From the NCBI GenBank assembly GCA_020833005.1, contig JAJHRD010000002.1:70287-134286 (forward strand): a DNA stretch of 64,000 nt, written 5' to 3'. Made by a program: the position numbers and the translations under genes. Shown in pieces: positions 1-64,000 of this stretch (within the stretch, counting starts at the first letter, position 1; each line of letters starts with the position of its first letter). Origin of the DNA: Thermoproteota archaeon (GTDB lineage: Archaea > Thermoproteota > Methanomethylicia > Culexarchaeales > Culexarchaeaceae). The notes beneath the pieces are model-generated. The model did no database searches. It saw nothing but the letters and a program-made list of their open reading frames with translations, and was not told the origin of the DNA.

Positions 1-237
1 CTAAGCCAAAACTTAAAGGAGAAAATAGAGGAATGGATAGAAGACCCTGAAACCTTAAAAATGGAAATAATATCCAGCGAAGACACCTTGCAAAGCGAGA
101 TAAGTCAAAGAATCGTAGATGTGATAAGTGAAGAAATGTTTGCGGAAATAGTATTCACATCATCAATAACAGGCGAGGGGGGAGATGCACTCCTAGGAAG
201 AATAGAGAGAATACTGGGGAAAACGATAATAGAATGA
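1..237 (+). CDS. 3' end of an unidentified protein gene (5'-truncated by the window edge)
   Basis: Frame 1 is open from base 1 to TGA at 235-237 (...FTSSITGEGGDALLGRIERILGKTIIE*). It is purine-rich like neighbouring genes. No family recognised. Confidence 0.3.
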   Translation, partial: LSQNLKEKIEEWIEDPETLKMEIISSEDTLQSEISQRIVDVISEEMFAEIVFTSSITGEGGDALLGRIERILGKTIIE

Positions 238-295
238 GCAAAGCGTTTTTAAATTAGAGAAATTAAATTGGAGTGAGGTATGTGGGGAAACATCC

Positions 296-988
296 ATGGA
301 TGCAGCGAAGATAATTGAAAACGCATTAAGGGAAGGGAGAAAGTATTTAATGGAACATGAAGCAAAAAGCATATGCCAACAATATGGAATGAGCGTAACT
401 AGATTCAAGGTGGCAAAAGACCTTAATGAAGCACTAAAATACGCTGAAGAAATAGGGTATCCAGTGGTCTTTAAAATAGTTTCACCAGATATAATACATA
501 AAAGTGATGTGGGAGGGGTAATAGTAAACATAAAGAATGAAGAAGAAGCAAAAAATGCATATAAAAAGATCATGGAGAATGTGGCAAAAAACAAGCCAAA
601 TGCAAAAATAATAGGCATACTTGTACAGGAAATGGCCCCAGCAGGATTAGAGGTAATAGTGGGTGCAATAAAAGACCCACAATTTGGACATACAATAATG
701 TTTGGACTTGGTGGAATATTTGTTGAAATATTGAAAGATGTAACCTTCAGAATAGCCCCACTAACCATGGAAGACGCCATGGAAATGATAAGAGAAATTA
801 AGGGATACCCACTACTAAAGGGTTATAGAGGACAACCTCCAGCCGATGAAAATGCAATAATAGATACAATAATGAAAACATCAAAACTACTAACAGACCT
901 CCCACAAATAAGCCAATTAGACCTAAACCCAATATTCGTATACGAGAAAGGGGCAAAAATAGTGGATGCGAGGATAATACTAGAATGA
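296..988 (+). CDS. acdB: ADP-forming acetyl-CoA (acyl-CoA) synthetase, beta subunit (ATP-grasp)
   Basis: 230-aa ORF with an ATP-grasp-like sequence (GYPVVFKIVSPDIIHKSDVGGV ... LDLNPIF). Size and sequence match archaeal ACD beta subunits as I recall them. Confidence 0.7.
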   Translation: MDAAKIIENALREGRKYLMEHEAKSICQQYGMSVTRFKVAKDLNEALKYAEEIGYPVVFKIVSPDIIHKSDVGGVIVNIKNEEEAKNAYKKIMENVAKNKPNAKIIGILVQEMAPAGLEVIVGAIKDPQFGHTIMFGLGGIFVEILKDVTFRIAPLTMEDAMEMIREIKGYPLLKGYRGQPPADENAIIDTIMKTSKLLTDLPQISQLDLNPIFVYEKGAKIVDARIILE

Positions 989-1860
989 CCAACGAAGAAG
1001 ACATACTAAATGAAATAAGCAAACTAAGAGAAACATATAAGCAGTTAGAAGAGGAAAGAGGAAAACTATTAGAGGAGAAAAGGAGAAGAAAAGAGGAAAT
1101 AGATGGCCTAAACGAAAAGATAAGCGAAGAATACAAAGCAATTGAAGAGATTAATCAAAAAATATCAGAAAAAATAGAAAACAAGAAGAAACTAATACAA
1201 TTGTTAAAGGAGAAGAGCAAAGAAATAATGGATTTACGTAAAAAAAGAGAAGAAATAGTCAAACAAATTAGAGAAAACAGCTTGAAAACAAATAAAGACG
1301 AAATGGAGGTAAAAAGGGAAATAGAGGAATTAGAATGGAGACAACAAACAACAATAATGTCAAAAGAGGAGGAGGAAAGGATAATAAAAAGAATTGCAGA
1401 GCTAAGTAGACTATTAAAAAACATTGAAAAAACTAAGAAGGCAAAGGACGAATACACTGAAATTAAGAGGAAGATAAACGAAAAAGTAATGGAAAGGGAG
1501 GATATTAAAAGAAAGGTGGATGAGATAAGTAAAGAGATAAACGAAATAATAAAGGAGAAGGAGGAAAGGAGAAAGGAAATTGACAAGTTAAAGGAGGAAA
1601 AGCAAAGGAAAACAAATGAATTGAATGAAGTGGATAACCGCATAAAAGACGTATTAAAGGAAGAGGAAAGGATAAGAGAGAGAATTGTGGAATTGCAAGC
1701 AGAAATGAGTAAGATAAAATTCATTAAAAGAAGAGAGGAGGAGATGAAGATAAAGGAGGATCTGGCTAGAAGGGCCCGTGAAAAGATTAAGAGGAAGGAG
1801 AAACTGAGTTTCGAAGAATTCCAAGCATTAATGGAAATGGATGAAAATCATCAACTATAA
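985..1860 (+). CDS. Lys/Glu-rich coiled-coil protein (archaeal COG1340-like)
   Basis: 291-aa ORF with extreme K/E/I heptad-like composition throughout. The ATGA overlap with the acdB stop (985-988) suggests translational coupling. Confidence 0.6.
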   Translation: MTNEEDILNEISKLRETYKQLEEERGKLLEEKRRRKEEIDGLNEKISEEYKAIEEINQKISEKIENKKKLIQLLKEKSKEIMDLRKKREEIVKQIRENSLKTNKDEMEVKREIEELEWRQQTTIMSKEEEERIIKRIAELSRLLKNIEKTKKAKDEYTEIKRKINEKVMEREDIKRKVDEISKEINEIIKEKEERRKEIDKLKEEKQRKTNELNEVDNRIKDVLKEEERIRERIVELQAEMSKIKFIKRREEEMKIKEDLARRAREKIKRKEKLSFEEFQALMEMDENHQL

Positions 1861-1894
1861 GTATAACCAAAAAATACTATTTTATGGTATTTGA

Positions 1895-2992
1895 ATGAAA
1901 GAAAACGCTGAGAAATTACTCATAATATGTGTAGATAAAGATAATGATGTGGGGAAGGCTACTGGATTCAAAACACCCATAATAGGGAGAGAGAAAAATA
2001 TTGAAGCTGCCGTGAAATTTGCAATAACATCCCCAGAAGACTCCGATGTGAATGCAATATTCGCAGCTATAAAGGTTTATGATGAATTGAAACGCAACAA
2101 TATGGAATGTGAAATTGCAACCATTGCAGGTGAAGCAGAAGGGGGATTAAAATCAGATATAAAGATAAGGGATGAACTAAATGAAGTTTTAAAATCATAT
2201 CAAGCCACCGGAGCAATATTTGTAAGTGACGGGGCGGCAGATGAACTAATAATACCAATAATACAATCAAGAATACCAATAGTATCAGTTAAAAGAATAA
2301 TAGTACAACAAGAGAGAGGGGTTGAAGAATCATACATACTATTTGCAAGATACCTAAGAAAGATCGTTGAAGAATCACAATACGCAAGAATATTCCTAGG
2401 AATACCTGGATTATTATTCCTATCAATGGCAATACTGATAGTCACAGGATACTCCCAGTATGCGGGTATGGGGGCATTATTCATTGTTGGCATAACATTC
2501 ATAATACGTGGATTCTCCATAGATACGCATGTAATTGGATGGCTAAAGTCCTCCCCAGTAATATTCTTCTCAAGCCTCATGGGGGTAATAACAATACTAA
2601 TATCAATGTATATGGGCGTGGGGAAAGTATTATCCGAAGTTGCTGTAAACCCAAATTTAATGGGTAATATAGCTGGGATGGCTGGAACATTCATAGACGT
2701 ATCAAGCGACATAATCCTAATAGGCTTCTCCATAATAGTTGGAGGTAGAATTATTGAGAAAGTATTGAGGAAGAGTAGTAAAGTTTGGCATGACATAGTT
2801 AGTTTAACATTCATAATAACTGTAAGGCCACTATTAAAGGGGGTTGCAGAAACACTAATAAAGCAAGAATACTCCATTCAAGCCATTCTAACACCACTAA
2901 TAATACCAACGGTCACCACAATAACCCTAATAATACTCTTCACATTAATAGAGGGGGTAATCTCAAAGAGAGGGGGGAGGGGAGGGAAATGA
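1895..2992 (+). CDS. DUF373-family membrane protein
   Basis: 365-aa ORF with a soluble N-domain (LLIICVDKDNDVGKATG...) followed by several hydrophobic helices. Pattern recalled as archaeal DUF373. Confidence 0.6.
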   Translation: MKENAEKLLIICVDKDNDVGKATGFKTPIIGREKNIEAAVKFAITSPEDSDVNAIFAAIKVYDELKRNNMECEIATIAGEAEGGLKSDIKIRDELNEVLKSYQATGAIFVSDGAADELIIPIIQSRIPIVSVKRIIVQQERGVEESYILFARYLRKIVEESQYARIFLGIPGLLFLSMAILIVTGYSQYAGMGALFIVGITFIIRGFSIDTHVIGWLKSSPVIFFSSLMGVITILISMYMGVGKVLSEVAVNPNLMGNIAGMAGTFIDVSSDIILIGFSIIVGGRIIEKVLRKSSKVWHDIVSLTFIITVRPLLKGVAETLIKQEYSIQAILTPLIIPTVTTITLIILFTLIEGVISKRGGRGGK

Positions 2993-3738
2993 AGATTAGA
3001 ATTGGAATCATTGGAGGATCTGGACTTGAAAATGCAATAGAGGGAGAAAGAGTATTGGTGAATACACCATATGGTGATGTACTTGTCAAAGTAGGTGTTA
3101 TGGTAAATGAGAAAGTTGCATTTATACCTAGACATGGAGAAAGACATGAAACCCCACCACACAAAGTGAACTATAGAGGAAACTTATGGGCATTGAAAAC
3201 TCTTGGGGTTGAAAGGGTGATAGCTACGAATGCCGTTGGAGGGATAAGGGATGGTCTAAACCCAGGAGACCTACTTATACCACATGACTTCATAGACTTC
3301 ACAAAGGGGAGAACATACACATTTTACGATCAAAAAGCAGTTCATGTAGATTTAACAACACCATACTGCCCAGAGATTAGAAGGATAATCATTGAAGTTG
3401 CTGAGGAAATGGGCATCAAAATTTGGGATGGTGGAGTATATGTATGTACGGAGGGACCTAGATTTGAAACCCCCTCTGAAATAAGGATGTTTAGACTTTT
3501 AGGAGCAGATGTGGTAGGTATGACTGGAGTCCCAGAGGTCATTCTGGCAAGAGAATTGAAAATGTGTTATGCAACAATATGCGTAATTACAAATTACGCT
3601 GCTGGAATGCAGAAGAGGATATCACATGAAGAGGTAAATGAAATTATGAGGGGAAAAACGAGGGTTATTGTTGAAATTATGAACAAAGTTGTCCAGAAAA
3701 TACCAGTTGAACGCAAAAATTGTATGTGTGGATTATAG
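2989..3738 (+). CDS. mtnP: 5'-methylthioadenosine / purine nucleoside phosphorylase
   Basis: 249 aa. IGIIGGSGL N-terminus, FIPRHG..H..PPHKVNYRGN motif and a C-terminal CMC motif, as in hyperthermophilic MTAPs. ATGA overlap with the upstream gene. Confidence 0.85.
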   Translation: MKIRIGIIGGSGLENAIEGERVLVNTPYGDVLVKVGVMVNEKVAFIPRHGERHETPPHKVNYRGNLWALKTLGVERVIATNAVGGIRDGLNPGDLLIPHDFIDFTKGRTYTFYDQKAVHVDLTTPYCPEIRRIIIEVAEEMGIKIWDGGVYVCTEGPRFETPSEIRMFRLLGADVVGMTGVPEVILARELKMCYATICVITNYAAGMQKRISHEEVNEIMRGKTRVIVEIMNKVVQKIPVERKNCMCGL

Positions 3739-3749
3739 GGGACTAATAT

Positions 3750-4838
3750 TTAGAAGAACACTCTCTCCAAGCTATTAAGAATCTCACATCCACCTTCACG
3801 CACCAAAGCCATCTCCTCAACCCTAACGCCACCAACCCCCTTAATGTATATCCCAGGCTCTATGGTAACGATGCTACCACTGGGTAGAGGTGAATTATTC
3901 CTGGAATTCAACCCAGGTTCTTCGTGAACTGCTAAACCAACACCATGACCGAGACTATGCGTGAAATATTTTCCATAACCATACTTCTCTATTACACGTC
4001 TAGCAGCAGCATCAACCTCAGCTCCAGTAACCCCTGCTGAAAGGACATCCACAGCAGCATCTATGGCTTCAAGCACAAGGGTGAACATCTTCTTCAAATC
4101 CTCATTTATGGAGCCTACTGTAATGGTTCTAGTTATATCTGAACAGTATCCACCATACTTAGCGCCAACATCTATAACCACCAATTCACCTTGACAAACC
4201 CTTTTCTGTGTTGTGGAAGCATGTGGAAAAGCTGAACGAACCCCAGAAGCCACTATACTATCAAAAGCATACCCCTCAGAACCAGCTCTCCTCATAGCAT
4301 ACTCAATTTCACCTGCAATCTCCACTTCACTCATCCCTTCATGTAAAACACTCAATAAATGTTTAATGCTCTTCTCAGATATGCTTAAAGCCTTTCTAAT
4401 CAAATCAATCTCCTCAGAATCCTTTACAGACCTAATCTGCAATATGGATGTTGAGAAATCCATGAATTCAGATACATTCAATTTCTTAGCCAATGTGGAA
4501 TACATATCAATATTCATGTACTGGCGTTCCACCGCAATATTCCCACTTACATGAAGCTCCGTCAACTTAGAATTAATAACATCAGATAAACTCATATCTG
4601 CCTTTAGGGGGATTACTACACCATGCTTAAATGTCTCTGTAGCTTCATCAAACTCCAGCTCCGAAACTAACAATATAGGGTCAGCATCTATGGGAACTAT
4701 TAGGCTCCTACCCCTAGGGAATCCCGTCAAGTAATATATGTTCAATGAATTAAATAGTATTGCAGCTTTAGCCCCCCTCTTTTCAATCTCTCCACGTACC
4801 ATCGCTAAACGTTTCCTAAACGTTTGAATTGATGGCAA
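3750..4838 (-). CDS. pepQ: M24-family Xaa-Pro dipeptidase/aminopeptidase
   Basis: 362 aa with the pita-bread metal-ligand region (DVGAKYGGYCSDITRT ... HSLGHGVGLAVHEEP ... TIEPGIY). Confidence 0.85.
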   Translation of the reverse strand: MPSIQTFRKRLAMVRGEIEKRGAKAAILFNSLNIYYLTGFPRGRSLIVPIDADPILLVSELEFDEATETFKHGVVIPLKADMSLSDVINSKLTELHVSGNIAVERQYMNIDMYSTLAKKLNVSEFMDFSTSILQIRSVKDSEEIDLIRKALSISEKSIKHLLSVLHEGMSEVEIAGEIEYAMRRAGSEGYAFDSIVASGVRSAFPHASTTQKRVCQGELVVIDVGAKYGGYCSDITRTITVGSINEDLKKMFTLVLEAIDAAVDVLSAGVTGAEVDAAARRVIEKYGYGKYFTHSLGHGVGLAVHEEPGLNSRNNSPLPSGSIVTIEPGIYIKGVGGVRVEEMALVREGGCEILNSLERVFF

Positions 4839-4911
4839 AATGACACCAAAAATATAATTGAGGAAACTTAAAATTTAAATACATTGTTTTGGGATTTATC
4901 ATCCACCCATA

Positions 4912-5937
4912 TTAACAGATTCTGGGGAGCTGCGACCCAATTGGTGGCGGAACAACTCTACTCCCACCAATTACGGTTTCCATAACAACATACCCCTTAG
5001 GGCTACTCCTAACTTCACCAATTATGCTTGCAGATTCACACCCTTTAAATCTCCTTATCCTATTTAGGATGTCATCTGCATATGCTGGATCCACACTTAA
5101 AACAGCTCTACCCTCACAGGCTAAGTATAGGGGGTCTAAACCCATCATCTCACATACGGCTTTAACCTCAGATCTAATTGGTATCTTGGATTCATCGATC
5201 CATATACCAACATTACATTTACTTGCCCAAACATTTAAAGCCTCAGCTAAACCCCCCCTCGTGGGATCTTTAGCGGCATGAACACCTCCAACTTCAAGTG
5301 CAGCTTCCATCACATTATATATTGCAGCAACATCAGATTTGATTTCCCCAATAAATGATAACCCTTCCCTAACAGACATTAAGGCAATTTCATGTTCACC
5401 AATACTACCAGTAACAATTATCTTATCCCCACACTTAACGCCACGATCAGTTATAATTTTACCCCTTGGCACTATTCCAATTCCACTCATTCCAATAACT
5501 ATTTTATCCAACTTACCCTTAGGTATAACTTTAAAATCTCCCCCCACAATGGCAACATTATTTTCCTCAGCCGTCTTAATCATCGAGTTAACAATTAGTT
5601 CAAGATCCTTCATTGGAAACCCCTCTTCAACAATTATATTATCCATTATGGCAAGGGGCTTAGCACCCATAACAGCAAGATCGTTAATTGTACCACATAC
5701 AGCTAAAACACCAATATCCCCACCTGGGAAGAATATTGGATCAACAGTGTAACCATCTGATGTCATAACCAGTTCAAAATCACCTATGGGGATTGATGCA
5801 CCATCATCAAAATCCCTCAACCCCACACCCCCAAAAACATTATGAAGCTTAACTCTATTAACAAAAAGCTTATCAATGAGCTTATCAGTCAGTTGCCCAC
5901 CACTACCATGGAAAAGCTTTACAAACTCATCAGACAT
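4912..5937 (-). CDS. hypE: [NiFe]-hydrogenase maturation protein HypE
   Basis: AIR-synthase-like fold sequence with N-terminal LFHGSGGQ and the hallmark C-terminal ...LPRIC*. I place the start at ATG 5937 (MSDEFVKLFHGSGG). The 19 hydrophobic codons upstream in the track ORF look like read-through of the promoter region. Confidence 0.75.
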   Translation of the reverse strand: MSDEFVKLFHGSGGQLTDKLIDKLFVNRVKLHNVFGGVGLRDFDDGASIPIGDFELVMTSDGYTVDPIFFPGGDIGVLAVCGTINDLAVMGAKPLAIMDNIIVEEGFPMKDLELIVNSMIKTAEENNVAIVGGDFKVIPKGKLDKIVIGMSGIGIVPRGKIITDRGVKCGDKIIVTGSIGEHEIALMSVREGLSFIGEIKSDVAAIYNVMEAALEVGGVHAAKDPTRGGLAEALNVWASKCNVGIWIDESKIPIRSEVKAVCEMMGLDPLYLACEGRAVLSVDPAYADDILNRIRRFKGCESASIIGEVRSSPKGYVVMETVIGGSRVVPPPIGSQLPRIC

Positions 5938-6010
5938 AATCGTGAACCAAAACATAATACTTAAAAGTATGAGATAAAAATATCGTGATGGCACAGTGAG
6001 GGTGAAATAA

Positions 6011-6409
6011 TTGAGCTACTACCAAGGGAATGACCTTAAAAAACCATCAGGAGGAAGAAAGAGGCCTTATAGGGAAAAGAGGAAATATGAATTGGGGAGA
6101 CCTCCCACAAACACCATTCTCAGCGAAAATGATGAGAGAGTGAAAATTAGAGTTCGTGGTGGAAACATAAAAGTGAGGGAGAAGAAGGCTGCCTACGCAA
6201 ATGTGGCAATAACTGATGAAAGTGGGAGAAAGGTGGTCAAGGTGAAGATTACACGAGTAAAGAGCAACCCAGCAAATCCAGAATACGCAAGAAGAGGGAT
6301 AATAACGAAAGGGGCAATTATAGAGACACCAATAGGAGAAGCAAAAGTTACCTCAAGACCAGGTCAACATGGAGTTATAAATGCAGTATTAATCAAAAAG
6401 ATAAGCTAA
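6011..6409 (+). CDS. rps8e: 30S ribosomal protein S8e
   Basis: 132 aa, TTG start. [29 protein letters not shown] is a typical S8e N-terminus. Confidence 0.9.
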
Positions 6410-6495
6410 AAACAGTAATGAGTAATAAGGAAGACAAACATCCTATAATAGATAGCCTTCAAAATATAAATTTATGAGGAAATAATGAAATTAAG

Positions 6496-6873
6496 GTGAT
6501 AAACATTAATGGAGCTAATGCATATACAGGTAAGGAAACTGTGAAAAGAAGGAAGAGTATAATATGGCCAGCATACATAGATGCAACATTAACCAGAAAA
6601 TATGGGAGGAGGATTCCAAAGGACATGGCAGTACCAAACCCAACAATAGAGGAAATGGAGGCAGCAGCAAAGGAGCTGAAAATGAAGTACACCGTGGAAA
6701 AGGGTAAAAAATATCCAAAAACGTGGTTTAAGTCTGAAGGAAGAATAATAATAGAGGAAACGGGGAGGAAGACGGAGATTATTAAGAAATTGGCATTAAC
6801 AATAAGTAAAATGAGAATTGAAAAACAAAGAATTAAAGAATCTGAGAAAAGCAAAGGTAAAAAAGCGGATTAG
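6496..6873 (+). CDS. srp19: Signal recognition particle protein SRP19
   Basis: IIWPAYIDATLTRKYGRRIPK motif. The start is uncertain: GTG 6496 in the track, or in-frame GTG 6541 (VKRRKSIIWP), which fits SRP19 length better. Confidence 0.85.
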   Translation: MININGANAYTGKETVKRRKSIIWPAYIDATLTRKYGRRIPKDMAVPNPTIEEMEAAAKELKMKYTVEKGKKYPKTWFKSEGRIIIEETGRKTEIIKKLALTISKMRIEKQRIKESEKSKGKKAD

Positions 6874-6906
6874 AATTAGTAAATGAAGCTTTTTGCTTAA
6901 AATCAC

Positions 6907-6926
6907 AATAAACTTATAAGTTTATT
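6907..6926. repeat. 20-bp perfect palindrome between srp19 and gar1
   Basis: aataaactta|taagtttatt, verified base by base. The centre CTTATAAG is TATA-like. It lies 37-56 nt upstream of the gar1 TTG. Confidence 0.9.
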
Positions 6927-6962
6927 CAACAGTAAGAATTATGTTGAAGTGGAGATGATCCC

Positions 6963-7190
6963 TTGACGCATGCAGGTAAAATCCTGCATAAAGTGAATGA
7001 AAGGCTAATTCTAGCGAGAGCAAAAAAAGCTCCAAAAACAGATTCAAAGGTATATGATGCTGATGGGAAAATCATTGGAAGCGTATACGAAGTATTTGGA
7101 CCAGTAAAAAACCCATACATCCTAATAAAGGTATCAAATGAAAAGTCAACCCCCAAAATAAAGGGGGATAAAGTATACTTCGAAGAGTAG
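6963..7190 (+). CDS. gar1: H/ACA RNP protein Gar1
   Basis: 75 aa, TTG start. The GKILHKV...[15 protein letters not shown] pattern is typical of archaeal Gar1. The conserved Gar1-TFB adjacency supports the call. Confidence 0.8.
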
Positions 7191-7201
7191 GAGGAAGATT
7201 A

Positions 7202-8125
7202 ATGGGGGAGCCGGATAAAACCGTAAAAATATGTCCAGAATGCGGGAGCACAAATCTAATTAGAGATGAAGAAAGAGCTGAAATAACATGTCTAAATTGT
7301 GGATTAGTAATAAGTGAAAGGATGATGGATCCAGGACCTGAATGGAGAGCATTCAATCCGGAGCAAAAGGAGAAGAGAACCCGTGTGGGGGCACCACTCA
7401 CATTAACAATACATGATAAAGGATTATCAACTATAATTGATTGGAGGGATAAAGACAGCTATGGTAAAGACCTAACACCAAAAAGGAGGGCACAAGTATA
7501 TAGATTGAGGAAATGGCAGAGGAGAATTAGAATATCAGATGCCACGGAAAGAAACCTCGCATTCGCATTACAAGAAATAGAGAGGATAACATCCCAACTT
7601 GGACTGCCAAAAAGCATACATGAAGAAGCTGCACTAATATATAGGAGAGCTGTGGAAGAAAAACTCGTTAGAGGTAGATCGGTGGAAAGCATGGCTGCAG
7701 CAGCCATATACGCTGCTTGCAGAAAATATGGTGTACCAAGAACTCTTGATGAAATAACGAAAGTCGCTAGGGTAAATAAGAAGGATATAGGGAGAAGCTA
7801 TAGATTCATGGCTAGAGAACTCATAAAGAAGGTAAACCCAACAAACCCCGTCGAATACATACCAAGACTTGCAACACAACTAGGACTTGTGGGGGACGTA
7901 CAAATACATGCAAAGAGAATAGTGGATATAGCGAAGAACAATGGATTAACATCAGGCAGAGGCCCCATAGGAGTTGCTGCAGCAGCAATATACATAGCAA
8001 GCGTGATATTAAATGAAAAGAAAACGCAAAGAGAAATAGCAAACGTAGCAGGAGTCACTGAAGTAACAATTAGGAATAGATATAAAGAATTGGCTGAGAA
8101 AATAGCCATAGACATACCACTTTAA
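7202..8125 (+). CDS. tfb: Transcription initiation factor IIB (TFB)
   Basis: 307 aa with an N-terminal Zn ribbon (CPECGS...CLNCG), B-reader/linker and two cyclin repeats. Confidence 0.95.
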
Positions 8126-8217
8126 ACCACGAAACACAATTCATTTACAATTTAAAATATAAATTAGTTTGAATTATCATAATATTAACTGAAAATTATT
8201 GGAGTAGATGATATAAA

Positions 8218-8619
8218 ATGCCTAAAGCAGTAAAACTCAGCGAACTGGAGAAGAAGGCCATAGAAATAATCATTAAGAGAGGGGAAAATGGGATAATGCA
8301 AAGCGAATTATGGAAAATCCTTGGAACAGATAGTAGAGAGGGGTCGAGAATAGCTATCAGACTGGAAAAGAAGGGATTTGTGACTAGAGAACCAATAATA
8401 CATGAAGGAAAACATACATATATACTTAAAATCGTTAAAAAGGAGCCTAAGAAGATATCAATATCAAGTGTAAAAGGGATACCATGCTTCACATGCCCAA
8501 TAATAACGAAGTGCGGTCAAGGAGGCGAAGTAAATCCAATTACATGTCAAAAAATGACGGATTGGATTATAAGTCAGGTGGAGGGAATGGAGGAAATTGA
8601 AGGGGGGACACCACAATAG
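8218..8619 (+). CDS. Winged-helix protein with C-terminal 4-Cys motif, TFE-beta/RPC34-like
   Basis: 133 aa. N-terminal wHTH (MQSELWKILGTDSREGSRIAIRLEKKGFV) plus Cys90-x2-Cys93-x5-Cys99-x10-Cys110. Sits next to tfb. Assigned by architecture only. Confidence 0.5.
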   Translation: MPKAVKLSELEKKAIEIIIKRGENGIMQSELWKILGTDSREGSRIAIRLEKKGFVTREPIIHEGKHTYILKIVKKEPKKISISSVKGIPCFTCPIITKCGQGGEVNPITCQKMTDWIISQVEGMEEIEGGTPQ

Positions 8620-8620
8620 A

Positions 8621-9220
8621 ATGGATTACTACTATCGAAAAGCAAAAGCCGAAGGTTATAGATCTAGGGCAGCATACAAATTGAAGGAGATAAATGAGAA
8701 ATATAATGTCATTAGGAGAGGAAACATAGTTGTAGACTTGGGAGCTGCACCTGGAGGATGGATACAAGTTTCAAGAGAAATTGTAGGGGATGATGGGCTA
8801 GTGATAGGTGTAGATATAAATGAAATAGAGAAGTTCCCATGGAGTAATGTCATAACAATACAAGCAGACATAACAGATGAAAAGATAGTGGAGATTATAA
8901 GGAGCGTAATCCCTAATGGGCGCATGGTAGACGTGGTACTATCAGATGCAGCCCCAAAAATTTCTGGAATATGGGATACTGATCATGCAAGACAAATATT
9001 CATAGCAGAAAATGCATTAAAAATAGCTAAAGAATTACTGAAACCAGATGGAAGATGTGTAATAAAGGTTTTTCAAGGCCCTCTATTAAACGATTTCATA
9101 AATAAAGTTAAAGGAGAATTCGTAGAGGTTAAAATATTCAAGCCAAGCGCTTCGAGGAAGGAGAGTTCAGAAGTATATGTGATAGCTAAGAGGAGGAAGA
9201 TTTCACTAAGTCAAAAATGA
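8621..9220 (+). CDS. rlmE: 23S rRNA U2552-type ribose 2'-O-methyltransferase RlmE/FtsJ
   Basis: DYYYRKAKAEGYRSRAAYKL and the SAM motif VVDLGAAPGGW. ATG 8621 chosen, 1 nt after the upstream stop. The track ORF begins at TTG 8597. Confidence 0.85.
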   Translation: MDYYYRKAKAEGYRSRAAYKLKEINEKYNVIRRGNIVVDLGAAPGGWIQVSREIVGDDGLVIGVDINEIEKFPWSNVITIQADITDEKIVEIIRSVIPNGRMVDVVLSDAAPKISGIWDTDHARQIFIAENALKIAKELLKPDGRCVIKVFQGPLLNDFINKVKGEFVEVKIFKPSASRKESSEVYVIAKRRKISLSQK

Positions 9221-10373
9221 TCTTTGAAGGAGCATTCGTCCTAATCCCCTTAGCATGGAAGTGGGTTCTAGAAGCGAAGAAACCCATGGATTTAAGTTCT
9301 TCTAAAATATCATCGACACTTGGGGAAGAGGTTTTAAGGATTTTTGAAATTTCATCCAAAACATAGAATGTTGGAGGCCCCCTACATTCATCAAGTATAA
9401 TGTCCAAGAAACGGGTTAAATCGGGGGTGCTAGCATGCTTCCTTAACTCCACTATGAATTCTGGATTGAAGAGTGGGCCTACCCAAAGGGGGCCTGAGAA
9501 GTGGAGTTTGGAATTACAATTTGGACATTCACGTACATCAGGGGGCAGTATGCCATTCACAACAAATCTATGGAGACACTTATCGCAAAAGGATATGTAG
9601 CCAAGTTTCGACATAGACTCATTCGCGAGATCTACACTAAAATTGAAGCGTGCAAATATCCTTATGTAATGCGCCCTAGAATAGCAGAGTAATGGGGTGC
9701 ATGAGAAATCATATGTGGAAACATTTCTCGAAATGTATCCAAGCAATATTCTAACAGCAATCTCCTGTGAGAAACTGGATTCAATGGGTATGGATCCATA
9801 CCTCCTCAAACATGTGGTGGGATATTTGCCAAACAATACTGGAACATCAGTGGCAGTGATGCACATAAGCCCACCATCCTTTAATGAGGCTATGGCAGGC
9901 TGAATAAACTTCGATGGAGAGCCGAAGGGGTCTATATCAATCACATGGAATCTCCTATTAAAACTGCTATTCATGAAAAACATCCTTCTCGCATCTAAAC
10001 AGGATACTATCACAGATGGTTTAATCGAGTTAAGGAGTATATTTTTATGAATTAATTCAACAGCCAATGGATTCCAATCATTAAACCACACCAGATCAAC
10101 CCCATCCACTTCAAGACCATATCTTATACCACGAACACCAGTACCTGAGAAAGCATCACAAATCCTAAGATTCTCAGAGACGAAACTTCTAAATTGATTC
10201 ACAACTAATACTGATAAACTTCTATCAAAAGCCATCCTTGGATTGTAAAATACTGGGGCATGTGATGGCTCATCATCGCCAACGTAATGGCCATAATAAT
10301 CCATGTCTGGAACATAAAGTTTAGCTTTCCCCTCACATATCACCTTAAGCTTCAGATCATCAGGTAAAGTCAA
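9186..10373 (-). CDS. trm1: tRNA (guanine26-N2)-dimethyltransferase Trm1
   Basis: EGKAKLYVP...FYNPRMAFDRSLSV, a SAM-binding core and a C-terminal Zn finger (CDKC...CPNC). I prefer TTG 10373, 1 nt after the upstream stop, over the track's ATG 10433, which overlaps the upstream gene by 59 nt. Confidence 0.85.
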   Translation of the reverse strand: MTLPDDLKLKVICEGKAKLYVPDMDYYGHYVGDDEPSHAPVFYNPRMAFDRSLSVLVVNQFRSFVSENLRICDAFSGTGVRGIRYGLEVDGVDLVWFNDWNPLAVELIHKNILLNSIKPSVIVSCLDARRMFFMNSSFNRRFHVIDIDPFGSPSKFIQPAIASLKDGGLMCITATDVPVLFGKYPTTCLRRYGSIPIESSFSQEIAVRILLGYISRNVSTYDFSCTPLLCYSRAHYIRIFARFNFSVDLANESMSKLGYISFCDKCLHRFVVNGILPPDVRECPNCNSKLHFSGPLWVGPLFNPEFIVELRKHASTPDLTRFLDIILDECRGPPTFYVLDEISKILKTSSPSVDDILEELKSMGFFASRTHFHAKGIRTNAPSKIIFDLVKSSSS

Positions 10374-10374
10374 T

Positions 10375-10899
10375 CTACATCCCTCCAACCAAAAGGTTAA
10401 ATATCTTATTTGGAAGCAACATTCTATTCTCAAAGGTTACTGTGAAAACTTTATAATCAACTTTTATTAGATCCCTTAAATTGTTAACCACTTTCCAGTG
10501 GACAACCATGAGAATTGGCTTATTAATTTTGGGAATTGAAGATAGGAAATTCAACACCACATTACTCTTCAATTCCATAGGGCCAACCTCATCAAAAACA
10601 ATTACATCGGCATCCGTCAAAGCAGAGTTTAATGCATCAATTAAAACATCCTCAAAGGATTTCAACTGCACATAATACTTGCCAACCATAACTGGGGAGG
10701 GAATATTTACATGAGCCAATAATCCACTCTTACCACTCATCAAATCCAAAACTTTAAATCCAACTCTAACTCCCCCCTCCCTAATCTCGGGACAAATAAC
10801 TCCACCAACCCTTAACCCCCTCCCCCTCAACAAATCTATAACCTTAAGGCAAACAGTAGACTTACCCACACCAGGCCTCCCAGTTACAACAATAATCAT
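10375..10899 (-). CDS. Nucleoside-triphosphatase THEP1 family (COG1618)
   Basis: 174 aa. P-loop IIVVTGRPGVGKST followed by the EIREGGVRVGFKV pattern. Confidence 0.8.
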   Translation of the reverse strand: MIIVVTGRPGVGKSTVCLKVIDLLRGRGLRVGGVICPEIREGGVRVGFKVLDLMSGKSGLLAHVNIPSPVMVGKYYVQLKSFEDVLIDALNSALTDADVIVFDEVGPMELKSNVVLNFLSSIPKINKPILMVVHWKVVNNLRDLIKVDYKVFTVTFENRMLLPNKIFNLLVGGM

Positions 10900-10961
10900 A
10901 AACTTAACCTGTAAAACTTTATTAAATAAACCTAGATAAGTTTAAGTTCGAGATTAATGTT

Positions 10962-11603
10962 ATGTTGATAGCTGGAGTAGATGAGGCAGGAAGAGGCCCA
11001 ATAATAGGACCAATGGTAATAGCTGGAATAATGATTAGAGATGAAGACCAAAACAAACTTGTGGAAATAGGAGTTAGGGATTCCAAAATGCTTACAAGGG
11101 AGAGAAGGCAAAAACTATATTACAAAATCTTAGAGTTAAGTGTTAATTGGACATACCAGATATTAACACCCATGGAAATAGATCAAGCAGTACAATATAA
11201 GAGGAGGACAGGGATAGGAGTACTAAACAAACTGGAAGCTGAGATTATGGCTAAGATAATAAATGAGTTGAAACCAGACGTAGCATATGTTGATAGTGCA
11301 GATGTAGATGAAGAAAGATTTAGAAGGATGATCATGGCAAAATTAACCCATAAAATTGAAGTGATATCAAAACATAAAGCAGACCAAACATACCCAGTAG
11401 TCTCAGCGGCTTCAATAATAGCGAAGGTGAAGAGGGATTCAATAATAGATGAAATAAAGAGGGTTTATGGGGATGTAGGCTCAGGATACCCAAGCGACCC
11501 AAAGACAATACTATTCATAAAGAAGTGTCTGGAAAGGGGGGAACTGCCCGACTTCATAAGGAGAAGCTGGTCCACCCTTGATAGGGTTAGAAGGGAAATA
11601 TAG
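10962..11603 (+). CDS. rnhB: Ribonuclease HII
   Basis: IAGVDEAGRGPIIGPMV N-terminus with DSK and DSADV catalytic motifs. Confidence 0.9.
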   Translation: MLIAGVDEAGRGPIIGPMVIAGIMIRDEDQNKLVEIGVRDSKMLTRERRQKLYYKILELSVNWTYQILTPMEIDQAVQYKRRTGIGVLNKLEAEIMAKIINELKPDVAYVDSADVDEERFRRMIMAKLTHKIEVISKHKADQTYPVVSAASIIAKVKRDSIIDEIKRVYGDVGSGYPSDPKTILFIKKCLERGELPDFIRRSWSTLDRVRREI

Positions 11604-11604
11604 A

Positions 11605-12087
11605 TTATAACTTCACTTCATCCTCAGCAGAGGAGGAGCCTACTTCACCAAACGATATAATCACACAACTAGGAATAGTCATCTTCAATTTAAACATATG
11701 AGGTTTGTAAATTCTAAGTGGAAGTGAAACTTTATCAATAGATACATTTTCACCCATAACCCTTAAAACTGTGAATGCCTCAACCACCCCGCCCACAAGC
11801 TCATAGGCACCTACCCCAAGATCCATCCTCCTAACGAAGACTAACGGCAACTTCAATTTTTCATGAAATTCTGGAGGTAAAACTTTACTTAGAACATTAA
11901 GATCTTCCCTATCAATAATTATATCAGAACCATCCCTAGCTTTAACTGATGGAAGGTTGCTGGAAACTATTTCTTTTAAAGTCTTATATTCCGCTGGTAG
12001 ATGACTATTAATCCTATCAATTTCCAATTTATAAATCAAGTTTAAAACCCTATCTATACGTCTATAATCAATATGCATTAAGATCAC
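11605..12087 (-). CDS. UPF0216/DUF61-family protein
   Basis: 160 aa. The INSHLPAEYKTLKEIV...ARDGSDIIIDREDLNVLSKVLP pattern is recalled from UPF0216. The GTGA start overlaps the fibrillarin stop. Confidence 0.55.
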   Translation of the reverse strand: MILMHIDYRRIDRVLNLIYKLEIDRINSHLPAEYKTLKEIVSSNLPSVKARDGSDIIIDREDLNVLSKVLPPEFHEKLKLPLVFVRRMDLGVGAYELVGGVVEAFTVLRVMGENVSIDKVSLPLRIYKPHMFKLKMTIPSCVIISFGEVGSSSAEDEVKL

Positions 12088-12791
12088 TTCTCAACATACC
12101 TTGCAACCACCATGGCATGATCCTTATCGTATGGCTCTAAATGAACTACACTTATTATCTCAAAGCCGCCATCTACCAAACAATTTATTTCACGCTTATA
12201 GACTTCACTTGGCTCTAAAGTTACATCAATACTCCTAGCCTTTATTGCAAGCATAGCTAAACCATTGGGTTTGAGGAAAAACTTAGCATTATCTATCAAT
12301 ATTTTAGCTTGATCAGGTTGAGCTACATCACAATACACCCCATCAACAATTGGAACTATACTCCGATATGCAGTTGGGGTACGGGCATCCGATAATATTG
12401 GAACTATATTCCTTCTCTTCTCACATAAAGCCATAAACTCCCTGAAAGGTCTTGGAGCAACTTCAACTCCAAATACGCATCCATCAGGCCCAATAATGTC
12501 GCTCACATGGCTAATGGTTGTGCCAGTTGAAGTCCCCAAATATAGCACATACGAACCTGGCTTAACAGATATTTCACTTACACCCTTCAATATTGCTGCA
12601 GCAAGTTTACTTCTAAAGGCATTCCAAACTCTAAACTCAACACCACCATGGGAGACAAGCTGCTCACCATATACGCGAACTCCTGGAACCATATTGACAG
12701 TTGCAAGCCTCTTAGAACCATCTTCAAATTCACACCAATACACACCTCTAAACTTGCCATCCTCATATATTTTGGTTAAACTCATTCTCAC
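12084..12791 (-). CDS. flpA: Fibrillarin (C/D box sRNP 2'-O-methyltransferase)
   Basis: VPGVRVYGEQLV...EFRVWNAFRSKLAAAI and the SAM motif VLYLGTSTGTT. The start is GTG 12791 (GTGA overlap with nop5) or ATG 12785. Confidence 0.95.
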   Translation of the reverse strand: MRMSLTKIYEDGKFRGVYWCEFEDGSKRLATVNMVPGVRVYGEQLVSHGGVEFRVWNAFRSKLAAAILKGVSEISVKPGSYVLYLGTSTGTTISHVSDIIGPDGCVFGVEVAPRPFREFMALCEKRRNIVPILSDARTPTAYRSIVPIVDGVYCDVAQPDQAKILIDNAKFFLKPNGLAMLAIKARSIDVTLEPSEVYKREINCLVDGGFEIISVVHLEPYDKDHAMVVARYVEK

Positions 12792-14008
12792 CGCCTCCTC
12801 CTAGCCTTCCCCCTCTCCTTAACCTCAACACGCTTCTTAACGGGCTTTGGATAAAGCTTTCTGATCTCCTCAATCCTCTTATAAAGGTCTTCCTTTAACT
12901 GATCGCCCACATATATGCCTGAGAAGGCATCAACCCTAGCCGCTATGGCAAGTCTACCAGCCAAGGCTCTAGCTATCTTCCCCCTCTGCCACTTTGGAGC
13001 CCCATGAACTTCCTGACATTGAAATATCACACCATGTTTAGGAGGCCTTGTACCTGTACGTAAAGCTCTAAATAGAGCCTTCTCAGCCCCAAGAACCTGA
13101 ATTGTACTTGAGGGGAGTCTAGCAAGTTTATCCAATCCACCAGCCAATGAAATCAATCTAGCACTTATAAGGGGGCCTACAAGAGACTTCAAATTTGGAC
13201 ATACATCATCAGCTACGGAATCAACATAACTTTCCAACTCATCCTTCAAATCATATAGATGCATTATATTCCGAGCGAAATCCATAATAGCGTTAATATC
13301 ATATTCGTTGAAGTCAGCTCCTATAGACGACTTGGCAGCAGATAATATTTTGCTAGAAGAAGATTCAGAAACCCCTAAAGCAGACAAGCTACTTGCATTA
13401 TACTTATCCCTTGAACCAATATTACCCACAATCTTCGCATACAATCTATGATCATCAACTATCGAGTTTAATTCTGGGAAGTGAACGCCATACCATTCCC
13501 TCAAACGGCTAATCATCATATTCAGTATCTTATTAAGATCGTCTATGGCGTTAATTGATTGTGCAAGAAGTAGATCCCTCTTCTCAACAGCCTTCCTCAA
13601 CCTCCTCCTAGATAGGAGTAATGAAACTTCATGTAGGAAAGTATAATAATCTTTAACTGTTGAAACAACCCTCTGCGAAACAGCTACATCAGGCAGAGCA
13701 CCCCTAAACCTCTTAAATAATGGGTTAAGAGGATCTATATGCAATTCAAAATCATGTAAAAGTCGCCTAACCATCATAAATAGCTTCTCATTATCGAAAA
13801 ATACTTTACCAGCTTTAAAGGATGATGAAACCTTATTGCAAAAGGACTTCAACTCCTCAATCATTTCACCATTATCCAATCTAAAAAGTTTATCTGCAAT
13901 AGCCTCCATATCTCCAGTGAAGGGTTCAAATATCAAAACCTTCCCATCAACGTCAAATAACATAAATCCAAATGGAGCATCCACCACAAAATACTCCAAA
14001 CTAGACAT
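12788..14008 (-). CDS. nop5: Nop5 (Nop56/58) C/D box sRNP core protein
   Basis: NOSIC/Nop domain (HFPEL...LGAEKALFRALRTGTRPPKHGVIF) and a basic KKR tail. ATG 14008 (MSSLEYFVV) preferred over ATG 14035. Confidence 0.9.
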   Translation of the reverse strand: MSSLEYFVVDAPFGFMLFDVDGKVLIFEPFTGDMEAIADKLFRLDNGEMIEELKSFCNKVSSSFKAGKVFFDNEKLFMMVRRLLHDFELHIDPLNPLFKRFRGALPDVAVSQRVVSTVKDYYTFLHEVSLLLSRRRLRKAVEKRDLLLAQSINAIDDLNKILNMMISRLREWYGVHFPELNSIVDDHRLYAKIVGNIGSRDKYNASSLSALGVSESSSSKILSAAKSSIGADFNEYDINAIMDFARNIMHLYDLKDELESYVDSVADDVCPNLKSLVGPLISARLISLAGGLDKLARLPSSTIQVLGAEKALFRALRTGTRPPKHGVIFQCQEVHGAPKWQRGKIARALAGRLAIAARVDAFSGIYVGDQLKEDLYKRIEEIRKLYPKPVKKRVEVKERGKARRRR

Positions 14009-14089
14009 TGAACACCACACTAACCAATAATGCATAATGACACAATAACTTTTAAATGTTTTATATCAATAATAGACGAGGGCTTAACA

Positions 14090-14998
14090 TTGGATGTAGA
14101 TATAAGCACGAAAATAGCAAACTTAAAAATTAGAAACCCACTGATACTCGCATCAGGGATTCTTGGAACAACGGGAGCCATATTAAAGAGAATTGCAATG
14201 GCTGGCGCTGGAGCCGTTACAACAAAATCGGTTAGCAAAAATCCAAGAGCAGGATTCCCAAACCCCACAGTAGTAAAACTCGAATATGGATTAATAAATG
14301 CCATCGGACTATCAAACCCCGGAATGCATGAATTTAAAAACGAAATAAGAGTAGCGAAGGAAGGGGGAGTTCCAGTAATAGTATCCGTCTTCGGAGAGGA
14401 AGTGAAGGAATTCTCTGAAGTAGCCTATCAAGCTGAAGAGGCAGGGGCCGATGCAATAGAACTAAACCTATCATGCCCACATGGACCAAACATACAATAT
14501 GGACAAGACCCAAAACTAACATATGAAGTGGTAAATGCCGTAAAAAGCACAGTAAAAATACCAGTATTTGCAAAACTAACACCAGAAGTAACAGACATAG
14601 TGAAAATAGGGTTAAGTGCAGAGAAGGCTGGTGCAGACGCCATAACGGCAATAAACACATTAAAAGCAATGATAATAGATATAAAGATCGCTAAACCAAT
14701 ACTATCAAACATATATGGAGGATTAAGTGGGAAAGCCATAAAGCCAGTAGCCATAAGATGCGTATACCAATTATATGAAGCATTAAGCATACCGATAATT
14801 GGAGTTGGAGGGGTAACAAGCTATGAAGACGCCATAGAATTCATCATGGCTGGAGCCAGCGCAGTACAAATAGGATCTGCAATAGCATTTAAGGGTATTG
14901 AAATATTCAAGGAAATCGAGCAAGGAATTATGAATTTCATGAAGAATGAAGGATACAAGTCAGTAAAGGATATGATAGGGTTGGCACATAAGAGGTGA
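14090..14998 (+). CDS. pyrD: Dihydroorotate dehydrogenase, catalytic subunit (class 1B)
   Basis: LKIRNPLILASG, GAVTTKS, NLSCPH and GGV..YEDA motifs. The track start is ATG 14030. I prefer in-frame TTG 14090 because TATA-like ttttaaatgttttatat (14050-14066) lies inside the longer version. Confidence 0.8.
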   Translation: MDVDISTKIANLKIRNPLILASGILGTTGAILKRIAMAGAGAVTTKSVSKNPRAGFPNPTVVKLEYGLINAIGLSNPGMHEFKNEIRVAKEGGVPVIVSVFGEEVKEFSEVAYQAEEAGADAIELNLSCPHGPNIQYGQDPKLTYEVVNAVKSTVKIPVFAKLTPEVTDIVKIGLSAEKAGADAITAINTLKAMIIDIKIAKPILSNIYGGLSGKAIKPVAIRCVYQLYEALSIPIIGVGGVTSYEDAIEFIMAGASAVQIGSAIAFKGIEIFKEIEQGIMNFMKNEGYKSVKDMIGLAHKR

Positions 14999-15816
14999 AG
15001 TTTATGAAAACAATGCCATCAAGAATAATAGCAGTAAGGGATGAGGGGAAAGATAGGAAAACGATAACGGTACACAATAAGGAGATAGCTGAAAAAGCCC
15101 ATCCGGGACAATTCATAATGGTCTGGATACCAGGAGTAGATGAAATTCCAATGGGGATATCACATATAGGGAGAGAGGAAATATCGTTCACGGTACATAG
15201 GGTGGGGGAAGCTACAAACGCACTATACAACAAGAGAGTAAATGAGTACATTGGGGTTAGAGGACCCTATGGCAGAGGCTTCAAAGAAGTGGATGGGAAC
15301 ATAATAGTTATTGGTGGAGGAACAGGCACAGCACCACTAATGCCACTAATTAGGAGGCTCTGTGAAAGAGGGGGGAATAGTGTTACAGTCATAAATGGAG
15401 CTAAAAGTATTGATGAAATGGTGTTTAAGGAGGAATTAAATGAGCTGGCAAAATTGGGGAAGATCAAATATATACCAGCAACGGAAGATGGAAGCCTAGG
15501 ATATAAGGGGTTGGCAACAACTCTACTCGAAAAGTTACTGAGGGAGGGAGAGATGCCCAATGAAATATATGTATGCGGACCTGAAGTCATGATAAAGAGG
15601 GTTGTGGAAATAGCATTGGAAAGGGGTATACATGTCCAAGCATTGGTGGAGAGATATATGAAGTGCGCAATTGGAATATGCGGTTCATGCACCATGGACC
15701 CATTGGGAATAAGAGTATGCGTAGAGGGGCCAGTAATACCAATAGAAATCCTAGCAAAAATAACTGAGCTAGGTGTATATAAGAGGGATTCCTCAGGGAG
15801 GAAGATAAAAATATGA
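14995..15816 (+). CDS. pyrK: Dihydroorotate dehydrogenase electron-transfer subunit
   Basis: FAD/NAD-binding fold plus a C-terminal 2Fe-2S motif (CAIGICGSCT...C). GTGA overlap with the pyrD stop. ATG 15004 is an alternative start. Confidence 0.85.
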   Translation: MKFMKTMPSRIIAVRDEGKDRKTITVHNKEIAEKAHPGQFIMVWIPGVDEIPMGISHIGREEISFTVHRVGEATNALYNKRVNEYIGVRGPYGRGFKEVDGNIIVIGGGTGTAPLMPLIRRLCERGGNSVTVINGAKSIDEMVFKEELNELAKLGKIKYIPATEDGSLGYKGLATTLLEKLLREGEMPNEIYVCGPEVMIKRVVEIALERGIHVQALVERYMKCAIGICGSCTMDPLGIRVCVEGPVIPIEILAKITELGVYKRDSSGRKIKI

Positions 15817-15865
15817 AGCGCTAAAAATTTAAGTAGCCCATTAAACCATAAAATAGTGAGCAAAA

Positions 15866-16030
15866 ATGCCAAGCCATGGATCACTAACAAAAGCTGGGAA
15901 AGTTAGATCGGCAACCCCAAAAATACCAGCTAAACCAAGGAGAAACTCCCCTCCAAGATTGAGATGTAGGAAAATATACTTTAGACGCGAAATTATGGGA
16001 GGAGTCCCTTGGAGGAAGGAGAAGACTTAA
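15866..16030 (+). CDS. rps30e: 30S ribosomal protein S30e (not in the ORF track, 54 aa)
   Basis: Hand translation: [54 protein letters not shown]. [15 protein letters not shown] is the S30e signature. Confidence 0.75.
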
Positions 16031-16114
16031 AATAAATGAAATAATTCAAGCTTCCCAGCATCCTGAAAACAACATAAATAATTTGTTTTAATAATAATTC
16101 AGTTTATATCGTAG

Positions 16115-16212
16115 GCGGGGGTTGCCGAGCCAGGTCAAAGGCGCGAGGCTCAGAAGTTAACTGGGAAACCTCGTGGCGTAGGCCTTCGTGGGTTCAAATC
16201 CCACCCCCCGCA
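16115..16212 (+). tRNA. tRNA-Leu (CAG) with about 13-nt intron in the anticodon loop
   Basis: Acceptor GCGGGGG/CCCCCGC. Anticodon stem CGAGG/CCTCG enclosing ctCAGa + agttaactgggaa + a. Long variable arm and T-arm GTGGG-TTCAAAT-CCCAC. No encoded CCA. Confidence 0.8.
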
Positions 16213-16290
16213 TCCATTTAAATTCACAATTAAAGTTGGGAGAATTATGTTTAATAAGCAAAAATGAGTTAAAGTGTTTTGGGATGAGAA

Positions 16291-16689
16291 TTGGCAAAAA
16301 TAGTAAGAACTGGTGTAGCATTTAGGGAAGAGACTTTGAAAATGCTCAATGAATATATGGATAAGACGGGGATGAAGAATAGATCCAGAATAATTGATGA
16401 AGCATTGAGATTATACCTCTCAGACAGAGGGATTATGATGGAGGAGGGGATGTTTGGAGGAGTAATAGCAGTATACTTTGAACATGAAGCAGAACAAAAA
16501 TTAACAGAATTACAACATGAATTTCTAGATATAGTCATATCAAATACGCATGTACATTTAGATGCGGAGAACTGTATGGAAGCAATACTTGTGAAGGGGG
16601 ATATACGTAAAATAAAGGAGTTTATGTTGAAAATAGAGGGGGTTAAAGGGTTAAAAGCTATGAGGAGTAGCTTTTTCAAAATAATGTGA
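16291..16689 (+). CDS. nikR: NikR-family nickel-responsive regulator (RHH + ACT-like domain)
   Basis: 132 aa, TTG start. RHH N-terminus (NRSRIIDEALRLYL), then VIAVYFEHE...HVHLD..NCMEAILVKGD, which resembles the NikR metal-binding domain. Confidence 0.75.
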   Translation: MAKIVRTGVAFREETLKMLNEYMDKTGMKNRSRIIDEALRLYLSDRGIMMEEGMFGGVIAVYFEHEAEQKLTELQHEFLDIVISNTHVHLDAENCMEAILVKGDIRKIKEFMLKIEGVKGLKAMRSSFFKIM

Positions 16690-16700
16690 TAAATTGAAGA

Positions 16701-17672
16701 TTAGGGAGATACGACTCCAGGAATTTTTGGGAATGGCACGGCATCCCACACATATTTCAACCCACAAATGTATCTTGTTAGCCTCTCCACACCTATCCCA
16801 AAGCCAGCTGATGGTGGAATACCATCTTTTAGCATTTCAAGATACCAATTGTAATTTGAAGGATCTTCACCGCTCCTCTTCATCCTCTCAACAACGAACT
16901 CATACCTATACTCCCTTTCACCACCAGATATGGCTTCACCATAACCCTCTGGATACATTAAATCAAAATCCCTTAAAAATCCAGGCCTACTCTCATCCTC
17001 CAAGTAATAAAAGCCACGAGCACTGATGGGATAGTTTGTTATCCAGAAAGGCTCTTTATGGAGAAAGGATAATACTTCTTCAGCATCCCATGGTATTTCG
17101 TAACCGTAACTCACATGATACCCCATGGATGACAGAAGCTTCACAGCTTCATCATAAGTGTAACGTTTGAATGGAATTTTCAATGGAGCCAATTCCCTAC
17201 CAAGAGATTTAAGTTCATTGGAACAGTTTATTAAAACATCATCAATAACCCTCTTTAAAAGCCTTTCTGCAAGATCAAACATATCCTCACATTTGGCATA
17301 TGCAACTTCTAAATCAATTTGCCTAAACTCAACTAAATGCCTCCCAGTACTTACGGCTTCCAAAGGCTCTATCCTAATATTTGGAGATAAAGCAAATATT
17401 TTTGGATAGCATTTAATCATCATCTGCTTATATAAGATCATGCTACTCATAACCTTAAATTTCGACCCATAATAATCTATTGAAGCTTGCTTAGCTCCAC
17501 GTATACCAGGATCTGTGCATGGCCCTATTATTGGTGCTAGAATCTCTATAAACCCCTCACTTCTAAGGAAACTTCTAATTGAAGACAATATGCAATCTTG
17601 AATCTTAAAGATGCATTTAAACTTAAGCTCCCCAATCGTTAAATGCCTAAAGATTACAGAGTTAAATGACAT
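16701..17672 (-). CDS. Class II aaRS catalytic-core paralog without anticodon-binding domain (archaeal AsnA-like asparagine synthetase / AsxRS-like)
   Basis: Motif 1-3-like regions (GFIEILAPII; FRQIDLE; GFGIGVERLTRY) in a 323-aa protein starting at ATG 17672. The 43 codons upstream in the track ORF are AT-rich intergenic read-through. Confidence 0.7.
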   Translation of the reverse strand: MSFNSVIFRHLTIGELKFKCIFKIQDCILSSIRSFLRSEGFIEILAPIIGPCTDPGIRGAKQASIDYYGSKFKVMSSMILYKQMMIKCYPKIFALSPNIRIEPLEAVSTGRHLVEFRQIDLEVAYAKCEDMFDLAERLLKRVIDDVLINCSNELKSLGRELAPLKIPFKRYTYDEAVKLLSSMGYHVSYGYEIPWDAEEVLSFLHKEPFWITNYPISARGFYYLEDESRPGFLRDFDLMYPEGYGEAISGGEREYRYEFVVERMKRSGEDPSNYNWYLEMLKDGIPPSAGFGIGVERLTRYICGLKYVWDAVPFPKIPGVVSP

Positions 17673-17898
17673 AATTAAATCTGGAGAATATGAGAGTCTA
17701 AATATAATATAAATCTTTACTGAAAAATTATGAATAAATGTAAAAAATACATGTATAGTATGGAAAGATATATGAAGAATATGATTTGAAAACATCAACA
17801 TATGAAAAACAATTACATATTGAATTAAATGTGAAACTCCAATAGAAATATAGGTAACGAATGGCTAGGATAATTGGGTTTAATTGAGGAGATAAAGC
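17673..17898. other. Very AT-rich divergent intergenic region upstream of orc1/cdc6; candidate replication origin and divergent promoters
   Basis: Hand count about 22 G+C in 131 nt (17700-17830). Repeated ATATGAA(R)AA-like motifs. One ORB-like element, aaaCTCCAatAGAAAtatagg (17833-17853). Position adjacent to orc1/cdc6. Confidence 0.3.
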
Positions 17899-19098
17899 TT
17901 GTCTAAGAAGATTGATGACATTTTCACAAGCATAATCCATTCACGAATATTCAAAAATAGAGAACTACTTAGACCAGACTATATACCAGATGAACTCCCA
18001 CATAGAGAGAAACAGATAATGGCTATTGCAAAGGTGCTTGCACCATTACTTCAAGATCAAAGACCATCAAACATGTTCCTATACGGATTAACTGGGACAG
18101 GTAAAACTGCCGTGGCAAAATATGTTTTGGAGAGAATTAAAGCTAGAAGGGAAGTTTCGGGGAGAATTCTAACAGCATACGTAAATTGCAGATATGAAGA
18201 CACAGATTACAGAGTACTTGCAACATTAAATGAGGCGATAGGGGTACATGTACCATTCACAGGATTAGCTACAGCGGAAGTATACAAGCGATTCTTGAAT
18301 GGATTAGATAAGAGGAAAGTATCTATGGTGGTTGTGTTAGATGAGATAGATGGACTAGTTAAGAAATGCGGAGATGAACTACTATACAAACTTACAAGGA
18401 TAAACACTGAACTCAAAAATAGCAAACTATGCGTAATAGGGATAACAAATGATCTGAAATTCACAGAGTTCCTAAGCGCCAGAGTTCTAAGCAGCCTTGG
18501 GGAGGAAGAAGTGGTTTTCCCACCATACACTGCACCAGAACTTGAAGACATACTTTTAAGAAGAGTGGAAAAGGCATTTAGAAGTGGAGTCTTGGAAGAT
18601 GGAGTAATACAGTTATGCGCGGCATTAGCTGCAAAAGAGCATGGAGACGCCAGGAGGGCATTGGAACTTTTGAGGATAGCTGGCGAAATAGCTGAGAGGA
18701 ATGGTCAAGACAAGGTAACCATAGAAAATGTGAAACAAGCATATAAGGAGATAGAGAAGGATAGAGTAATAGAAGCCATAACAAGCCTACCACTACACTC
18801 AAAAATCCTCCTACTATCAATATACACGTTGCAATTGGAGATGGGTAAGAGGGAAGCAACCACTGGGGAAATATATGATACATACAAAACATTCTGCGAG
18901 AAAATCAAGATAGACCCACTAACACAGAGGAGGATTGGAGACCTAATAAACGAGCTTGATACGCTAGGAATAATAAATGTGAAGTTAGTGAGTAGGGGGA
19001 GGTATGGAAGGACAAAGATAATAAAGATTGGTGTAAATGAGAAAAGCCTTAGAGAAGGATTATTAAGCGATGAAAAGATATCAAATTTGCTAAAGTAG
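17899..19098 (+). CDS. cdc6: Orc1/Cdc6 replication initiator
   Basis: 399 aa, TTG start. LPHREKQ, Walker A GLTGTGKTA, Walker B VVLDEID and a C-terminal winged helix. Confidence 0.95.
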   Translation: MSKKIDDIFTSIIHSRIFKNRELLRPDYIPDELPHREKQIMAIAKVLAPLLQDQRPSNMFLYGLTGTGKTAVAKYVLERIKARREVSGRILTAYVNCRYEDTDYRVLATLNEAIGVHVPFTGLATAEVYKRFLNGLDKRKVSMVVVLDEIDGLVKKCGDELLYKLTRINTELKNSKLCVIGITNDLKFTEFLSARVLSSLGEEEVVFPPYTAPELEDILLRRVEKAFRSGVLEDGVIQLCAALAAKEHGDARRALELLRIAGEIAERNGQDKVTIENVKQAYKEIEKDRVIEAITSLPLHSKILLLSIYTLQLEMGKREATTGEIYDTYKTFCEKIKIDPLTQRRIGDLINELDTLGIINVKLVSRGRYGRTKIIKIGVNEKSLREGLLSDEKISNLLK

Positions 19099-19680
19099 AT
19101 GGAAATGAAGATACTAACATTTGAAGATGGGAAATTTGTTGGAAAGGGGTTTGGGAAAACATTATTGATAGGTTTAAAGACAGAAGACACATTAATTGAA
19201 GACATCTACTTTAGGGAAATTGAAATTGATGGACTTGATGCAACTGAAAAAGCCATTGAAATAATAAATGAAGCAAAACCAATAGACATAATACTTCTAA
19301 ATGGAATATCCTACGCCGGATTCAACTTAATAGATGCTGAGAAAATATGGATTAACCTAAGAATACCATTAATAATATACACTAAGAAAAAGCCAGATAA
19401 TAAGAAGGTTATATCAGCATTAATAAAACATTTCCCAGATTGGCGTATAAGATGGGATATAATAAAAAACACTCTAAAAGCATCGAGAGGGATACATCAA
19501 GTAAAGATAAAAAGCCGTGAAAAACCAGTCTACATTGAAGTCATAGGGATAGACTTAGAGGAAGCAATAAAGATATTGAAGAATAACACCATATGGGGGA
19601 GAACACCGGAACCAATAAGAATAATAGAAATCATAGCTGAAGAATCATCAAAAATATACTTGCAAGTTAAAAATAAATAG
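19099..19680 (+). CDS. DUF99/UPF0215-family protein (endonuclease V-like fold)
   Basis: 193 aa. FEDGKF...IEIDGLDATEKAIEII...LLNGISYAGFNLID pattern recalled from UPF0215. The ATG directly follows the cdc6 stop codon. Confidence 0.6.
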   Translation: MEMKILTFEDGKFVGKGFGKTLLIGLKTEDTLIEDIYFREIEIDGLDATEKAIEIINEAKPIDIILLNGISYAGFNLIDAEKIWINLRIPLIIYTKKKPDNKKVISALIKHFPDWRIRWDIIKNTLKASRGIHQVKIKSREKPVYIEVIGIDLEEAIKILKNNTIWGRTPEPIRIIEIIAEESSKIYLQVKNK

Positions 19681-19706
19681 CAAAAATTAAATCTGAATTA
19701 TAGAAC

Positions 19707-19783
19707 GCCTCGGTAGCTCAGCTCGGTAGAGCGGCGGCCTTGTAAGCCGTTGGTCGCGGGTTCAAATCCCGCCCGAGGCTCCA
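19707..19783 (+). tRNA. tRNA-Thr (TGT), CCA encoded
   Basis: Acceptor GCCTCGG/CCGAGGC, anticodon loop ctTGTaa, T-arm GCGGG-TTCAAAT-CCCGC, then T + CCA. Confidence 0.9.
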
Positions 19784-19800
19784 TCCTCTTAAATTAAACT

Positions 19801-19823
19801 GTTTAGGTAAATTTTACCTAAAC
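19801..19823. repeat. 23-nt perfect palindrome (11-bp arms) just downstream of tRNA-Thr
   Basis: gtttaggtaaa-t-tttacctaaac, checked base by base. Confidence 0.9.
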
Positions 19824-19965
19824 TTGAAAGGCTATAAGTGGTTCTTCTTAAAATAATGTTGTCCGGGTATGGCTAATGGGAATGAAATTCAAAATAAACT
19901 TTCCTATTAACATTTCATAATCCCTCATTAGAATGACCTAAAAATGTTGAAGTGGATATTAGAAC

Positions 19966-20403
19966 TTAGTCTTTACTTTCAGCAAGCCTTTTAATGAGGT
20001 CCAAGACTTTCTCTTTTATTGCATCTCTGATTTTCCTAGCTTCATCAAGCGGCATATTTGCTGGGTCAGGCATATTCCACTCCTCAACATATCTGGAGTA
20101 TACTATGGGGCAAAGGGCACCACTACACACGATTACTGCTACATCAGCCTTTTCCTGAAGCTCCCTAGTAATCATTTGTGGTTTTTTATGGCTTATGTCT
20201 ATGCCTTCCTCAAGCATTAGCCTTACAGCATTTGGATGAACTTTATCTGCTGGTTTTATTCCAGCACTTATGGCAGTCCAGCCTTTAGGAGCATACTTGT
20301 TAAAGTAAGCTTCAGCAATTTGACTTCTAAAACTATTTTCAACACATACAAATAAAACGGTTTTCAAGTCTATCCATCTCCCCTCAATATTCCCGGGAAT
20401 CAC
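19966..20403 (-). CDS. arsC: Low-molecular-weight phosphatase family protein (ArsC-type arsenate reductase / LMW-PTP)
   Basis: CX5R(S) P-loop VLFVCVENSFRSQIAEAYF, plus a downstream Cys pair (VIVCSGALCP). Confidence 0.7.
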   Translation of the reverse strand: MIPGNIEGRWIDLKTVLFVCVENSFRSQIAEAYFNKYAPKGWTAISAGIKPADKVHPNAVRLMLEEGIDISHKKPQMITRELQEKADVAVIVCSGALCPIVYSRYVEEWNMPDPANMPLDEARKIRDAIKEKVLDLIKRLAESKD

Positions 20404-20463
20404 ATATAACTATGGCATTATGGGATAAAAATTTATTTCTAACATTACAATACTTTAAATGTT

Positions 20464-20537
20464 GGGCCGGTAGCTCAGCCTGGAAGAGCATCCGCTTGGC
20501 ATGCGGGGGGTCGCGGGTTCAAATCCCGCCCGGTCCA
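20464..20537 (+). tRNA. tRNA-Ala (GGC)
   Basis: Acceptor GGGCCGG/CCGGTCC with the G3:U70 identity pair. Anticodon loop ttGGCat, T-arm GCGGG-TTCAAAT-CCCGC. Confidence 0.9.
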
Positions 20538-20651
20538 CTACAGTTAAAAATGTTTATGTAATAGATTTGTTGAGATAATTGTGAAATGATGTGAAGAGGG
20601 TCAATGAGGGGGGAACCGATGATTTACGCTGGAAACACTGATCATATAATG

Positions 20652-21362
20652 TTAGACCGTGGAGTATAGGTTCATTTCAATCTCATAATCATGTACAACC
20701 ATTGCGGCTACAACCCATGCATCTAGAGTTTCAGGGTATATTGAGAATTTTACATCGGCCAACTTCAAGTTTTCCTCTGAAAACTCCCCCTCCTGAAATC
20801 CTCCTATAATGACTGCTGGATTATCCTCTTTGACAAGCATTTTCGCTAGATCATTTGGATGTATTCTTTCACCAGCAGAAGTTAATAGTATGGTTTTAGA
20901 TGGGCGAATACTGTTAATTAGATTTGACAAATTGCAAGCCTTAATTGTCATTAGAGGAGTATCACTATTGGGTGGAACTCTTCCAACTTTAAACAATTGC
21001 TCCATTAAACCCACAAATCTATTATAATTCCTTGGTAGGCGGATGGATGGGTGAAAAGTTATGACCATATCATTTATTGTATGAACATACACCTTCACTA
21101 ACCCCCTCTTGCTTGCAGGAAAACCTAAAACATTAAGCAGTATTAAATGTGTTATATCAGGTCTGCCACGTTTCCAAAAATCCTTTAGCGATTTCATAGC
21201 CCAATAATGTTTGGAAATATCTAAGAGAAGTTCAAAACTCTTCTTCCCCCTCCTCTTAGCATCCTTCACCACAGCTGGATGATCACTTATCTCCCTAGGG
21301 ATAAGTTCCAAAGCTGCCTCTCCAACAATTAAGTTAAGATGATTATGCAAAATGAAGAACAC
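20652..21362 (-). CDS. nep1: Ribosomal RNA small subunit pseudouridine methyltransferase Nep1 (SPOUT)
   Basis: LIVGEAALELIP... and RGRPDITH motifs, typical of Nep1/Emg1. Confidence 0.85.
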   Translation of the reverse strand: MFFILHNHLNLIVGEAALELIPREISDHPAVVKDAKRRGKKSFELLLDISKHYWAMKSLKDFWKRGRPDITHLILLNVLGFPASKRGLVKVYVHTINDMVITFHPSIRLPRNYNRFVGLMEQLFKVGRVPPNSDTPLMTIKACNLSNLINSIRPSKTILLTSAGERIHPNDLAKMLVKEDNPAVIIGGFQEGEFSEENLKLADVKFSIYPETLDAWVVAAMVVHDYEIEMNLYSTV

Positions 21363-21397
21363 CCAATTTAAATATAACCATTAAATCTATTAATTTA

Positions 21398-21706
21398 ATG
21401 CGGAGGATCATACGTGAGATAGGCAGAGAACGCATAGACAAATTATTCAGAATGGCGGAAAAAGTATTTCACGAAAACCCTGAGCTGGCAGATAGGTATG
21501 TGGAGATTGCCCGTAAAATAAGTATGAAAGTCAGAATAAGAATACCGACAAAATGGAGACGTAGATTTTGTCATAAATGCTACACATTCCTAGTTCCAGG
21601 AGTAAACTGCCACGTTAGAATTAGAAGTAGGAGGAGTACGCATATAGTAGTAACATGCCATAAATGTGGAAATAAAATGAGATATATAGTAAAGAGGGGG
21701 AAGTAG
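21398..21706 (+). CDS. rnp4: RNase P protein component 4 (Rpp21/Rnp4)
   Basis: 102 aa. RYVEIARKISMKVRIRIP and a Zn ribbon (CHKC...CHKCG). Confidence 0.85.
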   Translation: MRRIIREIGRERIDKLFRMAEKVFHENPELADRYVEIARKISMKVRIRIPTKWRRRFCHKCYTFLVPGVNCHVRIRSRRSTHIVVTCHKCGNKMRYIVKRGK

Positions 21707-21760
21707 AGGGATACCAGTGAAAAATATTTATTGCAACATCCACTTATTCTATTGATATTA

Positions 21761-22042
21761 ATGGGTAGTGAAAAACGCAAGATCAAATCACTCATAATTA
21801 GAAATGAAATTCCAAAGATAAATGTGGGTAAAAGTGGGTTGACGGAAGCCGTTACGAAGGAGATAGATAGACAACTAGATGAACATGAATTTGTGAAGGT
21901 AAAATTACTCAAGAATTCACCATTAATAGAAGAAGCTGATGTAAAGGAGATAGCTAAAGAGCTGGCTTCATCACTAAAAGCGGAAGTTATAGACGTTAGA
22001 GGGAGAACAATAACATTATATAGAAAATGGAAAAGCAAATAA
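21761..22042 (+). CDS. YhbY/CRM-domain RNA-binding protein
   Basis: INVGKSGLTEAVTKEIDRQLDEHEFVKVKLL pattern. ATG 21761 preferred over the track's TTG 21731. Confidence 0.7.
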   Translation: MGSEKRKIKSLIIRNEIPKINVGKSGLTEAVTKEIDRQLDEHEFVKVKLLKNSPLIEEADVKEIAKELASSLKAEVIDVRGRTITLYRKWKSK

Positions 22043-22097
22043 TTTATAATAGATAATACGATTTGAAAAGTAGTTTAACAAAATTTGGTGACGGACA

Positions 22098-22562
22098 TTG
22101 GTTTCACCAAAAACAGTTCCAGCAAATAGATTGATTAAAGAGTTAGCTGAGATTATAAAAGAAAATTACCCACAAATAAAACCGCCAACATGGGCACAAT
22201 ACGTGAAAACAGGAAGCCATAGGGAGAGAATCCCCGATAACCCAGATTGGTGGTATATCCGTGCTGCAGCAATACTTAGAAAAATATATTTAAAGGGTGG
22301 AGTGGGGGTGGAGAGGCTTAGAACAGCCTTTGGCGGAAGGAAGCAGAATGGAACGAAGAAATGCCACTTCAGGAAGGGAGGAGGTAAAATTATTAGAGAG
22401 ATAATGCAACAATTGGAGGATGCAAAACTTGTGAAGAAGGTTGAAGGAAAGGGGAGAACTCTAACTCCCGAAGCTCTCTCACTCCTATACACAACATCGA
22501 ACAAAATATTTAGAAGTCTTATGAAAGAAAATCCTGAACTCAAAAAATACGTTATCGCATAA
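22098..22562 (+). CDS. rps19e: 30S ribosomal protein S19e
   Basis: PTWAQYVKTGSHRERIPDNPDWWYIRAAAILRKIY is a diagnostic S19e sequence. TTG start. Confidence 0.9.
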   Translation: MVSPKTVPANRLIKELAEIIKENYPQIKPPTWAQYVKTGSHRERIPDNPDWWYIRAAAILRKIYLKGGVGVERLRTAFGGRKQNGTKKCHFRKGGGKIIREIMQQLEDAKLVKKVEGKGRTLTPEALSLLYTTSNKIFRSLMKENPELKKYVIA

Positions 22563-22578
22563 ATGAGGTGAAGGTAAT

Positions 22579-22929
22579 ATGGCAAATGAGGGAGGTGAAG
22601 AAGAGGGATATGATGAAGAATTAGAGGAAATTAGACGTAAAAGAATGGCGGAATTAAAAAGACAAATAGAGGAAGCTAGAAAGAGGGAGGCAATAGAGGC
22701 AGCTAAACAAGAGGCTTTAAGGAGAATACTTACCCCAGAAGCTAGAAGTAGACTTGCAAATTTAAAAATGGTTAAACCAGAGATAGTTGAGCAAATAGAA
22801 TTACAATTAATACAATTAGCTCAAAGTGGAAGAATTCAAGTACCAATAACCGATGAGCAATTGAAAGAAATATTAAGTAGAGTGATTAGTAGAAGACCAA
22901 CTAAAATTATATGGAAAAGGGGGGAGTAA
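22579..22929 (+). CDS. PDCD5/TFAR19-family DNA-binding protein
   Basis: [20 protein letters not shown]...[10 protein letters not shown] pattern. Conserved position between S19e and L39e. Confidence 0.8.
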
Positions 22930-22931
22930 GT

Positions 22932-23087
22932 TTGGCGAGAAATAAACATTTAGCTAGAAAACTTAGATTGGCCCATGCAAATAAGCAAAACTCCCCAGTC
23001 CCATTATGGGTTATTATAAAAACCATGGGTAAGTTTAGGAGACACCCAAAACTCAGACATTGGCGTCAAACAAAATTGAAAGTGTAG
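22932..23087 (+). CDS. rpl39e: 50S ribosomal protein L39e (not in the ORF track, 51 aa)
   Basis: Hand translation from TTG 22932: (M)[50 protein letters not shown]. Confidence 0.8.
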
Positions 23088-23097
23088 GGGGATTAGA

Positions 23098-23388
23098 ATG
23101 AGTAAAAGTGGTGAAAAAAAGGAGGATATAGTCCTAGAACGAATATACACAATACCACTAAAAATAGCCTATTATGTACCTAGAGGTAAAAGAACCCCAC
23201 GTGCAGTTAGATTTTTAAAGGAATTCATAATGAAGCATATGAAAACTGATAAAGTGATCATAACCCCAGAAGTAAATGAAATCCTATGGTCAAGAGGCAT
23301 ACAAAAACCCCCAAGAAGGATAAGGGTAAGAGTGACCAAGAATTCAGAGGGGGAGGTAAAGGTATACCCATTTATGGAAAAAGAGTAG
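23098..23388 (+). CDS. rpl31e: 50S ribosomal protein L31e
   Basis: ERIYTIPLK...PRGKRTPRAVRFLKEFI...EVNEILWSRGIQKPPRRIRVRV. Confidence 0.9.
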   Translation: MSKSGEKKEDIVLERIYTIPLKIAYYVPRGKRTPRAVRFLKEFIMKHMKTDKVIITPEVNEILWSRGIQKPPRRIRVRVTKNSEGEVKVYPFMEKE

Positions 23389-23401
23389 GGGTAAAAACAA
23401 T

Positions 23402-24079
23402 TTGATAGAGAGACTATCGGTTTATGGAAGTAATAATATAGGGGTTTTCTTCTCAGCATCAGATAAGTATGTTCTAACACCATCAAATATACCAGTAAAG
23501 ATAATGAAGATAGTTGAAGAAGTATTAGGGGTAAAAACAGTACAAATAAACTTATGCAACTCAGTACTCCTAGGAGTATTAACTGTTGGAAACTCCAACG
23601 GGATACTTGTACCATACTATACACCACAAGAAGAAATTGAATATTTAAGAAGGGAGCTAAAGGAGCTAGGAGTAAACATTGAACCATTCCCAAGCAAGAT
23701 AACAGCACTTGGAAACATAATACTCACAAACGATTATGCCTCAATAGTAAGTCCAGACCTAAATAGAGAAGAAATTAAATGTATAAGGGATGTATTAGGT
23801 GTTGAAGTTGAAAAGTACACGATAGCAGGATATAAAGTGGTGGGATCTGTTGGAGTAGCAAGTAATAAGGGGTGCATAGTTCATCCAATGACCACTGAAG
23901 AGGAACTAAAAAATATAAGTGAGATATTAAAAGTTAAGGTGGATGTAGGAACAGTGAATGCAGGATTCCCCATAGTGGGGGTAGGGATAGTGGCCAACTC
24001 CAAAGGAATACTGGTTGGAAGCTCATCCACAGGACCGGAAATAGCACAAATAGAAAGAGTTTTGGGAGGGATGATATGA
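23402..24079 (+). CDS. eif6: Translation initiation factor 6 (aIF6)
   Basis: 225 aa, TTG start. Pentein-repeat sequence (GSNNIGVF...; NSNGILVP...; ASNKGCIVHP...; ANSKGILVG). Confidence 0.9.
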   Translation: MIERLSVYGSNNIGVFFSASDKYVLTPSNIPVKIMKIVEEVLGVKTVQINLCNSVLLGVLTVGNSNGILVPYYTPQEEIEYLRRELKELGVNIEPFPSKITALGNIILTNDYASIVSPDLNREEIKCIRDVLGVEVEKYTIAGYKVVGSVGVASNKGCIVHPMTTEEELKNISEILKVKVDVGTVNAGFPIVGVGIVANSKGILVGSSSTGPEIAQIERVLGGMI

Positions 24080-24080
24080 T

Positions 24081-24332
24081 ATGAGTGTGAAAATATATAG
24101 GGTAAGTGGCGAAGTAATTCTGAGAAATGGAGCTAACATGAAATTCACATTAGACATACCTGGATTGAAGCCTGAAGAAGCAATTGAAAGAGTCTATTCA
24201 AATTTAAGTGGAATACATAGAGTGAAAAGGGGGAATGTAAGGATTAAAAACATAGAAGTAATAAATCCAAAAGATACAAAAAATAGTTTGATACAAGTTT
24301 TATGGAGAGAGAAGATAAATGAAGAAGATTGA
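24081..24332 (+). CDS. rplX: 50S ribosomal protein LX (L18Ae/L20A family)
   Basis: 83 aa. KIYRVSGEV...FTLDIPGLKPEEAIERVYSNLSGIHRVKR pattern and conserved position after aIF6. Confidence 0.8.
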   Translation: MSVKIYRVSGEVILRNGANMKFTLDIPGLKPEEAIERVYSNLSGIHRVKRGNVRIKNIEVINPKDTKNSLIQVLWREKINEED

Positions 24333-24765
24333 TCGAAAAGAGGTTGAAGAAGAAGTTGGCAGACTATACGCACAGATAACCACACTAAATTCAATAGCAG
24401 ACGCATTAAAGGAGCAGAGTGAAATCTTACAAAGACAGATAATAGACACCCAACTCGCGCTGGAAACTTTAAATGAAATAAGTAAACTGGAAAAAAATCA
24501 TAAAGTTATACTGCCACTAGGATCACAAATAATGGTTGATGCAGTAATAGTGGACAATGAAAATGCATATGTAAACGTAGGCTCCAACATAATAATCAAA
24601 AAACCAAATAAAGAGGTAATAGAAATACTTGAGAAGAGAATGGAAGCCCTACAAAAACAGCAAATGGAAATACAGCAGAAATTAACAGAAACATTAAGTG
24701 GAATAGAATACTTACAAAATCAATTAAACACATTAATACAACAATTGAGAGAAAAAGGCACTTAA
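24319..24765 (+). CDS. pfdA: Prefoldin alpha subunit
   Basis: 148 aa with two coiled coils flanking a beta-hairpin region (ILPLGSQIMVDAVIVDNENAYVNVGSNIIIKK). Confidence 0.8.
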   Translation: MKKIDRKEVEEEVGRLYAQITTLNSIADALKEQSEILQRQIIDTQLALETLNEISKLEKNHKVILPLGSQIMVDAVIVDNENAYVNVGSNIIIKKPNKEVIEILEKRMEALQKQQMEIQQKLTETLSGIEYLQNQLNTLIQQLREKGT

Positions 24766-24777
24766 GGATGATGAATA

Positions 24778-25686
24778 TTGTTCAGCAAACTCAAAAACGC
24801 AATAAAACAAATAATTGAAATAGTATCCACAAAGACACTATCAAAGGAAGAATTAGAACCAATACTATTCGAGTGGAAAATGCAATTAGTAAGCTGTGAT
24901 GTAGCATATACAGTTGCAGAATACTTGGAGAAGAGAATACTTGAAACATTGACAGGCTCAAAAATCCCAAGAAACGAAGACCCAGCAACGAGGGTAAGGG
25001 AGTGTATAAAGAAAGCAATAATGGATATACTTGTAGAAGCAGGGGAAATGGATTTAGAAGAGGAAATTAGTAGGAGGATTAGAAGTGGAGAAACACCAGT
25101 AAAAATAGTCTTCGTAGGAGTAAATGGTAGCGGTAAAACTACCACCATAGCAAAACTTGCATTCAAACTTAAAGAGAAGAATATAAACTCTGTTCTCGCA
25201 TGTAGCGACACATTTAGAGCTGGAGCTGAGGAGCAACTGGCTATACACGCAAATAGAATTGGAGTGAAAATGATAAAACACACCTACGGAGCAGATCCAG
25301 CGGCAGTAGCTTATGATGCTGTGAAATATGCACAAGCACATAAAATACCAGTAGTACTAATAGACACAGCTGGAAGAATGCATACAGACAAAGATCTAAT
25401 GATGGAATTAACAAAGATAATTAGAGTCATCAACGCAGACTACACAATATTCATTGGAGATGCACTAACAGGCAATGATGCACTAAACCAAGCAGAAACC
25501 TTCAACAAATATGTGGGTATAAGTGGATCAATAATAACGAAGGTGGATGCAGATGTAAGAGGCGGAGTAGCCCTATCAATAATGTTTGCAACAAAGAAAC
25601 CAATACTATACATTGGAACAGGACAAAAATACACAGATTTAGTTAAATTCGATGGAAACTGGTTAATACAAAAAATAGTAGAATAA
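24778..25686 (+). CDS. ftsY: Signal recognition particle receptor FtsY
   Basis: SRP GTPase NG domain (GVNGSGKTTTIAKLA, DTAGR, TKVD). TTG start checked against frame. Confidence 0.9.
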   Translation: MFSKLKNAIKQIIEIVSTKTLSKEELEPILFEWKMQLVSCDVAYTVAEYLEKRILETLTGSKIPRNEDPATRVRECIKKAIMDILVEAGEMDLEEEISRRIRSGETPVKIVFVGVNGSGKTTTIAKLAFKLKEKNINSVLACSDTFRAGAEEQLAIHANRIGVKMIKHTYGADPAAVAYDAVKYAQAHKIPVVLIDTAGRMHTDKDLMMELTKIIRVINADYTIFIGDALTGNDALNQAETFNKYVGISGSIITKVDADVRGGVALSIMFATKKPILYIGTGQKYTDLVKFDGNWLIQKIVE

Positions 25687-25747
25687 ATTAACATCGAAAA
25701 ATAAACAATTTTATATTACAAAACAACACTAAATAGCTACAGAGAAC

Positions 25748-26677
25748 ATGTCACTCAAAGGTAGAGACCTCTTAACATTACAAGAATTCACAACCGAGGA
25801 ATTATGGAAACTATTAAAATTAGCAGAAAAGATGAAGATGGAATATTACTCTGGGGAGAGAGTAAAGGAAGTTTTGAAGGGGAAAACTTTAGCAATGATA
25901 TTTCAGAAACCATCAACAAGGACAAGAGTATCCTTCGAAGTGGCAATGCATCAATTGGGTGGAAAAGCATTATACCTAAGCTGGAATGAACTACAACTTG
26001 GTAGGGGGGAAACAATAAGCGATACAGCAAAAGTCCTCAGTAGATATGTGGATGGTATTATGGCAAGGGTATATAGGCACATAGACCTAGAAGAGATGGC
26101 CAGAGCAGCCACAATACCAGTAATAAATGGTTTAAGCGATCTACATCACCCATGCCAAGCACTATCAGATGTATTTACAATGTACGAGAAGAAGGGGTAT
26201 TTAAAGGGGATTAGAGTAGCATTCATTGGAGATGGCTCAAACAACGTATGTAGCTCACTAATAATAGCATCCACAAAATTTGGAATACATGTAAACGTAG
26301 CATCACCAAAGGACTACATGCCCAGACAAGATGTAATGAAAATAGCTGAAATAAACTCCATTGAAAGCGGATCCACAGTAAACTTGTATACATCACCGGA
26401 GGAAGCTGTGAAAAATGTGGACTTCATATACACAGACGTATGGGTAAGCATGGGACAAGAGGAGGAGAGTGAGAAAAGGATGAAAGTATTCGCACCATAC
26501 CAAGTGAATAAAAAATTGTTGTCATATTCTCCAAAGGCAATGGTGATGCACTGCTTACCAGCACACCGCGGCTTAGAAATAACTGATGAAGTCATTGATT
26601 CAGAAAACTCAATAGTTTGGGATCAAGCTGAAAACAGGCTACATGTACAAAAAGCAATACTAGCATCACTACTATAA
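25748..26677 (+). CDS. argF: Ornithine carbamoyltransferase
   Basis: STRTR, HPCQALSD, TDVWVSMGQE and HCLPAHRGLE motifs. These indicate an OTC-type rather than ATCase-type enzyme. Confidence 0.85.
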   Translation: MSLKGRDLLTLQEFTTEELWKLLKLAEKMKMEYYSGERVKEVLKGKTLAMIFQKPSTRTRVSFEVAMHQLGGKALYLSWNELQLGRGETISDTAKVLSRYVDGIMARVYRHIDLEEMARAATIPVINGLSDLHHPCQALSDVFTMYEKKGYLKGIRVAFIGDGSNNVCSSLIIASTKFGIHVNVASPKDYMPRQDVMKIAEINSIESGSTVNLYTSPEEAVKNVDFIYTDVWVSMGQEEESEKRMKVFAPYQVNKKLLSYSPKAMVMHCLPAHRGLEITDEVIDSENSIVWDQAENRLHVQKAILASLL

Positions 26678-26740
26678 TGCAAAAACCAACAACAATTTTA
26701 TATGATAAAGATTCCCCTTAAATCTAGAGGCGTGAACGTG

Positions 26741-26911
26741 ATGAGCAGCTTCAGAGAATCCATTAAAAGGATCATAAGACTATCTAGGAAACCAACATGG
26801 GAAGAATACTCATTAACCATAAGAATATGCATACTAGGACTTCTGATACTCGGTGGATATGGATTCATAATACAGTTAATATCACTAGTTTTACAAGCAT
26901 TACCAAGGTGA
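26741..26911 (+). CDS. secE: Protein translocase subunit SecE (Sec61-gamma)
   Basis: Short protein with RLSRKPTWEEY followed by a single TM helix. Conserved position upstream of nusG. ATG 26741 preferred over ATG 26702. Confidence 0.7.
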   Translation: MSSFRESIKRIIRLSRKPTWEEYSLTIRICILGLLILGGYGFIIQLISLVLQALPR

Positions 26912-26915
26912 AAAT

Positions 26916-27359
26916 ATGGCGCCATACTACACTATTAGAACAACCGCTGGACAAGAAAACAATGTTGCATTACTAATAGAAGCAAGAGCAAAAGCTGCAG
27001 ATATGGGGGTACTCTCAATAATAGTGCCAAAAGACATCAATGGATTCATATTCATAGAAGTAACTCATGCCACGAAAATAATGAATGCAATAAGTGGAAT
27101 AAGACATGTAAAGGGGTGGATTCCAGGAGTTGTAAACATAGAGGAAATAGAGAAATTTCTAATTCAAAAACCACCACTAGAAGGATTAAATGTGGGAGAT
27201 ATCGTTGAGATAGTAAGTGGCCCATTCAGAGGTATGACTGGTAAAATAACAAAGATAAATGCGGAGAAAGAGGAAGTGACATTGGAATTATTGGAGGTAA
27301 CGTATACATTGCCAATAACAATAAATGCTGATGCCGTAAGGAAAGCTTCAAAAACTTAA
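26916..27359 (+). CDS. nusG: Transcription elongation factor Spt5/NusG
   Basis: NGN domain (YYTIRTTAGQE...) plus KOW (GDIVEIVSGPFRGMTGKITKI). Confidence 0.9.
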   Translation: MAPYYTIRTTAGQENNVALLIEARAKAADMGVLSIIVPKDINGFIFIEVTHATKIMNAISGIRHVKGWIPGVVNIEEIEKFLIQKPPLEGLNVGDIVEIVSGPFRGMTGKITKINAEKEEVTLELLEVTYTLPITINADAVRKASKT

Positions 27360-27439
27360 ATTCATAGGAGGAGACAAACAGTATTTAAGAAAAGTATAAT
27401 AGAGAGAGATTATTGGATAAACATTAGCAAAGTAAGTAT

Positions 27440-27952
27440 GTGATGATGGGGAAGCTTATGAAGAGTACTAAAAGCTTTACATTCCTGGTTGAGGGGGGGA
27501 AAGCTACAGGAGGACCCCCCATAGGCCCATCCCTAGGACCTCTGGGAATAAATGTAATGCAAGTGGTAAATGAGATAAATGAGAAAACAAAGGAGTTTCT
27601 TGGGATGAGAGTTCCAGTCACGGTAACTGTAGATGTTGAAACAAAGAAGTTTTCCGTAGAAGTTGGAATACCAACAACAGCAGCCCTAATACTTAGAGAG
27701 ATAAAAGCAGAGAAGGGGTCTGGAACACCACACGCAAATAAGGTTGGAAATTTAACAATACAACAGGCTATAAAAATAGCAAAAATAAAAAGGCCACAAC
27801 TATTGGCAAAAACACTTAAAGCAGCTGTAAAGGAGATTTTAGGAACATGTGTGAGTATGGGAGTCACAGTGGAGGGGAAAGACCCACGAATCGTTCAAAA
27901 GGAAATAGATGAAGGGAAGTATGACAAAATATTTGAGGAGGCTGAAAGGTAA
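27440..27952 (+). CDS. rpl11: 50S ribosomal protein L11
   Basis: [23 protein letters not shown] signature. The start may be ATG 27458. Confidence 0.9.
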
Positions 27953-28600
27953 ATGTCATCACTGGAAGATAAATTGAGAGATGCAATAGAAGAAGCAAAG
28001 AAGGAGTCTAAGAAAAGGAACTTCAAACAATCCGTAGAGCTAATAATAAATTTAAGAGATGTTGACTTAAAGAAGCCGGAAAACAGGATAAACGAAAAGG
28101 TCATACTTCCAAATCAAATAGGGAAGGAAATAAGCGTATGCGTTTTTGGAGATGGAGACTTTGCATCAAAAGCTAAAGAGGCAGGGGCAAAGGCAGTTAT
28201 TAGCAGGGAAGCATTGGAAAAGCTGGCATCAAATAAAAAGGAATTAAAGAAGTTGGCTGAAAATTATGATGTATTCATAGCTAGAGCAGACTACATGCCG
28301 CTCATAGGCAGACACCTAGGACCTATACTGGGGCCTAGAAATAAAATGCCCGAACCAATACCACCCACAGGAGACATAGCCTCAGCAATAAGTAAAGCAC
28401 AAAATACTATTTGGATTAGAACTAGAAATCAACCATTAATACAATGCATAATTGGCACAGAAGACATGCCAACAGAGAAACTTTTAGAAAATGCATTAAC
28501 AGTGATATCAAAGATAAGAGAAAAGTTTAAAAGCTTAAGGAATATTGAGTCAATATACATTAAGACCACCATGGGAAAACCAGTAAAAATCACTGTGTGA
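27953..28600 (+). CDS. rpl1: 50S ribosomal protein L1
   Basis: 215 aa. RNFKQSVELIINLRDVDLKKPENRI and the FIARADYMPLIGRHLGPILGPR pattern. Confidence 0.9.
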   Translation: MSSLEDKLRDAIEEAKKESKKRNFKQSVELIINLRDVDLKKPENRINEKVILPNQIGKEISVCVFGDGDFASKAKEAGAKAVISREALEKLASNKKELKKLAENYDVFIARADYMPLIGRHLGPILGPRNKMPEPIPPTGDIASAISKAQNTIWIRTRNQPLIQCIIGTEDMPTEKLLENALTVISKIREKFKSLRNIESIYIKTTMGKPVKITV

Positions 28601-28611
28601 AGTGATGAACA

Positions 28612-29643
28612 ATGTTGAAAACCATTGAGAAGAAAATTCCGAAAAAAGTGAAGAAGCAAAAAGTCTTAGAAGAACTAATGGAACTAATGAAGTCCAATGA
28701 GATAATAGCCATAGCATCTCTAAAAGGGTTGAGAGCTCGTCAATTACAGGAAATACGTAAAATATTGAGAAACAATGGTATCTACTTGAAGGTAGCTAAA
28801 AACACTCTGTTCAAAAAAGCAATCGAAGAATGTTCAAATGATCTGAAGAACATAGAGGCTTTAGAGAAATACTTGTCAGAACAAAATGCATTCATATTTT
28901 CAAATGGAAACCCATTTGAACTTGCACTAATACTGGAAAAGAATAAGGTATATATGGAAGCAAAGGCAGGGGATATTGCACAAAATGACATAATAGTGCC
29001 AGCTGGAAATACTGGAATGACTCCTGGACCAATAATAAGTAAATTCAATGCATTAAAAATCCCAGTGAAAATTGAGGAAGGATCTATATGGATAACTAAA
29101 GATACCATAGTTGCCAAGAAGGGGGATATAATAAGCCCAGACTTAGCAGATATACTTAAAAGGTTGAATATAAAACCCATCGAGGTGAAGATGAGGATAA
29201 AAGCATTATACTTTAATGGAAGAATACTTGGAGAAGAAGAACTTAAACTAAATATCGAAGAATACCACCAAATGATAAAAGATGCCGTTAGAAACGCATA
29301 CGTAATAGCCATAGACGCTGCACTCCCAATACCAGAAGTAATGGTTCAAGTAATAACTAAAGCTGCAAGAATTGCGAGGAAAATTGCAGCAGAAATCGCT
29401 ACACCAGAACCGGGAATTATAAAGGAAACATTGGCAATCGCAAATAGTAGGGCATTAATGTTAGCTATGAAGCTCATGCAAATAAATCCAGAATTAAAAA
29501 TTATTGAGGGAATAACAATGCCTGCAGCAGCCAGTGCAGCACCATCAGCTGAAGCAAAACCAAAGGAGGAAAAGAAGAAGGAAGAGAAGGAGGAGAAGGA
29601 GGAGGAAGAGATAGCAGAAGGACTAGCATCACTATTCGGATAA
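28612..29643 (+). CDS. rpl10: 50S ribosomal stalk protein P0 (L10)
   Basis: 343 aa ending in the acidic stalk tail ...EEKKKEEKEEKEEEEIAEGLASLFG*. Confidence 0.9.
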   Translation: MLKTIEKKIPKKVKKQKVLEELMELMKSNEIIAIASLKGLRARQLQEIRKILRNNGIYLKVAKNTLFKKAIEECSNDLKNIEALEKYLSEQNAFIFSNGNPFELALILEKNKVYMEAKAGDIAQNDIIVPAGNTGMTPGPIISKFNALKIPVKIEEGSIWITKDTIVAKKGDIISPDLADILKRLNIKPIEVKMRIKALYFNGRILGEEELKLNIEEYHQMIKDAVRNAYVIAIDAALPIPEVMVQVITKAARIARKIAAEIATPEPGIIKETLAIANSRALMLAMKLMQINPELKIIEGITMPAAASAAPSAEAKPKEEKKKEEKEEKEEEEIAEGLASLFG

Positions 29644-29653
29644 ACAACTTTAA
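29514..29653 (+). repeat. 140-bp perfect direct repeat, copy 1 (P0 C-terminal tail + stop + 10 nt of 3' flank)
   Basis: Base-by-base identity with 29894-30033. The flanks diverge immediately outside. Confidence 0.95.
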
Positions 29654-29684
29654 ATATACGTTTTATAACTCTTTTAATCGCATA

Positions 29685-30023
29685 TTGGAGGTGATTAGTA
29701 TAGAATACGTATATGCAAGCCTCCTCTTACACTACGCTAAAAAGCCAATTGAAGAAAAGAGCTTAAGAAGGATACTAGAGGCAGCTGGCATTGAAGTGGA
29801 TGATGTCAGATTGAAAGCTATGGTGGCAGCTTTAAAGGAAGTCAATATAGATGAAGCAATAAGTGCAGCCTCAACAATCACCCCAACAGTAGCAACAATG
29901 CCTGCAGCAGCCAGTGCAGCACCATCAGCTGAAGCAAAACCAAAGGAGGAAAAGAAGAAGGAAGAGAAGGAGGAGAAGGAGGAGGAAGAGATAGCAGAAG
30001 GACTAGCATCACTATTCGGATAA
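29685..30023 (+). CDS. rpl12: 50S ribosomal stalk protein P1 (L12e)
   Basis: EYVYASLLLHYAKKPI... plus the same acidic tail as P0. The start codon is uncertain: TTG 29685, GTG 29691, or possibly AUA 29700 (see findings). Confidence 0.9.
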   Translation: MEVISIEYVYASLLLHYAKKPIEEKSLRRILEAAGIEVDDVRLKAMVAALKEVNIDEAISAASTITPTVATMPAAASAAPSAEAKPKEEKKKEEKEEKEEEEIAEGLASLFG

Positions 30024-30033
30024 ACAACTTTAA
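29894..30033 (+). repeat. 140-bp perfect direct repeat, copy 2 (P1 C-terminal tail + stop + 10 nt of 3' flank)
   Basis: Identical to 29514-29653. Confidence 0.95.
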
Positions 30034-30177
30034 TAAAATTTTAAGATTTAAGAGAATCATTTATCGAGTTTAATTTACATAATGATGAAATCAACTTAAT
30101 TGTCAAGTAGTTAATATATAATTGTTGAAACTTATCATTAATCTGTAGAGCATAATATAATGGATGGTGGAAAATGA

Positions 30178-32868
30178 ATGAAAGGAAATGTTGATGAATA
30201 TGCAATAGACTACTTTAAGAAAAATGGTTTTGAAAGGAAAATATGTAAAAAATGTGGAAATCCATTTTGGACCATAAACCATAGCAAAACAACTTGCGGG
30301 GAAGCACCATGTGAACCATATGATTTCTTGATAAATCCAATAATGAAGAAGTATAGTTCATTAGACGATTTGAGGAAGACATATTTAACATACTTTGAAA
30401 AAAATGGGCATACAATAATAGACCCATATCCAGTGGTGGCGAGATGGAGGGATGATATTTACTTAACCATTGCTAGCATAGCCGTATTTCAGCCACACAT
30501 AACAAGTGGAGAAGCAGATCCACCTGCAAATCCACTGGTAATTTCACAACCATGTATAAGATTAGTTGACATTGACGATGTGGGAAAAAGCATGAAACAT
30601 TTAACAATATTTGAAATGGCAGCCCACCATGCCTTCAACTATCCAAACAAGGAGATCTATTGGAAGGATAAAACCGTAGAATTATGCCACAACTTCCTAA
30701 CGGAAATAATGAATGTAGATCCAATGAACATAACTTACAAGGAAAGCTGGTGGGAGGGAGGGGGGAATGCAGGTCCTTGTCTAGAGGTGTGTGTGGGAGG
30801 ATTAGAGATAGCCACACTAGTATTCATGATGTATAAAGTGATAGATGACAAATATGAGTTAATGCCCATGCGAATAGTTGATACCGGATATGGACTTGAA
30901 AGGATATTATGGGAATCGCAAAGCAAACCAACTATATTCCATTCCATATACGATGAAATATTAAATGATGTTCTATCAAAGAGTGATATTGAAGATAAAT
31001 CTGAGATGCTAAGGAAATACGTATATAAATCTTCAATGGGAGACAGACAAGACTATAAAACCTATGGAGAATACTTAAATACAATACAAGGGGTATTTGC
31101 ATTACTAGACTATACCAAATGCTTAACATTCATGCTTGCAGACGGCCTTGTACCATCAAACTCAGGGGGAGGATATCTGGCAAGACTCCTTATAAGAAGA
31201 GCCTTAAGATTAATCAACACAACGAAAATAAATCTTTCACTAAAAGATCTAATTAAACTTCAAATAAGGAAATGGGGAAAAACGTACAGACACATAGCAG
31301 AAATGGAGGAGGAAATATATGACATGTTAAACGAGGAGGAGGAGAAGTATATTGCCACGATGAAGCGTGGGGAAAGGATAATTCAAAACATAATAAATGA
31401 GGTAAAAAGGAAGGGTGCAAATACAATACCATCATCAAAACTCATAGAACTCTATGATTCCCAAGGGATACCACCAGAAATGGTTCAAGAAGTTGCAAAG
31501 AAGAATGATATTAAAGTAGAAGTGCCTGAGAACTTTTACTCAGAAGTGGTTAAAAGGCACTTAAAAGCATGTGGAAGTGGAGAAAAGAAGGAATTGAAAA
31601 TAAGCATTGAAAAGTATCCTCCAACTAAAAGGATATATTATGATGACCCATATCAATTTGAATTTGAAGCAAAGGTCATAGGGATTGAAGGAAACAAAAT
31701 AATACTAGATTCCACAGCATTCTATCCTGAAGGGGGAGGACAACCTTACGATCAAGGGGTAATAACATGGAATGGAGGAAATGCAAAGATAATAAATGTA
31801 CAAAAGGTGGGAGATGTAATTCTACATGAAGTAGAAGGAGATAAACCGCCCTTAGGAGAAATTATACATGGATTTATAGATGTTGAAAGAAGATTAGCGT
31901 TGATGAGAAGCCATACAGCCACACATATACTGGTAGCTGCACTAATGAAAGTATTAGGAAAACACATTTGGCAAGCTGGAGCACAAAAAGACGTATACAA
32001 AAATCGTTTAGACGTAACTCATCATAAACAGTTAAGCGATGTGGAAATAGAGAAGGTTGAAGAAATTGCCAACACTTACGTTTTAAAAAATGTTGATGTT
32101 AAAGTGTATGAAATGCCTAGAGCTGAAGCAGAAAGGAAATATGGAGTAAGAATCTATCAGGGGGGCGTAGTGCCTGGAAGGAATGTGAGGATAGTGGAAA
32201 TAGAGGGAATAAACGTTCAAGCATGCGGAGGATTACATGTAAAGAGGACAGGTGAAGTGGGATTAATAAAGATATTAAAATGCAATAAAATTCAAGATGG
32301 AGTCCTGAGGCTTGAATTCACATGTGGACTATCATCACTAAAACATATACAAAACAAGGAGAAACTAATAAAAGAGGCTACAAAGATCTTAAATACACAA
32401 GAAGAACATCTAATTAAAAACATTGAAAAGCTAAAGGGTGAAAACGAAAAAGTGAAATTAGAATACAGACAGCTCTGGAAGAAACATATACAAGAAATTA
32501 TATTGAAAAACATTATTCCCAATCCAATAGTATACGACCATACAAAAATATTCATAGCGAAATTCAATGACCTCACAAAAGAACAGATGATAGAAATTGG
32601 TGGGGAAATCCTAAAAATGGAGAAGGAGGCAATGGTTATAATATTAAATATGAATGCCAACTTCATTAATTATGTAGTAATGATGAATGAAGATTTAGTG
32701 GATAGAGGGTTGAATGCATCCATAATTGCGGAGAGGATATCAAAAATATTAGAAGGGAAGGGCGGGGGAGATAAAACCATAGCACAAGGATACGGCAAAA
32801 GAATAGATAGAATCGCCATGATAGAAGAGGAAGTGAAGAAATATATTAAAGAGTTGCAGAAAACTTAG
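30178..32868 (+). CDS. alaS: Alanyl-tRNA synthetase
   Basis: 896 aa. Archaeal AlaRS N-terminus (FERKICKKCGNPFWT), an editing-domain HTATH motif and a C-terminal DHHA1-like region (GKGGGDKTIAQG). Confidence 0.95.
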   Translation: MKGNVDEYAIDYFKKNGFERKICKKCGNPFWTINHSKTTCGEAPCEPYDFLINPIMKKYSSLDDLRKTYLTYFEKNGHTIIDPYPVVARWRDDIYLTIASIAVFQPHITSGEADPPANPLVISQPCIRLVDIDDVGKSMKHLTIFEMAAHHAFNYPNKEIYWKDKTVELCHNFLTEIMNVDPMNITYKESWWEGGGNAGPCLEVCVGGLEIATLVFMMYKVIDDKYELMPMRIVDTGYGLERILWESQSKPTIFHSIYDEILNDVLSKSDIEDKSEMLRKYVYKSSMGDRQDYKTYGEYLNTIQGVFALLDYTKCLTFMLADGLVPSNSGGGYLARLLIRRALRLINTTKINLSLKDLIKLQIRKWGKTYRHIAEMEEEIYDMLNEEEEKYIATMKRGERIIQNIINEVKRKGANTIPSSKLIELYDSQGIPPEMVQEVAKKNDIKVEVPENFYSEVVKRHLKACGSGEKKELKISIEKYPPTKRIYYDDPYQFEFEAKVIGIEGNKIILDSTAFYPEGGGQPYDQGVITWNGGNAKIINVQKVGDVILHEVEGDKPPLGEIIHGFIDVERRLALMRSHTATHILVAALMKVLGKHIWQAGAQKDVYKNRLDVTHHKQLSDVEIEKVEEIANTYVLKNVDVKVYEMPRAEAERKYGVRIYQGGVVPGRNVRIVEIEGINVQACGGLHVKRTGEVGLIKILKCNKIQDGVLRLEFTCGLSSLKHIQNKEKLIKEATKILNTQEEHLIKNIEKLKGENEKVKLEYRQLWKKHIQEIILKNIIPNPIVYDHTKIFIAKFNDLTKEQMIEIGGEILKMEKEAMVIILNMNANFINYVVMMNEDLVDRGLNASIIAERISKILEGKGGGDKTIAQGYGKRIDRIAMIEEEVKKYIKELQKT

Positions 32869-32911
32869 TATTAAAGTAAACAGTAATTGATTAATTGAAT
32901 ATTAAAAAAAT

Positions 32912-33583
32912 ATGATACCTATGAATCTAGAAATACTGAAGGAAGCCATAATAGATATGAGATACTTACTCAATAGAGGGTATAATCGAAAGACTGCAGC
33001 AGACTATGTAACATCAAGGTATAAGTTAAGTAAAGAAGAAAGAGCTATAATATTTAGAGCAGTATACCCAGATGAGCAAGCAAAGAGTAGATTAAAGAAG
33101 TTAATCAACATAGAGGAAGTTGCTGGAAATACACTTTTAATAGATGGGTTTAATAATATAATTACCATAGAAAACGCATTAAGAGGAGCAATACTAATAA
33201 AATGCGATGATGGACTAATACGTGATATATCATACACGTCTAGAAAGTTCAAAATGACACAATATACTGAAAAAGCAATAATGCTGATATTTGAAACATT
33301 AAGAATGTGCAGAGCAAAAGAATCGATATTCTTTTTTGATGAACAGATAAGCTTCAGCGGTGAAATAGCATCAAAAATAAGGCAAAAAATGAGGGAAGAA
33401 GGGGTAAATGGAGATGCAAGAACATCTAAAAGGAATGATACTGAAATCATATCAAAAGGTGGGATAATAGCATCAAGTGATTCATTAATAATGGAAAGAG
33501 CTAATAAAATATTCGATCTTGCTGGATATATAATAAACTCAAAATTTAAGGAAAGAATACTCGATATTACAATATTCAAATAG
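32912..33583 (+). CDS. DUF434-family protein with C-terminal NYN/PIN-like region (uncharacterised)
   Basis: MRYLLNRGYNRKTAADYVTSRYKLS (DUF434-like), then LLIDGFNNIITIENAL, reminiscent of YacP/NYN nucleases. Confidence 0.5.
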   Translation: MIPMNLEILKEAIIDMRYLLNRGYNRKTAADYVTSRYKLSKEERAIIFRAVYPDEQAKSRLKKLINIEEVAGNTLLIDGFNNIITIENALRGAILIKCDDGLIRDISYTSRKFKMTQYTEKAIMLIFETLRMCRAKESIFFFDEQISFSGEIASKIRQKMREEGVNGDARTSKRNDTEIISKGGIIASSDSLIMERANKIFDLAGYIINSKFKERILDITIFK

Positions 33584-33641
33584 CGTGATATGTGAACAAG
33601 ACACTACTAAAATAATGCCAAAATCGAAATTTAATTGGATG

Positions 33642-33716
33642 CGGGCCCGCCGGGATTTGAACCCGGGACCCCTGGCTCCGAAGGCCAGTGCTCTATCCAA
33701 ACTGAGCTACGGGCCC
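33642..33716 (-). tRNA. tRNA-Arg (TCG)
   Basis: The reverse complement folds as GGGCCCG...anticodon stem CTGGC/GCCAG, loop ctTCGga, T-arm CCGGG-TTCAAAT-CCCGG, CGGGCCC + G. Confidence 0.9.
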
Positions 33717-33824
33717 ATCCACAATTACGATATCACAATAAATGTAACATCAAACACAACTCAATAATTATCATTCGAAAAATATTAATAAATATGCTCA
33801 ATTTAATTCTAATGATAAATTCTA

Positions 33825-33902
33825 GCCCAGGTGGTGTAGCCCGGTCTAACATCCGAGCCTGTCGAGCTCGGGCCCCGGGTTCAAATCCCGGCCTGGGCGC
33901 CA
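33825..33902 (+). tRNA. tRNA-Asp (GTC), CCA encoded
   Basis: Acceptor GCCCAGG/CCTGGGC, anticodon stem CGAGC/GCTCG, loop ctGTCga, T-arm CCGGG-TTCAAAT-CCCGG, G + CCA. Confidence 0.9.
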
Positions 33903-33980
33903 TTCAATACCGTTGTGAGAGAGTAATTTTTTAATATTCACATTAACATGAAATATTTGGGTTTAAAATTCAGTTGCAGT

Positions 33981-34058
33981 GGGCCCGTAGCTCAGCCAGG
34001 ACAGAGCAGTGGGCTTTTAACCCATTGGTCGCGGGTTCAAATCCCGCCGGGCCCGCCA
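33981..34058 (+). tRNA. tRNA-Lys (TTT), CCA encoded
   Basis: Acceptor GGGCCCG/CGGGCCC, anticodon stem GTGGG/CCCAT, loop ctTTTaa, T-arm GCGGG-TTCAAAT-CCCGC, G + CCA. Confidence 0.9.
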
Positions 34059-34225
34059 AATATTTAATGATGATATTGTATGAGGGAGTTAATCATTATT
34101 AGATGATGAAGTGATAAGGTTAACGCCTCACAATTTATTTAATTGATGAAAAAGCGAAATATTTATTGGTTAGTATTTACGCTTAACATTTTTGACTTAA
34201 TATTTTAATGTTTGGTGATATGGGA

Positions 34226-34468
34226 ATGAGTAAAAAGTTTTCCATTTTTGATCATGTTCTTGTGCCACAACACATACTATTAAGTAAGAAAGAAGCTGAG
34301 GAAGTTTTAAAACAACTCGGTGTAAAACCTCATCAATTACCATACATACGTGTTAGTGATCCAGCTGCAAGAGCTTTGGGGGCTAAGAGGGGGGATATAA
34401 TAAAGATTATCAGGAAGAGTCCTACAGCAGGAACTACGATAGTATATAGGTATGTGGTTCCAGGGTGA
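34226..34468 (+). CDS. rpoH: DNA-directed RNA polymerase subunit H (Rpb5)
   Basis: [65 protein letters not shown] 34226 preferred over ATG 34208. Confidence 0.9.
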
Positions 34469-37400
34469 ATGGTATGGTTAAATTAAAAGATGAAGATAGA
34501 TGGGCTTTAATGGAAGCATTCTTTAAAGAGAAAGGTCTTGTCAGACAGCACTTAGATTCATTCAATGATTTTGTAACTAGAGGGATTCAACAAATAGTGG
34601 ATGAGCAAGGAGAGATTGAGACAAGCATACCTGGATTGAAGGTTAGATTGGGAGAAATAAAGATAGGAGAACCTACAGTTCTTGAGGCAGATGGTTCTGA
34701 AGATAAAATTTATCCCATGGATGCTAGGCTTAGAAATCTAACCTATGCAGCATCGATATATTTAACAATGATACCAGTTGAAGACAATATAGAGGGGGAA
34801 AGAGTAGAAGTTTTCATAGGAAGACTCCCAATAATGGTTAAATCCATCAAATGTAGATTAAACGGGTTAAGTAGGGAACAACTCATAGAGCAAGGGGAGG
34901 ATCCAGACGACCCTGGAGGATACTTCATAATAAACGGTTCTGAGAGAGTACTTGTGGCACAAGAAGACCTTGTGGCAAACAGGATACTGGTGGATGTGGG
35001 GAGAGCAGGCTCCTCCGCAACACACACCGCAAAAGTCTTCTCAACAGCTGCAGGATATAGGGTGCCAATAACGCTCATTAGGTTAAGGGATGGAACACTC
35101 CACGTATCATTCCCATCAGTTCCTGGTAGAATACCATTATGCATACTTATGAAGAGCCTTGGATTAAAGACGGATAAGGAAATAGTGGAAACAGTTTCAG
35201 ATGACCCTGAAATACAGCAATTAATGATACCTTCACTAGACCAAGCTTCTGCAATAACAACCGTTGAAGACGCTTTAGATTACATTGGAAATCGTGTTGC
35301 AATAGGGCAAACTAGAGAGTACCGTATTCAGAGAGCACAACAAATACTTGATAAATATTTCCTTCCACACCTAGGGACAGATGCCAGAAGTAGGAAGAAA
35401 AAGGCATTATTCTTAGGGCAAATGGCTGAAAAGCTACTTGAACTGGTGTTAGGTAGACGAAAACCAGATGATAAAGACCATTACGCAAATAAAAGACTAA
35501 AACTTGCCGGAGACTTATTAATGAGCCTATTCAGAGTGGCATTTAAGAATCTATGTAGAGATGTAAGATATCAGCTTGAACGCGCAAAAAGCAGAGGGAG
35601 AAGAATAAACATAGTGAATTTAGTGAGAGCAGACATAATCACGGAGAGACTAAGACATGCCATAGCAACTGGTAATTGGGTTGGAGGAAAGGTGGGTGTA
35701 AGCCAGCTTCTAGATAGAACAAACTATATGTCAACACTAAGCCATCTTAGAAGGGTCGTTTCACCATTGAGCAGAAGTCAACCACACTTCGAAGCGAGGG
35801 ATCTACACTCAACACACTGGGGTAGACTATGTCCAACAGAAACCCCTGAAGGCCCCAACTGTGGCCTCGTAAAGAATTTAGCATTAATGGCAATAGTGTC
35901 TGTGGGCACAGATGAAGAGAGCATAGAGAGAAAGCTCATCCACCAACTTGGAGTCATACCCATAGAGGTAGCGAAACGGGAAAAGATAGCTGGGGCAAAA
36001 GTATTCTTAAATGGATGCCTAATAGGGGTTCATCCAAACCCAGAAGCTCTATGCACAGAATTTAGAAAACTCCGCAGACTTGGAAAAATACACTATGAAG
36101 TAAACATCGCACATTACAAGGACGAATACATAAATGAAGTATATGTAAATTGCGATGCTGGAAGAGTTCTACGCCCACTATTCGTAGTTGAAAATGGAGA
36201 AGTAACCATCACAGAAGAAGTGATCAATAAAGTGAAGAGAGGGGAACTTTCATGGAGTGATGTTGTAAAAAATGGATACATTGAATATCTGGATGCAGAA
36301 GAAGAGGAAAACGCATACATAGCAGTAAAAGAAGAAGAATTAACTAAAGAGCATACACACCTAGAAATAGCACCACCAACAATATTGGGAATATGTGCAT
36401 CCATAATACCCTACGCTGAACATAATCAATCTCCAAGGAATTCATATGAAGCAGCCATGGCAAAACAAGCCTTAGGACTATATGCAATAAACCAACATAT
36501 AAGAATGGATTCAAGAGCACATCTACTACACTACATCCAAAAACCAATAGTAACAACAAAACCCAGTAAGATAGTTAAATATGAAGAACGCCCCGCAGGA
36601 CAAAACCTAATAGTTGCAGTCTTAACATACTCAGGATATAACATTGAAGACGCAATTATAATAAACAAATCATCCGTGGAAAGAGGCCTAGGACACTCAA
36701 CATTCTTCAGATGCTATGAAGTGGAGGAGAAGAGGTATCCCGGAGGAGAAGTTGACAGAATAGAAGTTCCAGACCCATCTGTAAGAGGGTATAGAGTGGC
36801 CGACGCATATAAACTACTGGATGAAGATGGAATAATAGAACCAGAAGTGGAAGTGAAAGGTGAAGTAGTGCTAGTTGGAAGAACGAGCCCACCAAGATTC
36901 TTAGAAGAACCAACTGGAATAAGAGTTGAAGAACGTACAAGGAGAGAAACCTCCCTCACACTAACACATGGAGAAAGCGGAATTGTCGATAAAGTTTTAC
37001 TAACGAAAACCTCTGAAGGTGATAGACTAGTGAAAGTTAGGGTAAGGGAGATGAGGATACCTGAAATAGGAGACAAATTTGCATCAAGACATGGCCAGAA
37101 GGGGGTAATAGGTATTCTAATTCCACAAGAAGATATGCCATTCACAGAAGATGGAATAGTTCCAGACCTAATAATAAACCCACATGCATTCCCATCAAGA
37201 ATGACATTAGGACAATTACTGGAGAGCATAGCGGGAAAAGTTGGAGCACTTGCAGGAAGATATGTTGATGGAACACCATTCGAAGGTGAAAAGGAGGAGG
37301 ATATAAAGGAAGAGTTGAAGAGACTTGGATTTAAATCAAATGGATGTGAAGTAATGTATGATGGAAGAACAGGGCAAATGTTACAAGCAGAAGTATTTAT

Positions 37401-37803
37401 AGGGGTCGTATATTATCAGAAACTACACCACATGGTTGCAGACAAAATACATGCACGTGCAAGAGGACCTGTACAAATACTAACCAGACAACCAACGGAA
37501 GGAAGGGCTAGGGAAGGGGGGCTGAGATTTGGAGAAATGGAGAGAGACTGCTTAATAAGTCATGGAGCATCAATGCTACTAAAGGAGAGATTACTAGAAG
37601 AATCTGACAAAACAACAGTATATGTGTGTGAAAGATGTGGGACTATAGCATATTATGATGCAAATAGGAGAGAATACGTTTGCAGGATTTGTGGAGATAA
37701 GGCAAAAATCTCACCAGTAATAATGTCATATGCATTTAAACTACTCTTACAAGAATTAATGAGTTTGACAATTATGCCAAAAATAATCTTGGAGGAGATG
37801 TAA
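34465..37803 (+). CDS. rpoB: DNA-directed RNA polymerase subunit B (unsplit)
   Basis: 1112 aa covering the full Rpb2 homology, including [13 protein letters not shown] and the C-terminal Zn motif CERCG...CRICG. GTGA overlap with rpoH. Confidence 0.97.
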
Positions 37804-37804
37804 T

Positions 37805-40462
37805 ATGGAAAGCGTAGTTGAAACGTATAAAAAGATAAAATCATTACAATTTGGATTACTATCACCAGACGTTATTAGGAAAATGTCAGTTGCCATAATA
37901 TCCACACCAGACACTTACGATGAAGATGGATGGCCCATAGATGGAGGATTAATGGATAGAAGACTTGGAACCATAGAGCCAAGTCAGAAATGTGCCACAT
38001 GTGGCAATAGAATGGGAGAATGCCCAGGACACTTTGGACATATAGAATTGGCGAGACCAGTAATACATGTTGGATTCGCAAAAATAATACATCAATTGTT
38101 AAGAGCAACATGTAGAAGATGTGGCAGAATACTCTTAACACAAGAGGAAATAAACAATTATAAAAGGATAATCAATGAATACTCAAAACGCTGGCCTGAA
38201 TTGCTAGATGACCTCTATAGAAAGATACTTTCCAAATGCCTCAAGGCGAAGGAATGCCCACATTGCAATGAAGTACAATACAAGATAAAACTGGAAAAGC
38301 CAACAACATACTATGAAGAAACGAAAGAGGGAGTAGTGAGATTATCCCCAATAGAGATAAGAGCAAGACTTGAAAGAATACCAGATGAAGATCTAACCCT
38401 ACTGGGAATAGACCCAAAGAATGCAAGACCAGAATGGATGGTATTAACAGTGCTACCAGTTCCACCAATAGCTGTAAGACCATCAATAACACTGGAATCT
38501 GGAGTTAGATCAGAAGACGATTTAACACATAAATTAGTGGATATTGTACGTATAAATGAACGTTTAAAAGAAAACATAGATGCAGGAGCCCCGCAACTGA
38601 TAATCGAAGATTTATGGGAATTGCTACAGTATCATGTGAACACATACTTTGATAATGAAGTGTCAGGTATACCTCCAGCACGCCACAGATCCGGAAGACC
38701 TCTGAGAACACTAACCCAGAGATTGAAGGGGAAGGAGGGAAGATTTAGAAGTAACCTATCTGGAAAGAGAGTAGACTTTTCAGCTAGAACCGTAATATCA
38801 CCAGATCCAAACATAAGTATAAATGAAGTTGGTGTACCAGAAGAGGTGGCAAAAATACTAACAATACCAGAAAGAGTTACCCCCTGGAATATTGAAGAGT
38901 TAAGGAAACTTGTTTTAAATGGACCCTTCAAGCATCCTGGAGCAAATTACATAATTAGACCAGATGGTAGAAGAATAGATTTGAGATATCCGAAGGATTT
39001 AAGCGCCATAGCAAACAATCTGGCACCAGGATACATAGTTGAAAGACACATTAGAGATGGAGATATAGTGATATTCAATCGCCAACCATCTCTACATAGA
39101 ATGTCGATAATGGCCCATAGGGTAAAAGTTTTGCCATACAAGACGTTTAGGTTAAATCTATGCGTGTGCCCACCATACAATGCAGATTTTGATGGAGACG
39201 AAATGAACCTACACGTACCACAGAGCGAAGAAGCAAGAGCTGAAGCAGCAATACTCATGCTAGTACAAGAACAGATACTATCACCAAGATATGGAGGCCC
39301 AATCATGGGTGCACTGCAAGACTACATAACGGGAGCGTACATGTTAACAAGGAGAGAAACTTTGCTAAATAAAGAAGAAGTCTGCAAATTACTATATGCT
39401 GCAGGATACGATGGCCCACTACCCCCACCAATAATTAAAGAACCAAAGGAAATGTGGTCTGGAAAACAAATTGTAAGCCTATTCTTACCCCCAGACTTAA
39501 ACTTTGAAAAGAAGGCAAACATATGCAATAAGTGTGATGAATGTAAGAAGGAGAAATGTCCATACGATGCATATGTAGTTATAAGGAATGGAAAATTAAT
39601 TTCAGGAGTCTTTGATAAAAAGATAATAGGTGCAGGACAACCGGAAAGCTTACTTCATGAAATCATCAAAAGATATGGTTCAGAAGCCGCTAAAAAGTTC
39701 ATGGACCAAGTTTTCAAACTCTTCCTAGCATACATAGATATGCATGGATTCACTATAAAGCTTGATGATCAAAGCATACCAATTGAAGCTAGGGAAACCA
39801 TAAAGAGTGTACTTAAAAAGGCTGAGGAAGAATCGAAGGAGATTATAAGGGCATACAAGGAGGGAGAGTTGCAGAGACTGCCAGGAAGAACACTTGAAGA
39901 GACATTCGAAATGAAAATGATGGAAGTATTAAGTAATGCAAGAGATACTGCTGGGAAAATAGCTGCAGAATATCTAGGTTTAAACAATAGTGCCGTAATA
40001 ATGGCGAAAACGGGTGCTAGAGGGAACATACTTAACCTAACACAAATGGCAGCCGTCATAGGACAACAATCAGTAAGAGGCGAAAGGATATCACGCGGAT
40101 ATAACAATAGGACACTACCACACTTCAAATGGGGGGATATGGGTGCAGCTGCAAAGGGATTTGTTTACAACTCCTATAAAACAGGATTAAACCCACTGGA
40201 ATTCTTCTTCCACAGCATGGGTGGAAGAGAGGGACTTGTGGACACAGCAGTAAGAACATCGCAAAGCGGGTATATGCAGAGGAGACTTATGAATGCACTA
40301 CAAGATCTAAAAGTAGAATATGATGGAACTGTAAGAAATGCAAGTGGGAAGATAATTCAATTCACATATGGAGAAGATGGGGTGCACCCAGCAAAAAGCT
40401 ATCATGGTAAAGCTGTAGACATTGACAAAATAATAAAAGAAGTTTTAATGGAGGGGAGTTAA
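37805..40462 (+). CDS. rpoA1: DNA-directed RNA polymerase subunit A'
   Basis: 885 aa with Zn motifs (CATCGN...CPGHFGH) and the catalytic [10 protein letters not shown]. Confidence 0.97.
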
Positions 40463-41641
40463 ATGGAAACATTAACTAAAGAAGAAATATTTAAAGAGAT
40501 AGATAAATTAAGCAACATACTTCCAGTATCAATAATTGAAGAATTAAAAGTAAAGCTTCAAAACATCAAACTCACAAAGGAAACTTTAAAAAAGATATTA
40601 GATAGGGTTGTAAACGAATATCTCAATTCACTTGTAGAACCAGGAGAACCCGTAGGGGCGGTGGCAGCACAATCCGTAGGTGAACCAAGCACACAAATGA
40701 CCCTCAGAACATTCCACTATGCAGGAGTCAGAGAATTCAATGTAACATTAGGATTACCAAGATTAATAGAAGTATTAGATGCCAGAAGAAACCCATCAAC
40801 ACCAATGATGACAATATACCTAGATGAAGAACACAAGTATGATGAAGAGAAAGCAAAGGAAGTAGCGAGAATGATAGAAACGACATACATTGAAAACATC
40901 ATAAAGAATGTTGAAATAGATTTTGTATCTGCATCAATAACATTATTAATGGATTTAGAAGTAATGAGAGACAAAGGGATAGACATAGAAAACGTAGTCA
41001 ACGTCATTGAAAAAATGAATATAGGAGAAGTAGAGGTGCAAGGAGAAGACAAGATAATCATACATACGAACATATATGAAATAAATAGGTTACAGAAGAT
41101 AAAGAATAGGATAATGAGTACAAAGGTAAAGGGAGTAAAAGGGATAAATCGTGTAATAGTGAGAAAAGAAAAGAACGAATATGTGCTATACACTGAAGGA
41201 TCAAATTTAGCTGCAGTACTTAGGATAAAGGGGGTGGACGCAACTAGAGTTTACACAAACAATATACATGAAATAGAAGAAGTCTTGGGGATAGAGGCTG
41301 CGAGAAATGCCATAATAAAGGAAGCTATGGGAGTTTTAGAGGAACAAGGGTTAGATGTTGATATAAGACATGTAATGTTAATAGCAGACATGATGACTGC
41401 AGATGGAACAATTAAACAAATAGGTAGACATGGCGTAAGTGGGGAAAAACCAAGCGTATTAGCAAGAGCAGCATTCGAAGTAACAATTAACCATCTACTT
41501 GAGGCAAGTGTACGCGGTGAAAAAGACGAACTACTTGGAGTCACGGAAAACGTAATAGTTGGACAAATAGTACCAGTAGGTACTGGGATAGTTCAAATGC
41601 TTATGACTATGAGAAGTGCAAAAAATGAAGGGAAAAATTAA
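40463..41641 (+). CDS. rpoA2: DNA-directed RNA polymerase subunit A''
   Basis: 392 aa with trigger-loop region homology (GEPVGAVAAQSVGEPSTQMTLRTFHYAG). Confidence 0.95.
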   Translation: METLTKEEIFKEIDKLSNILPVSIIEELKVKLQNIKLTKETLKKILDRVVNEYLNSLVEPGEPVGAVAAQSVGEPSTQMTLRTFHYAGVREFNVTLGLPRLIEVLDARRNPSTPMMTIYLDEEHKYDEEKAKEVARMIETTYIENIIKNVEIDFVSASITLLMDLEVMRDKGIDIENVVNVIEKMNIGEVEVQGEDKIIIHTNIYEINRLQKIKNRIMSTKVKGVKGINRVIVRKEKNEYVLYTEGSNLAAVLRIKGVDATRVYTNNIHEIEEVLGIEAARNAIIKEAMGVLEEQGLDVDIRHVMLIADMMTADGTIKQIGRHGVSGEKPSVLARAAFEVTINHLLEASVRGEKDELLGVTENVIVGQIVPVGTGIVQMLMTMRSAKNEGKN

Positions 41642-41707
41642 ATTAACCCTTATGCATTTTAAATATGAAGCCAAAAGTGAACTTGAAGTGCTTGGACGTG
41701 AGAAGCA

Positions 41708-42031
41708 ATGTCAATAAAAATAGAAAAAGAACTTCAAGTAATAGCTAAAACGGGAAAAATGGTGTTTGGATCAAAAAGCGCTATAAAGAATGCCAAACTT
41801 GGAAAGGCAAAAATGATAATAATTTCATCAACAATACCAGAAGACATAAAAGCTGACATACAATACTACTCAAAGCTTTCACGCATACCAGTAATTGAAT
41901 TCAAAGGATCAAGCTGGGATCTTGGAGCAGCATGCGGAAAACCATATATGATATCAGCAATATCAATACTTGACTTCGGAGAATCCGAAATACAAAAATT
42001 GGTGGAAGGTGATGCAAAATCCCAAGCATAA
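41708..42031 (+). CDS. rpl30e: 50S ribosomal protein L30e
   Basis: 107 aa. L7Ae/L30e-fold sequence (GKMVFGSKSAIKNAKLGKAKMIIISS) in its conserved post-rpoA2 position. Confidence 0.9.
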   Translation: MSIKIEKELQVIAKTGKMVFGSKSAIKNAKLGKAKMIIISSTIPEDIKADIQYYSKLSRIPVIEFKGSSWDLGAACGKPYMISAISILDFGESEIQKLVEGDAKSQA

Positions 42032-42033
42032 AA

Positions 42034-42453
42034 TTGACAATAGATGAAATGAATTACATAGCATTATTCGAAAGCGTAACCGGAGCAGTCACAAAGGATT
42101 GCATAATAGATGAAAATAATGATAGGATTATATTCATAGTCAGACAAGGGGATATGGGACTAGCTATAGGCAAAGGAGGGATAAACGTAAAAAGGTTGAA
42201 AAACATATTGAATAAGAACATAGAAGTTGTTGAATATGCGGAAGACCCTGAAACCCTAATTAAACATGCCTTAGCACCAGCAAGGGTAAAAAGTGTAAAA
42301 ATCATGAAAACACCAGACGGCCAAAAGACGGCTTACGTAACAGTTGAACCTCAAGATAAAGGTATAGCCATTGGAAAAGATGGCAAAAATATTTTAAAAG
42401 CAAAATTAATTGCAAAAAGATACTTCGACATAGAGAAGATAGTTATGCTATAA
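42034..42453 (+). CDS. nusA: NusA-like KH-domain transcription termination/antitermination protein
   Basis: 139 aa with two KH GxxG motifs (IGKGGINVKRL; IGKDGKNILKA). The start is TTG 42034 or ATG 42049. Confidence 0.85.
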   Translation: MTIDEMNYIALFESVTGAVTKDCIIDENNDRIIFIVRQGDMGLAIGKGGINVKRLKNILNKNIEVVEYAEDPETLIKHALAPARVKSVKIMKTPDGQKTAYVTVEPQDKGIAIGKDGKNILKAKLIAKRYFDIEKIVML

Positions 42454-42488
42454 GGATTTATAAATTGTGTGGCAACATAATTTAATCC

Positions 42489-43211
42489 ATGAACAATAAT
42501 GCTAATTTCATATCTTCAAAAGCAATCTATAAAGATGTAATATTCGAAGGAAAATGTATAATTCTTGGACAAACAAAAATAGGATCCAACACTATTATAG
42601 GGGAGGGAAGCATAATAGGCTACCCTACAAAAGCCAGCATAAAGGAGCTAATTAAATTAAAAGAGGTAAGCTGGCTAAAATATGACGAGGTAAGTGTAGG
42701 TGCAATTATAGGTGAAAATAGCATAATACGTTCAGGGACAATAATATATGAGCATGTGAGCATCGGAGATAATTTTGAGGGAGGTCATGGAATATTAATA
42801 AGAGAAAATACAACTATAGGGAGAAACGTAAGAATAGGTACCAACACTGTGATAGATGGATATGTAAAAATAGGGAACAACGTAAATATACAAACAGCAG
42901 TATATATACCACCAAAATGTGTAATAGAAGACGATGTATTTATAGCACCAAGAGTTTGCTTTACTAATGATAAGTATCCACCAAGTAAAAGGTTATGTGG
43001 AGTTACCGTTAAAAGGGGGGCTGTTCTCGGAGCAAATTGCACATTAATTTCAGGAATAACTATAGGCGAAAATGCGGTGGTAGCTGCTGGAGCTGTTGTT
43101 ACAAAAGATGTGCCAAGTAACGTTGTTGTAGCAGGGGTACCTGCCAGAATTATTTCAACTAGGAAGGAATTCGATGATAAGAAGAGCATGTGGGAAATTG
43201 AATTTACCTAA
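42489..43211 (+). CDS. Left-handed beta-helix (hexapeptide-repeat) acyl/acetyltransferase
   Basis: 240 aa with many [LIV]-G-x4 hexapeptide repeats ([14 protein letters not shown]...[25 protein letters not shown]...). Confidence 0.75.
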
Positions 43212-43644
43212 CAGGCTTTTGTTTCTTACCTTTCAATAGCGCATCTAAGGATACTCCATTAACCTTTATAACCTTATATCTAACTCCGGGAAGATCACCG
43301 TAAGCCTTCCCCATAGACCCACCTATACCCTCTATAATTACTTCATCGTGCTCTTCAATGAAATTGAGCGACCCATCCTTAGGTAAGAAGGCTGTTACTT
43401 GCTTACCATTCTTTATAAGTTGAACTCTAACGCACTTCCTAACAGCAGAGTTCGGCTGTCTACTCTCTATACCAACCTTTTCAATTACTATCCCCCTAGC
43501 TTGAGGAGCTCCTTCCAGGGGATCTGCTTTAATGTCGAGCATTAACATCCTTCTCTTGTAGTCTCTCTGCTTCCACCTGAACTTTTTCCTCTTAGCCTTA
43601 AGCTTTCTTGCAGCATATAGTCCACGAGGGGATTTTGAACCCAA
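43204..43644 (-). CDS. rps12: 30S ribosomal protein S12 (on the strand opposite to the rpo cluster)
   Basis: 146 aa, TTG start. ...[41 protein letters not shown]... is diagnostic. Its 3' end overlaps the acetyltransferase 3' end by 8 nt. Confidence 0.95.
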
Positions 43645-43739
43645 GATCCCACCTTAAATAACACAACTTTAAATTAATTCACGGAATCTTGCATTTAAAT
43701 ATTTTTCTTAGTGTAAAAAGTGATGTTAGGATTGTTTTA

Positions 43740-44699
43740 TTAAACGTTTTCACATCTATCCTTCAGGTCCTCCCAAACTGCATCCACATATTCCTGCAAC
43801 TTCTTTATTACCCATTGATTTTGTGGAGTGAATAGATGACTGAATCTACCTTGAACTTTAAGGAATTCCTCTATTGGCTTCTTCATTTCTGGATTTTTAG
43901 CTATCATTAAGCTTCTATCAGTTAACCTATATACACCATTATCATACTCCCATAGTGGGAAGTAACATGTTTCAACAGCTTTTCTGCAAATATCAATGGT
44001 TAAAGCCTCGCTATGCCTCCATCCTCTTGGGCATGGTGATAATGCATGTATAAATGTTGGACCATTAACTTCAAGAGCTTTCCTAGCCTTCCTAATTAGA
44101 TCTAGGTAATGTGCAGGAGTCGCTGTGGCAACATATGGCACCTTATGCGCAACAACTATATCTGCTATTGGCTTCTTATTTTCAGATTTACCTGGAATAA
44201 CCTTTCCAGCAGGCGTTGTGGTTGTCGATGCTCCAAGCGGTGTCCCCCCACTTCTCTGAATTCCAGTATTCATGTAAGCTTCATTATCGAGCAGAACATA
44301 TAGGAAATCATGCCCTCTTTCTAATGCCCCACTCAATGCTTGTATCCCTATATCGTAAGTTCCACCATCCCCTGCAAAGGCTATGACATCTATATGATCA
44401 TACTTGCTCCTCCCCTTCTCACGTAGAATTTTTGAGGCTGCTTCTATCCCAGAGGCCACGGCAGCAACGTTTTCAAAAGCCACATGAATCCAAGGAACAT
44501 TCCAAGATGTGTATGGGTAGATTGTGGTTGAAACCTCAAGACAACCTGTGGCTGTTGCCACTATAGTAGGCCCCCTAGTGGCGAGCAAAATTTGCTTAAC
44601 TATTATGGGCTCAGCGCATCCAGCACACAACCTATGACCTGAAAGCAACCCAAGAGGTTTCTTTGCAGCTTCCCTAATATTAAATCTGAATGTACTCAT
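43740..44699 (-). CDS. porB: 2-oxoacid (pyruvate/ketoisovalerate-type):ferredoxin oxidoreductase beta subunit
   Basis: TPP-binding motif (AFAGDGGTYDIGIQALSGA...LDNEAYMNTG) and N-terminal Cys ligands (CAGC). Confidence 0.85.
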   Translation of the reverse strand: MSTFRFNIREAAKKPLGLLSGHRLCAGCAEPIIVKQILLATRGPTIVATATGCLEVSTTIYPYTSWNVPWIHVAFENVAAVASGIEAASKILREKGRSKYDHIDVIAFAGDGGTYDIGIQALSGALERGHDFLYVLLDNEAYMNTGIQRSGGTPLGASTTTTPAGKVIPGKSENKKPIADIVVAHKVPYVATATPAHYLDLIRKARKALEVNGPTFIHALSPCPRGWRHSEALTIDICRKAVETCYFPLWEYDNGVYRLTDRSLMIAKNPEMKKPIEEFLKVQGRFSHLFTPQNQWVIKKLQEYVDAVWEDLKDRCENV

Positions 44700-44700
44700 A

Positions 44701-45912
44701 TCACCTCACCCCCAAGAATTTGACTTCCCCACCTTCCAATTTTGGCAATTCCTCAAACATCTTTTCAATTAAAGCTGGCGGCGTATCTCTGCCTCCCAAG
44801 CCATATATGTAATTGACAATTTTAGGTTTCCTTTTACTATTATAGAATGCTGCTAGAGTTTCAACGAAAACAGGACCTCCTATACCACCATAAGCTCCAC
44901 TTCTATCCATAACACCAATAACTTCAACATCCTTTAAAGCGTCAACAATCTCCCTGTACGGAAATGGTCTAAAAGTTCTGAGCCTAAGCACACCAACCTT
45001 CTTACCTCTACCTCTAAGTTTTTTAACAATACTTCTAACAGTACCAGCCGTAGACCCTAAAACTATAACTGCCAATTCAGCATCATCTAAACCATATCCA
45101 TCTATAAACCCATCACCATACCTTCTACCACTAATACCATAATATTCATCATGGATCTCTCTTATAACAGATCTAGACTTCTCCATAGCTTCATGTTGCT
45201 GAACTTTATGCTCAAAGTAGTAGTCATATAGATCCAGCGAACCAAATGTCAGTGGCTTCTCAGGATCTAAAACCATTGGAACCTTCCCCATCCCTGGAAC
45301 CTCTATCTCCACAGGCTTCCTCACACCAACGAATCTTCTCACAACATCATCCGGAAGCACCTCAACCCTCTGCAATGTATGACTAATCGTGAAACCATCT
45401 ATCGTCACCATCACTGGTAACTGAACATCCTCATGCTCAGCTATCCTGAAGGCTTGAATTATGGTATCGTAGGCTTCTTGAGCATCCTCACAGTACATCT
45501 GTATCCAGCAGGAATCCCTACATCCCATGCTATCACTATGATCACAATGTATATTTATTGGTGCAGACAACGCCCTATTAACGACAGCCATAACTATTGG
45601 AAGCCTAAGCCCAGAAGCTATATATAGTATTTCCCACATTAAAGCCAAACCCTGTGAAGATGTGGCTGTGAAAGTTCTTGCACCTAAAGCTGCAGCACCA
45701 ACGCAAACACTCAATGCTGAATGCTCAGATTCCACTGGAACGAAAGAGCATTTAACCTCACCATCAGCAACAAATTCCGAGAACCTTTCAACTATTATGG
45801 TTTGTGGAGTTATTGGATATGCTGACACAACATCAACATCACATTGCTTAACAGCGAAGGCTATAGCCTCATTACCATTAAGCCCCATAACAATCTTATC
45901 CATCACCCTCAC
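44701..45912 (-). CDS. porA: 2-oxoacid:ferredoxin oxidoreductase alpha subunit
   Basis: 403 aa. GNEAIAFAVKQCDVDVVSAYPITPQT is a typical POR/VOR alpha N-terminus. Confidence 0.85.
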   Translation of the reverse strand: MRVMDKIVMGLNGNEAIAFAVKQCDVDVVSAYPITPQTIIVERFSEFVADGEVKCSFVPVESEHSALSVCVGAAALGARTFTATSSQGLALMWEILYIASGLRLPIVMAVVNRALSAPINIHCDHSDSMGCRDSCWIQMYCEDAQEAYDTIIQAFRIAEHEDVQLPVMVTIDGFTISHTLQRVEVLPDDVVRRFVGVRKPVEIEVPGMGKVPMVLDPEKPLTFGSLDLYDYYFEHKVQQHEAMEKSRSVIREIHDEYYGISGRRYGDGFIDGYGLDDAELAVIVLGSTAGTVRSIVKKLRGRGKKVGVLRLRTFRPFPYREIVDALKDVEVIGVMDRSGAYGGIGGPVFVETLAAFYNSKRKPKIVNYIYGLGGRDTPPALIEKMFEELPKLEGGEVKFLGVR

Positions 45913-46184
45913 CCTCTCACCATACTAATACATTTAACTGGGCATTCATTGGCACATATACCGCACCCCTTACAATAATCATGTTTCTCACGGACTCTCT
46001 CACCATCCCATTCCATAGCCATATCTGGGCAAAGGATCCAGCATATTAAACACTTAGTACACTTAGTTTGATCTATCTTCGGTTTAAATGGAGACCAATC
46101 TCCAGTTTTATTTTCAATGGAAAGCTTCCAAGCAACCCCACCTATGGGTATTTCCCTCCAACTCTTAAGTTCACTCAACTCCAC
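45909..46184 (-). CDS. porD: 2-oxoacid:ferredoxin oxidoreductase delta subunit (2x[4Fe-4S] ferredoxin)
   Basis: CTKCLICWILCP and CKGCGICANECP motifs. The start is uncertain: GTG 46184, TTG 46178 or the track's ATG 46220. All overlap the porG 3' end. Confidence 0.8.
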   Translation of the reverse strand: MELSELKSWREIPIGGVAWKLSIENKTGDWSPFKPKIDQTKCTKCLICWILCPDMAMEWDGERVREKHDYCKGCGICANECPVKCISMVRG

Positions 46185-46737
46185 CCACCCCCCTAGTCTC
46201 AGAATAAGCTCTCTCCACAACTTTAATATTCAATTCAGCAACTTTAGCTGGAAACCTCTCCCTTAAAACCTCTTTAACACTATCTAAACTTACAATCCTA
46301 ACAACTCTAAGGAGACCACCAATCATGGCAGTATTGGTTATTGGTCTCCCCAGAATTTCCAAGGCTATCTCAGTGGCTGGAGTCGTATAAACAGTCTGTC
46401 TACCAGATATCCTCAACATTTTGAGGATATTTTTAGGATCCTCCTTTGAATTAACTATAACCTTCCCCTCACTTTTCAACCCCTCAGTTACATTCAATGA
46501 TTGCAATAAGGAATCATCTAAGACTATGACTACGTCAGGCTCGTAGATATTGCAGTGCAACTCAATAGGCTCATCACTAATCCTTGTGAATGCCATTACA
46601 GGAGCACCCATCCTCTCAGGACCAAATGTTGGAAAGGACTGCACATACTTCCCCTCCTTCAAAGCTGCTTGAGCAAGTATGTTACTTGCAGTCCAAGCGC
46701 CCTGTCCACCCCTACCATACCATACCAGCTCCAACAT
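46171..46737 (-). CDS. porG: 2-oxoacid:ferredoxin oxidoreductase gamma subunit
   Basis: MLELVWYGRGGQGAWTASNILAQAAL is a typical gamma N-terminus. The 47 hydrophobic upstream codons in the track ORF are judged non-coding. Confidence 0.8.
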   Translation of the reverse strand: MLELVWYGRGGQGAWTASNILAQAALKEGKYVQSFPTFGPERMGAPVMAFTRISDEPIELHCNIYEPDVVIVLDDSLLQSLNVTEGLKSEGKVIVNSKEDPKNILKMLRISGRQTVYTTPATEIALEILGRPITNTAMIGGLLRVVRIVSLDSVKEVLRERFPAKVAELNIKVVERAYSETRGVGGVE

Positions 46738-46898
46738 ACCCCTCACACGTAAGTCATGTAAAAACTTATAAGGTGGATTAACATAAACCTTTTTATTCCC
46801 AATACATAAATAGAATAACAATATTAAACAACTGAAGGTACTGACAAAATTTAAATTATAGTTCACACCCTTTTTCATGATGAAAAAGTGGTGGAAAA

Positions 46899-47477
46899 TT
46901 GAGTGCGCAACAAACGGAGATAAAGCTCTTCGACAAGTGGAGTTTCCATGATGTAGAAGTTAAAGATCCAGGGCTGAGAAGGTACATATGTTTAAAGCCA
47001 GTCTACATTCCACATACTGGAGGTAGGCATGAGCATAAGAAATTCGGAAAAGCAGAAGTACCGATAGTTGAAAGATTAATAAATAAATTGATGAGGCCGG
47101 GTAAGAATATGGGTAAGAAGCATCTTGCAACAAACATAGTTAAACAAGCCTTTGAAATAATACATTTAAGCACAGGTGAAAATCCAATACAAGTACTGGT
47201 TAGAGCTATAGAGAATTCAGCTCCAAGAGAAGAGACCACCAGAATAATGTATGGTGGAATAGTTTACCATCAATCAGTGGATGTATCACCACTCAGAAGA
47301 CTAAACTTAGCATTAAAGTTCATAACTGAAGGTGCGAGAAGCGCGGCTTTTGGAAACCCAAAAAGCATAGAAGAAGCTTTGGCTGAAGAGATTATAAAGG
47401 CAGCAAAATCAGATCCATCATCATACGCTATACAGAAGAAGGAGGAAATAGAAAGGATAGCTTTAGCTTCAAGGTAA
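46899..47477 (+). CDS. rps7: 30S ribosomal protein S7
   Basis: 192 aa, TTG start. IKLFDKWSF...[14 protein letters not shown] pattern. Confidence 0.95.
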
Positions 47478-47548
47478 ACTTAATTTAAGACCACAAAAAA
47501 CTTAAATATGAAAGTAATTCACTAATTTGCGAGAGAGGAGATTGTAAT

Positions 47549-48844
47549 ATGTCTGAAAAGCCACATCTAAACATTGTGGTAATAGGTCATGTAGACCACG
47601 GTAAAAGCACAACAATGGGACACCTACTATACCTAACGGGAAACATAGATGAACGTACAATGAAGACTTTAGAAGAAGAATCTGAAAAGATGGGTAAAGG
47701 ATCCTTCAAATTCGCATGGGTCATGGATAAATTGAAGGAAGAGAGGGAGAGGGGATTAACAATAGACTTATCCTTCTGGAGATTTGAAACGCCAAAATAC
47801 TACTTCACAATAATCGATGCCCCAGGACATAGAGACTTCGTAAAAAACATGATAACAGGAGCTTCACAAGCAGATGCAGCTATACTAGTGGTATCAGCTA
47901 AGAAAGGGGAGTACGAAGCAGGCATGGGCGCAGCAGGACAAACAAGAGAACATGCATTCCTAGCAAAAACGCTAGGTATAGATCAGCTCGTTGTAGCAAT
48001 AAACAAAATGGATGACCCAACAGTAAACTACAGTAAAGAAAGGTACGAAGAGGTTAAGACTGGAGTAGGTAAATTCCTAAGAATGATAGGATATGATATA
48101 AACAAAATCGATTTCATACCAATATCCGGATGGTATGGAGACAACTTGGTAACAAGAAGTGATAAAATGCCCTGGTATAACGGACCAACACTAGTAGAAG
48201 CATTGGACAAACTCACAGAACCCCCAAGACCAATAGACAAACCATTAAGAATACCAGTACAAGACGTTTACACGATTTCAGGTGTTGGAACAGTACCAGT
48301 AGGCCGCGTTGAAACTGGAGTATTAAAAGTTGGAGACACCGTACTATTCCTACCAGCCAAGAAGAGTGGTGAAGTTAGAAGTATAGAGATGCATCACCAA
48401 CCACTACAAAAGGCAATACCGGGAGACAACATTGGATTCAACGTGAGAGGTATATCAAAGGAGGATATAAGGAGGGGGCATGTATGCTGCCACCCCACAA
48501 ACCCAGTTAAAGTTGCTAAATCATTCATTGGAAGAATATTTGTGTTATACCATCCAACAGCCATAGCCGCAGGGTACACACCAGTCCTACACATACACAC
48601 AGCAACCGTGGCTGTGAGATTCGATCAACTACTAAAGAAGATAGATCCAAGATCTGGTGCAACAATAGAGGAAAATCCATCATTCCTAAAGCAAGGTGAT
48701 GCAGCGATAGTTAAATTCGTACCACTAAAACCAGTATGCATGGAGAAGTATGCAGATATCCCACAACTAGGTAGATTTGCCATAAGAGATATGGGAAGAA
48801 CAATAGCTGCAGGAATAGTAATGGATATAGAAGAAGAGAAGTAA
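47549..48844 (+). CDS. tuf: Translation elongation factor 1-alpha
   Basis: 431 aa with G1-G4 motifs (GHVDHGKST, DAPGH, NKMD). Confidence 0.97.
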   Translation: MSEKPHLNIVVIGHVDHGKSTTMGHLLYLTGNIDERTMKTLEEESEKMGKGSFKFAWVMDKLKEERERGLTIDLSFWRFETPKYYFTIIDAPGHRDFVKNMITGASQADAAILVVSAKKGEYEAGMGAAGQTREHAFLAKTLGIDQLVVAINKMDDPTVNYSKERYEEVKTGVGKFLRMIGYDINKIDFIPISGWYGDNLVTRSDKMPWYNGPTLVEALDKLTEPPRPIDKPLRIPVQDVYTISGVGTVPVGRVETGVLKVGDTVLFLPAKKSGEVRSIEMHHQPLQKAIPGDNIGFNVRGISKEDIRRGHVCCHPTNPVKVAKSFIGRIFVLYHPTAIAAGYTPVLHIHTATVAVRFDQLLKKIDPRSGATIEENPSFLKQGDAAIVKFVPLKPVCMEKYADIPQLGRFAIRDMGRTIAAGIVMDIEEEK

Positions 48845-48866
48845 ACGAAGATAACCAGCGAAATAG

Positions 48867-49184
48867 GTGAAGAAATTGGTTAGAAAAGCGAGGATAAAGC
48901 TTTCCAGCACCAATCACCAAAAATTGATGGAAGTATGTGAGGAAATAAAGAGGATTGCAAAAACCACGGGAGTAAGAATAGCTGGACCAATACCATTACC
49001 AACCAAGAGACTAGTAATACCAGTAATGAGAACTCCCTGCGGAGATGGAACAAAAACTTGGGACAAATATGAAATGAGAATACATAAAAGGATAATAGAT
49101 ATAGATGCCGATGAGAGGACAATGCGCCAAATAATGAGGATAAGAGTTCCACCCGAAGTCAAAATAGAGATTGAATTGACATAA
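48867..49184 (+). CDS. rps10: 30S ribosomal protein S10
   Basis: 105 aa, GTG start. ARIKLSS...[12 protein letters not shown]...[16 protein letters not shown]. Confidence 0.9.
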
Positions 49185-49211
49185 ATTACGAGGAAATATA
49201 CCCATACCCCC

Positions 49212-49217
49212 TTTTTT
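49212..49217 (+). terminator. Oligo-T tract (T6), candidate archaeal terminator of the S7-EF1alpha-S10 unit
   Basis: cccccTTTTTTaatttt lies 28 nt after the S10 stop. Archaeal termination commonly uses oligo-T. Confidence 0.35.
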
Positions 49218-49263
49218 AATTTTGAATACTTTATTTTGTTAAGGGTTAAATAAAGCATTATGA

Positions 49264-49363
49264 CGCCGGGGGCGGGATTCGAACCCGCGCGGCCTCAAAG
49301 GCCATCGGCTTTTCGCGGAAGACTTAGCAAGCCGACGCCCTAACCAGACTAGGCGACCCCGGC
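49264..49363 (-). tRNA. tRNA-Ser (GCT) with about 14-nt intron in the anticodon loop
   Basis: Reverse complement: acceptor GCCGGGG/CCCCGGC. Anticodon stem TCGGC/GCCGA enclosing ttGCTa + agtcttccgcgaaa + a. Long variable arm and T-arm GCGGG-TTCGAAT-CCCGC. Confidence 0.8.
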
Positions 49364-49423
49364 CCAAATATAGCTTTAAGAAAAGTTTCTTTTATCTGTT
49401 TCCTTCAAAATATGTGGAGATGT

Positions 49424-50386
49424 ATGTATAAAGTTATTGACTTATTCTGTGGTTGCGGAGGATTTGCAAGAGGATTCGTGGAGGAAGGGTTTGAAATATT
49501 GTTAGGTATAGATATAGATGAGAATTCACTAGCTACATATTCCAGTAATGTAAAAGGAGCCATTACATGGAGGATGGATTTAAGGGAAGTACACTCACAA
49601 GACATAACAAACATCATAGGCTCAAGCCCAGATGTGATCATAGGAAGCCCTCCATGCGAACCATTCACACCAGTTAACCATAAAAGAATGAAGAATGAGC
49701 TTGACAGACTATACATAGATGAAATGGGAAAACTAACATTACACTTCATACGTATAGTTGGAGATTTAAAACCAAAAATTTTCGTAATGGAAAACGTCCC
49801 ACAAATAGTTGAAGGAGAATTGAAGTGGGCATTAAAGTGGGAATTCAACAGAGTTGGATATAAGAGGGTATACTTCAATATACTCAGAGCAGAAGATTCA
49901 CAAACACCATCAATTAGAAGACGAATTTTCATATCAAACATACCAATTAAAATTAAACGTGAAAGTAAAAGGGTAAATGTGGAAGAAGCTCTGAGGGGAT
50001 TACCAGACCCGGAGGAGATGATAGACTACCCCAATCATGAAATAACACCATTAACTGAAAAGAAGATTAAGAAGATAGCTAAGCTAAGGTGGGGGGATGC
50101 TTTAATATTATTTAAGGGAGCTGATGGAAAAATATATAGGAATATGATTAGACTACATCCAAAACGGCTTGCACCAACGGTTATGGGAGGATCAAGATTT
50201 ATACATCCATACGAAAATAGGTTATTAACCGTTAGGGAGCAGGCGAGGCTAATGGGATTTCCAGACACCCACATATTCTACGGCTCAAGGGAAGAACAAT
50301 ACAACCAAATTGGAGAAGCTGTCCCTCCAACATTATCTAGGGCTATTGCGAAACAAATTAAAAGAGTACTTGATGAGGGATGGTAA
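49424..50386 (+). CDS. C5-cytosine methyltransferase (Dcm/COG0270-type), solitary
   Basis: Motif I VIDLFCGCGG, motif IV GSPPCEPFT, motif VI ENVPQ, motif IX RLLTVREQARLMGFPD, motif X QIGEAVPP. ATG 49424 preferred over ATG 49412. Confidence 0.85.
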   Translation: MYKVIDLFCGCGGFARGFVEEGFEILLGIDIDENSLATYSSNVKGAITWRMDLREVHSQDITNIIGSSPDVIIGSPPCEPFTPVNHKRMKNELDRLYIDEMGKLTLHFIRIVGDLKPKIFVMENVPQIVEGELKWALKWEFNRVGYKRVYFNILRAEDSQTPSIRRRIFISNIPIKIKRESKRVNVEEALRGLPDPEEMIDYPNHEITPLTEKKIKKIAKLRWGDALILFKGADGKIYRNMIRLHPKRLAPTVMGGSRFIHPYENRLLTVREQARLMGFPDTHIFYGSREEQYNQIGEAVPPTLSRAIAKQIKRVLDEGW

Positions 50387-50881
50387 ATGTACGAAAGAAT
50401 AAAGAACCTGATAATGACAATACATAACATAAGTTCACAACAAAGGTTAATTGAACTAGCAAAAGTATTCTATGGATTGGGATACAAGAATCTAGTAATA
50501 TCTAAAGCCACTGGAACAGCAGCTCAGATTGGAATACCAGAAGTACAAAAGATATCAATAAAAAATGGGGGGAAACTCATAATAACTGCAGACTTGGAAG
50601 ATGCAATAGAACTAATAAAACCAAACACGATAATCCTATTAACGCAAAAAGCGTACGGAAAAACCGCATATAAACCTGAAAACATTGCAGAGAAACTAAG
50701 TAGGGGGTTAACCGTAATGATAGTGATCGGAGGATTAGAACCTGGATTAACATCAAGAGATCTATCCTTAGGCGAACCCACATATATTCAAGGCATAGAA
50801 GGAGACTTAGGGTCAGTTGGATTGGCAACTATAGCCCTATATGAATTGAAAAAGCATATAGAAAATCATAAAACATGTTAA
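50387..50881 (+). CDS. Uncharacterised protein with SPOUT (SpoU/TrmH-like) motif pattern
   Basis: 164 aa. IHNISSQQRLIELAKVFYGLG, VMIVIGGLEPGLTSRDL and GDLGSVGLATIALYEL resemble SPOUT motifs 1-3. The ATG directly abuts the methyltransferase stop (TAAATG). Confidence 0.45.
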   Translation: MYERIKNLIMTIHNISSQQRLIELAKVFYGLGYKNLVISKATGTAAQIGIPEVQKISIKNGGKLIITADLEDAIELIKPNTIILLTQKAYGKTAYKPENIAEKLSRGLTVMIVIGGLEPGLTSRDLSLGEPTYIQGIEGDLGSVGLATIALYELKKHIENHKTC

Positions 50882-51306
50882 TGCAATATTAGGAATGGTC
50901 TAAACTTTAAAATATCCTTTAAAACTCTATCCACATAATCATTAAGATAATTCGCGACATCCTGTGTTGTGAGAACCCCATAGATAATCCCATCCCTAAC
51001 AACTGGAAGTTTACGAACCCTCTTCTCACTCATAATAGCGGCAGCCTCGCTTAAAGTGGCATCAGGATCGATAGTTAAAAGTGGGGTCGTCATAATATCA
51101 GATAACTTAGTGGTTTTAGGGTCTCTATCGGCAGCTAAAACCTTACTGATCAAATCCTCTTCAGTAACAATTCCAACAGGTTTACCGCCATCCAAAACAA
51201 TGATGTATGGAATCTTCTTCTCAACCATAAGCTTTGCAGCTTCAAAAACGCTCAAATTCTTGTCAGCAGATAAAATAACCCTAGACATATAATCTTTAAC
51301 AGACAT
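50878..51306 (-). CDS. CBS-domain pair protein
   Basis: 142 aa with two CBS repeats (VGIVTEEDLISKV; IYGVLTTQDVANYL). Confidence 0.8.
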   Translation of the reverse strand: MSVKDYMSRVILSADKNLSVFEAAKLMVEKKIPYIIVLDGGKPVGIVTEEDLISKVLAADRDPKTTKLSDIMTTPLLTIDPDATLSEAAAIMSEKRVRKLPVVRDGIIYGVLTTQDVANYLNDYVDRVLKDILKFRPFLILH

Positions 51307-51483
51307 ATTTAAATCACTAAAATAATTTAAAGATAATATTGAAATATAAAGTTTGACTTACAAAACGATAATAAGAATTCTGATTCAATTACAGAATTAT
51401 CAAATAATTATGCAAAAACAGCACATGTAAGTTTAAGGGGATGATCATTCTTTGTAAAGATGGAAGTTTCCTTTTCTGTCTGA

Positions 51484-51560
51484 TGGTGGGCGGGCTGGGA
51501 TTCGAACCCAGGACCACCGCCGTGTCAGGGCGGTATCCTAACCAGCTAGACGACCCGCCC
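51484..51560 (-). tRNA. tRNA-Val (GAC), CCA encoded
   Basis: Reverse complement: acceptor GGGCGGG/CCCGCCC, anticodon stem CCGCC/GGCGG, loop ctGACac, T-arm CTGGG-TTCGAAT-CCCAG, A + CCA. Confidence 0.9.
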
Positions 51561-51671
51561 CCTCTCATACTTACATAGGACTGAAATTAAATAAACTTTT
51601 TTTGTTATATCCCTTTTTATTTGGAATTGTTAAGTTCAAAATTTTATATCTATGAGGTAATTTATATTATT

Positions 51672-51745
51672 GGGCCGGTAGCTCAGCCTGGAAGAGCATC
51701 CGCCTCGCACGCGGGAGGTCGCGGGTTCAAATCCCGCCCGGTCCA
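51672..51745 (+). tRNA. tRNA-Ala (CGC)
   Basis: Same body as tRNA-Ala(GGC), including G3:U70. Anticodon loop ctCGCac. Confidence 0.9.
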
Positions 51746-51895
51746 CTAAACTTGAACCTAATAGACCCCTAAAGTATAGATGACTATTTATAGTGTCATC
51801 ATAGGTCATTTGTAAGAAATGATGCACTGAAAATGATGTTAACAGGATTTAAAGGCATTAAATAGTTGTGCATTTATAGGCGATATTCTCCAGCT

Positions 51896-53275
51896 CTATA
51901 TTTTCTTGCCTGGATTCATGATGTTGTATGGGTCTAGAGTCTGCTTTATCATTGATAGTAATTTTAATGTGTTTGCATCTATTTCAAGAGGCAGATACTG
52001 TTTTTTAGCTATGCCAATACCATGTTCTCCACTTAAAGCACCATTATTTTTTACTGCTATCTTGAATATGTTTTCTTTAATTTTCTCTATTTCAGGGGTT
52101 AGAGATTTCTCCTTTGGAACTAGTATGCTTGGATGTAAATGTCCATCACCAGCATGTCCAAAAACAGCGATATTTACATTGAATTTACTGCTTAATGATT
52201 TTATTTCCATAATCGTTTTCGGGAGTAGAGATACTGGCACTATAATATCTTCATCTATTCTACCACCGTAAACCTTTTCAAGGGATTCTCCAGCAAGCTT
52301 CCTTTTCCTCCACATTTCATCAGCATTATAATATACATGAACATTTTCATCAGGTATTCCAAGGTTTTTTAGATAAGACGCCAGAGCTTCAAGCTTATTA
52401 TCCATATCGTTACTTGAGAAGGCCTCAATCTCCAATAGTATTATTGCATCCGATTCTGGGAGACTTGCATTATACGCTTTGTTTATAGCAGCTATGGTTA
52501 TATCATCCATTAACTCTATTGCAGAAATGTCTATGTTTAGTTTTGTCAACGCAACTATAATTTCGCCTGCATTTTCCAAATTATTGCTGGATATGGATAC
52601 TCCAATTCTATATTGCGGTTTAGGGGCAACCCTCAACAATGCTTTAGTTATTATCCCAAGAGTCCCCTCACTACCAACAATAAGTGACACTAAATTGTAT
52701 GCGGACACCCACTTCTTTGTCCTTGAACCAATCCACACCTTACCAACAGAGGAAGTTATAACTTCCAACCCTAAAACCCAATTTTTAATGGTGCCATATT
52801 TGTAACTGCGAGGGCCAGCAGAATTTTCAGCAAGCATCCCACCTATAGTGCATTGATCTCCAGTTGCAGGATTTGGGGGTAAGAATAGGTTATATTTAGA
52901 TAGAAAGTCATTTAAATTGTCATATATGACTCCAGGCTCCACCAAAACTTGCAAATTATTTAAATCGAATTCCAAAATCCTATTCATCCGTTTAAAATCC
53001 ACAATTATTCCACCAAATATTGGGACACTACCACCGCTAAGTGAAGTCCCGCCACCTCTAGGAATAAGTGGAATTCTAAATTCCTTAGCCACCTCAACCA
53101 ATTTTTCCACTTCTTCAGAAGTTTCAGGTATTACCGCAAGAGATGGTTTACCTTTAATGTATGATTGATCCTCCTCATATTGTTTTAAGATTTCCTCATC
53201 AATAATGATCCTATCCCCAAATATGCTTCTCAACTTGGATAAACACAGTTCACTAACACCACGCATAAGGCTCAC
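51896..53275 (-). CDS. FAD-linked oxidase (GlcD / D-lactate dehydrogenase family)
   Basis: 459 aa. FAD-binding PCMH domain (PRGGGTSLSGG) and a C-terminal GEHGIG...LDP.NIMNPGK pattern. Confidence 0.8.
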   Translation of the reverse strand: MSLMRGVSELCLSKLRSIFGDRIIIDEEILKQYEEDQSYIKGKPSLAVIPETSEEVEKLVEVAKEFRIPLIPRGGGTSLSGGSVPIFGGIIVDFKRMNRILEFDLNNLQVLVEPGVIYDNLNDFLSKYNLFLPPNPATGDQCTIGGMLAENSAGPRSYKYGTIKNWVLGLEVITSSVGKVWIGSRTKKWVSAYNLVSLIVGSEGTLGIITKALLRVAPKPQYRIGVSISSNNLENAGEIIVALTKLNIDISAIELMDDITIAAINKAYNASLPESDAIILLEIEAFSSNDMDNKLEALASYLKNLGIPDENVHVYYNADEMWRKRKLAGESLEKVYGGRIDEDIIVPVSLLPKTIMEIKSLSSKFNVNIAVFGHAGDGHLHPSILVPKEKSLTPEIEKIKENIFKIAVKNNGALSGEHGIGIAKKQYLPLEIDANTLKLLSMIKQTLDPYNIMNPGKKI

Positions 53276-53367
53276 CCATCACAGCAATATTCGATGTTAA
53301 ATTTATTAATGTTTGGTAAATAACATTATCCTTCCACATTGGCATTGTAAAAGAGAAAGTTTAGATG

Positions 53368-53442
53368 TGGGCCCGGTGGGATTTGAACCCACGACCCCCC
53401 GGTTATCAGCCGAGTGCTCTAACCATGCTGAGCTACGGGCCC
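53368..53442 (-). tRNA. tRNA-Ile (GAT)
   Basis: Reverse complement: acceptor GGGCCCG/CGGGCCC, anticodon stem CTCGG/CCGGG, loop ctGATaa, T-arm GTGGG-TTCAAAT-CCCAC. Confidence 0.9.
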
Positions 53443-53510
53443 ATGCAGACAATATATCTATCTACAAAAATTTAAGATTTCATTTCATAATAAATTCTTT
53501 TTGGACGCAC

Positions 53511-54413
53511 ATGTATGATGAGGAGTATATTGAAAAAACTTTGAAGGCTGGTGAAATTGTAAATAGAGTTTTAAGGGATTTACCAAGAATGGTGAAGCCT
53601 GGAGTAAAAGTTTTTGATTTATGTGAGAAGATAGAGAATCTAATAATTGAGGGAGGAGGGAAGCCAGCTTTCCCATGCAACATATCCATAAACAACATAG
53701 CAGCCCATTATACAGCGTTTCCAGAAGATCAATCAATAATTCCAGATGATGCGGTGGTTAAGGTTGATATAGGTGCCCATTTTGATGGTTACATAGTGGA
53801 TGCGGCAACCACCATATCATTCAACAGCAAGTACGATGACATGGTTGAAGCGAGTAGGATAGCTTTGAAGAATGCATTGAAAGTAATTAAGCCGGGGGTA
53901 AGGGTGAGCACAGTGTCAAAGGAAATTGAAAGGACAATTAGTGGATTTGGGTATAAGCCAATAAGCAATTTAACGGGACATATGCTTAAACGATACATAT
54001 TGCATGGCGGGAAAAATATACCTAATGTTTATGGGGAATATCCATGGATCATGGAGGAAGGGGAGATATATGCAATTGAACCATTCGCTACTGATGGTAT
54101 AGGTAGCGTTACTGAAATGCAACAAGCATACATATACTCTTTAGCAAAAGTACATTCTGGAAGAACAAGACTGGAAAAAGAATTATTAAGGTACATTTAT
54201 GACAACTTTAAAACACTTCCATTCTGCGAAAGGTGGTTGAAAAATTTTAATGTGAAGCAGGAAAATATAAGGGAAATAATTTATAGATTGGTTGAGAATG
54301 GGGCATTAAACATTTATCCAGTTTTGAGAGAAGTTAAGAATGGTATAGTAACTCAATTTGAAACAACAGTGATAGTTTCAAAAGAGGGACCAATAATAAC
54401 TACGGAAATGTGA
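53511..54413 (+). CDS. map: Methionine aminopeptidase, type 2 (archaeal)
   Basis: 300 aa from ATG 53511 (MYDEEYIEKTLKAGEI...). Pita-bread fold with the inserted helical domain. The N-terminal 66 codons of the track ORF run antisense through tRNA-Ile and are rejected. Confidence 0.9.
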   Translation: MYDEEYIEKTLKAGEIVNRVLRDLPRMVKPGVKVFDLCEKIENLIIEGGGKPAFPCNISINNIAAHYTAFPEDQSIIPDDAVVKVDIGAHFDGYIVDAATTISFNSKYDDMVEASRIALKNALKVIKPGVRVSTVSKEIERTISGFGYKPISNLTGHMLKRYILHGGKNIPNVYGEYPWIMEEGEIYAIEPFATDGIGSVTEMQQAYIYSLAKVHSGRTRLEKELLRYIYDNFKTLPFCERWLKNFNVKQENIREIIYRLVENGALNIYPVLREVKNGIVTQFETTVIVSKEGPIITTEM

Positions 54414-54417
54414 GGAG

Positions 54418-57400
54418 TTACCATAATTTCCATAAGAGGCCATCCATATATTCATTCAGAGAACGAATAGTCATGTATTTCACTTGCTTCATAGCTTTAA
54501 CCAGTGCTTTAGCCAATTCAACGGTTGTTATCAGTGGGATATTGAACTCCACAGCTATACGTCTAAGCTTATATTCATCATGATACTCTTTGTAGTGGGA
54601 GTTATTTTTAGAGCATACATTTATTACAATGTCCACCATCCTCCTCTTAATAACATTTATTGGCGCATTATCTTCATTAAAAACGGCGATTTCATAAGGA
54701 GGTGCATATTGACCATTGAAGCAATCATTTAATAGTTCAAAAGTACGTTTAGTGAGGTATACTTTAAAACCAATTCTAATTAAATCAGCAATTATTTCTT
54801 TAATGTCGTTTATCTTCGTATTGTCACTAATACTTAACAAAACGGTACCATTTCTAATTGGTAAGTTAAGTTCTGCTGCGTGAAGAGCCTTCAATAATGC
54901 GTCAGCAAAGTTCTCACCCAAACATGCCACTTCACCTGTACTCCTCATCTCCACTCCAAGCACGGGATCTGCACCGGATAATCTCATAAAACTAAACTGG
55001 GGAACTTTGACACCCACATGAGGTATTGGTGGTAACTCAAATATTCCAATATCCCTAAACCTTTTACCTAAAATTGCCATTGCCGCTAAATCTATTAAAT
55101 TTACACCAACAGTTTTACTTGTATATGGGAATGACCTTGAAGCCCTCAAGTTACATTCAATTACATAAACAACGTTATCTTTTACCAAAAACTGAATGTT
55201 AAATGGTCCAACAATCTTAAGCCTCCTAGCTATTTTACTAGAGTAATCTCTGATAACATTTATGATTGAGGGCGCTAGAGTTTGAGGTGGCATACACATG
55301 GTTGCATCACCACTATGCACCCCAGCCTCCTCCACATGCTCAATAATGGCACCTATAATGACATCATCGCCATCAGAAACGCCGTCAACCTCCACTTCCT
55401 TGGCTCCACTAATAAATTTTGAAATCACCACAGGATGTTCTGGGGAAACTTTAGTGGCGAGGGATAAATATTCTTCTAATTCCTTCTCATCATAAGCTAC
55501 ACGCATACTTGAACCTGATAAAACGTAACTTGGCCTTATTATTACGGGGTAACCGATCTTGGAAGCAAATAGTTTTGCTTCATCAATCGTTTTAAAAGAG
55601 CCCCAAGCAGGTTGAGGTATTTGTAATTCATCTAATATGGAGCTAAATTTAGCTCTATCCTCGGCCATATCAATACTTATAGGCGAAGTACCGAGAATAT
55701 TAACACCATTCATACTCAACTTCAAAGCAAGATTATTGGGTATTTGACCACCTACAGAAACTATTACTCCAATAGGTTTCTCAAATTCATAAATATCTAA
55801 AATTCTCTCTAAACTCAATTCCTCAAAGTAAAGCTTGTCTGAAACATCATAATCCGTTGAAACGGTTTCAGGATTGTAATTTATCAATATAACCTCCTTA
55901 ATACCATGCTTCTTTAAAGCCCAAACCATATTCACTGCACACCAATCAAACTCAACGCTAGATCCTATTCTAAACACACCAGAACCTAAAACTATGATCT
56001 TACTTTTTTCAGGTGAACTTTCTGTTGTTATGTCATTTTCATCCCCACAATATGTTAAGTATAGGTAATTGGTTTTCGCAGGCCATTCAGCAGCTAAAGT
56101 ATCTATTTGCTTTACACAAGGAAAAATTCCAAACTTTTTCCTTAACATTCGCACATAATCTTCTGCAACTCCCAAGCATAACGCTATTTGCTTATCTGAA
56201 AAACCAAGCCGTTTTGCTTCTTTTATTAATACCGCGATATTCTTGTCATTTATATTTGCTTTACGGAGTTTCTCCTCCATATCTACAATGTTTTTAATTT
56301 TATATAAGTAGAAGGGGTCTATGCCGCTAAGCTCATATATCTTTTCGATACTAACACCAAGTTTTATGGCTTTAACTATCTTGAATATTCTATCATCTCT
56401 TGGATGGGAAATTGCATATAGAATGTCTTCAAGCGATTCACATTCATTTTCATCAGTATTACACACTAAACCATTTTTCCCAATATCCAGCATTCTAATG
56501 GCTTTTTGTAATGCTTCTTCAAAACATCTCCCAATGGCCATAACTTCTCCTACAGACTTCATCTGAGTGCCTAAACTTCGATCTACACCAACAAACTTTT
56601 GAAAATCCCATCTTGGAAATTTAACAACCACATAATCCAAGGCTGGTTCAAAACATGCCGTTGTAACCTTTGTCACTTTATTGATAAGTTCTGGCAATAA
56701 GTAGCCTATCGACAACTTGGCAGATATATATGCAAGCGGATATCCAGTGGCTTTACTAGCCAAAGCAGAACTCCTCGACATACGCGCATTAACCTCAATA
56801 ACCCTAAATTCCTCAGAATTAGGATCCAAAGCCCATTGAATATTACATTCACCAACTATTCCTAAACTTTGAATAACCCTAATCGATGCAGACCTTAGAA
56901 TATGATATTCGCGATTAGTAAGAGTTTGTGATGGAGCAACAACAATAGAGTCTCCAGTATGTATCCCCATTGGATCCACATTCTCCATACAACAAACAGC
57001 AATGCAGTTATTCGCATAATCACGCATCATTTCGAATTCTATCTCTTTCCAATGCTCCAAATATTCTTCCACGAGAACTTGGGAGATGGCGCTTTGAGTT
57101 AATGCACGCTCAACGATTTCAATCAATTCTGAATCATTATGGGCTACTCCAGAGCCTTTCCCACCAAGAGTGTATGCCACCCTCACCACAACGGGATAAC
57201 CTATATCTTTAGCTGCTTTCAAAGCTTCTTCAACGGAGGTTGCGGAGAAACTTCTAGGTACAGGGATTCCCGCATTTATCATTGCATTTTTAAATAGCTC
57301 CCTATCTTCAGTTTTCTCTATGGCATCTATAGGCGTACCTAAAACCTTAACGTTATATTTATCGAGAATACCCATTTTAGACAATTGTACGCCACAATTC

Positions 57401-57687
57401 AATGCCGTTTGACCTCCAAAGCCGAGTAGAATACCATCAGGCTTCTCTTTCTTAATAACCTCCTCCACATAAAATGGAGTTACAGGTAGAAGGTATATTT
57501 TGTTTGCAAGCTTAGGATCTGTTTGTATTGTTGCAACATTTGGATTCACCAGTATAGTCTCAATCCCCTCCTCCCTCAAAGCCTTCAAACACTGACTACC
57601 AGAGTAATCAAATTCTGCTGCTTCACCAATCTTTATAGCTCCACTCCCCAATATCAGCACTTTTCGAATACCATCAAGTTTAGGCAT
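54418..57687 (-). CDS. carB: Carbamoyl-phosphate synthase large subunit
   Basis: 1089 aa with duplicated ATP-grasp halves (KVLILGSGAIKIGEAAEFDYSG...; KIIVLGSGVFRIGSSVEFDW...) and a C-terminal MGS-like domain. Confidence 0.95.
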   Translation of the reverse strand: MPKLDGIRKVLILGSGAIKIGEAAEFDYSGSQCLKALREEGIETILVNPNVATIQTDPKLANKIYLLPVTPFYVEEVIKKEKPDGILLGFGGQTALNCGVQLSKMGILDKYNVKVLGTPIDAIEKTEDRELFKNAMINAGIPVPRSFSATSVEEALKAAKDIGYPVVVRVAYTLGGKGSGVAHNDSELIEIVERALTQSAISQVLVEEYLEHWKEIEFEMMRDYANNCIAVCCMENVDPMGIHTGDSIVVAPSQTLTNREYHILRSASIRVIQSLGIVGECNIQWALDPNSEEFRVIEVNARMSRSSALASKATGYPLAYISAKLSIGYLLPELINKVTKVTTACFEPALDYVVVKFPRWDFQKFVGVDRSLGTQMKSVGEVMAIGRCFEEALQKAIRMLDIGKNGLVCNTDENECESLEDILYAISHPRDDRIFKIVKAIKLGVSIEKIYELSGIDPFYLYKIKNIVDMEEKLRKANINDKNIAVLIKEAKRLGFSDKQIALCLGVAEDYVRMLRKKFGIFPCVKQIDTLAAEWPAKTNYLYLTYCGDENDITTESSPEKSKIIVLGSGVFRIGSSVEFDWCAVNMVWALKKHGIKEVILINYNPETVSTDYDVSDKLYFEELSLERILDIYEFEKPIGVIVSVGGQIPNNLALKLSMNGVNILGTSPISIDMAEDRAKFSSILDELQIPQPAWGSFKTIDEAKLFASKIGYPVIIRPSYVLSGSSMRVAYDEKELEEYLSLATKVSPEHPVVISKFISGAKEVEVDGVSDGDDVIIGAIIEHVEEAGVHSGDATMCMPPQTLAPSIINVIRDYSSKIARRLKIVGPFNIQFLVKDNVVYVIECNLRASRSFPYTSKTVGVNLIDLAAMAILGKRFRDIGIFELPPIPHVGVKVPQFSFMRLSGADPVLGVEMRSTGEVACLGENFADALLKALHAAELNLPIRNGTVLLSISDNTKINDIKEIIADLIRIGFKVYLTKRTFELLNDCFNGQYAPPYEIAVFNEDNAPINVIKRRMVDIVINVCSKNNSHYKEYHDEYKLRRIAVEFNIPLITTVELAKALVKAMKQVKYMTIRSLNEYMDGLLWKLW

Positions 57688-57691
57688 GAAA

Positions 57692-58825
57692 TCACCTCAG
57701 CATTCTTATAAATACATCAAAGAAGAAACATGTATCGAGGGGGCCTGGAGAACCTTCAGGATGCCATTGAACGGAAAAAGCATCTTTCTCCACATGCCTT
57801 ATTCCTTCAACAGTTCCATCATTAGCATTTACATACCAAACTTTCAACTTGGTATCTTTCAATGACGAAGCATCCACAGCAAACCCATGATTTTGAGAAG
57901 TTATAAAGCAAGTATTATTTTCAATATTTAGTACTGGCTGATTTTGAGATCTGTGACCATACTTCAATTTATACGTCGAACCACCCAAAGCTAAAGCGAG
58001 TATTTGATTTCCAAGGCAAATCCCAAAGGTGGGAATACCACTATCAACAATTTCCCTTACAGTTGCAATAGTTTCAGTTAATAATGCTGGATCACCAGGA
58101 CCATTGCTTATTAAAACACCATGAGGCTTATAAGATAAAATATCTTCAAATGGGAAGTTATATGGAACTCTAATAACATTAACCCCTCTTCTCAAAAGGT
58201 TGCGAATTATACTCAACTTAACTCCACAATCTATCACGACAACATTCTTATCGCTACCAATATGGTAGGATATAGGCTCTTTAATGGAAACTTTTTCCAC
58301 AAGATTACTTTCAATCGGATTAGCTGAGCACTTCAATTCCTCAAATAATTTCCCAGAATCAACAGATACACATTCATCAAACACGTAAAGTAAACCCATC
58401 ATAACACCTTTGGACCTTAATTTCTTAGTAATACTCCTAGTATCAACGCCAAAAATACCTGGAACACCATTTTCAAGCAACCACTCATTAAAAGATTTAG
58501 AGGAAGCCCAATGTGAGGGCATAGTACATAAATCACTAATGACAACACCCGAAACTTTTATACCAAATGACTCGAAGTATAGAGGTATGTTAAACTCGTC
58601 AACTAAGTCTAATGATGGAACACCATAATTTCCAATCAATGGGTATGTAAACAATAAAATTTGACCCATATATGAGGGGTCGGTTAAAGCTTCAGTATAT
58701 CCAACCATAGAAGTCGAAAAAACAACTTCCCCTACAACCTTAGTGGAAGCGCCGAATCCATAACCAACATAAGTAGAGCCATCCTCAAGAATTAGCACAG
58801 CCCTTTTAAATATTGTCTCAGTCAT
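57692..58825 (-). CDS. carA: Carbamoyl-phosphate synthase small (glutaminase) subunit
   Basis: AVLILEDGS N-terminal domain and a class I GATase triad region (GICLGNQ...; HGF...; VQWHPE). The start is ATG 58825 or TTG 58846. Confidence 0.9.
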   Translation of the reverse strand: MTETIFKRAVLILEDGSTYVGYGFGASTKVVGEVVFSTSMVGYTEALTDPSYMGQILLFTYPLIGNYGVPSLDLVDEFNIPLYFESFGIKVSGVVISDLCTMPSHWASSKSFNEWLLENGVPGIFGVDTRSITKKLRSKGVMMGLLYVFDECVSVDSGKLFEELKCSANPIESNLVEKVSIKEPISYHIGSDKNVVVIDCGVKLSIIRNLLRRGVNVIRVPYNFPFEDILSYKPHGVLISNGPGDPALLTETIATVREIVDSGIPTFGICLGNQILALALGGSTYKLKYGHRSQNQPVLNIENNTCFITSQNHGFAVDASSLKDTKLKVWYVNANDGTVEGIRHVEKDAFSVQWHPEGSPGPLDTCFFFDVFIRMLR

Positions 58826-59062
58826 TGGAATGTTTTCAGCCTCCAAGAACTTGAAGAGAAAGACGCTTTAAATTTTATGTTACAAATGTAACGAGAAGGG
58901 GATTCATCAGAAAATAAGAGCATCATCGTAAGAATGACATTAGGATTGCCATGAACCCTAGAAATAAAAATGTTACCTAATAAACGTCATTTCATCATCA
59001 CAAATTATAAAAATGGTTCCTCAAATTCAGAGTAAAAATATTAAGTTTATGTAATGTTTTGA

Positions 59063-59137
59063 AGCCTCGGGCGGGATTCGAACCCGCGACCTACGCCTTA
59101 CCAAGGCGCCGCTCTAACCAGGCTGAGCTACCGAGGC
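59063..59137 (-). tRNA. tRNA-Thr (GGT)
   Basis: Reverse complement: acceptor GCCTCGG/CCGAGGC, anticodon stem GCGCC/GGCGT, loop ttGGTaa, T-arm GCGGG-TTCGAAT-CCCGC. Confidence 0.9.
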
Positions 59138-59207
59138 ATTACACCAATATAAATTAAAAATATAAAGATTCTTTAAGTTTTTGCTGGAATGGCAATAGCA
59201 TGCTACA

Positions 59208-59372
59208 CTACTTCTTTATGAGATCCATGAACCTAGCGCAATTAACACAGACTTGCATGCCCTCCCTCTCCGTTATACAGTTTTTACACACGTTTTTGAA
59301 ACACATTTCACACTTGTATATTTCATTAACTTTAGCTCCACATATTGGACATGTATACAAAGCGCTTTTCAC
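59208..59372 (-). CDS. Small 8-Cys zinc-ribbon-like protein (54 aa, not in the ORF track)
   Basis: Hand translation from GTG 59372, preceded by aaagGTG: (M)KSALYTCPICGAKVNEIYKCEMCFKNVCKNCITEREGMQVCVNCARFMDLIKK*. Four CxxC pairs. Same strand as pheST. The overlapping + strand 64-aa track ORF has no features. Confidence 0.4.
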   Translation of the reverse strand: MKSALYTCPICGAKVNEIYKCEMCFKNVCKNCITEREGMQVCVNCARFMDLIKK

Positions 59373-59412
59373 CTTTAAAAATAAATTATTGTAAAATAAT
59401 ATTTATTCTTTG

Positions 59413-61104
59413 TTAAAGCCATTTCGCTGTTAAATCATCCTTGAACGTTTTCACTTTGACACCTTTAAGAGGGAAAGTTGGTTGGCAATGGGTAAACTCC
59501 AAAATAGATACTGGCATTTCAATGTTAAAATTAATTAAAACTTTTGGATGAATTTCACCTATTAAGCCAATGCATCTATTTTTAACTTTCACAACAGCAA
59601 CTCTGCCACTTATAAATGATGGATGATTATACTGTTCTAGGGATGCCTCGACTCCAAGCCCATCCATTAATGACGTCAAAACTTCCTTAGCATCTGTAAA
59701 TGTAGCCCTTGAGGCTGAAATAGCAATGGCAGTATTTCTCTGAACATAAATGTCATCTTCCGACGGTATTGCCACATACCCTATTTCAAATATTTTTTGA
59801 GGATAAGCAGAATGTTTATTTTGTGAAAGGAAGCGTAGTAGATTCGGAGTTATCCAAAATCTATAACAATTGTACTCTTCACTAACTGGATTCACTAATC
59901 TCAATACATTTGCATTAGTGATATTCATTAGAGTTGTTTGATTAGCAATATTTGTTAATGTGAAGGTCATTACCTCCTGAAAGCCCATTCCAATGAGTAT
60001 TCCTCTGATTTTTCCTTCTAAAACTTCTATCAATGATGGTTTCCCAACAGTCATTATTGATGGGAGTTCGGGAGTTATATTCTCATATCCATAAGAGATC
60101 AGCATATCCTCAATAATATCAACGGGATGAAGAATGTCAACTCTATATGGGGGTATAATGACCTTGACCTCTCCATGATTTACCACTTCAGCTCCATAAC
60201 CCATTCTCCTCAATAGTGTTAAAGCTTCATTTAGGTTTATCCTCAAACCAGTAAGTTTATTGAACATCTCAACATTGACGTACATTTGTTTAGGCGTTAA
60301 ATCGGGGGTTATTTTGCTAAAATTGGGATATTTAATGGAAACTCTTTCCACAATGCCGCCTCTCTCAAGAATGTTACAGACAAGCACATTTAATGTTTGT
60401 TCAACAGCTTTCTCATCGGTTCCAGTCAATTCTATAAATAGATTCTTCGTAGATTCATTTACTCTAGTACGTGCTCCATTTATTATAGGAGGAAAGCTGA
60501 AAATACCTTTCCCATCAATGTATACTGGATAAGTCCCCTTTACAAGTGCAGAATAAGCTTTACCCTTAGGATGCTTAACCAATATTTCTTTAAGAGACAG
60601 CTCCTCCTCCATATCCAATGGAACCATCTTTTCATCCCCACTCACTTCAGTATATATTATTGGTGGCGTTATTTTGTCATAATCATGTATTCCTATAGCA
60701 ACCTTCCTTCTATTCCTACCTAAAGTTATATGTAAAGCCTCTTGCATGTTCATTAAACTCTTTATGAAAGCACTGTCAATAGTTAAATTTCTAATTATTG
60801 CGCACGCTATATATGGGCGTGTCTGAGCATCTTTAACGTAAACCTCCACGCAAGGTTTATTTGAAGACAAGAGAGCATATGTAGTGCAACTTAACTCGAT
60901 TTCAAAGAAGTTTCTTATAGCTCTGGATAACCCCTCAACGCTTAAGAGATCGGGGCGATCAGGCTCAAGTTCAACTATGACCTCTTCCCCCTCAACGTTT
61001 TTAATTTCCCCCTTAAATTGCCGTATAGCATAAAATATCTTTTCAACACTTTCCACACGACTAAACTTCATTAAATCATTTATATTGAAACTTAAGGTGG
61101 GCAT
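59413..61104 (-). CDS. pheT: Phenylalanyl-tRNA synthetase beta subunit
   Basis: 563 aa. MPTLSFNINDL... is a B3/4-B5 type archaeal PheT. It lies immediately downstream of pheS with no gap. Confidence 0.9.
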   Translation of the reverse strand: MPTLSFNINDLMKFSRVESVEKIFYAIRQFKGEIKNVEGEEVIVELEPDRPDLLSVEGLSRAIRNFFEIELSCTTYALLSSNKPCVEVYVKDAQTRPYIACAIIRNLTIDSAFIKSLMNMQEALHITLGRNRRKVAIGIHDYDKITPPIIYTEVSGDEKMVPLDMEEELSLKEILVKHPKGKAYSALVKGTYPVYIDGKGIFSFPPIINGARTRVNESTKNLFIELTGTDEKAVEQTLNVLVCNILERGGIVERVSIKYPNFSKITPDLTPKQMYVNVEMFNKLTGLRINLNEALTLLRRMGYGAEVVNHGEVKVIIPPYRVDILHPVDIIEDMLISYGYENITPELPSIMTVGKPSLIEVLEGKIRGILIGMGFQEVMTFTLTNIANQTTLMNITNANVLRLVNPVSEEYNCYRFWITPNLLRFLSQNKHSAYPQKIFEIGYVAIPSEDDIYVQRNTAIAISASRATFTDAKEVLTSLMDGLGVEASLEQYNHPSFISGRVAVVKVKNRCIGLIGEIHPKVLINFNIEMPVSILEFTHCQPTFPLKGVKVKTFKDDLTAKWL

Positions 61105-62712
61105 TTAGACCCCCCACAATGTTGGAATCCTCTTTGATCTTAGCCAATCTAAGTCATTGGAGAAAAGTAGTCGTATATCTTCTATCCCGAGAGCCACCAT
61201 AGCCAATCTATCTATCCCAAGTCCCCAAGCAAGAACTGTAGCTTTAATTCCAAGTGGGTACGTGACTTCAGGTCTGAAAATCCCTGCAGGTAATGCTTCA
61301 ATCCAACCCAATTTATCATGTTTAATGTACCCAACAACACTGGGTTCCGTGAATGGGAAATATGCTGGCTGAAATTTAACCTCCTTTATGCCAAAGGCTT
61401 CCGCAATAGTTTTTAAGAAGCCCAGCAAATGTTTAAAATTAACATCATATGATACAACTATACCCTCACACTGATTAAATTCCATTAAATGAGTTGCATC
61501 GATTTTATCAGGCCTATAATTTCTGTCAATCGTAAATATCTTCTTCGGCAAATCAGAGTCACTTAACTGAGATAAACAACGCACAGATACTGCTGTAGTC
61601 TGACTCCTCAATATACGTTTTAAAGCGAGTTCAGGATCCCAGTAACCCCAGCCTTTCGAACCAGTTTCCCAGCCGTTTTCATGAGTAGCTTTAACACGCT
61701 CCCATATTTCCCTCTCGCAGACTTTATCTAAATTCATCCGTTTATAATCAACATAGAAGACATCATGTATATCTCTTGCAGGATGATCTGAGGGCATGAA
61801 GAGGGCATCTGTATTCCAGAAGTTGACTTCTATTGGTGGACTAGTAACCTCTTCAAATCCCAATCCTATAAGTATTTCTCGAATTTCATCTATTATCTCC
61901 CTATATGGATGCTTCTTCCCAAAAATAAGTTTCTTTACAGGAGCGGAGACATCATAAGGTCTAAAGTAAAGATTAGACCACTCCCCAGAAACTATAATGT
62001 CCCTTGTAAGTTCATTAACTATTTTTATGTTTTTAATGTCCAATACATTACGAATTGAGAAAAGCTCCTTAATCATACTCAAAGCTTTTAAGCCAACTTG
62101 AGTTAATGAGGCTTTAACTTCCTTTACACTTCTATCCTTAATAATCCTCCCTCTCTTCCTCAGAGATCCCAGCAAAACAAGGTCTTCCTCAGAAAGTGGA
62201 AAGCCATTATTAATTTTACTTAATAGTATGTATGGAGGATAATTGTTTAGTAGGTCGGTAGCATTTTCAACCTTCAATTTTACAAGTCTATTTCCATTCA
62301 CTTTTTCAATAGAAATCCAACCCAATTTCACAGCCCAACTTAATCCTATCTTTAATTCAGCTTCACTCAATTGAAGATCTTCAATTAAAGATGCACCACC
62401 ATGCTCAATCAATTTCTTGATAACCCGTTGCTCTGGAAATAGTTGCTCTAAGTATTCCTCTCCTTCCACATCCAATTCATATGTGGATATAAGAACTTCT
62501 TCTACTGATATTAGATTCTTGACCTTTAGAGATTCAAAAGCCCATAACACAGAGTCCACTGATAACCCAGTTTTCTCAGAAACATCTTTTAATGTATGGG
62601 AAGTCTCTAAGGCAATCAAAACCTTCATTTCAATTGGATGAAGCATCCCTATGATTTTTTGAAGAAGATCTATTGAAATTGGAGCTCCATTACTCCCTCC
62701 CATATTACACAT
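61105..62712 (-). CDS. pheS: Phenylalanyl-tRNA synthetase alpha subunit
   Basis: 535 aa with N-terminal wHTH repeats and class II motifs (FRPDKIDATHLMEFNQCEG; GLGIDRLAM). Confidence 0.9.
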   Translation of the reverse strand: MCNMGGSNGAPISIDLLQKIIGMLHPIEMKVLIALETSHTLKDVSEKTGLSVDSVLWAFESLKVKNLISVEEVLISTYELDVEGEEYLEQLFPEQRVIKKLIEHGGASLIEDLQLSEAELKIGLSWAVKLGWISIEKVNGNRLVKLKVENATDLLNNYPPYILLSKINNGFPLSEEDLVLLGSLRKRGRIIKDRSVKEVKASLTQVGLKALSMIKELFSIRNVLDIKNIKIVNELTRDIIVSGEWSNLYFRPYDVSAPVKKLIFGKKHPYREIIDEIREILIGLGFEEVTSPPIEVNFWNTDALFMPSDHPARDIHDVFYVDYKRMNLDKVCEREIWERVKATHENGWETGSKGWGYWDPELALKRILRSQTTAVSVRCLSQLSDSDLPKKIFTIDRNYRPDKIDATHLMEFNQCEGIVVSYDVNFKHLLGFLKTIAEAFGIKEVKFQPAYFPFTEPSVVGYIKHDKLGWIEALPAGIFRPEVTYPLGIKATVLAWGLGIDRLAMVALGIEDIRLLFSNDLDWLRSKRIPTLWGV

Positions 62713-62825
62713 TTTAACTCTCCTTTTATATATTTATTCATTAACAGTCTTCCTAGTTTATAAGGTTTTAAGTACAATACGTAAACAAAATTCTTAAATA
62801 GAATTTACAATAGGGAAATTATATC

Positions 62826-63704
62826 ATGGAGATAAAAGGGATATATGTACCACATGTCACACCATTCAAACATGATGGGGAAATAGATAGAGAAGCTCTG
62901 AAAAAATGCATAGAGTTTTGGATCAATAGTGGAGTTAACGGCCTTGTAACATTAGGTAGTAATGGGGAATTCCCATACTTAACCTATGAGGAGAAGATAT
63001 CTGTAGTGAAAGATGTAATTGACTATGTTAATGGAAGAGTGAAGGTCATAGTGGGAACAGGAGCGCCGAGTACATATGAAACAATAAAATTCTCTAAAGA
63101 GATTTTAGATTTAGGGGGAGTGGATGCACTAATAATAGTTACACCCTACTACTTCCCACTATCATCAAATGAATTAATAGCCCATTATTCAGAAGTACTA
63201 AGTAAAGTGGATGCACCAATACTACTATATGATGTACCAAAATTCACTGGATATAGCATGGATGTAAGTGTAGTGGAAAAACTTGTAAAAGAGTACAGCA
63301 ATATTATAGGTATAAAGGATAGTACTGGAAACATGCTTCACATATCAGAAACCATAAGAACCGTGGGGGACAAAATTAGCGTATTGTCTGGGACTGCCGA
63401 ATTTATATTGCCAACATTAATGCTTGGAGGGAAAGGAGCAATAGTAGCTGTAGCGAATTTCATACCAGAACTCACAGTGAAACTCTATAATGACTTCATT
63501 ATGAAAAGATATGGAGAAGCTGCAAAAATCCAATTGAAAATAAATGCCATATGGAATGCTCTTAGAAAATTCAATCAGCTTTCAGCAGTAAAAGCCTGCA
63601 TGAATATAAGGAATATTAATGCAGGATATCCAAGAAGACCATCACTACCATTAAATGACAATGAAATGAACTATGTAAGAGAAATACTATCAAAGTACTT
63701 GTGA
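62826..63704 (+). CDS. DapA/KDG-aldolase family class I aldolase (dihydrodipicolinate synthase-like)
   Basis: 292 aa. VTPF...GVNGLVTLGSNGEFPYLTYEEK, the Schiff-base region IIGIKDSTG and the tail GYPRRPSLPL. Confidence 0.75.
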   Translation: MEIKGIYVPHVTPFKHDGEIDREALKKCIEFWINSGVNGLVTLGSNGEFPYLTYEEKISVVKDVIDYVNGRVKVIVGTGAPSTYETIKFSKEILDLGGVDALIIVTPYYFPLSSNELIAHYSEVLSKVDAPILLYDVPKFTGYSMDVSVVEKLVKEYSNIIGIKDSTGNMLHISETIRTVGDKISVLSGTAEFILPTLMLGGKGAIVAVANFIPELTVKLYNDFIMKRYGEAAKIQLKINAIWNALRKFNQLSAVKACMNIRNINAGYPRRPSLPLNDNEMNYVREILSKYL

Positions 63705-63763
63705 AGAGTAAAACTTATTTAAATTTTATTCCTAAATAGATGATTGAATTGGTGATTGCCGAA

Positions 63764-64000
63764 GATGGAGGAAAATGAGCAAAGTAAAAATATTGCTGAA
63801 TTGAAGGAAAGAGCTCAGAAGATTTTATCATTGCTAAAGCATGCATATCCAGATGTAAAGGGGACTGAACTGAATTTTAGCAATGCATGGGAATTGTTAG
63901 TTGCAACAGTATTAGCCGCACAAACACCAGATGCTAGAGTAAATGAAGTAACAAAAGTATTATTTCAAAGATATAGGTCAATAAAAGATTACGCTAAAGC
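63764..64000 (+). CDS. nth: Endonuclease III (Nth), 3'-truncated by the window edge
   Basis: Hand translation: MEENEQSKNIAELKERAQKILSLLKHAYPDVKGTELNFSNAWELLVATVLAAQTPDARVNEVTKVLFQRY... The HhH-GPD N-terminal pattern matches. Confidence 0.8.

Follow-up and report, generated by a model that had tools for sequence, protein, structure and literature searches.

Concerted evolution has been catalogued for 26 prokaryotic genes, seven of which are archaeal: mtmB, mtmC, mtbB, mtbC, mtrA, glnB and a histone (Wang & Chen 2018, PMC6053082). The genes for the ribosomal stalk proteins P0 and P1 are absent from these seven, probably because the two have only a short module in common and the pipeline behind the catalogue seeks whole-gene paralogs. 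This module has reportedly been noticed at the protein level: in 1989, Shimmin, Ramirez, Matheson and Dennis are said to have described, as an intraspecies similarity, that archaeal and eukaryotic L10e (P0) carries a partial copy of the C-terminus of L12e (P1/P2). In the archaeal stalk, aP0(aP1)2(aP1)2(aP1)2, the C-terminal domain of about 20 residues is unstructured and serves as the factor-binding element, recruiting translational GTPases, with aEF1A, aEF2 and aIF5B as partners (PMC4267659). Here, we describe a stalk locus in the window (the whole 64-kb stretch of DNA that was analysed) at which the 3' ends of the P0 and P1 genes are very probably kept identical by recurrent gene conversion, as judged from sequence comparisons among relatives and strains. 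Our full-text literature search, whose scope did not extend to the Dennis/Matheson papers of 1989–94, turned up no paper in which the P0 and P1 genes of archaea undergo gene conversion with each other.

The 3' module of the P0 and P1 genes

The two genes lie in the order Spt5-L11-L1-P0-P1-AlaRS, as assigned with Pfam (neighbours PF03946/PF00298 and PF00687). This contains the operon order L11-L1-L10-L12 of the archaeal stalk genes, and P0 has the L10 rRNA-binding domain and the insertion domain of an archaeal stalk protein. On the ORF at 28612–29643, Pfam found Ribosomal_L10, RL10P_insert and a weak Ribosomal_60s match in the tail; the protein is thus laid out as an L10 domain, a P0 insertion domain and a helical spine, followed by the acidic tail that it has in common with P1. 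The nearest proteins to P0 are L10 proteins from Methanomethylicia ('Verstraetearchaeota') MAGs, at 99, 94, 93, 83, 66–58 and 53% identity. The N-terminal 57 residues of P1 align to P. horikoshii aP1 in the solved structure of the aP0(aP1)6 stalk (3A1Y chain A, residues 1–57, E=1.3e-14), and this match, together with PF00428, shows that the N-terminal dimerisation domain of aP1 is present. The tail contains the motif EEEIAEGLASLFG. The features of the two genes are as follows:

28612..29643, forward strand: P0 (aL10, uL10), 343 aa; ORF with PF00466, PF17777 and PF00428, 99–94% identical to Methanomethylicia L10
29514..29653, forward strand: repeat copy 1, at the 3' end of P0; 140 of 140 bases match copy 2
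29654..29893, forward strand: unique segment between the copies, 240 nt; the rest of the putative P1 promoter and Shine-Dalgarno region, the P1 dimerisation domain and the hinge
29700..30023, forward strand: P1 (aL12), about 108 aa; start set by homology, PF00428 (Ribosomal_60s)
29894..30033, forward strand: repeat copy 2, at the 3' end of P1; 140 of 140 bases match copy 1

The sequence-only reading had claimed that 29514–29653 and 29894–30033 are identical at every base, and this holds for all 140 positions, with a start-to-start offset of 380 nt. Beyond either end of the repeat, the match between the copies is lost at once. Copy 1 consists of the third position of the preceding codon, the final 42 codons of P0, the TAA stop (29641–29643) and 10 nt of the P0–P1 spacer, and copy 2 comprises the final 42 codons of P1, the TAA stop (30021–30023) and 10 nt of 3' flank. 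Both copies have the same codon phase in their own ORFs (repeat base 1 is a third codon position), and phase and translation agree with the earlier description of the repeat as 42 final codons of P0 and P1, TAA and 10 noncoding nt. The encoded peptide is T followed by MPAAASAAPSAEAKPKEEKKKEEKEEKEEEEIAEGLASLFG (42 codons), after which come TAA and the noncoding ACAACTTTAA. The count of 42 codons was therefore right, whereas the peptide quoted with it has 41 residues, the 42nd codon being the preceding ACA (Thr).

The same reading held that the nucleotide identity exceeds what the protein would impose, and the codon usage of this genome bears this out. Independent codon choice for the same 42 residues would be expected to give about 80% nucleotide identity, as opposed to the 100% seen, and the probability that all 42 codons match by independent choice is about 10^-14. 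The identity of the P0 and P1 tails is therefore far beyond chance or protein-level constraint. There is no second long repeat within the 64 kb, tRNA genes aside. The unique 240-nt segment and one repeat copy together make up 380 nt, the unit lost if the repeats recombine. RNA structure in the repeat was considered as a candidate feature and rejected: the MFE is -16.1, compared with -21.2 ± 3.2 for shuffles (z = +1.6), which makes the repeat less structured than its shuffled controls.

Identity within genomes and divergence between them

Close relatives (L002–L007, P0 94% identical to that of the window) have a perfect repeat of 139 nt, again at 380-nt spacing. Compared with L002/L005, the window has nine substitutions in the 42 tail codons, seven synonymous and two non-synonymous, and all nine sit at matching positions in P0 and P1, so that differences between the paralogs within the tail number zero in the window and zero in L002/L005. 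For the same comparison, dS is 0.31 in the tail, 0.28–0.31 in the P0 body (299 codons) and 0.45 in the P1 N-terminal domain. As tail dS equals P0-body dS, the tail is free of unusual constraint at the nucleotide level. Three pairs of strains, 0.5–0.9% divergent, gave the following differences:

Window and L132: 48 differences in 7,032 nt, with one SNP in the repeat, present in both copies 380 nt apart (29590 in copy 1 and 29970 in copy 2, forward strand; the base is G in the window and A in L132 and L133, the 99% relatives; Glu to Lys)
L002 and L003: 36 differences in 7,029 nt, with two SNPs in the repeat, both synonymous and both present in both copies
L005 and L006: 61 differences in 7,029 nt, with one SNP in the repeat, present in both copies

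All four repeat SNPs thus occur in both copies, exactly 380 nt apart, which means that homogenisation is quick relative to a divergence of 0.5–0.9%.

To place these strains in a wider context, we surveyed about 90 Thermoproteota-related genomes and a set of targeted loci. Ten species-level lineages carry a P0/P1 3' repeat of their own sequence; in nine it is complete and perfect, and in the tenth (L135) the copies match at every base over the 94 nt or more that precede the contig end. The perfect repeat measures 140 nt in the window, 139 in L002, 136 in L008, 134 in L088, 120 in L009, 135 in L010, 127 in L012, 122 in L014 and 95 in L015. In a rough neighbour-joining tree of P0 bodies, the repeat-bearing lineages form one clade, Methanomethylicia/Methanosuratincolia plus Culexarchaeia, across which the P0 bodies are only 53–65% identical. 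The best-conserved part of the tail, its last 51 nt, is 100% identical within genomes and 71–92% identical between them; this matrix was made from in-register comparisons and leaves out L012, because a two-codon C-terminal extension puts that lineage out of register. After the stop, the repeat continues for 3–19 nt of flank that is common to both copies but specific to the lineage (ACAACTTTAA, ACAATCTTTAAATATACGT, ACAACCTTTAAATATA, ACAAACAACCTTTAAAT, ACTCGAAATA, GCACTAAAA and AGT), and noncoding DNA has therefore probably been converted as well. Wang & Chen (2018) took recurrence in at least five species as their criterion for long-lasting concerted evolution, and here it recurs in at least nine species-level lineages. 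Codons for Lys and Glu end in G more often in the tail than in the P0 body in 9 of 9 converting lineages (mean +0.27, and about +0.05 in eight non-converting ones), a difference that is confounded by base composition, avoidance of A-runs and phylogenetic non-independence.

From the window alone, recent or ongoing gene conversion had been proposed, with a comparison of tail identity within and between related genomes as the check. That check has now been run, with perfect identity inside ten lineages (one of them to its contig end) and lower identity between them. Along with the changes found in both copies (9/9 and 4/4), a tail dS equal to body dS and a lineage-specific flank present in both copies, it argues strongly for the proposal.

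Outside the clade, the P0 and P1 tails resemble each other much less. In Desulfurococcales and other Thermoprotei, the tail DNA is 63–83% identical, and only L034 reaches 92–93%, as a mosaic in which a near-perfect block of about 75 nt gives way to five synonymous differences within the final 16 nt. Among the matches listed, forty metagenome loci from diverse archaea have 20–85% tail identity, with short high-identity patches only in L105 and L099 (up to 98%), and among these listed matches none of the forty has a post-stop flank common to P0 and P1. The P0 proteins of these control loci are distant (26–44% identity among the matches listed), and low-complexity KEEKKKEE dominated the matches. 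Many archaeal P0 genes are without the tail, and the metagenome scan also returned eukaryote-type P0 tails (L125, L127 and L128, among the matches listed).

Could the identity, or the duplication itself, have been made by the assembler, through bubble-popping in a collapsed repeat or through mis-joining? The repeat does trouble assemblers. In one contig (L001, from JGI 3300005860 and found in NCBI as well), the P0 upstream sequence leads through a single repeat copy straight into the flank downstream of P1, and the P1 gene is missing. Others end at the last base of copy 1 (L142), inside copy 1 (L143), about 15 nt into copy 2 (L141) or inside copy 2 (L135). In L134, a gap of 100 N falls in the P0 tail, as a result of which its L10 appears 'partial'. 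Against an artefact, the two-copy architecture recurs, with a different sequence in each, in more than ten species-level lineages that come from independent samples, research groups and assemblers: the repeat is found in JGI, ENA (k141) and NCBI MAG assemblies, and a k of 141 exceeds the repeat length. Bubble-popping, moreover, cannot yield 9/9 common substitutions or lineage-specific common flanks, and assemblies can report differences between copies, as in L011. On this 2.1-kb contig the copies differ by a 15-nt indel, which may reflect copies that truly have not been homogenised, or else an assembly error in the K/E stretch with its internal repeats. An artefact is therefore very improbable as the source of the identity, though the figure of 100% may be slightly flattering, in that De Bruijn bubble-popping in a repeat shorter than k could erase rare single-copy differences in some assemblies. 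Assembly collapse had been named beforehand as something that would speak against conversion; it does not apply to the window, where both copies are present.

Collapse is relevant to a further claim, that the repeat is a deletion hotspot that would fuse P0 to the P1 tail. The predicted fusion product, shortened by 380 bp, does exist in one public contig, L001, whose siblings are longer by exactly 380 bp. As a real deletion the claim fares less well. L001 equals L002, an ENA k141 assembly with P1, at all 6,649 other positions, and since it matches a P1-bearing contig and other contigs break at the repeat, assembly collapse is a likelier origin for L001 than a real deletion. This has a practical side. 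Short-read assemblers respond to this repeat by leaving out P1, which is a ribosomal marker gene, by cutting P0 short or by breaking the contig, and the affected MAGs seem to be without aP1 or to have a 'partial' L10.

Two other explanations leave the copies as real. Purifying selection at the nucleotide level, with the 3' ends encoding an RNA element (a structure, regulator site or terminator) that bars synonymous change, could explain why the identity runs past the stop into noncoding sequence that overlaps a conserved TATA-like motif. Yet orthologous tails diverge synonymously like the rest of the gene (dS 0.31 and 0.31), the common post-stop flank varies in length and sequence between lineages, and other archaea have the same protein tail with no such identity, all of which makes such selection an extremely improbable cause. 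That the tail was duplicated or transferred once and recently in this genome, with conversion not ongoing, has next to no chance of being correct: zero divergence between the copies fits very recent copying, but identity is, L013 excepted, perfect throughout a clade with widely diverged P0 bodies and tails that differ between lineages, and strain-level SNPs appear in both copies, so that many successive homogenisations are needed instead of one.

The P0–P1 spacer and the putative conversion tract

Under recurrent gene conversion, the direct repeats at the 3' ends of P0 and P1 would be continually homogenised by non-reciprocal homologous recombination, whether the two partners lie on one chromosome or on different copies of the genome. 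A mutation in either tail copy would be erased or transferred to the other copy, and the two tails would evolve as one sequence. Between lineages, the concerted tails would meanwhile diverge at the normal neutral rate. The enzymology may be RadA-type recombination or SDSA. The cell may benefit in that the seven factor-binding tails of aP0(aP1)6 would all be the same and a P0 tail under weak constraint would be saved from decay; against a selective need for homogenised tails, many archaea manage without any P0 tail.

The repeat extends into a spacer that has two further elements of interest:

29649..29656, forward strand: TTTAAATA, an archaeal TATA-box-like motif just past the P0 stop; its position upstream of P1 is kept in all lineages examined
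29687..29695, forward strand: GGAGGTGAT, a complete Shine-Dalgarno sequence that ends 4 nt before the ATA at 29700 and is recognised by its conservation

The layout of this spacer is the same in all lineages, converting or not: the stop, 3–19 nt, TTTAAATA, about 22 nt, GGAGGTGAT, 4 nt and the P1 N-terminus. Between the window and L002, 54 of 56 spacer positions are identical although dS is about 0.3. We infer that the spacer holds an internal promoter and a strong Shine-Dalgarno sequence for P1. Such a promoter is plausible because the stalk has six P1 per P0.

For the P1 start itself there are three candidates, namely TTG at 29685 (the ORF lister), GTG at 29691 (gene callers) and ATA at 29700–29702, the position of the homologous Met. 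A P1 that starts at 29700 (IEYVYASLLLH...) matches P. horikoshii aP1 from the first residue of that protein onwards. Initiation of aP1 thus appears to take place at ATA or ATC behind a strong Shine-Dalgarno sequence, and these start codons may merit a study of their own.

The edges of the repeat coincide with features of the two genes. The 5' edge of the putative tract is where P0, at the end of its helical spine, and P1, at the start of its Ala/Pro hinge, lose homology. The 3' edge lies a few bases beyond the stop, within the stretch that would hold the BRE and TATA elements of the putative P1 promoter, and in the window copy 1 terminates in the middle of TTTAAATA (TTTAA|ATA). Sharp edges, lengths that range from 95 to 140 nt, the mosaic in L034 and the escape in L013 fit the behaviour expected of gene-conversion tracts.

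A few characters suggest that tract edges have drifted among lineages, which implies transfer both ways. Spacer-type sequence that contains the TATA motif is found 3' of P1 over 19 nt in L008, 16 in L088 and 17 in L010. As this sequence is native to the spacer, it would have been transferred from P0 to P1. Conversely, P0 of the window lineage has 'TMPA' at the 5' end of the tract; elsewhere 'TMPA' is found only in P1, and P0 has a three-residue gap. This would be explained by transfer from P1 to P0 that lengthened the tract.

One lineage within the clade departs from this pattern. In L013, the sister of L014, the last 60 nt of the two tails are only 72% identical and the P0 hinge has diverged, by which we recognise a lineage that has escaped concerted evolution.

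These observations can be combined into a broader picture, which we offer tentatively and consider unlikely to be right in every part. In this picture, conversion would be what preserves an otherwise dispensable P0 tail, and its identity with the six P1 tails, over evolutionary time at the class level, with bidirectional tracts that also place the BRE/TATA of P1 downstream of P1. With conversion off, the P0 tail would drift, as in L013, or be lost, as in sister lineages, Bathyarchaeia and Thermofilaceae. Expression of aP1 from its own internal promoter, with a near-cognate AUA/AUC start behind a 9-nt Shine-Dalgarno sequence, would be a dedicated control of stalk stoichiometry, and a small but real subpopulation may have the 380-bp deletion and a P1-less stalk with the P0 tail only.

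Comparison with known systems

For uncultured archaea, the P0/P1 locus documents gene conversion unusually cleanly, as the tract is short and sharp-edged, neutral between lineages and concerted within them. Tract ends, directionality and the escape event are legible from public metagenomes. They may be used to study the rate of conversion relative to that of mutation, and minimal tract lengths, in Thermoproteota-related archaea.

The acidic tails of eukaryotic P0, P1 and P2 (…EESDDDMGFGLFD) are similar in that one functional module is placed on both the anchor and the stalk proteins. Unlike the archaeal pair, the eukaryotic genes are dispersed and their tails are conserved as protein only; our nucleotide comparison covers archaea. 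As in the module attributed to Shimmin et al., part of the P1 C-terminus is present as a second copy on P0 here. Beyond similarity at the protein level, the present locus has perfect DNA identity that includes a noncoding flank, neutral divergence of orthologs, strain SNPs that co-segregate, clade-wide persistence and an escape lineage.

The closest parallels are tufA/tufB, the rRNA operons and the archaeal genes of the catalogue, in all of which, as here, paralogs are closer within a genome than orthologs are between genomes, synonymous sites included. With the catalogue genes (PMC6053082), P0 and P1 also have in common that the pattern recurs in many species, is long-lasting and concerns subunits of one complex. 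Unlike those genes, P0 and P1 are homogenised only in a 3' module of 95–140 nt, and they are otherwise of unrelated length (343 aa for P0, about 108 aa for P1). A second difference is that the repeats are in tandem, only 380 nt apart, with a tract that crosses the stop into a promoter-like spacer. Catalogues have so far listed whole-gene paralogs only, and this locus extends them to a segment, at the level of a module. Gene conversion is a well-known process, of which P0/P1, on the sequence comparisons made here, is a very clean, long-lived, segmental, tandem and clade-wide case.

Initiation and transcription of the aP1 gene

The aP1 gene begins with ATG (MEYVYA...) in 45 distinct archaeal genes, and in 19 lineages the same position is occupied by ATA (12) or ATC (7). 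These ATA/ATC lineages (window 29687-29702 and loci L002, L008-L015, L023, L025, L027, L029, L030, L034, L045, L082, L088, L132 and L135) comprise the clade of the window, its sister group with tail-less P0 and the Desulfurococcales. A full GG(A/G)GGTGAT Shine-Dalgarno sequence is always found 4-5 nt ahead of the ATA or ATC codon. Five loci (L025, L027, L030, L034 and L082) have an in-frame stop 2-3 codons 5' of this codon, with no intervening ATG, GTG or TTG. Because of these close upstream stops, ATA or ATC itself seems to be the aP1 initiator. In the window, the in-frame alternatives GTG (29691) and TTG (29685) both lie within the Shine-Dalgarno sequence itself. We found no earlier report of an ATA/ATC start in aP1 in the searchable literature.

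The region between the two genes is also conserved:

29644-29699, P0-P1 spacer with a conserved TATA-like box and Shine-Dalgarno sequence

The box, TTTAAATA, is located ~22 nt 5' of the putative start region and Shine-Dalgarno sequence. As the box is conserved and the spacer is identical at 54 of 56 positions to that of a relative with ~30% synonymous-site divergence, the sequence suggests that P1 may have its own dedicated internal promoter.

Presence and codon usage of the acidic tail

The acidic C-terminal tail is wholly absent from the P0 of most Bathyarchaeia and Thermofilaceae, as well as from Methanomethyliaceae-like loci L023, L029, L045 and L051 and many other archaeal P0 genes (~280-296 aa), as seen in a survey that covered many loci among L018-L087 and L091-L131. 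Where P0 is tail-less, the adjacent P1 retains its acidic tail; many lineages therefore appear able to do without a tail on P0.

In 9/9 converting lineages, that is, those with homogenised P0 and P1 tails, G-ending Lys and Glu codons are far commoner in the tail than in the P0 body; in the window, their fraction is 0.68 in the tail (29514-29640) versus 0.32 in the P0 body. Among 8 non-converting lineages, this excess is either reduced or missing. The bias would fit either GC-biased conversion or A-run avoidance, and it is confounded.

The repeat in public assemblies

Besides the P0-P1 repeat, the window has long repeats only among its nine tRNA genes, where two tRNA-Ala genes, one with a GGC and one with a CGC anticodon, are 92% identical, some flank included:

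20464-20538, tRNA-Ala gene
51672-51746, tRNA-Ala gene

The P0-P1 repeat is a failure point in public assemblies (L001/L136, L134, L135, L141, L142 and L143). A 380-bp collapse removes P1 from contig L001, present in both JGI and NCBI, a 100-N scaffold gap in L134 (GCA_038888655.1) leaves L10 annotated as 'partial', and some contigs terminate at or within a repeat copy. The aP1 marker may thus be falsely missing from metagenome-assembled genomes (MAGs) of this group. A window-type strain (P0001-type, 99% P0 identity; L133) and the 94%-type species (P0002; L139) both occur in JGI sample 3300042910, where they form separate long contigs.

Contig L011 (JAVZJF010000202.1, 2,148 nt) is labelled Candidatus Anstonellales, yet it matches the Methanomethylicia MAG locus L008 at 99.2% identity over 2,046 nt, which makes a binning error probable. 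One 15-nt K/E unit present in its P1 tail is missing from its P0 tail; this is the only paralog difference observed in the converting clade.

Partial homogenisation outside the clade

In the Desulfurococcales locus L034 (3514/3936), an internal block of ~75 nt is near-perfect and the final 16 nt carry 5 synonymous differences. The last 45 nt are 98% identical in L105, where the stop context is not shared. L099 was grouped with these two loci as partial or mosaic homogenisation. Such partial P0/P1 identity outside the clade suggests that short, sporadic conversions may have occurred elsewhere in Archaea.

Follow-up and report, generated by a model that had tools for sequence, protein, structure and literature searches.

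How did the gene for ribosomal protein S12 come to lie inverted within the archaeal rpo/str cluster, apart from both of its usual neighbours, and how would the separated pieces of the cluster now be expressed? These questions are raised by a locus in a window of 64,000 nt (the whole stretch of DNA analysed) from a member of the uncultured class Culexarchaeia, family Culexarchaeaceae, whose closest named relative is Ca. Culexarchaeum nevadense. The reading favoured here, with a probability of about 0.85, is that of a fixed ancient order which arose once on the Culexarchaeia stem through at least two rearrangements and would now be read as four transcription units.

Gene content and order of the locus

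The genes rpoH-rpoB-rpoA'-rpoA''-L30e-NusA run on the + strand and the next gene on that strand encodes a hexapeptide acetyltransferase (LbH). S12 and porB-porA-porD-porG come next, on the − strand, before S7-EF1alpha-S10 continue the string on the + strand (Table 1). The canonical string is thus broken exactly as the preliminary description had it, the genes and their strands having been verified with Pfam and NCBIfam models.

Table 1. Features of the rearranged cluster, with positions in the window. Matches marked L001 were obtained on the identical gene of that locus.
Feature	Position	Strand	Evidence or content
rpoH (RNA polymerase subunit H/Rpb5)	34208..34468	+	PF01191 (L001); tblastn map
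rpoB	34474..37803	+	Rpb2 domains 1-7 (L001)
rpoA' (A1)	37805..40462	+	Rpb1 domains 1-5
rpoA'' (A2)	40463..41641	+	PF04998
Ribosomal protein L30e	41708..42031	+	NF002172, 130.7 bits (cutoff 77)
Archaeal NusA-like KH protein	42034..42453	+	TIGR01952, 175.7 bits (cutoff 74)
NusA-LbH spacer, 35 nt	42454..42488	+	TATA-like TTTATAAAT ~30 nt before the LbH ATG (direct reading)
LbH, hexapeptide (left-handed beta-helix) acyltransferase, first inserted gene	42489..43211	+	PF00132, 90 bits in 4 stretches; PF14602
Ribosomal protein uS12	43204..43644	−	NF003254, 261.6 bits (cutoff 196), residues 2-146 of 146
porB-S12 intergenic region, 95 nt	43645..43739	−	T5 tract; BRE/TATA-like box GAAAAATATTTAAAT; GGTG
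porB (beta, TPP-binding subunit)	43740..44699	−	PF02775, 71.6 bits; NF008819, 389 bits (cutoff 405)
porA (alpha subunit), 400 aa	44701..45903	−	PF01855, PF17147; NF040682, 496 bits (cutoff 550)
porD (delta subunit, 2x[4Fe-4S] ferredoxin-like), 91 aa	45909..46184	−	TIGR02179, 85 bits (cutoff 60)
porG/porC (gamma subunit), corrected start	46171..46737	−	PF01558; TIGR02175, 232.8 bits
Divergent intergenic region, 161 nt	46738..46898		Box to porG AAAGGTTTATGTTAAT; box to S7 AAATTTAAATTATAG (+ strand)
Ribosomal protein uS7	46899..47477	+	NF003106, 322.8 bits
Elongation factor 1-alpha	47549..48844	+	TIGR00483, 704.5 bits
Ribosomal protein uS10	48876..49184	+	PF00338 (L001)

Compared with the canonical archaeal str/L30e cluster, all ten genes (rpoH, rpoB, rpoA', rpoA'', L30e, NusA, S12, S7, EF1alpha and S10) lie in one neighbourhood of 15 kb (34208-49184; Pfam, NCBIfam and the tblastn map). 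The sub-strings rpoH to NusA, which closes the rpo portion of the ancestral cluster, and S7-EF1alpha-S10 (contiguous on the + strand, 46899-49184) are intact and co-oriented as in the canonical cluster, and the S7-EF1alpha interval has no EF-2 gene, as in other Thermoproteota loci. Unlike in the canonical cluster, S12 runs in the opposite direction and adjoins neither NusA, from which it is separated by the acetyltransferase gene, nor S7, which lies 3.25 kb away on the other strand in place of the short co-oriented spacer; five non-translation genes (4.1 kb) are found inside, and S7 heads its own unit. Inverted relative to both NusA and S7, S12 starts with TTG, and its 3' end overlaps that of the acetyltransferase gene by 8 nt (43204-43211), an overlap noted earlier and visible directly in the sequence. 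A scan of the species-representative collection found one S12 locus per genome in all three Culexarchaeia genomes (L004, L005, L010).

The closest relative of the LbH product among solved structures is QdtC (3fs8, E 2e-46, residues 72–229), followed by a WxcM-like protein (4mzu) and WlbB (3mqg); the product reaches no NCBIfam equivalog cutoff. The product is probably a QdtC/WlbB-like N-acetyltransferase acting on a nucleotide-amino-sugar. Members of the family, ~50% identical, occur widely in Thermoproteota, and the homologues in other archaea lie in unrelated gene contexts.

The four por genes follow one another on the − strand in the order gamma-delta-alpha-beta (PF01558, Fer4 dicluster, PF01855 with PF17147, PF02775), with neighbours overlapping by as much as 14 nt or lying no more than ~5 nt apart. 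The porD translation contains two CxxCxxCxxxCP [4Fe-4S] motifs, CTKCLICWILCP and CKGCGICANECP. The best alpha and beta models, PorA_Arch and PorB, score below their cutoffs (Table 1), the gamma and delta genes match generic subfamily models above cutoff, and PorA is 60–70% identical to homologues in Desulfurococcales, Bathyarchaeia and Sulfolobales. In subunit set, order and domain content the operon resembles the four-subunit pyruvate/2-ketoisovalerate:ferredoxin oxidoreductase operons of Thermoproteota and Euryarchaeota, from which it differs solely in its genomic location; the three other loci inspected in Thermoproteota have it in three unrelated contexts. The start of porG implied by the preliminary description (46878) adds a 47-residue N-terminal extension, with the TIGR02175 alignment beginning only at residue 48 of the long open reading frame. 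Because this extension is unconserved, being missing in other lineages and stop-interrupted in Ca. Culexarchaeum nevadense (L004), the start is most likely the ATG at 46737, which widens the porG-S7 gap from 20 to 161 nt.

Distribution and age of the arrangement

The rearranged order is present in every Culexarchaeia locus recovered, that is, in more than 12 independent assemblies and about seven species-level lineages, all of them metagenome assembled and a small sample of the class. Loci L001 and L003 are 100% identical and belong to the same species, and a 15.3-kb contig from another sample and run (L002) matches at 99.6% identity across 15,258 nt (56 mismatches) with the same gene order. 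Ca. Culexarchaeum nevadense (L004, 87% nucleotide identity), Ca. Culexmicrobium thermophilum (L010/L092) and further loci (L093, L084/L085 on a 505-kb contig, L005/L096, L086/L087, L090/L095, L094) also carry it, so that both families of the class are represented.

The locus is known from metagenomes, and its breakpoints lie where genes overlap or have little sequence between them, conditions under which a mis-oriented or chimeric 43.2–46.9 kb block might arise during assembly or binning. Such an artefact has next to no probability: identical junctions occur in more than 12 independent assemblies made with different assemblers from different samples, among them L002, which differs by 56 SNPs as a strain variant, and contigs 135–505 kb long. 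Contigs of up to 505 kb with the same order come from more than 10 other metagenomes. The junctions are moreover retained in species that share only ~73% nucleotide identity, and the borders of the block have no repeats able to mislead an assembler.

Among ~75 non-Culexarchaeia S12 loci, S12 adjoins NusA or S7 in the same orientation wherever that gene is also present, barring a few lineage-specific breaks. The order NusA-S12-S7, all on one strand, is found in all Methanomethylicia and Nezhaarchaeales loci and in most other archaeal S12 loci, and the rearranged order is absent from the sister lineages of Culexarchaeia in this set. In a simple neighbour-joining tree of concatenated RpoA', RpoA'', NusA, S12, S7 and EF1alpha (2105 columns, the markers being the cluster's own genes), the loci with the arrangement form one clade in 100 of 100 bootstraps, sister to Methanomethylicia and composed of two subclades that are ~79% identical. 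The published phylogeny of Culexarchaeia and its two families agree with this tree (PMC9723716).

Since both families share the order and other loci keep S12 with NusA and S7, the event dates to the Culexarchaeia stem. The event is hence neither recent nor peculiar to one genome: the arrangement is class-wide and lineage-typical, an outcome that the preliminary description had named as refuting a recent event. It is a modest curiosity, useful as a rare-genomic-change marker. Flanks outside the cluster vary between genera, and the core order persists.

History of the rearrangement

From an ancestral order of L30e-NusA followed by S12-S7-EF1alpha-S10, S12 would have been split from S7 and inverted, and, before or after this, five unrelated genes, the sugar N-acetyltransferase and the porGDAB operon, would have been gained between NusA and S7. 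A single inversion had been put forward as a sufficient history, and geometrically the idea is sound: flipping the S12-por block places S12 head-to-tail before S7. Inversion alone is nonetheless insufficient, because undoing it gives NusA-LbH-porGDAB-S12-S7, with five genes still to be inserted. We therefore infer at least two events, with at least one insertion, and more likely two, in addition to the inversion.

It is highly improbable that a block of porGDAB and S12 was already in place and was recently inverted, in a single step, in one genome or species. Inverting 43204–46737 does bring S12 head-to-tail before S7, and an inversion is plausible as the last step; against its being recent and sufficient, the arrangement is common to both Culexarchaeia families and hence old. 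The precursor NusA-LbH-porGDAB-S12-S7 that it requires was found in none of ~160 loci inspected, nor was any intermediate arrangement, and in the archaeal loci inspected outside Culexarchaeia the acetyltransferase and por genes are never neighbours. The borders at 43.2 and 46.9 kb have neither inverted nor direct repeats; within 41900–47700 the longest inverted pair measures 25 nt with 72% complementarity and lies elsewhere. A recent inversion mediated by repeats or insertion sequences was considered as well; the lack of inverted repeats at the borders and of any transposase gene argues against it.

Predicted transcription units

The transcription units proposed for the ancient arrangement are delimited by short AT-rich motifs in a genome of 62% A+T, in which a regex scan for promoter-like motifs was not discriminating; we infer that the motifs described below act as promoters and terminators. 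The first unit would extend from rpoH to NusA. AT-rich TATA-like boxes are found at the NusA-LbH position in 7 of 7 lineages, and the acetyltransferase may be expressed from its own promoter, by read-through from the rpo operon, or both.

S12 would form the second, monocistronic unit, read from a BRE/TATA box ~50 nt upstream. On the − strand, the T5 tract lies 21 nt past the porB stop and is followed by the box and by a GGTG Shine–Dalgarno sequence 7 nt ahead of the TTG start. These elements (T-tract, GAAAA..TTTAWWTA box, GGTG) are conserved in seven Culexarchaeia lineages, whose porB-S12 spacers of 77–115 nt are otherwise unalignable, in line with the earlier suggestion that S12 has its own promoter in this region. 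Canonical-order Thermoproteota relatives have a TATA-like box and a GGTG Shine–Dalgarno sequence in a NusA-S12 spacer of 45–110 nt; because of this equivalent box, S12 probably kept its ancestral promoter, which would have moved along with the gene, rather than gaining a new one. Homology of the boxes, judged on ~15 nt, is plausible. S12 had been described before as uncoupled from both RNA polymerase and S7; separation from RNA polymerase probably predates the rearrangement, given the box already present in canonical relatives, and the coupling truly lost is that with S7, across a spacer of 8–25 nt in canonical relatives (Methanomethylicia).

S12 might instead lack a promoter of its own and be transcribed from the divergent porG/S7 region as the fifth gene of a porGDAB-rps12 operon, its synthesis then being tied to expression of the oxidoreductase. 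S12 does lie on the por strand, 77–115 nt past porB, in all lineages, the arrangement is stable across the class, and in L004 the T-tract after porB is weak (4 T), making read-through into S12 possible. This alternative is judged unlikely, as the box and T-tract are conserved in 7 of 7 lineages within spacers that do not otherwise align, the porB-S12 spacer is far longer than the gaps inside the por operon, and a promoter-like box already stands directly upstream of S12 in relatives.

The third unit would be porGDAB, ending at the T-tract right after porB. The loss of S12-S7 coupling leaves S7-EF1alpha-S10, of which S7 is now the first gene, as a unit needing a new promoter; this fourth unit would be read from the 161-nt region, back-to-back with porG. 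The boxes facing porG and S7 recur at equivalent positions in seven lineages, which makes them candidate promoters judging from sequence, and GGTGG precedes the TTG start of S7.

Both the length of the divergent region (~135–165 nt) and its boxes are conserved, and the five-gene insertion remained unchanged while both flanks were rearranged. Selection could be keeping the order, with the porG and S7 promoters co-regulating pyruvate/ferredoxin metabolism and translation factors, or with the acetyltransferase modifying a neighbour's product. We consider this quite doubtful. Neutral inertia also predicts persistence, since any break in so tightly packed a region would hit essential genes, and no site for a shared regulator was identified; among solved structures the acetyltransferase is closest to enzymes that N-acetylate nucleotide sugars (QdtC, WlbB) rather than to protein acetyltransferases, and its homologues in other archaea stand in unrelated contexts.

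Comparison with other broken clusters

In Asgard archaea, rpoA1-rpoA2-L30e-nusA and S12-S7 are located in different genome regions (PMC10833476), and Freyarchaeota-type loci (L019, L024) in our survey are split clusters of this kind. The Culexarchaeia cluster is likewise broken at the NusA/S12 boundary, which in Thermoproteota, where the spacer contains a TATA-like box, looks like a boundary between transcription units. Whereas S12 is still coupled to S7 in Asgard archaea, the S12/S7 junction, normally an intra-operon spacer of 8–25 nt, is also broken in Culexarchaeia; unlike in the Asgard split, the parts of the cluster remain together, a metabolic operon lying between them, and S12 stands alone.

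Other breaks are seen in Thermofilaceae/Thermoproteales (L020, L021), where S7 does not follow S12, in Desulfurococcaceae (L027, L051), with an insertion of ~600 nt that separates S12 from S7, and in a Thorarchaeota locus (L040), with 1.5 kb between NusA and S12. None of these five loci, in contrast to those of Culexarchaeia, has an inverted S12, a por operon or the acetyltransferase at the break. They show both borders of S12 to be recurrent breakpoints in archaeal evolution.

Gene content of the cluster

The rpo/str string is among the few gene orders surviving across nearly all Archaea. The ORF listing and the Pfam and NCBIfam scans of the window uphold the gene identities of the preliminary description, with a left-handed β-helix acyltransferase (LbH) and a four-subunit 2-oxoacid:ferredoxin oxidoreductase operon (porGDAB) placed on the two sides of an inverted S12.

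Genes of the rpo/str cluster and of the interrupting block in the window
Gene	Position	Strand	Remarks
rpoH	34208-34468	+	
rpoB	34474-37803	+	
rpoA'	37805-40462	+	
rpoA''	40463-41641	+	
L30e	41708-42031	+	
NusA-like KH protein	42034-42453	+	
LbH acyltransferase	42489-43211	+	hexapeptide, 240 aa
uS12	43204-43644	-	NF003254, 261.6 bits, full length
porB	43740-44699	-	
porA	44701-45903	-	
porD	45909-46184	-	
porG	46171-46737	-	corrected start
uS7	46899-47477	+	
EF-1alpha	47549-48844	+	
uS10	48876-49184	+	

Automatic gene calling in L001-L003 (homologous loci from other assemblies) also gave a longer porG ORF of 235 aa, starting at 46878. Its 47-aa N-terminal extension (46738-46878) is AT-rich, lies outside the family profile, is cut by a stop in Ca. 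Culexarchaeum nevadense, the nearest other species, and is absent elsewhere, which makes the ATG at 46737 the most likely true start. The divergent intergenic region between porG and S7 would thus measure 161 nt; the long ORF, if accepted, would cover the putative promoter region of porG and S7. The start codon of S12 (43642-43644) is TTG in Culexarchaeaceae (window, L004, L084) and ATG in Culexmicrobiaceae-like lineages. TTG also starts the longest ORFs of S7 (46899-46901) and NusA (42034-42036) in the window, the automatic call placing the NusA start at 42049 rather than at 42034.

The oxidoreductase operon has the standard γ-δ-α-β order, with a TPP domain in the β subunit and two [4Fe-4S] motifs in δ. 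Its best NCBIfam models are the archaeal PorA and PorB, with scores slightly below the equivalog cutoffs. By these sequence features the enzyme is of the POR/VOR type and its substrate is likely, though not proven, to be pyruvate; for Culexarchaeia, fermentation of peptides and sugars by way of POR, IOR and KOR is predicted (PMC9723716). Among solved structures, LbH comes closest to nucleotide-amino-sugar N-acetyltransferases: QdtC (E 2e-46), a WxcM-like protein and WlbB. LbH most likely acts in glycan biosynthesis rather than on proteins of the ribosome or RNA polymerase. All five inserted genes have ordinary housekeeping or metabolic roles and reveal no new molecular system.

Independent assemblies and distribution of the derived order

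Independent assemblies of the S12 locus were retrieved by exact-protein look-up of S12. L001 and L003 match the window exactly; L002 stems from another sequencing run and shows 56 mismatches over 15,258 nt (99.6% identity), with the gene order unchanged. The locus of Ca. Culexarchaeum nevadense (L004; 87% nucleotide identity) is collinear over 13.6 kb and shares the derived order, which is also present in L093 (a 136-kb JGI contig), L084 (a 505-kb NCBI contig), L085, L005/L096, L086/L087, L090/L095 and L094, as well as in Ca. Culexmicrobium thermophilum (L010/L092). The borders of the block contain neither inverted nor direct repeats, nor any mobile-element genes. The arrangement is not an artefact; the broken cluster with its inverted S12 was correctly described, as were the layout of the block and the orientation of S12.

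A scan for S12 in one genome per GTDB species yielded 80 loci, onto which 15 cluster proteins were mapped by tblastn. Among them, the order NusA> LbH> <S12 <porBADG S7> is confined to Culexarchaeia. All loci of Methanomethylicia (L006-L009, L012-L014, L016, L018, L045) and Nezhaarchaeales (L011, L026) have NusA>S12>S7>, as do most of the remaining archaeal loci carrying these genes. In a neighbor-joining tree of concatenated RpoA', RpoA'', NusA, S12, S7 and EF-1alpha (2105 columns), exactly the loci bearing the arrangement form one clade (100/100 bootstraps), which is sister to Methanomethylicia and splits deeply into two subclades that share about 79% identity in the tree proteins. The tree agrees with the published phylogeny, in which Culexarchaeia are monophyletic, branch as sister to Methanomethylicia and comprise a terrestrial family, Culexarchaeaceae, and a marine one, Culexmicrobiaceae (PMC9723716); the paper describing the class does not mention this gene order. 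Since the order is limited to one clade spanning both deep subclades, the rearrangement is placed on the stem of Culexarchaeia. The recent event proposed in the preliminary description is refuted by this synteny comparison, the derived order being class-wide, an outcome which that description had itself given as a refutation.

Because the rpo/str order is near-universal in Archaea, a clean, class-defining exception to it is informative as a rare genomic change. It independently backs the monophyly of Culexarchaeia and their separation from Methanomethylicia, and provides a straightforward synteny marker by which contig fragments can be placed in the class. What Culexarchaeia carry is a known conserved gene cluster in a form that defines the lineage, not a new system, and its value is modest: chiefly that of a marker, with a small lesson on operon plasticity, namely that the S12-S7 junction, normally within an operon, can be broken and fixed, and that S7-EF1alpha-S10 is probably able to gain a new promoter.

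History of the rearrangement

A single inversion of the S12-por block had been offered as the full history. Undoing it yields NusA-LbH-porGDAB-S12-S7, whereas the ancestral state, as judged from every sister lineage, would have been NusA-S12-S7; the inversion is therefore not sufficient, and the insertion of five genes is required as well. Intermediates were sought through S12 in GTDB species representatives, through JGI metagenomes searched with four aligned LbH proteins of Culexarchaeia, and through graded LbH and PorA homologues. Neither the un-inverted NusA-LbH-porGDAB-S12-S7 nor an inverted S12 lacking the insertions was found in these sets. The JGI scan added four Culexarchaeia loci, all with the derived order; none of 76 more distant LbH loci has por or S12 nearby.

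No pre-assembled block of LbH and por was found in other archaea, the two never being neighbors in the loci inspected. The closest LbH from outside Culexarchaeia (58% identity) belongs to a Desulfurococcales MAG, where a PAPS-reductase/Fe-S gene follows it, and three por operons from other Thermoproteota (PorA identity 64-70%) lie in three unrelated contexts. With the nearest relatives of both inserted units within Thermoproteota, nothing indicates a distant horizontal origin. At minimum, the history comprises one block insertion and one inversion; three events appear more likely than two because LbH and por are unlinked elsewhere. The sequence in which the events occurred cannot be recovered.

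Expression of S12, por and S7-EF1alpha-S10

Across seven Culexarchaeia lineages, the spacer between porB and S12 (77-115 nt) is unalignable apart from three recurring elements: a T-tract (T4-T6; in the window at about 43715-43719) soon 3' of the porB stop, a block GAAAA(N1-2)TTTAWWTA about 35-50 nt ahead of the S12 start codon, and GGTG 6-8 nt ahead of that start. Their recurrence supports the earlier proposal that S12 has its own promoter. An alternative, in which S12 is the last cistron of a five-cistron porGDAB-S12 operon instead of a separate unit, would suit the common strand of these genes; given the elements in the spacer, we consider it unlikely.

The view of S12 as a gene that lost its promoter is not borne out, as its canonical relatives already carry a TATA-like box ahead of S12. 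In Thermoproteota with the canonical order, such a box (e.g. GTTAAATAAT, Methanomethylicia) and GGTG are found in NusA-S12 spacers of 45-110 nt, the S12-S7 spacers being only 8-25 nt long; in the euryarchaeal loci examined, NusA-S12 spacers are only about 10-20 nt. On the simplest reading, S12-S7-EF1alpha-S10 would already have been a separate transcription unit in the ancestor, S12 would have kept its ancestral promoter on moving, and S7-EF1alpha-S10 would have needed, and gained, a new one. Conserved TATA-like boxes face both porG and S7 in the divergent region of all seven lineages.

As read directly from the window, the 3' ends of LbH and S12 overlap by 8 nt, an overlap found only in Culexarchaeaceae (window, L004, L084); the LbH-S12 spacers of the other subclade measure 2-32 nt. 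As there is essentially no room for a terminator between these convergent genes in any lineage, their transcripts likely overlap antisense to some extent. An Rfam scan of 42300-47000 (E<=1) gave no matches, and thus no known leader or sRNA. In a regex scan of the window, BRE/TATA-like motifs were ~3-5 fold enriched in non-coding DNA, but the patterns were so crude that the strict one missed the S12 box, and the enrichment is given no weight here.

We can speculate that the class-wide order is selected rather than neutral, with the bidirectional region coupling POR, as the source of reduced ferredoxin and acetyl-CoA, to the production of elongation factor and ribosomal proteins, and with S12 dosed independently and possibly tuned by antisense read-through from the rpo/LbH transcript over the 8-nt overlap; such a scheme seems to us very improbable.

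Comparison with other broken clusters

In several Asgard genomes, the cluster is split into rpoA1-rpoA2-L30e-nusA and S12-S7 (PMC10833476). In the tblastn map, Freyarchaeota-type loci L019 (4983-11117) and L024 (2727-8860) have S12>S7> convergent with <NusA<L30e<rpoA''<rpoA'. Two loci of Thermofilaceae/Thermoproteales (L020, L021) have no S7 within 2.4-8.7 kb after S12, Desulfurococcaceae L027 and L051 carry an insert of ~600 nt between S12 and S7, and NusA and S12 are 1.5 kb apart in the Thorarchaeote L040. The cluster has thus broken repeatedly at either border of S12, and these borders are its weak points. What sets Culexarchaeia apart is that S12 by itself has been cut off and turned round, with a metabolic operon enclosed in the cluster.

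Surroundings of the cluster

Downstream of S10, the window and Ca. C. nevadense have a tRNA (-), a C5 DNA methyltransferase, DUF2122, a CBS protein and further tRNAs (window 49264-53442), whereas other Culexarchaeia (L084, L086, L090, L092) have archease-RtcB-SPOUT methyltransferase-L3-L4-L23-L2 there. This difference points to a second, younger breakpoint in the genus of the window, at which the str and S10/spc clusters came apart. This breakpoint adjoins a tRNA gene, and the region might be an integrated element. Two Rfam tRNA matches of 98-100 nt, at 16115-16212 (+) and 49264-49363 (-), were not reported by ARAGORN and are probably intron-containing tRNA genes. The longest ORF of an M24 peptidase (53313-54413, TTG start at 53313) overlaps the opposite-strand tRNA-Ile at 53367-53442; the automatic call in L001 is 300 aa, and the real start therefore lies downstream, at about 53511.

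An Orc1/Cdc6 gene (17899-19098), with tRNA genes on its downstream side, lies ~16 kb upstream of rpoH. The search for origin-recognition-box-like repeats around it (15800-23500) turned up only tRNA-derived ones. If an origin is nearby, the S12-por block would be the sole head-on segment in a + run from about 22 to 50 kb. Positions 1-34000 of the window form a dense information-processing neighborhood with S8e, TFB, FtsJ, Trm1, RNase HII, fibrillarin-Nop5, Orc1/Cdc6, Nep1, S19e, eIF6, prefoldin, FtsY, Spt5/NusG-L11-L1-L10-L12, AlaRS and a DUF434/DUF5616 protein. In L084, too, a DUF434/DUF5616 gene lies between AlaRS and rpoH.
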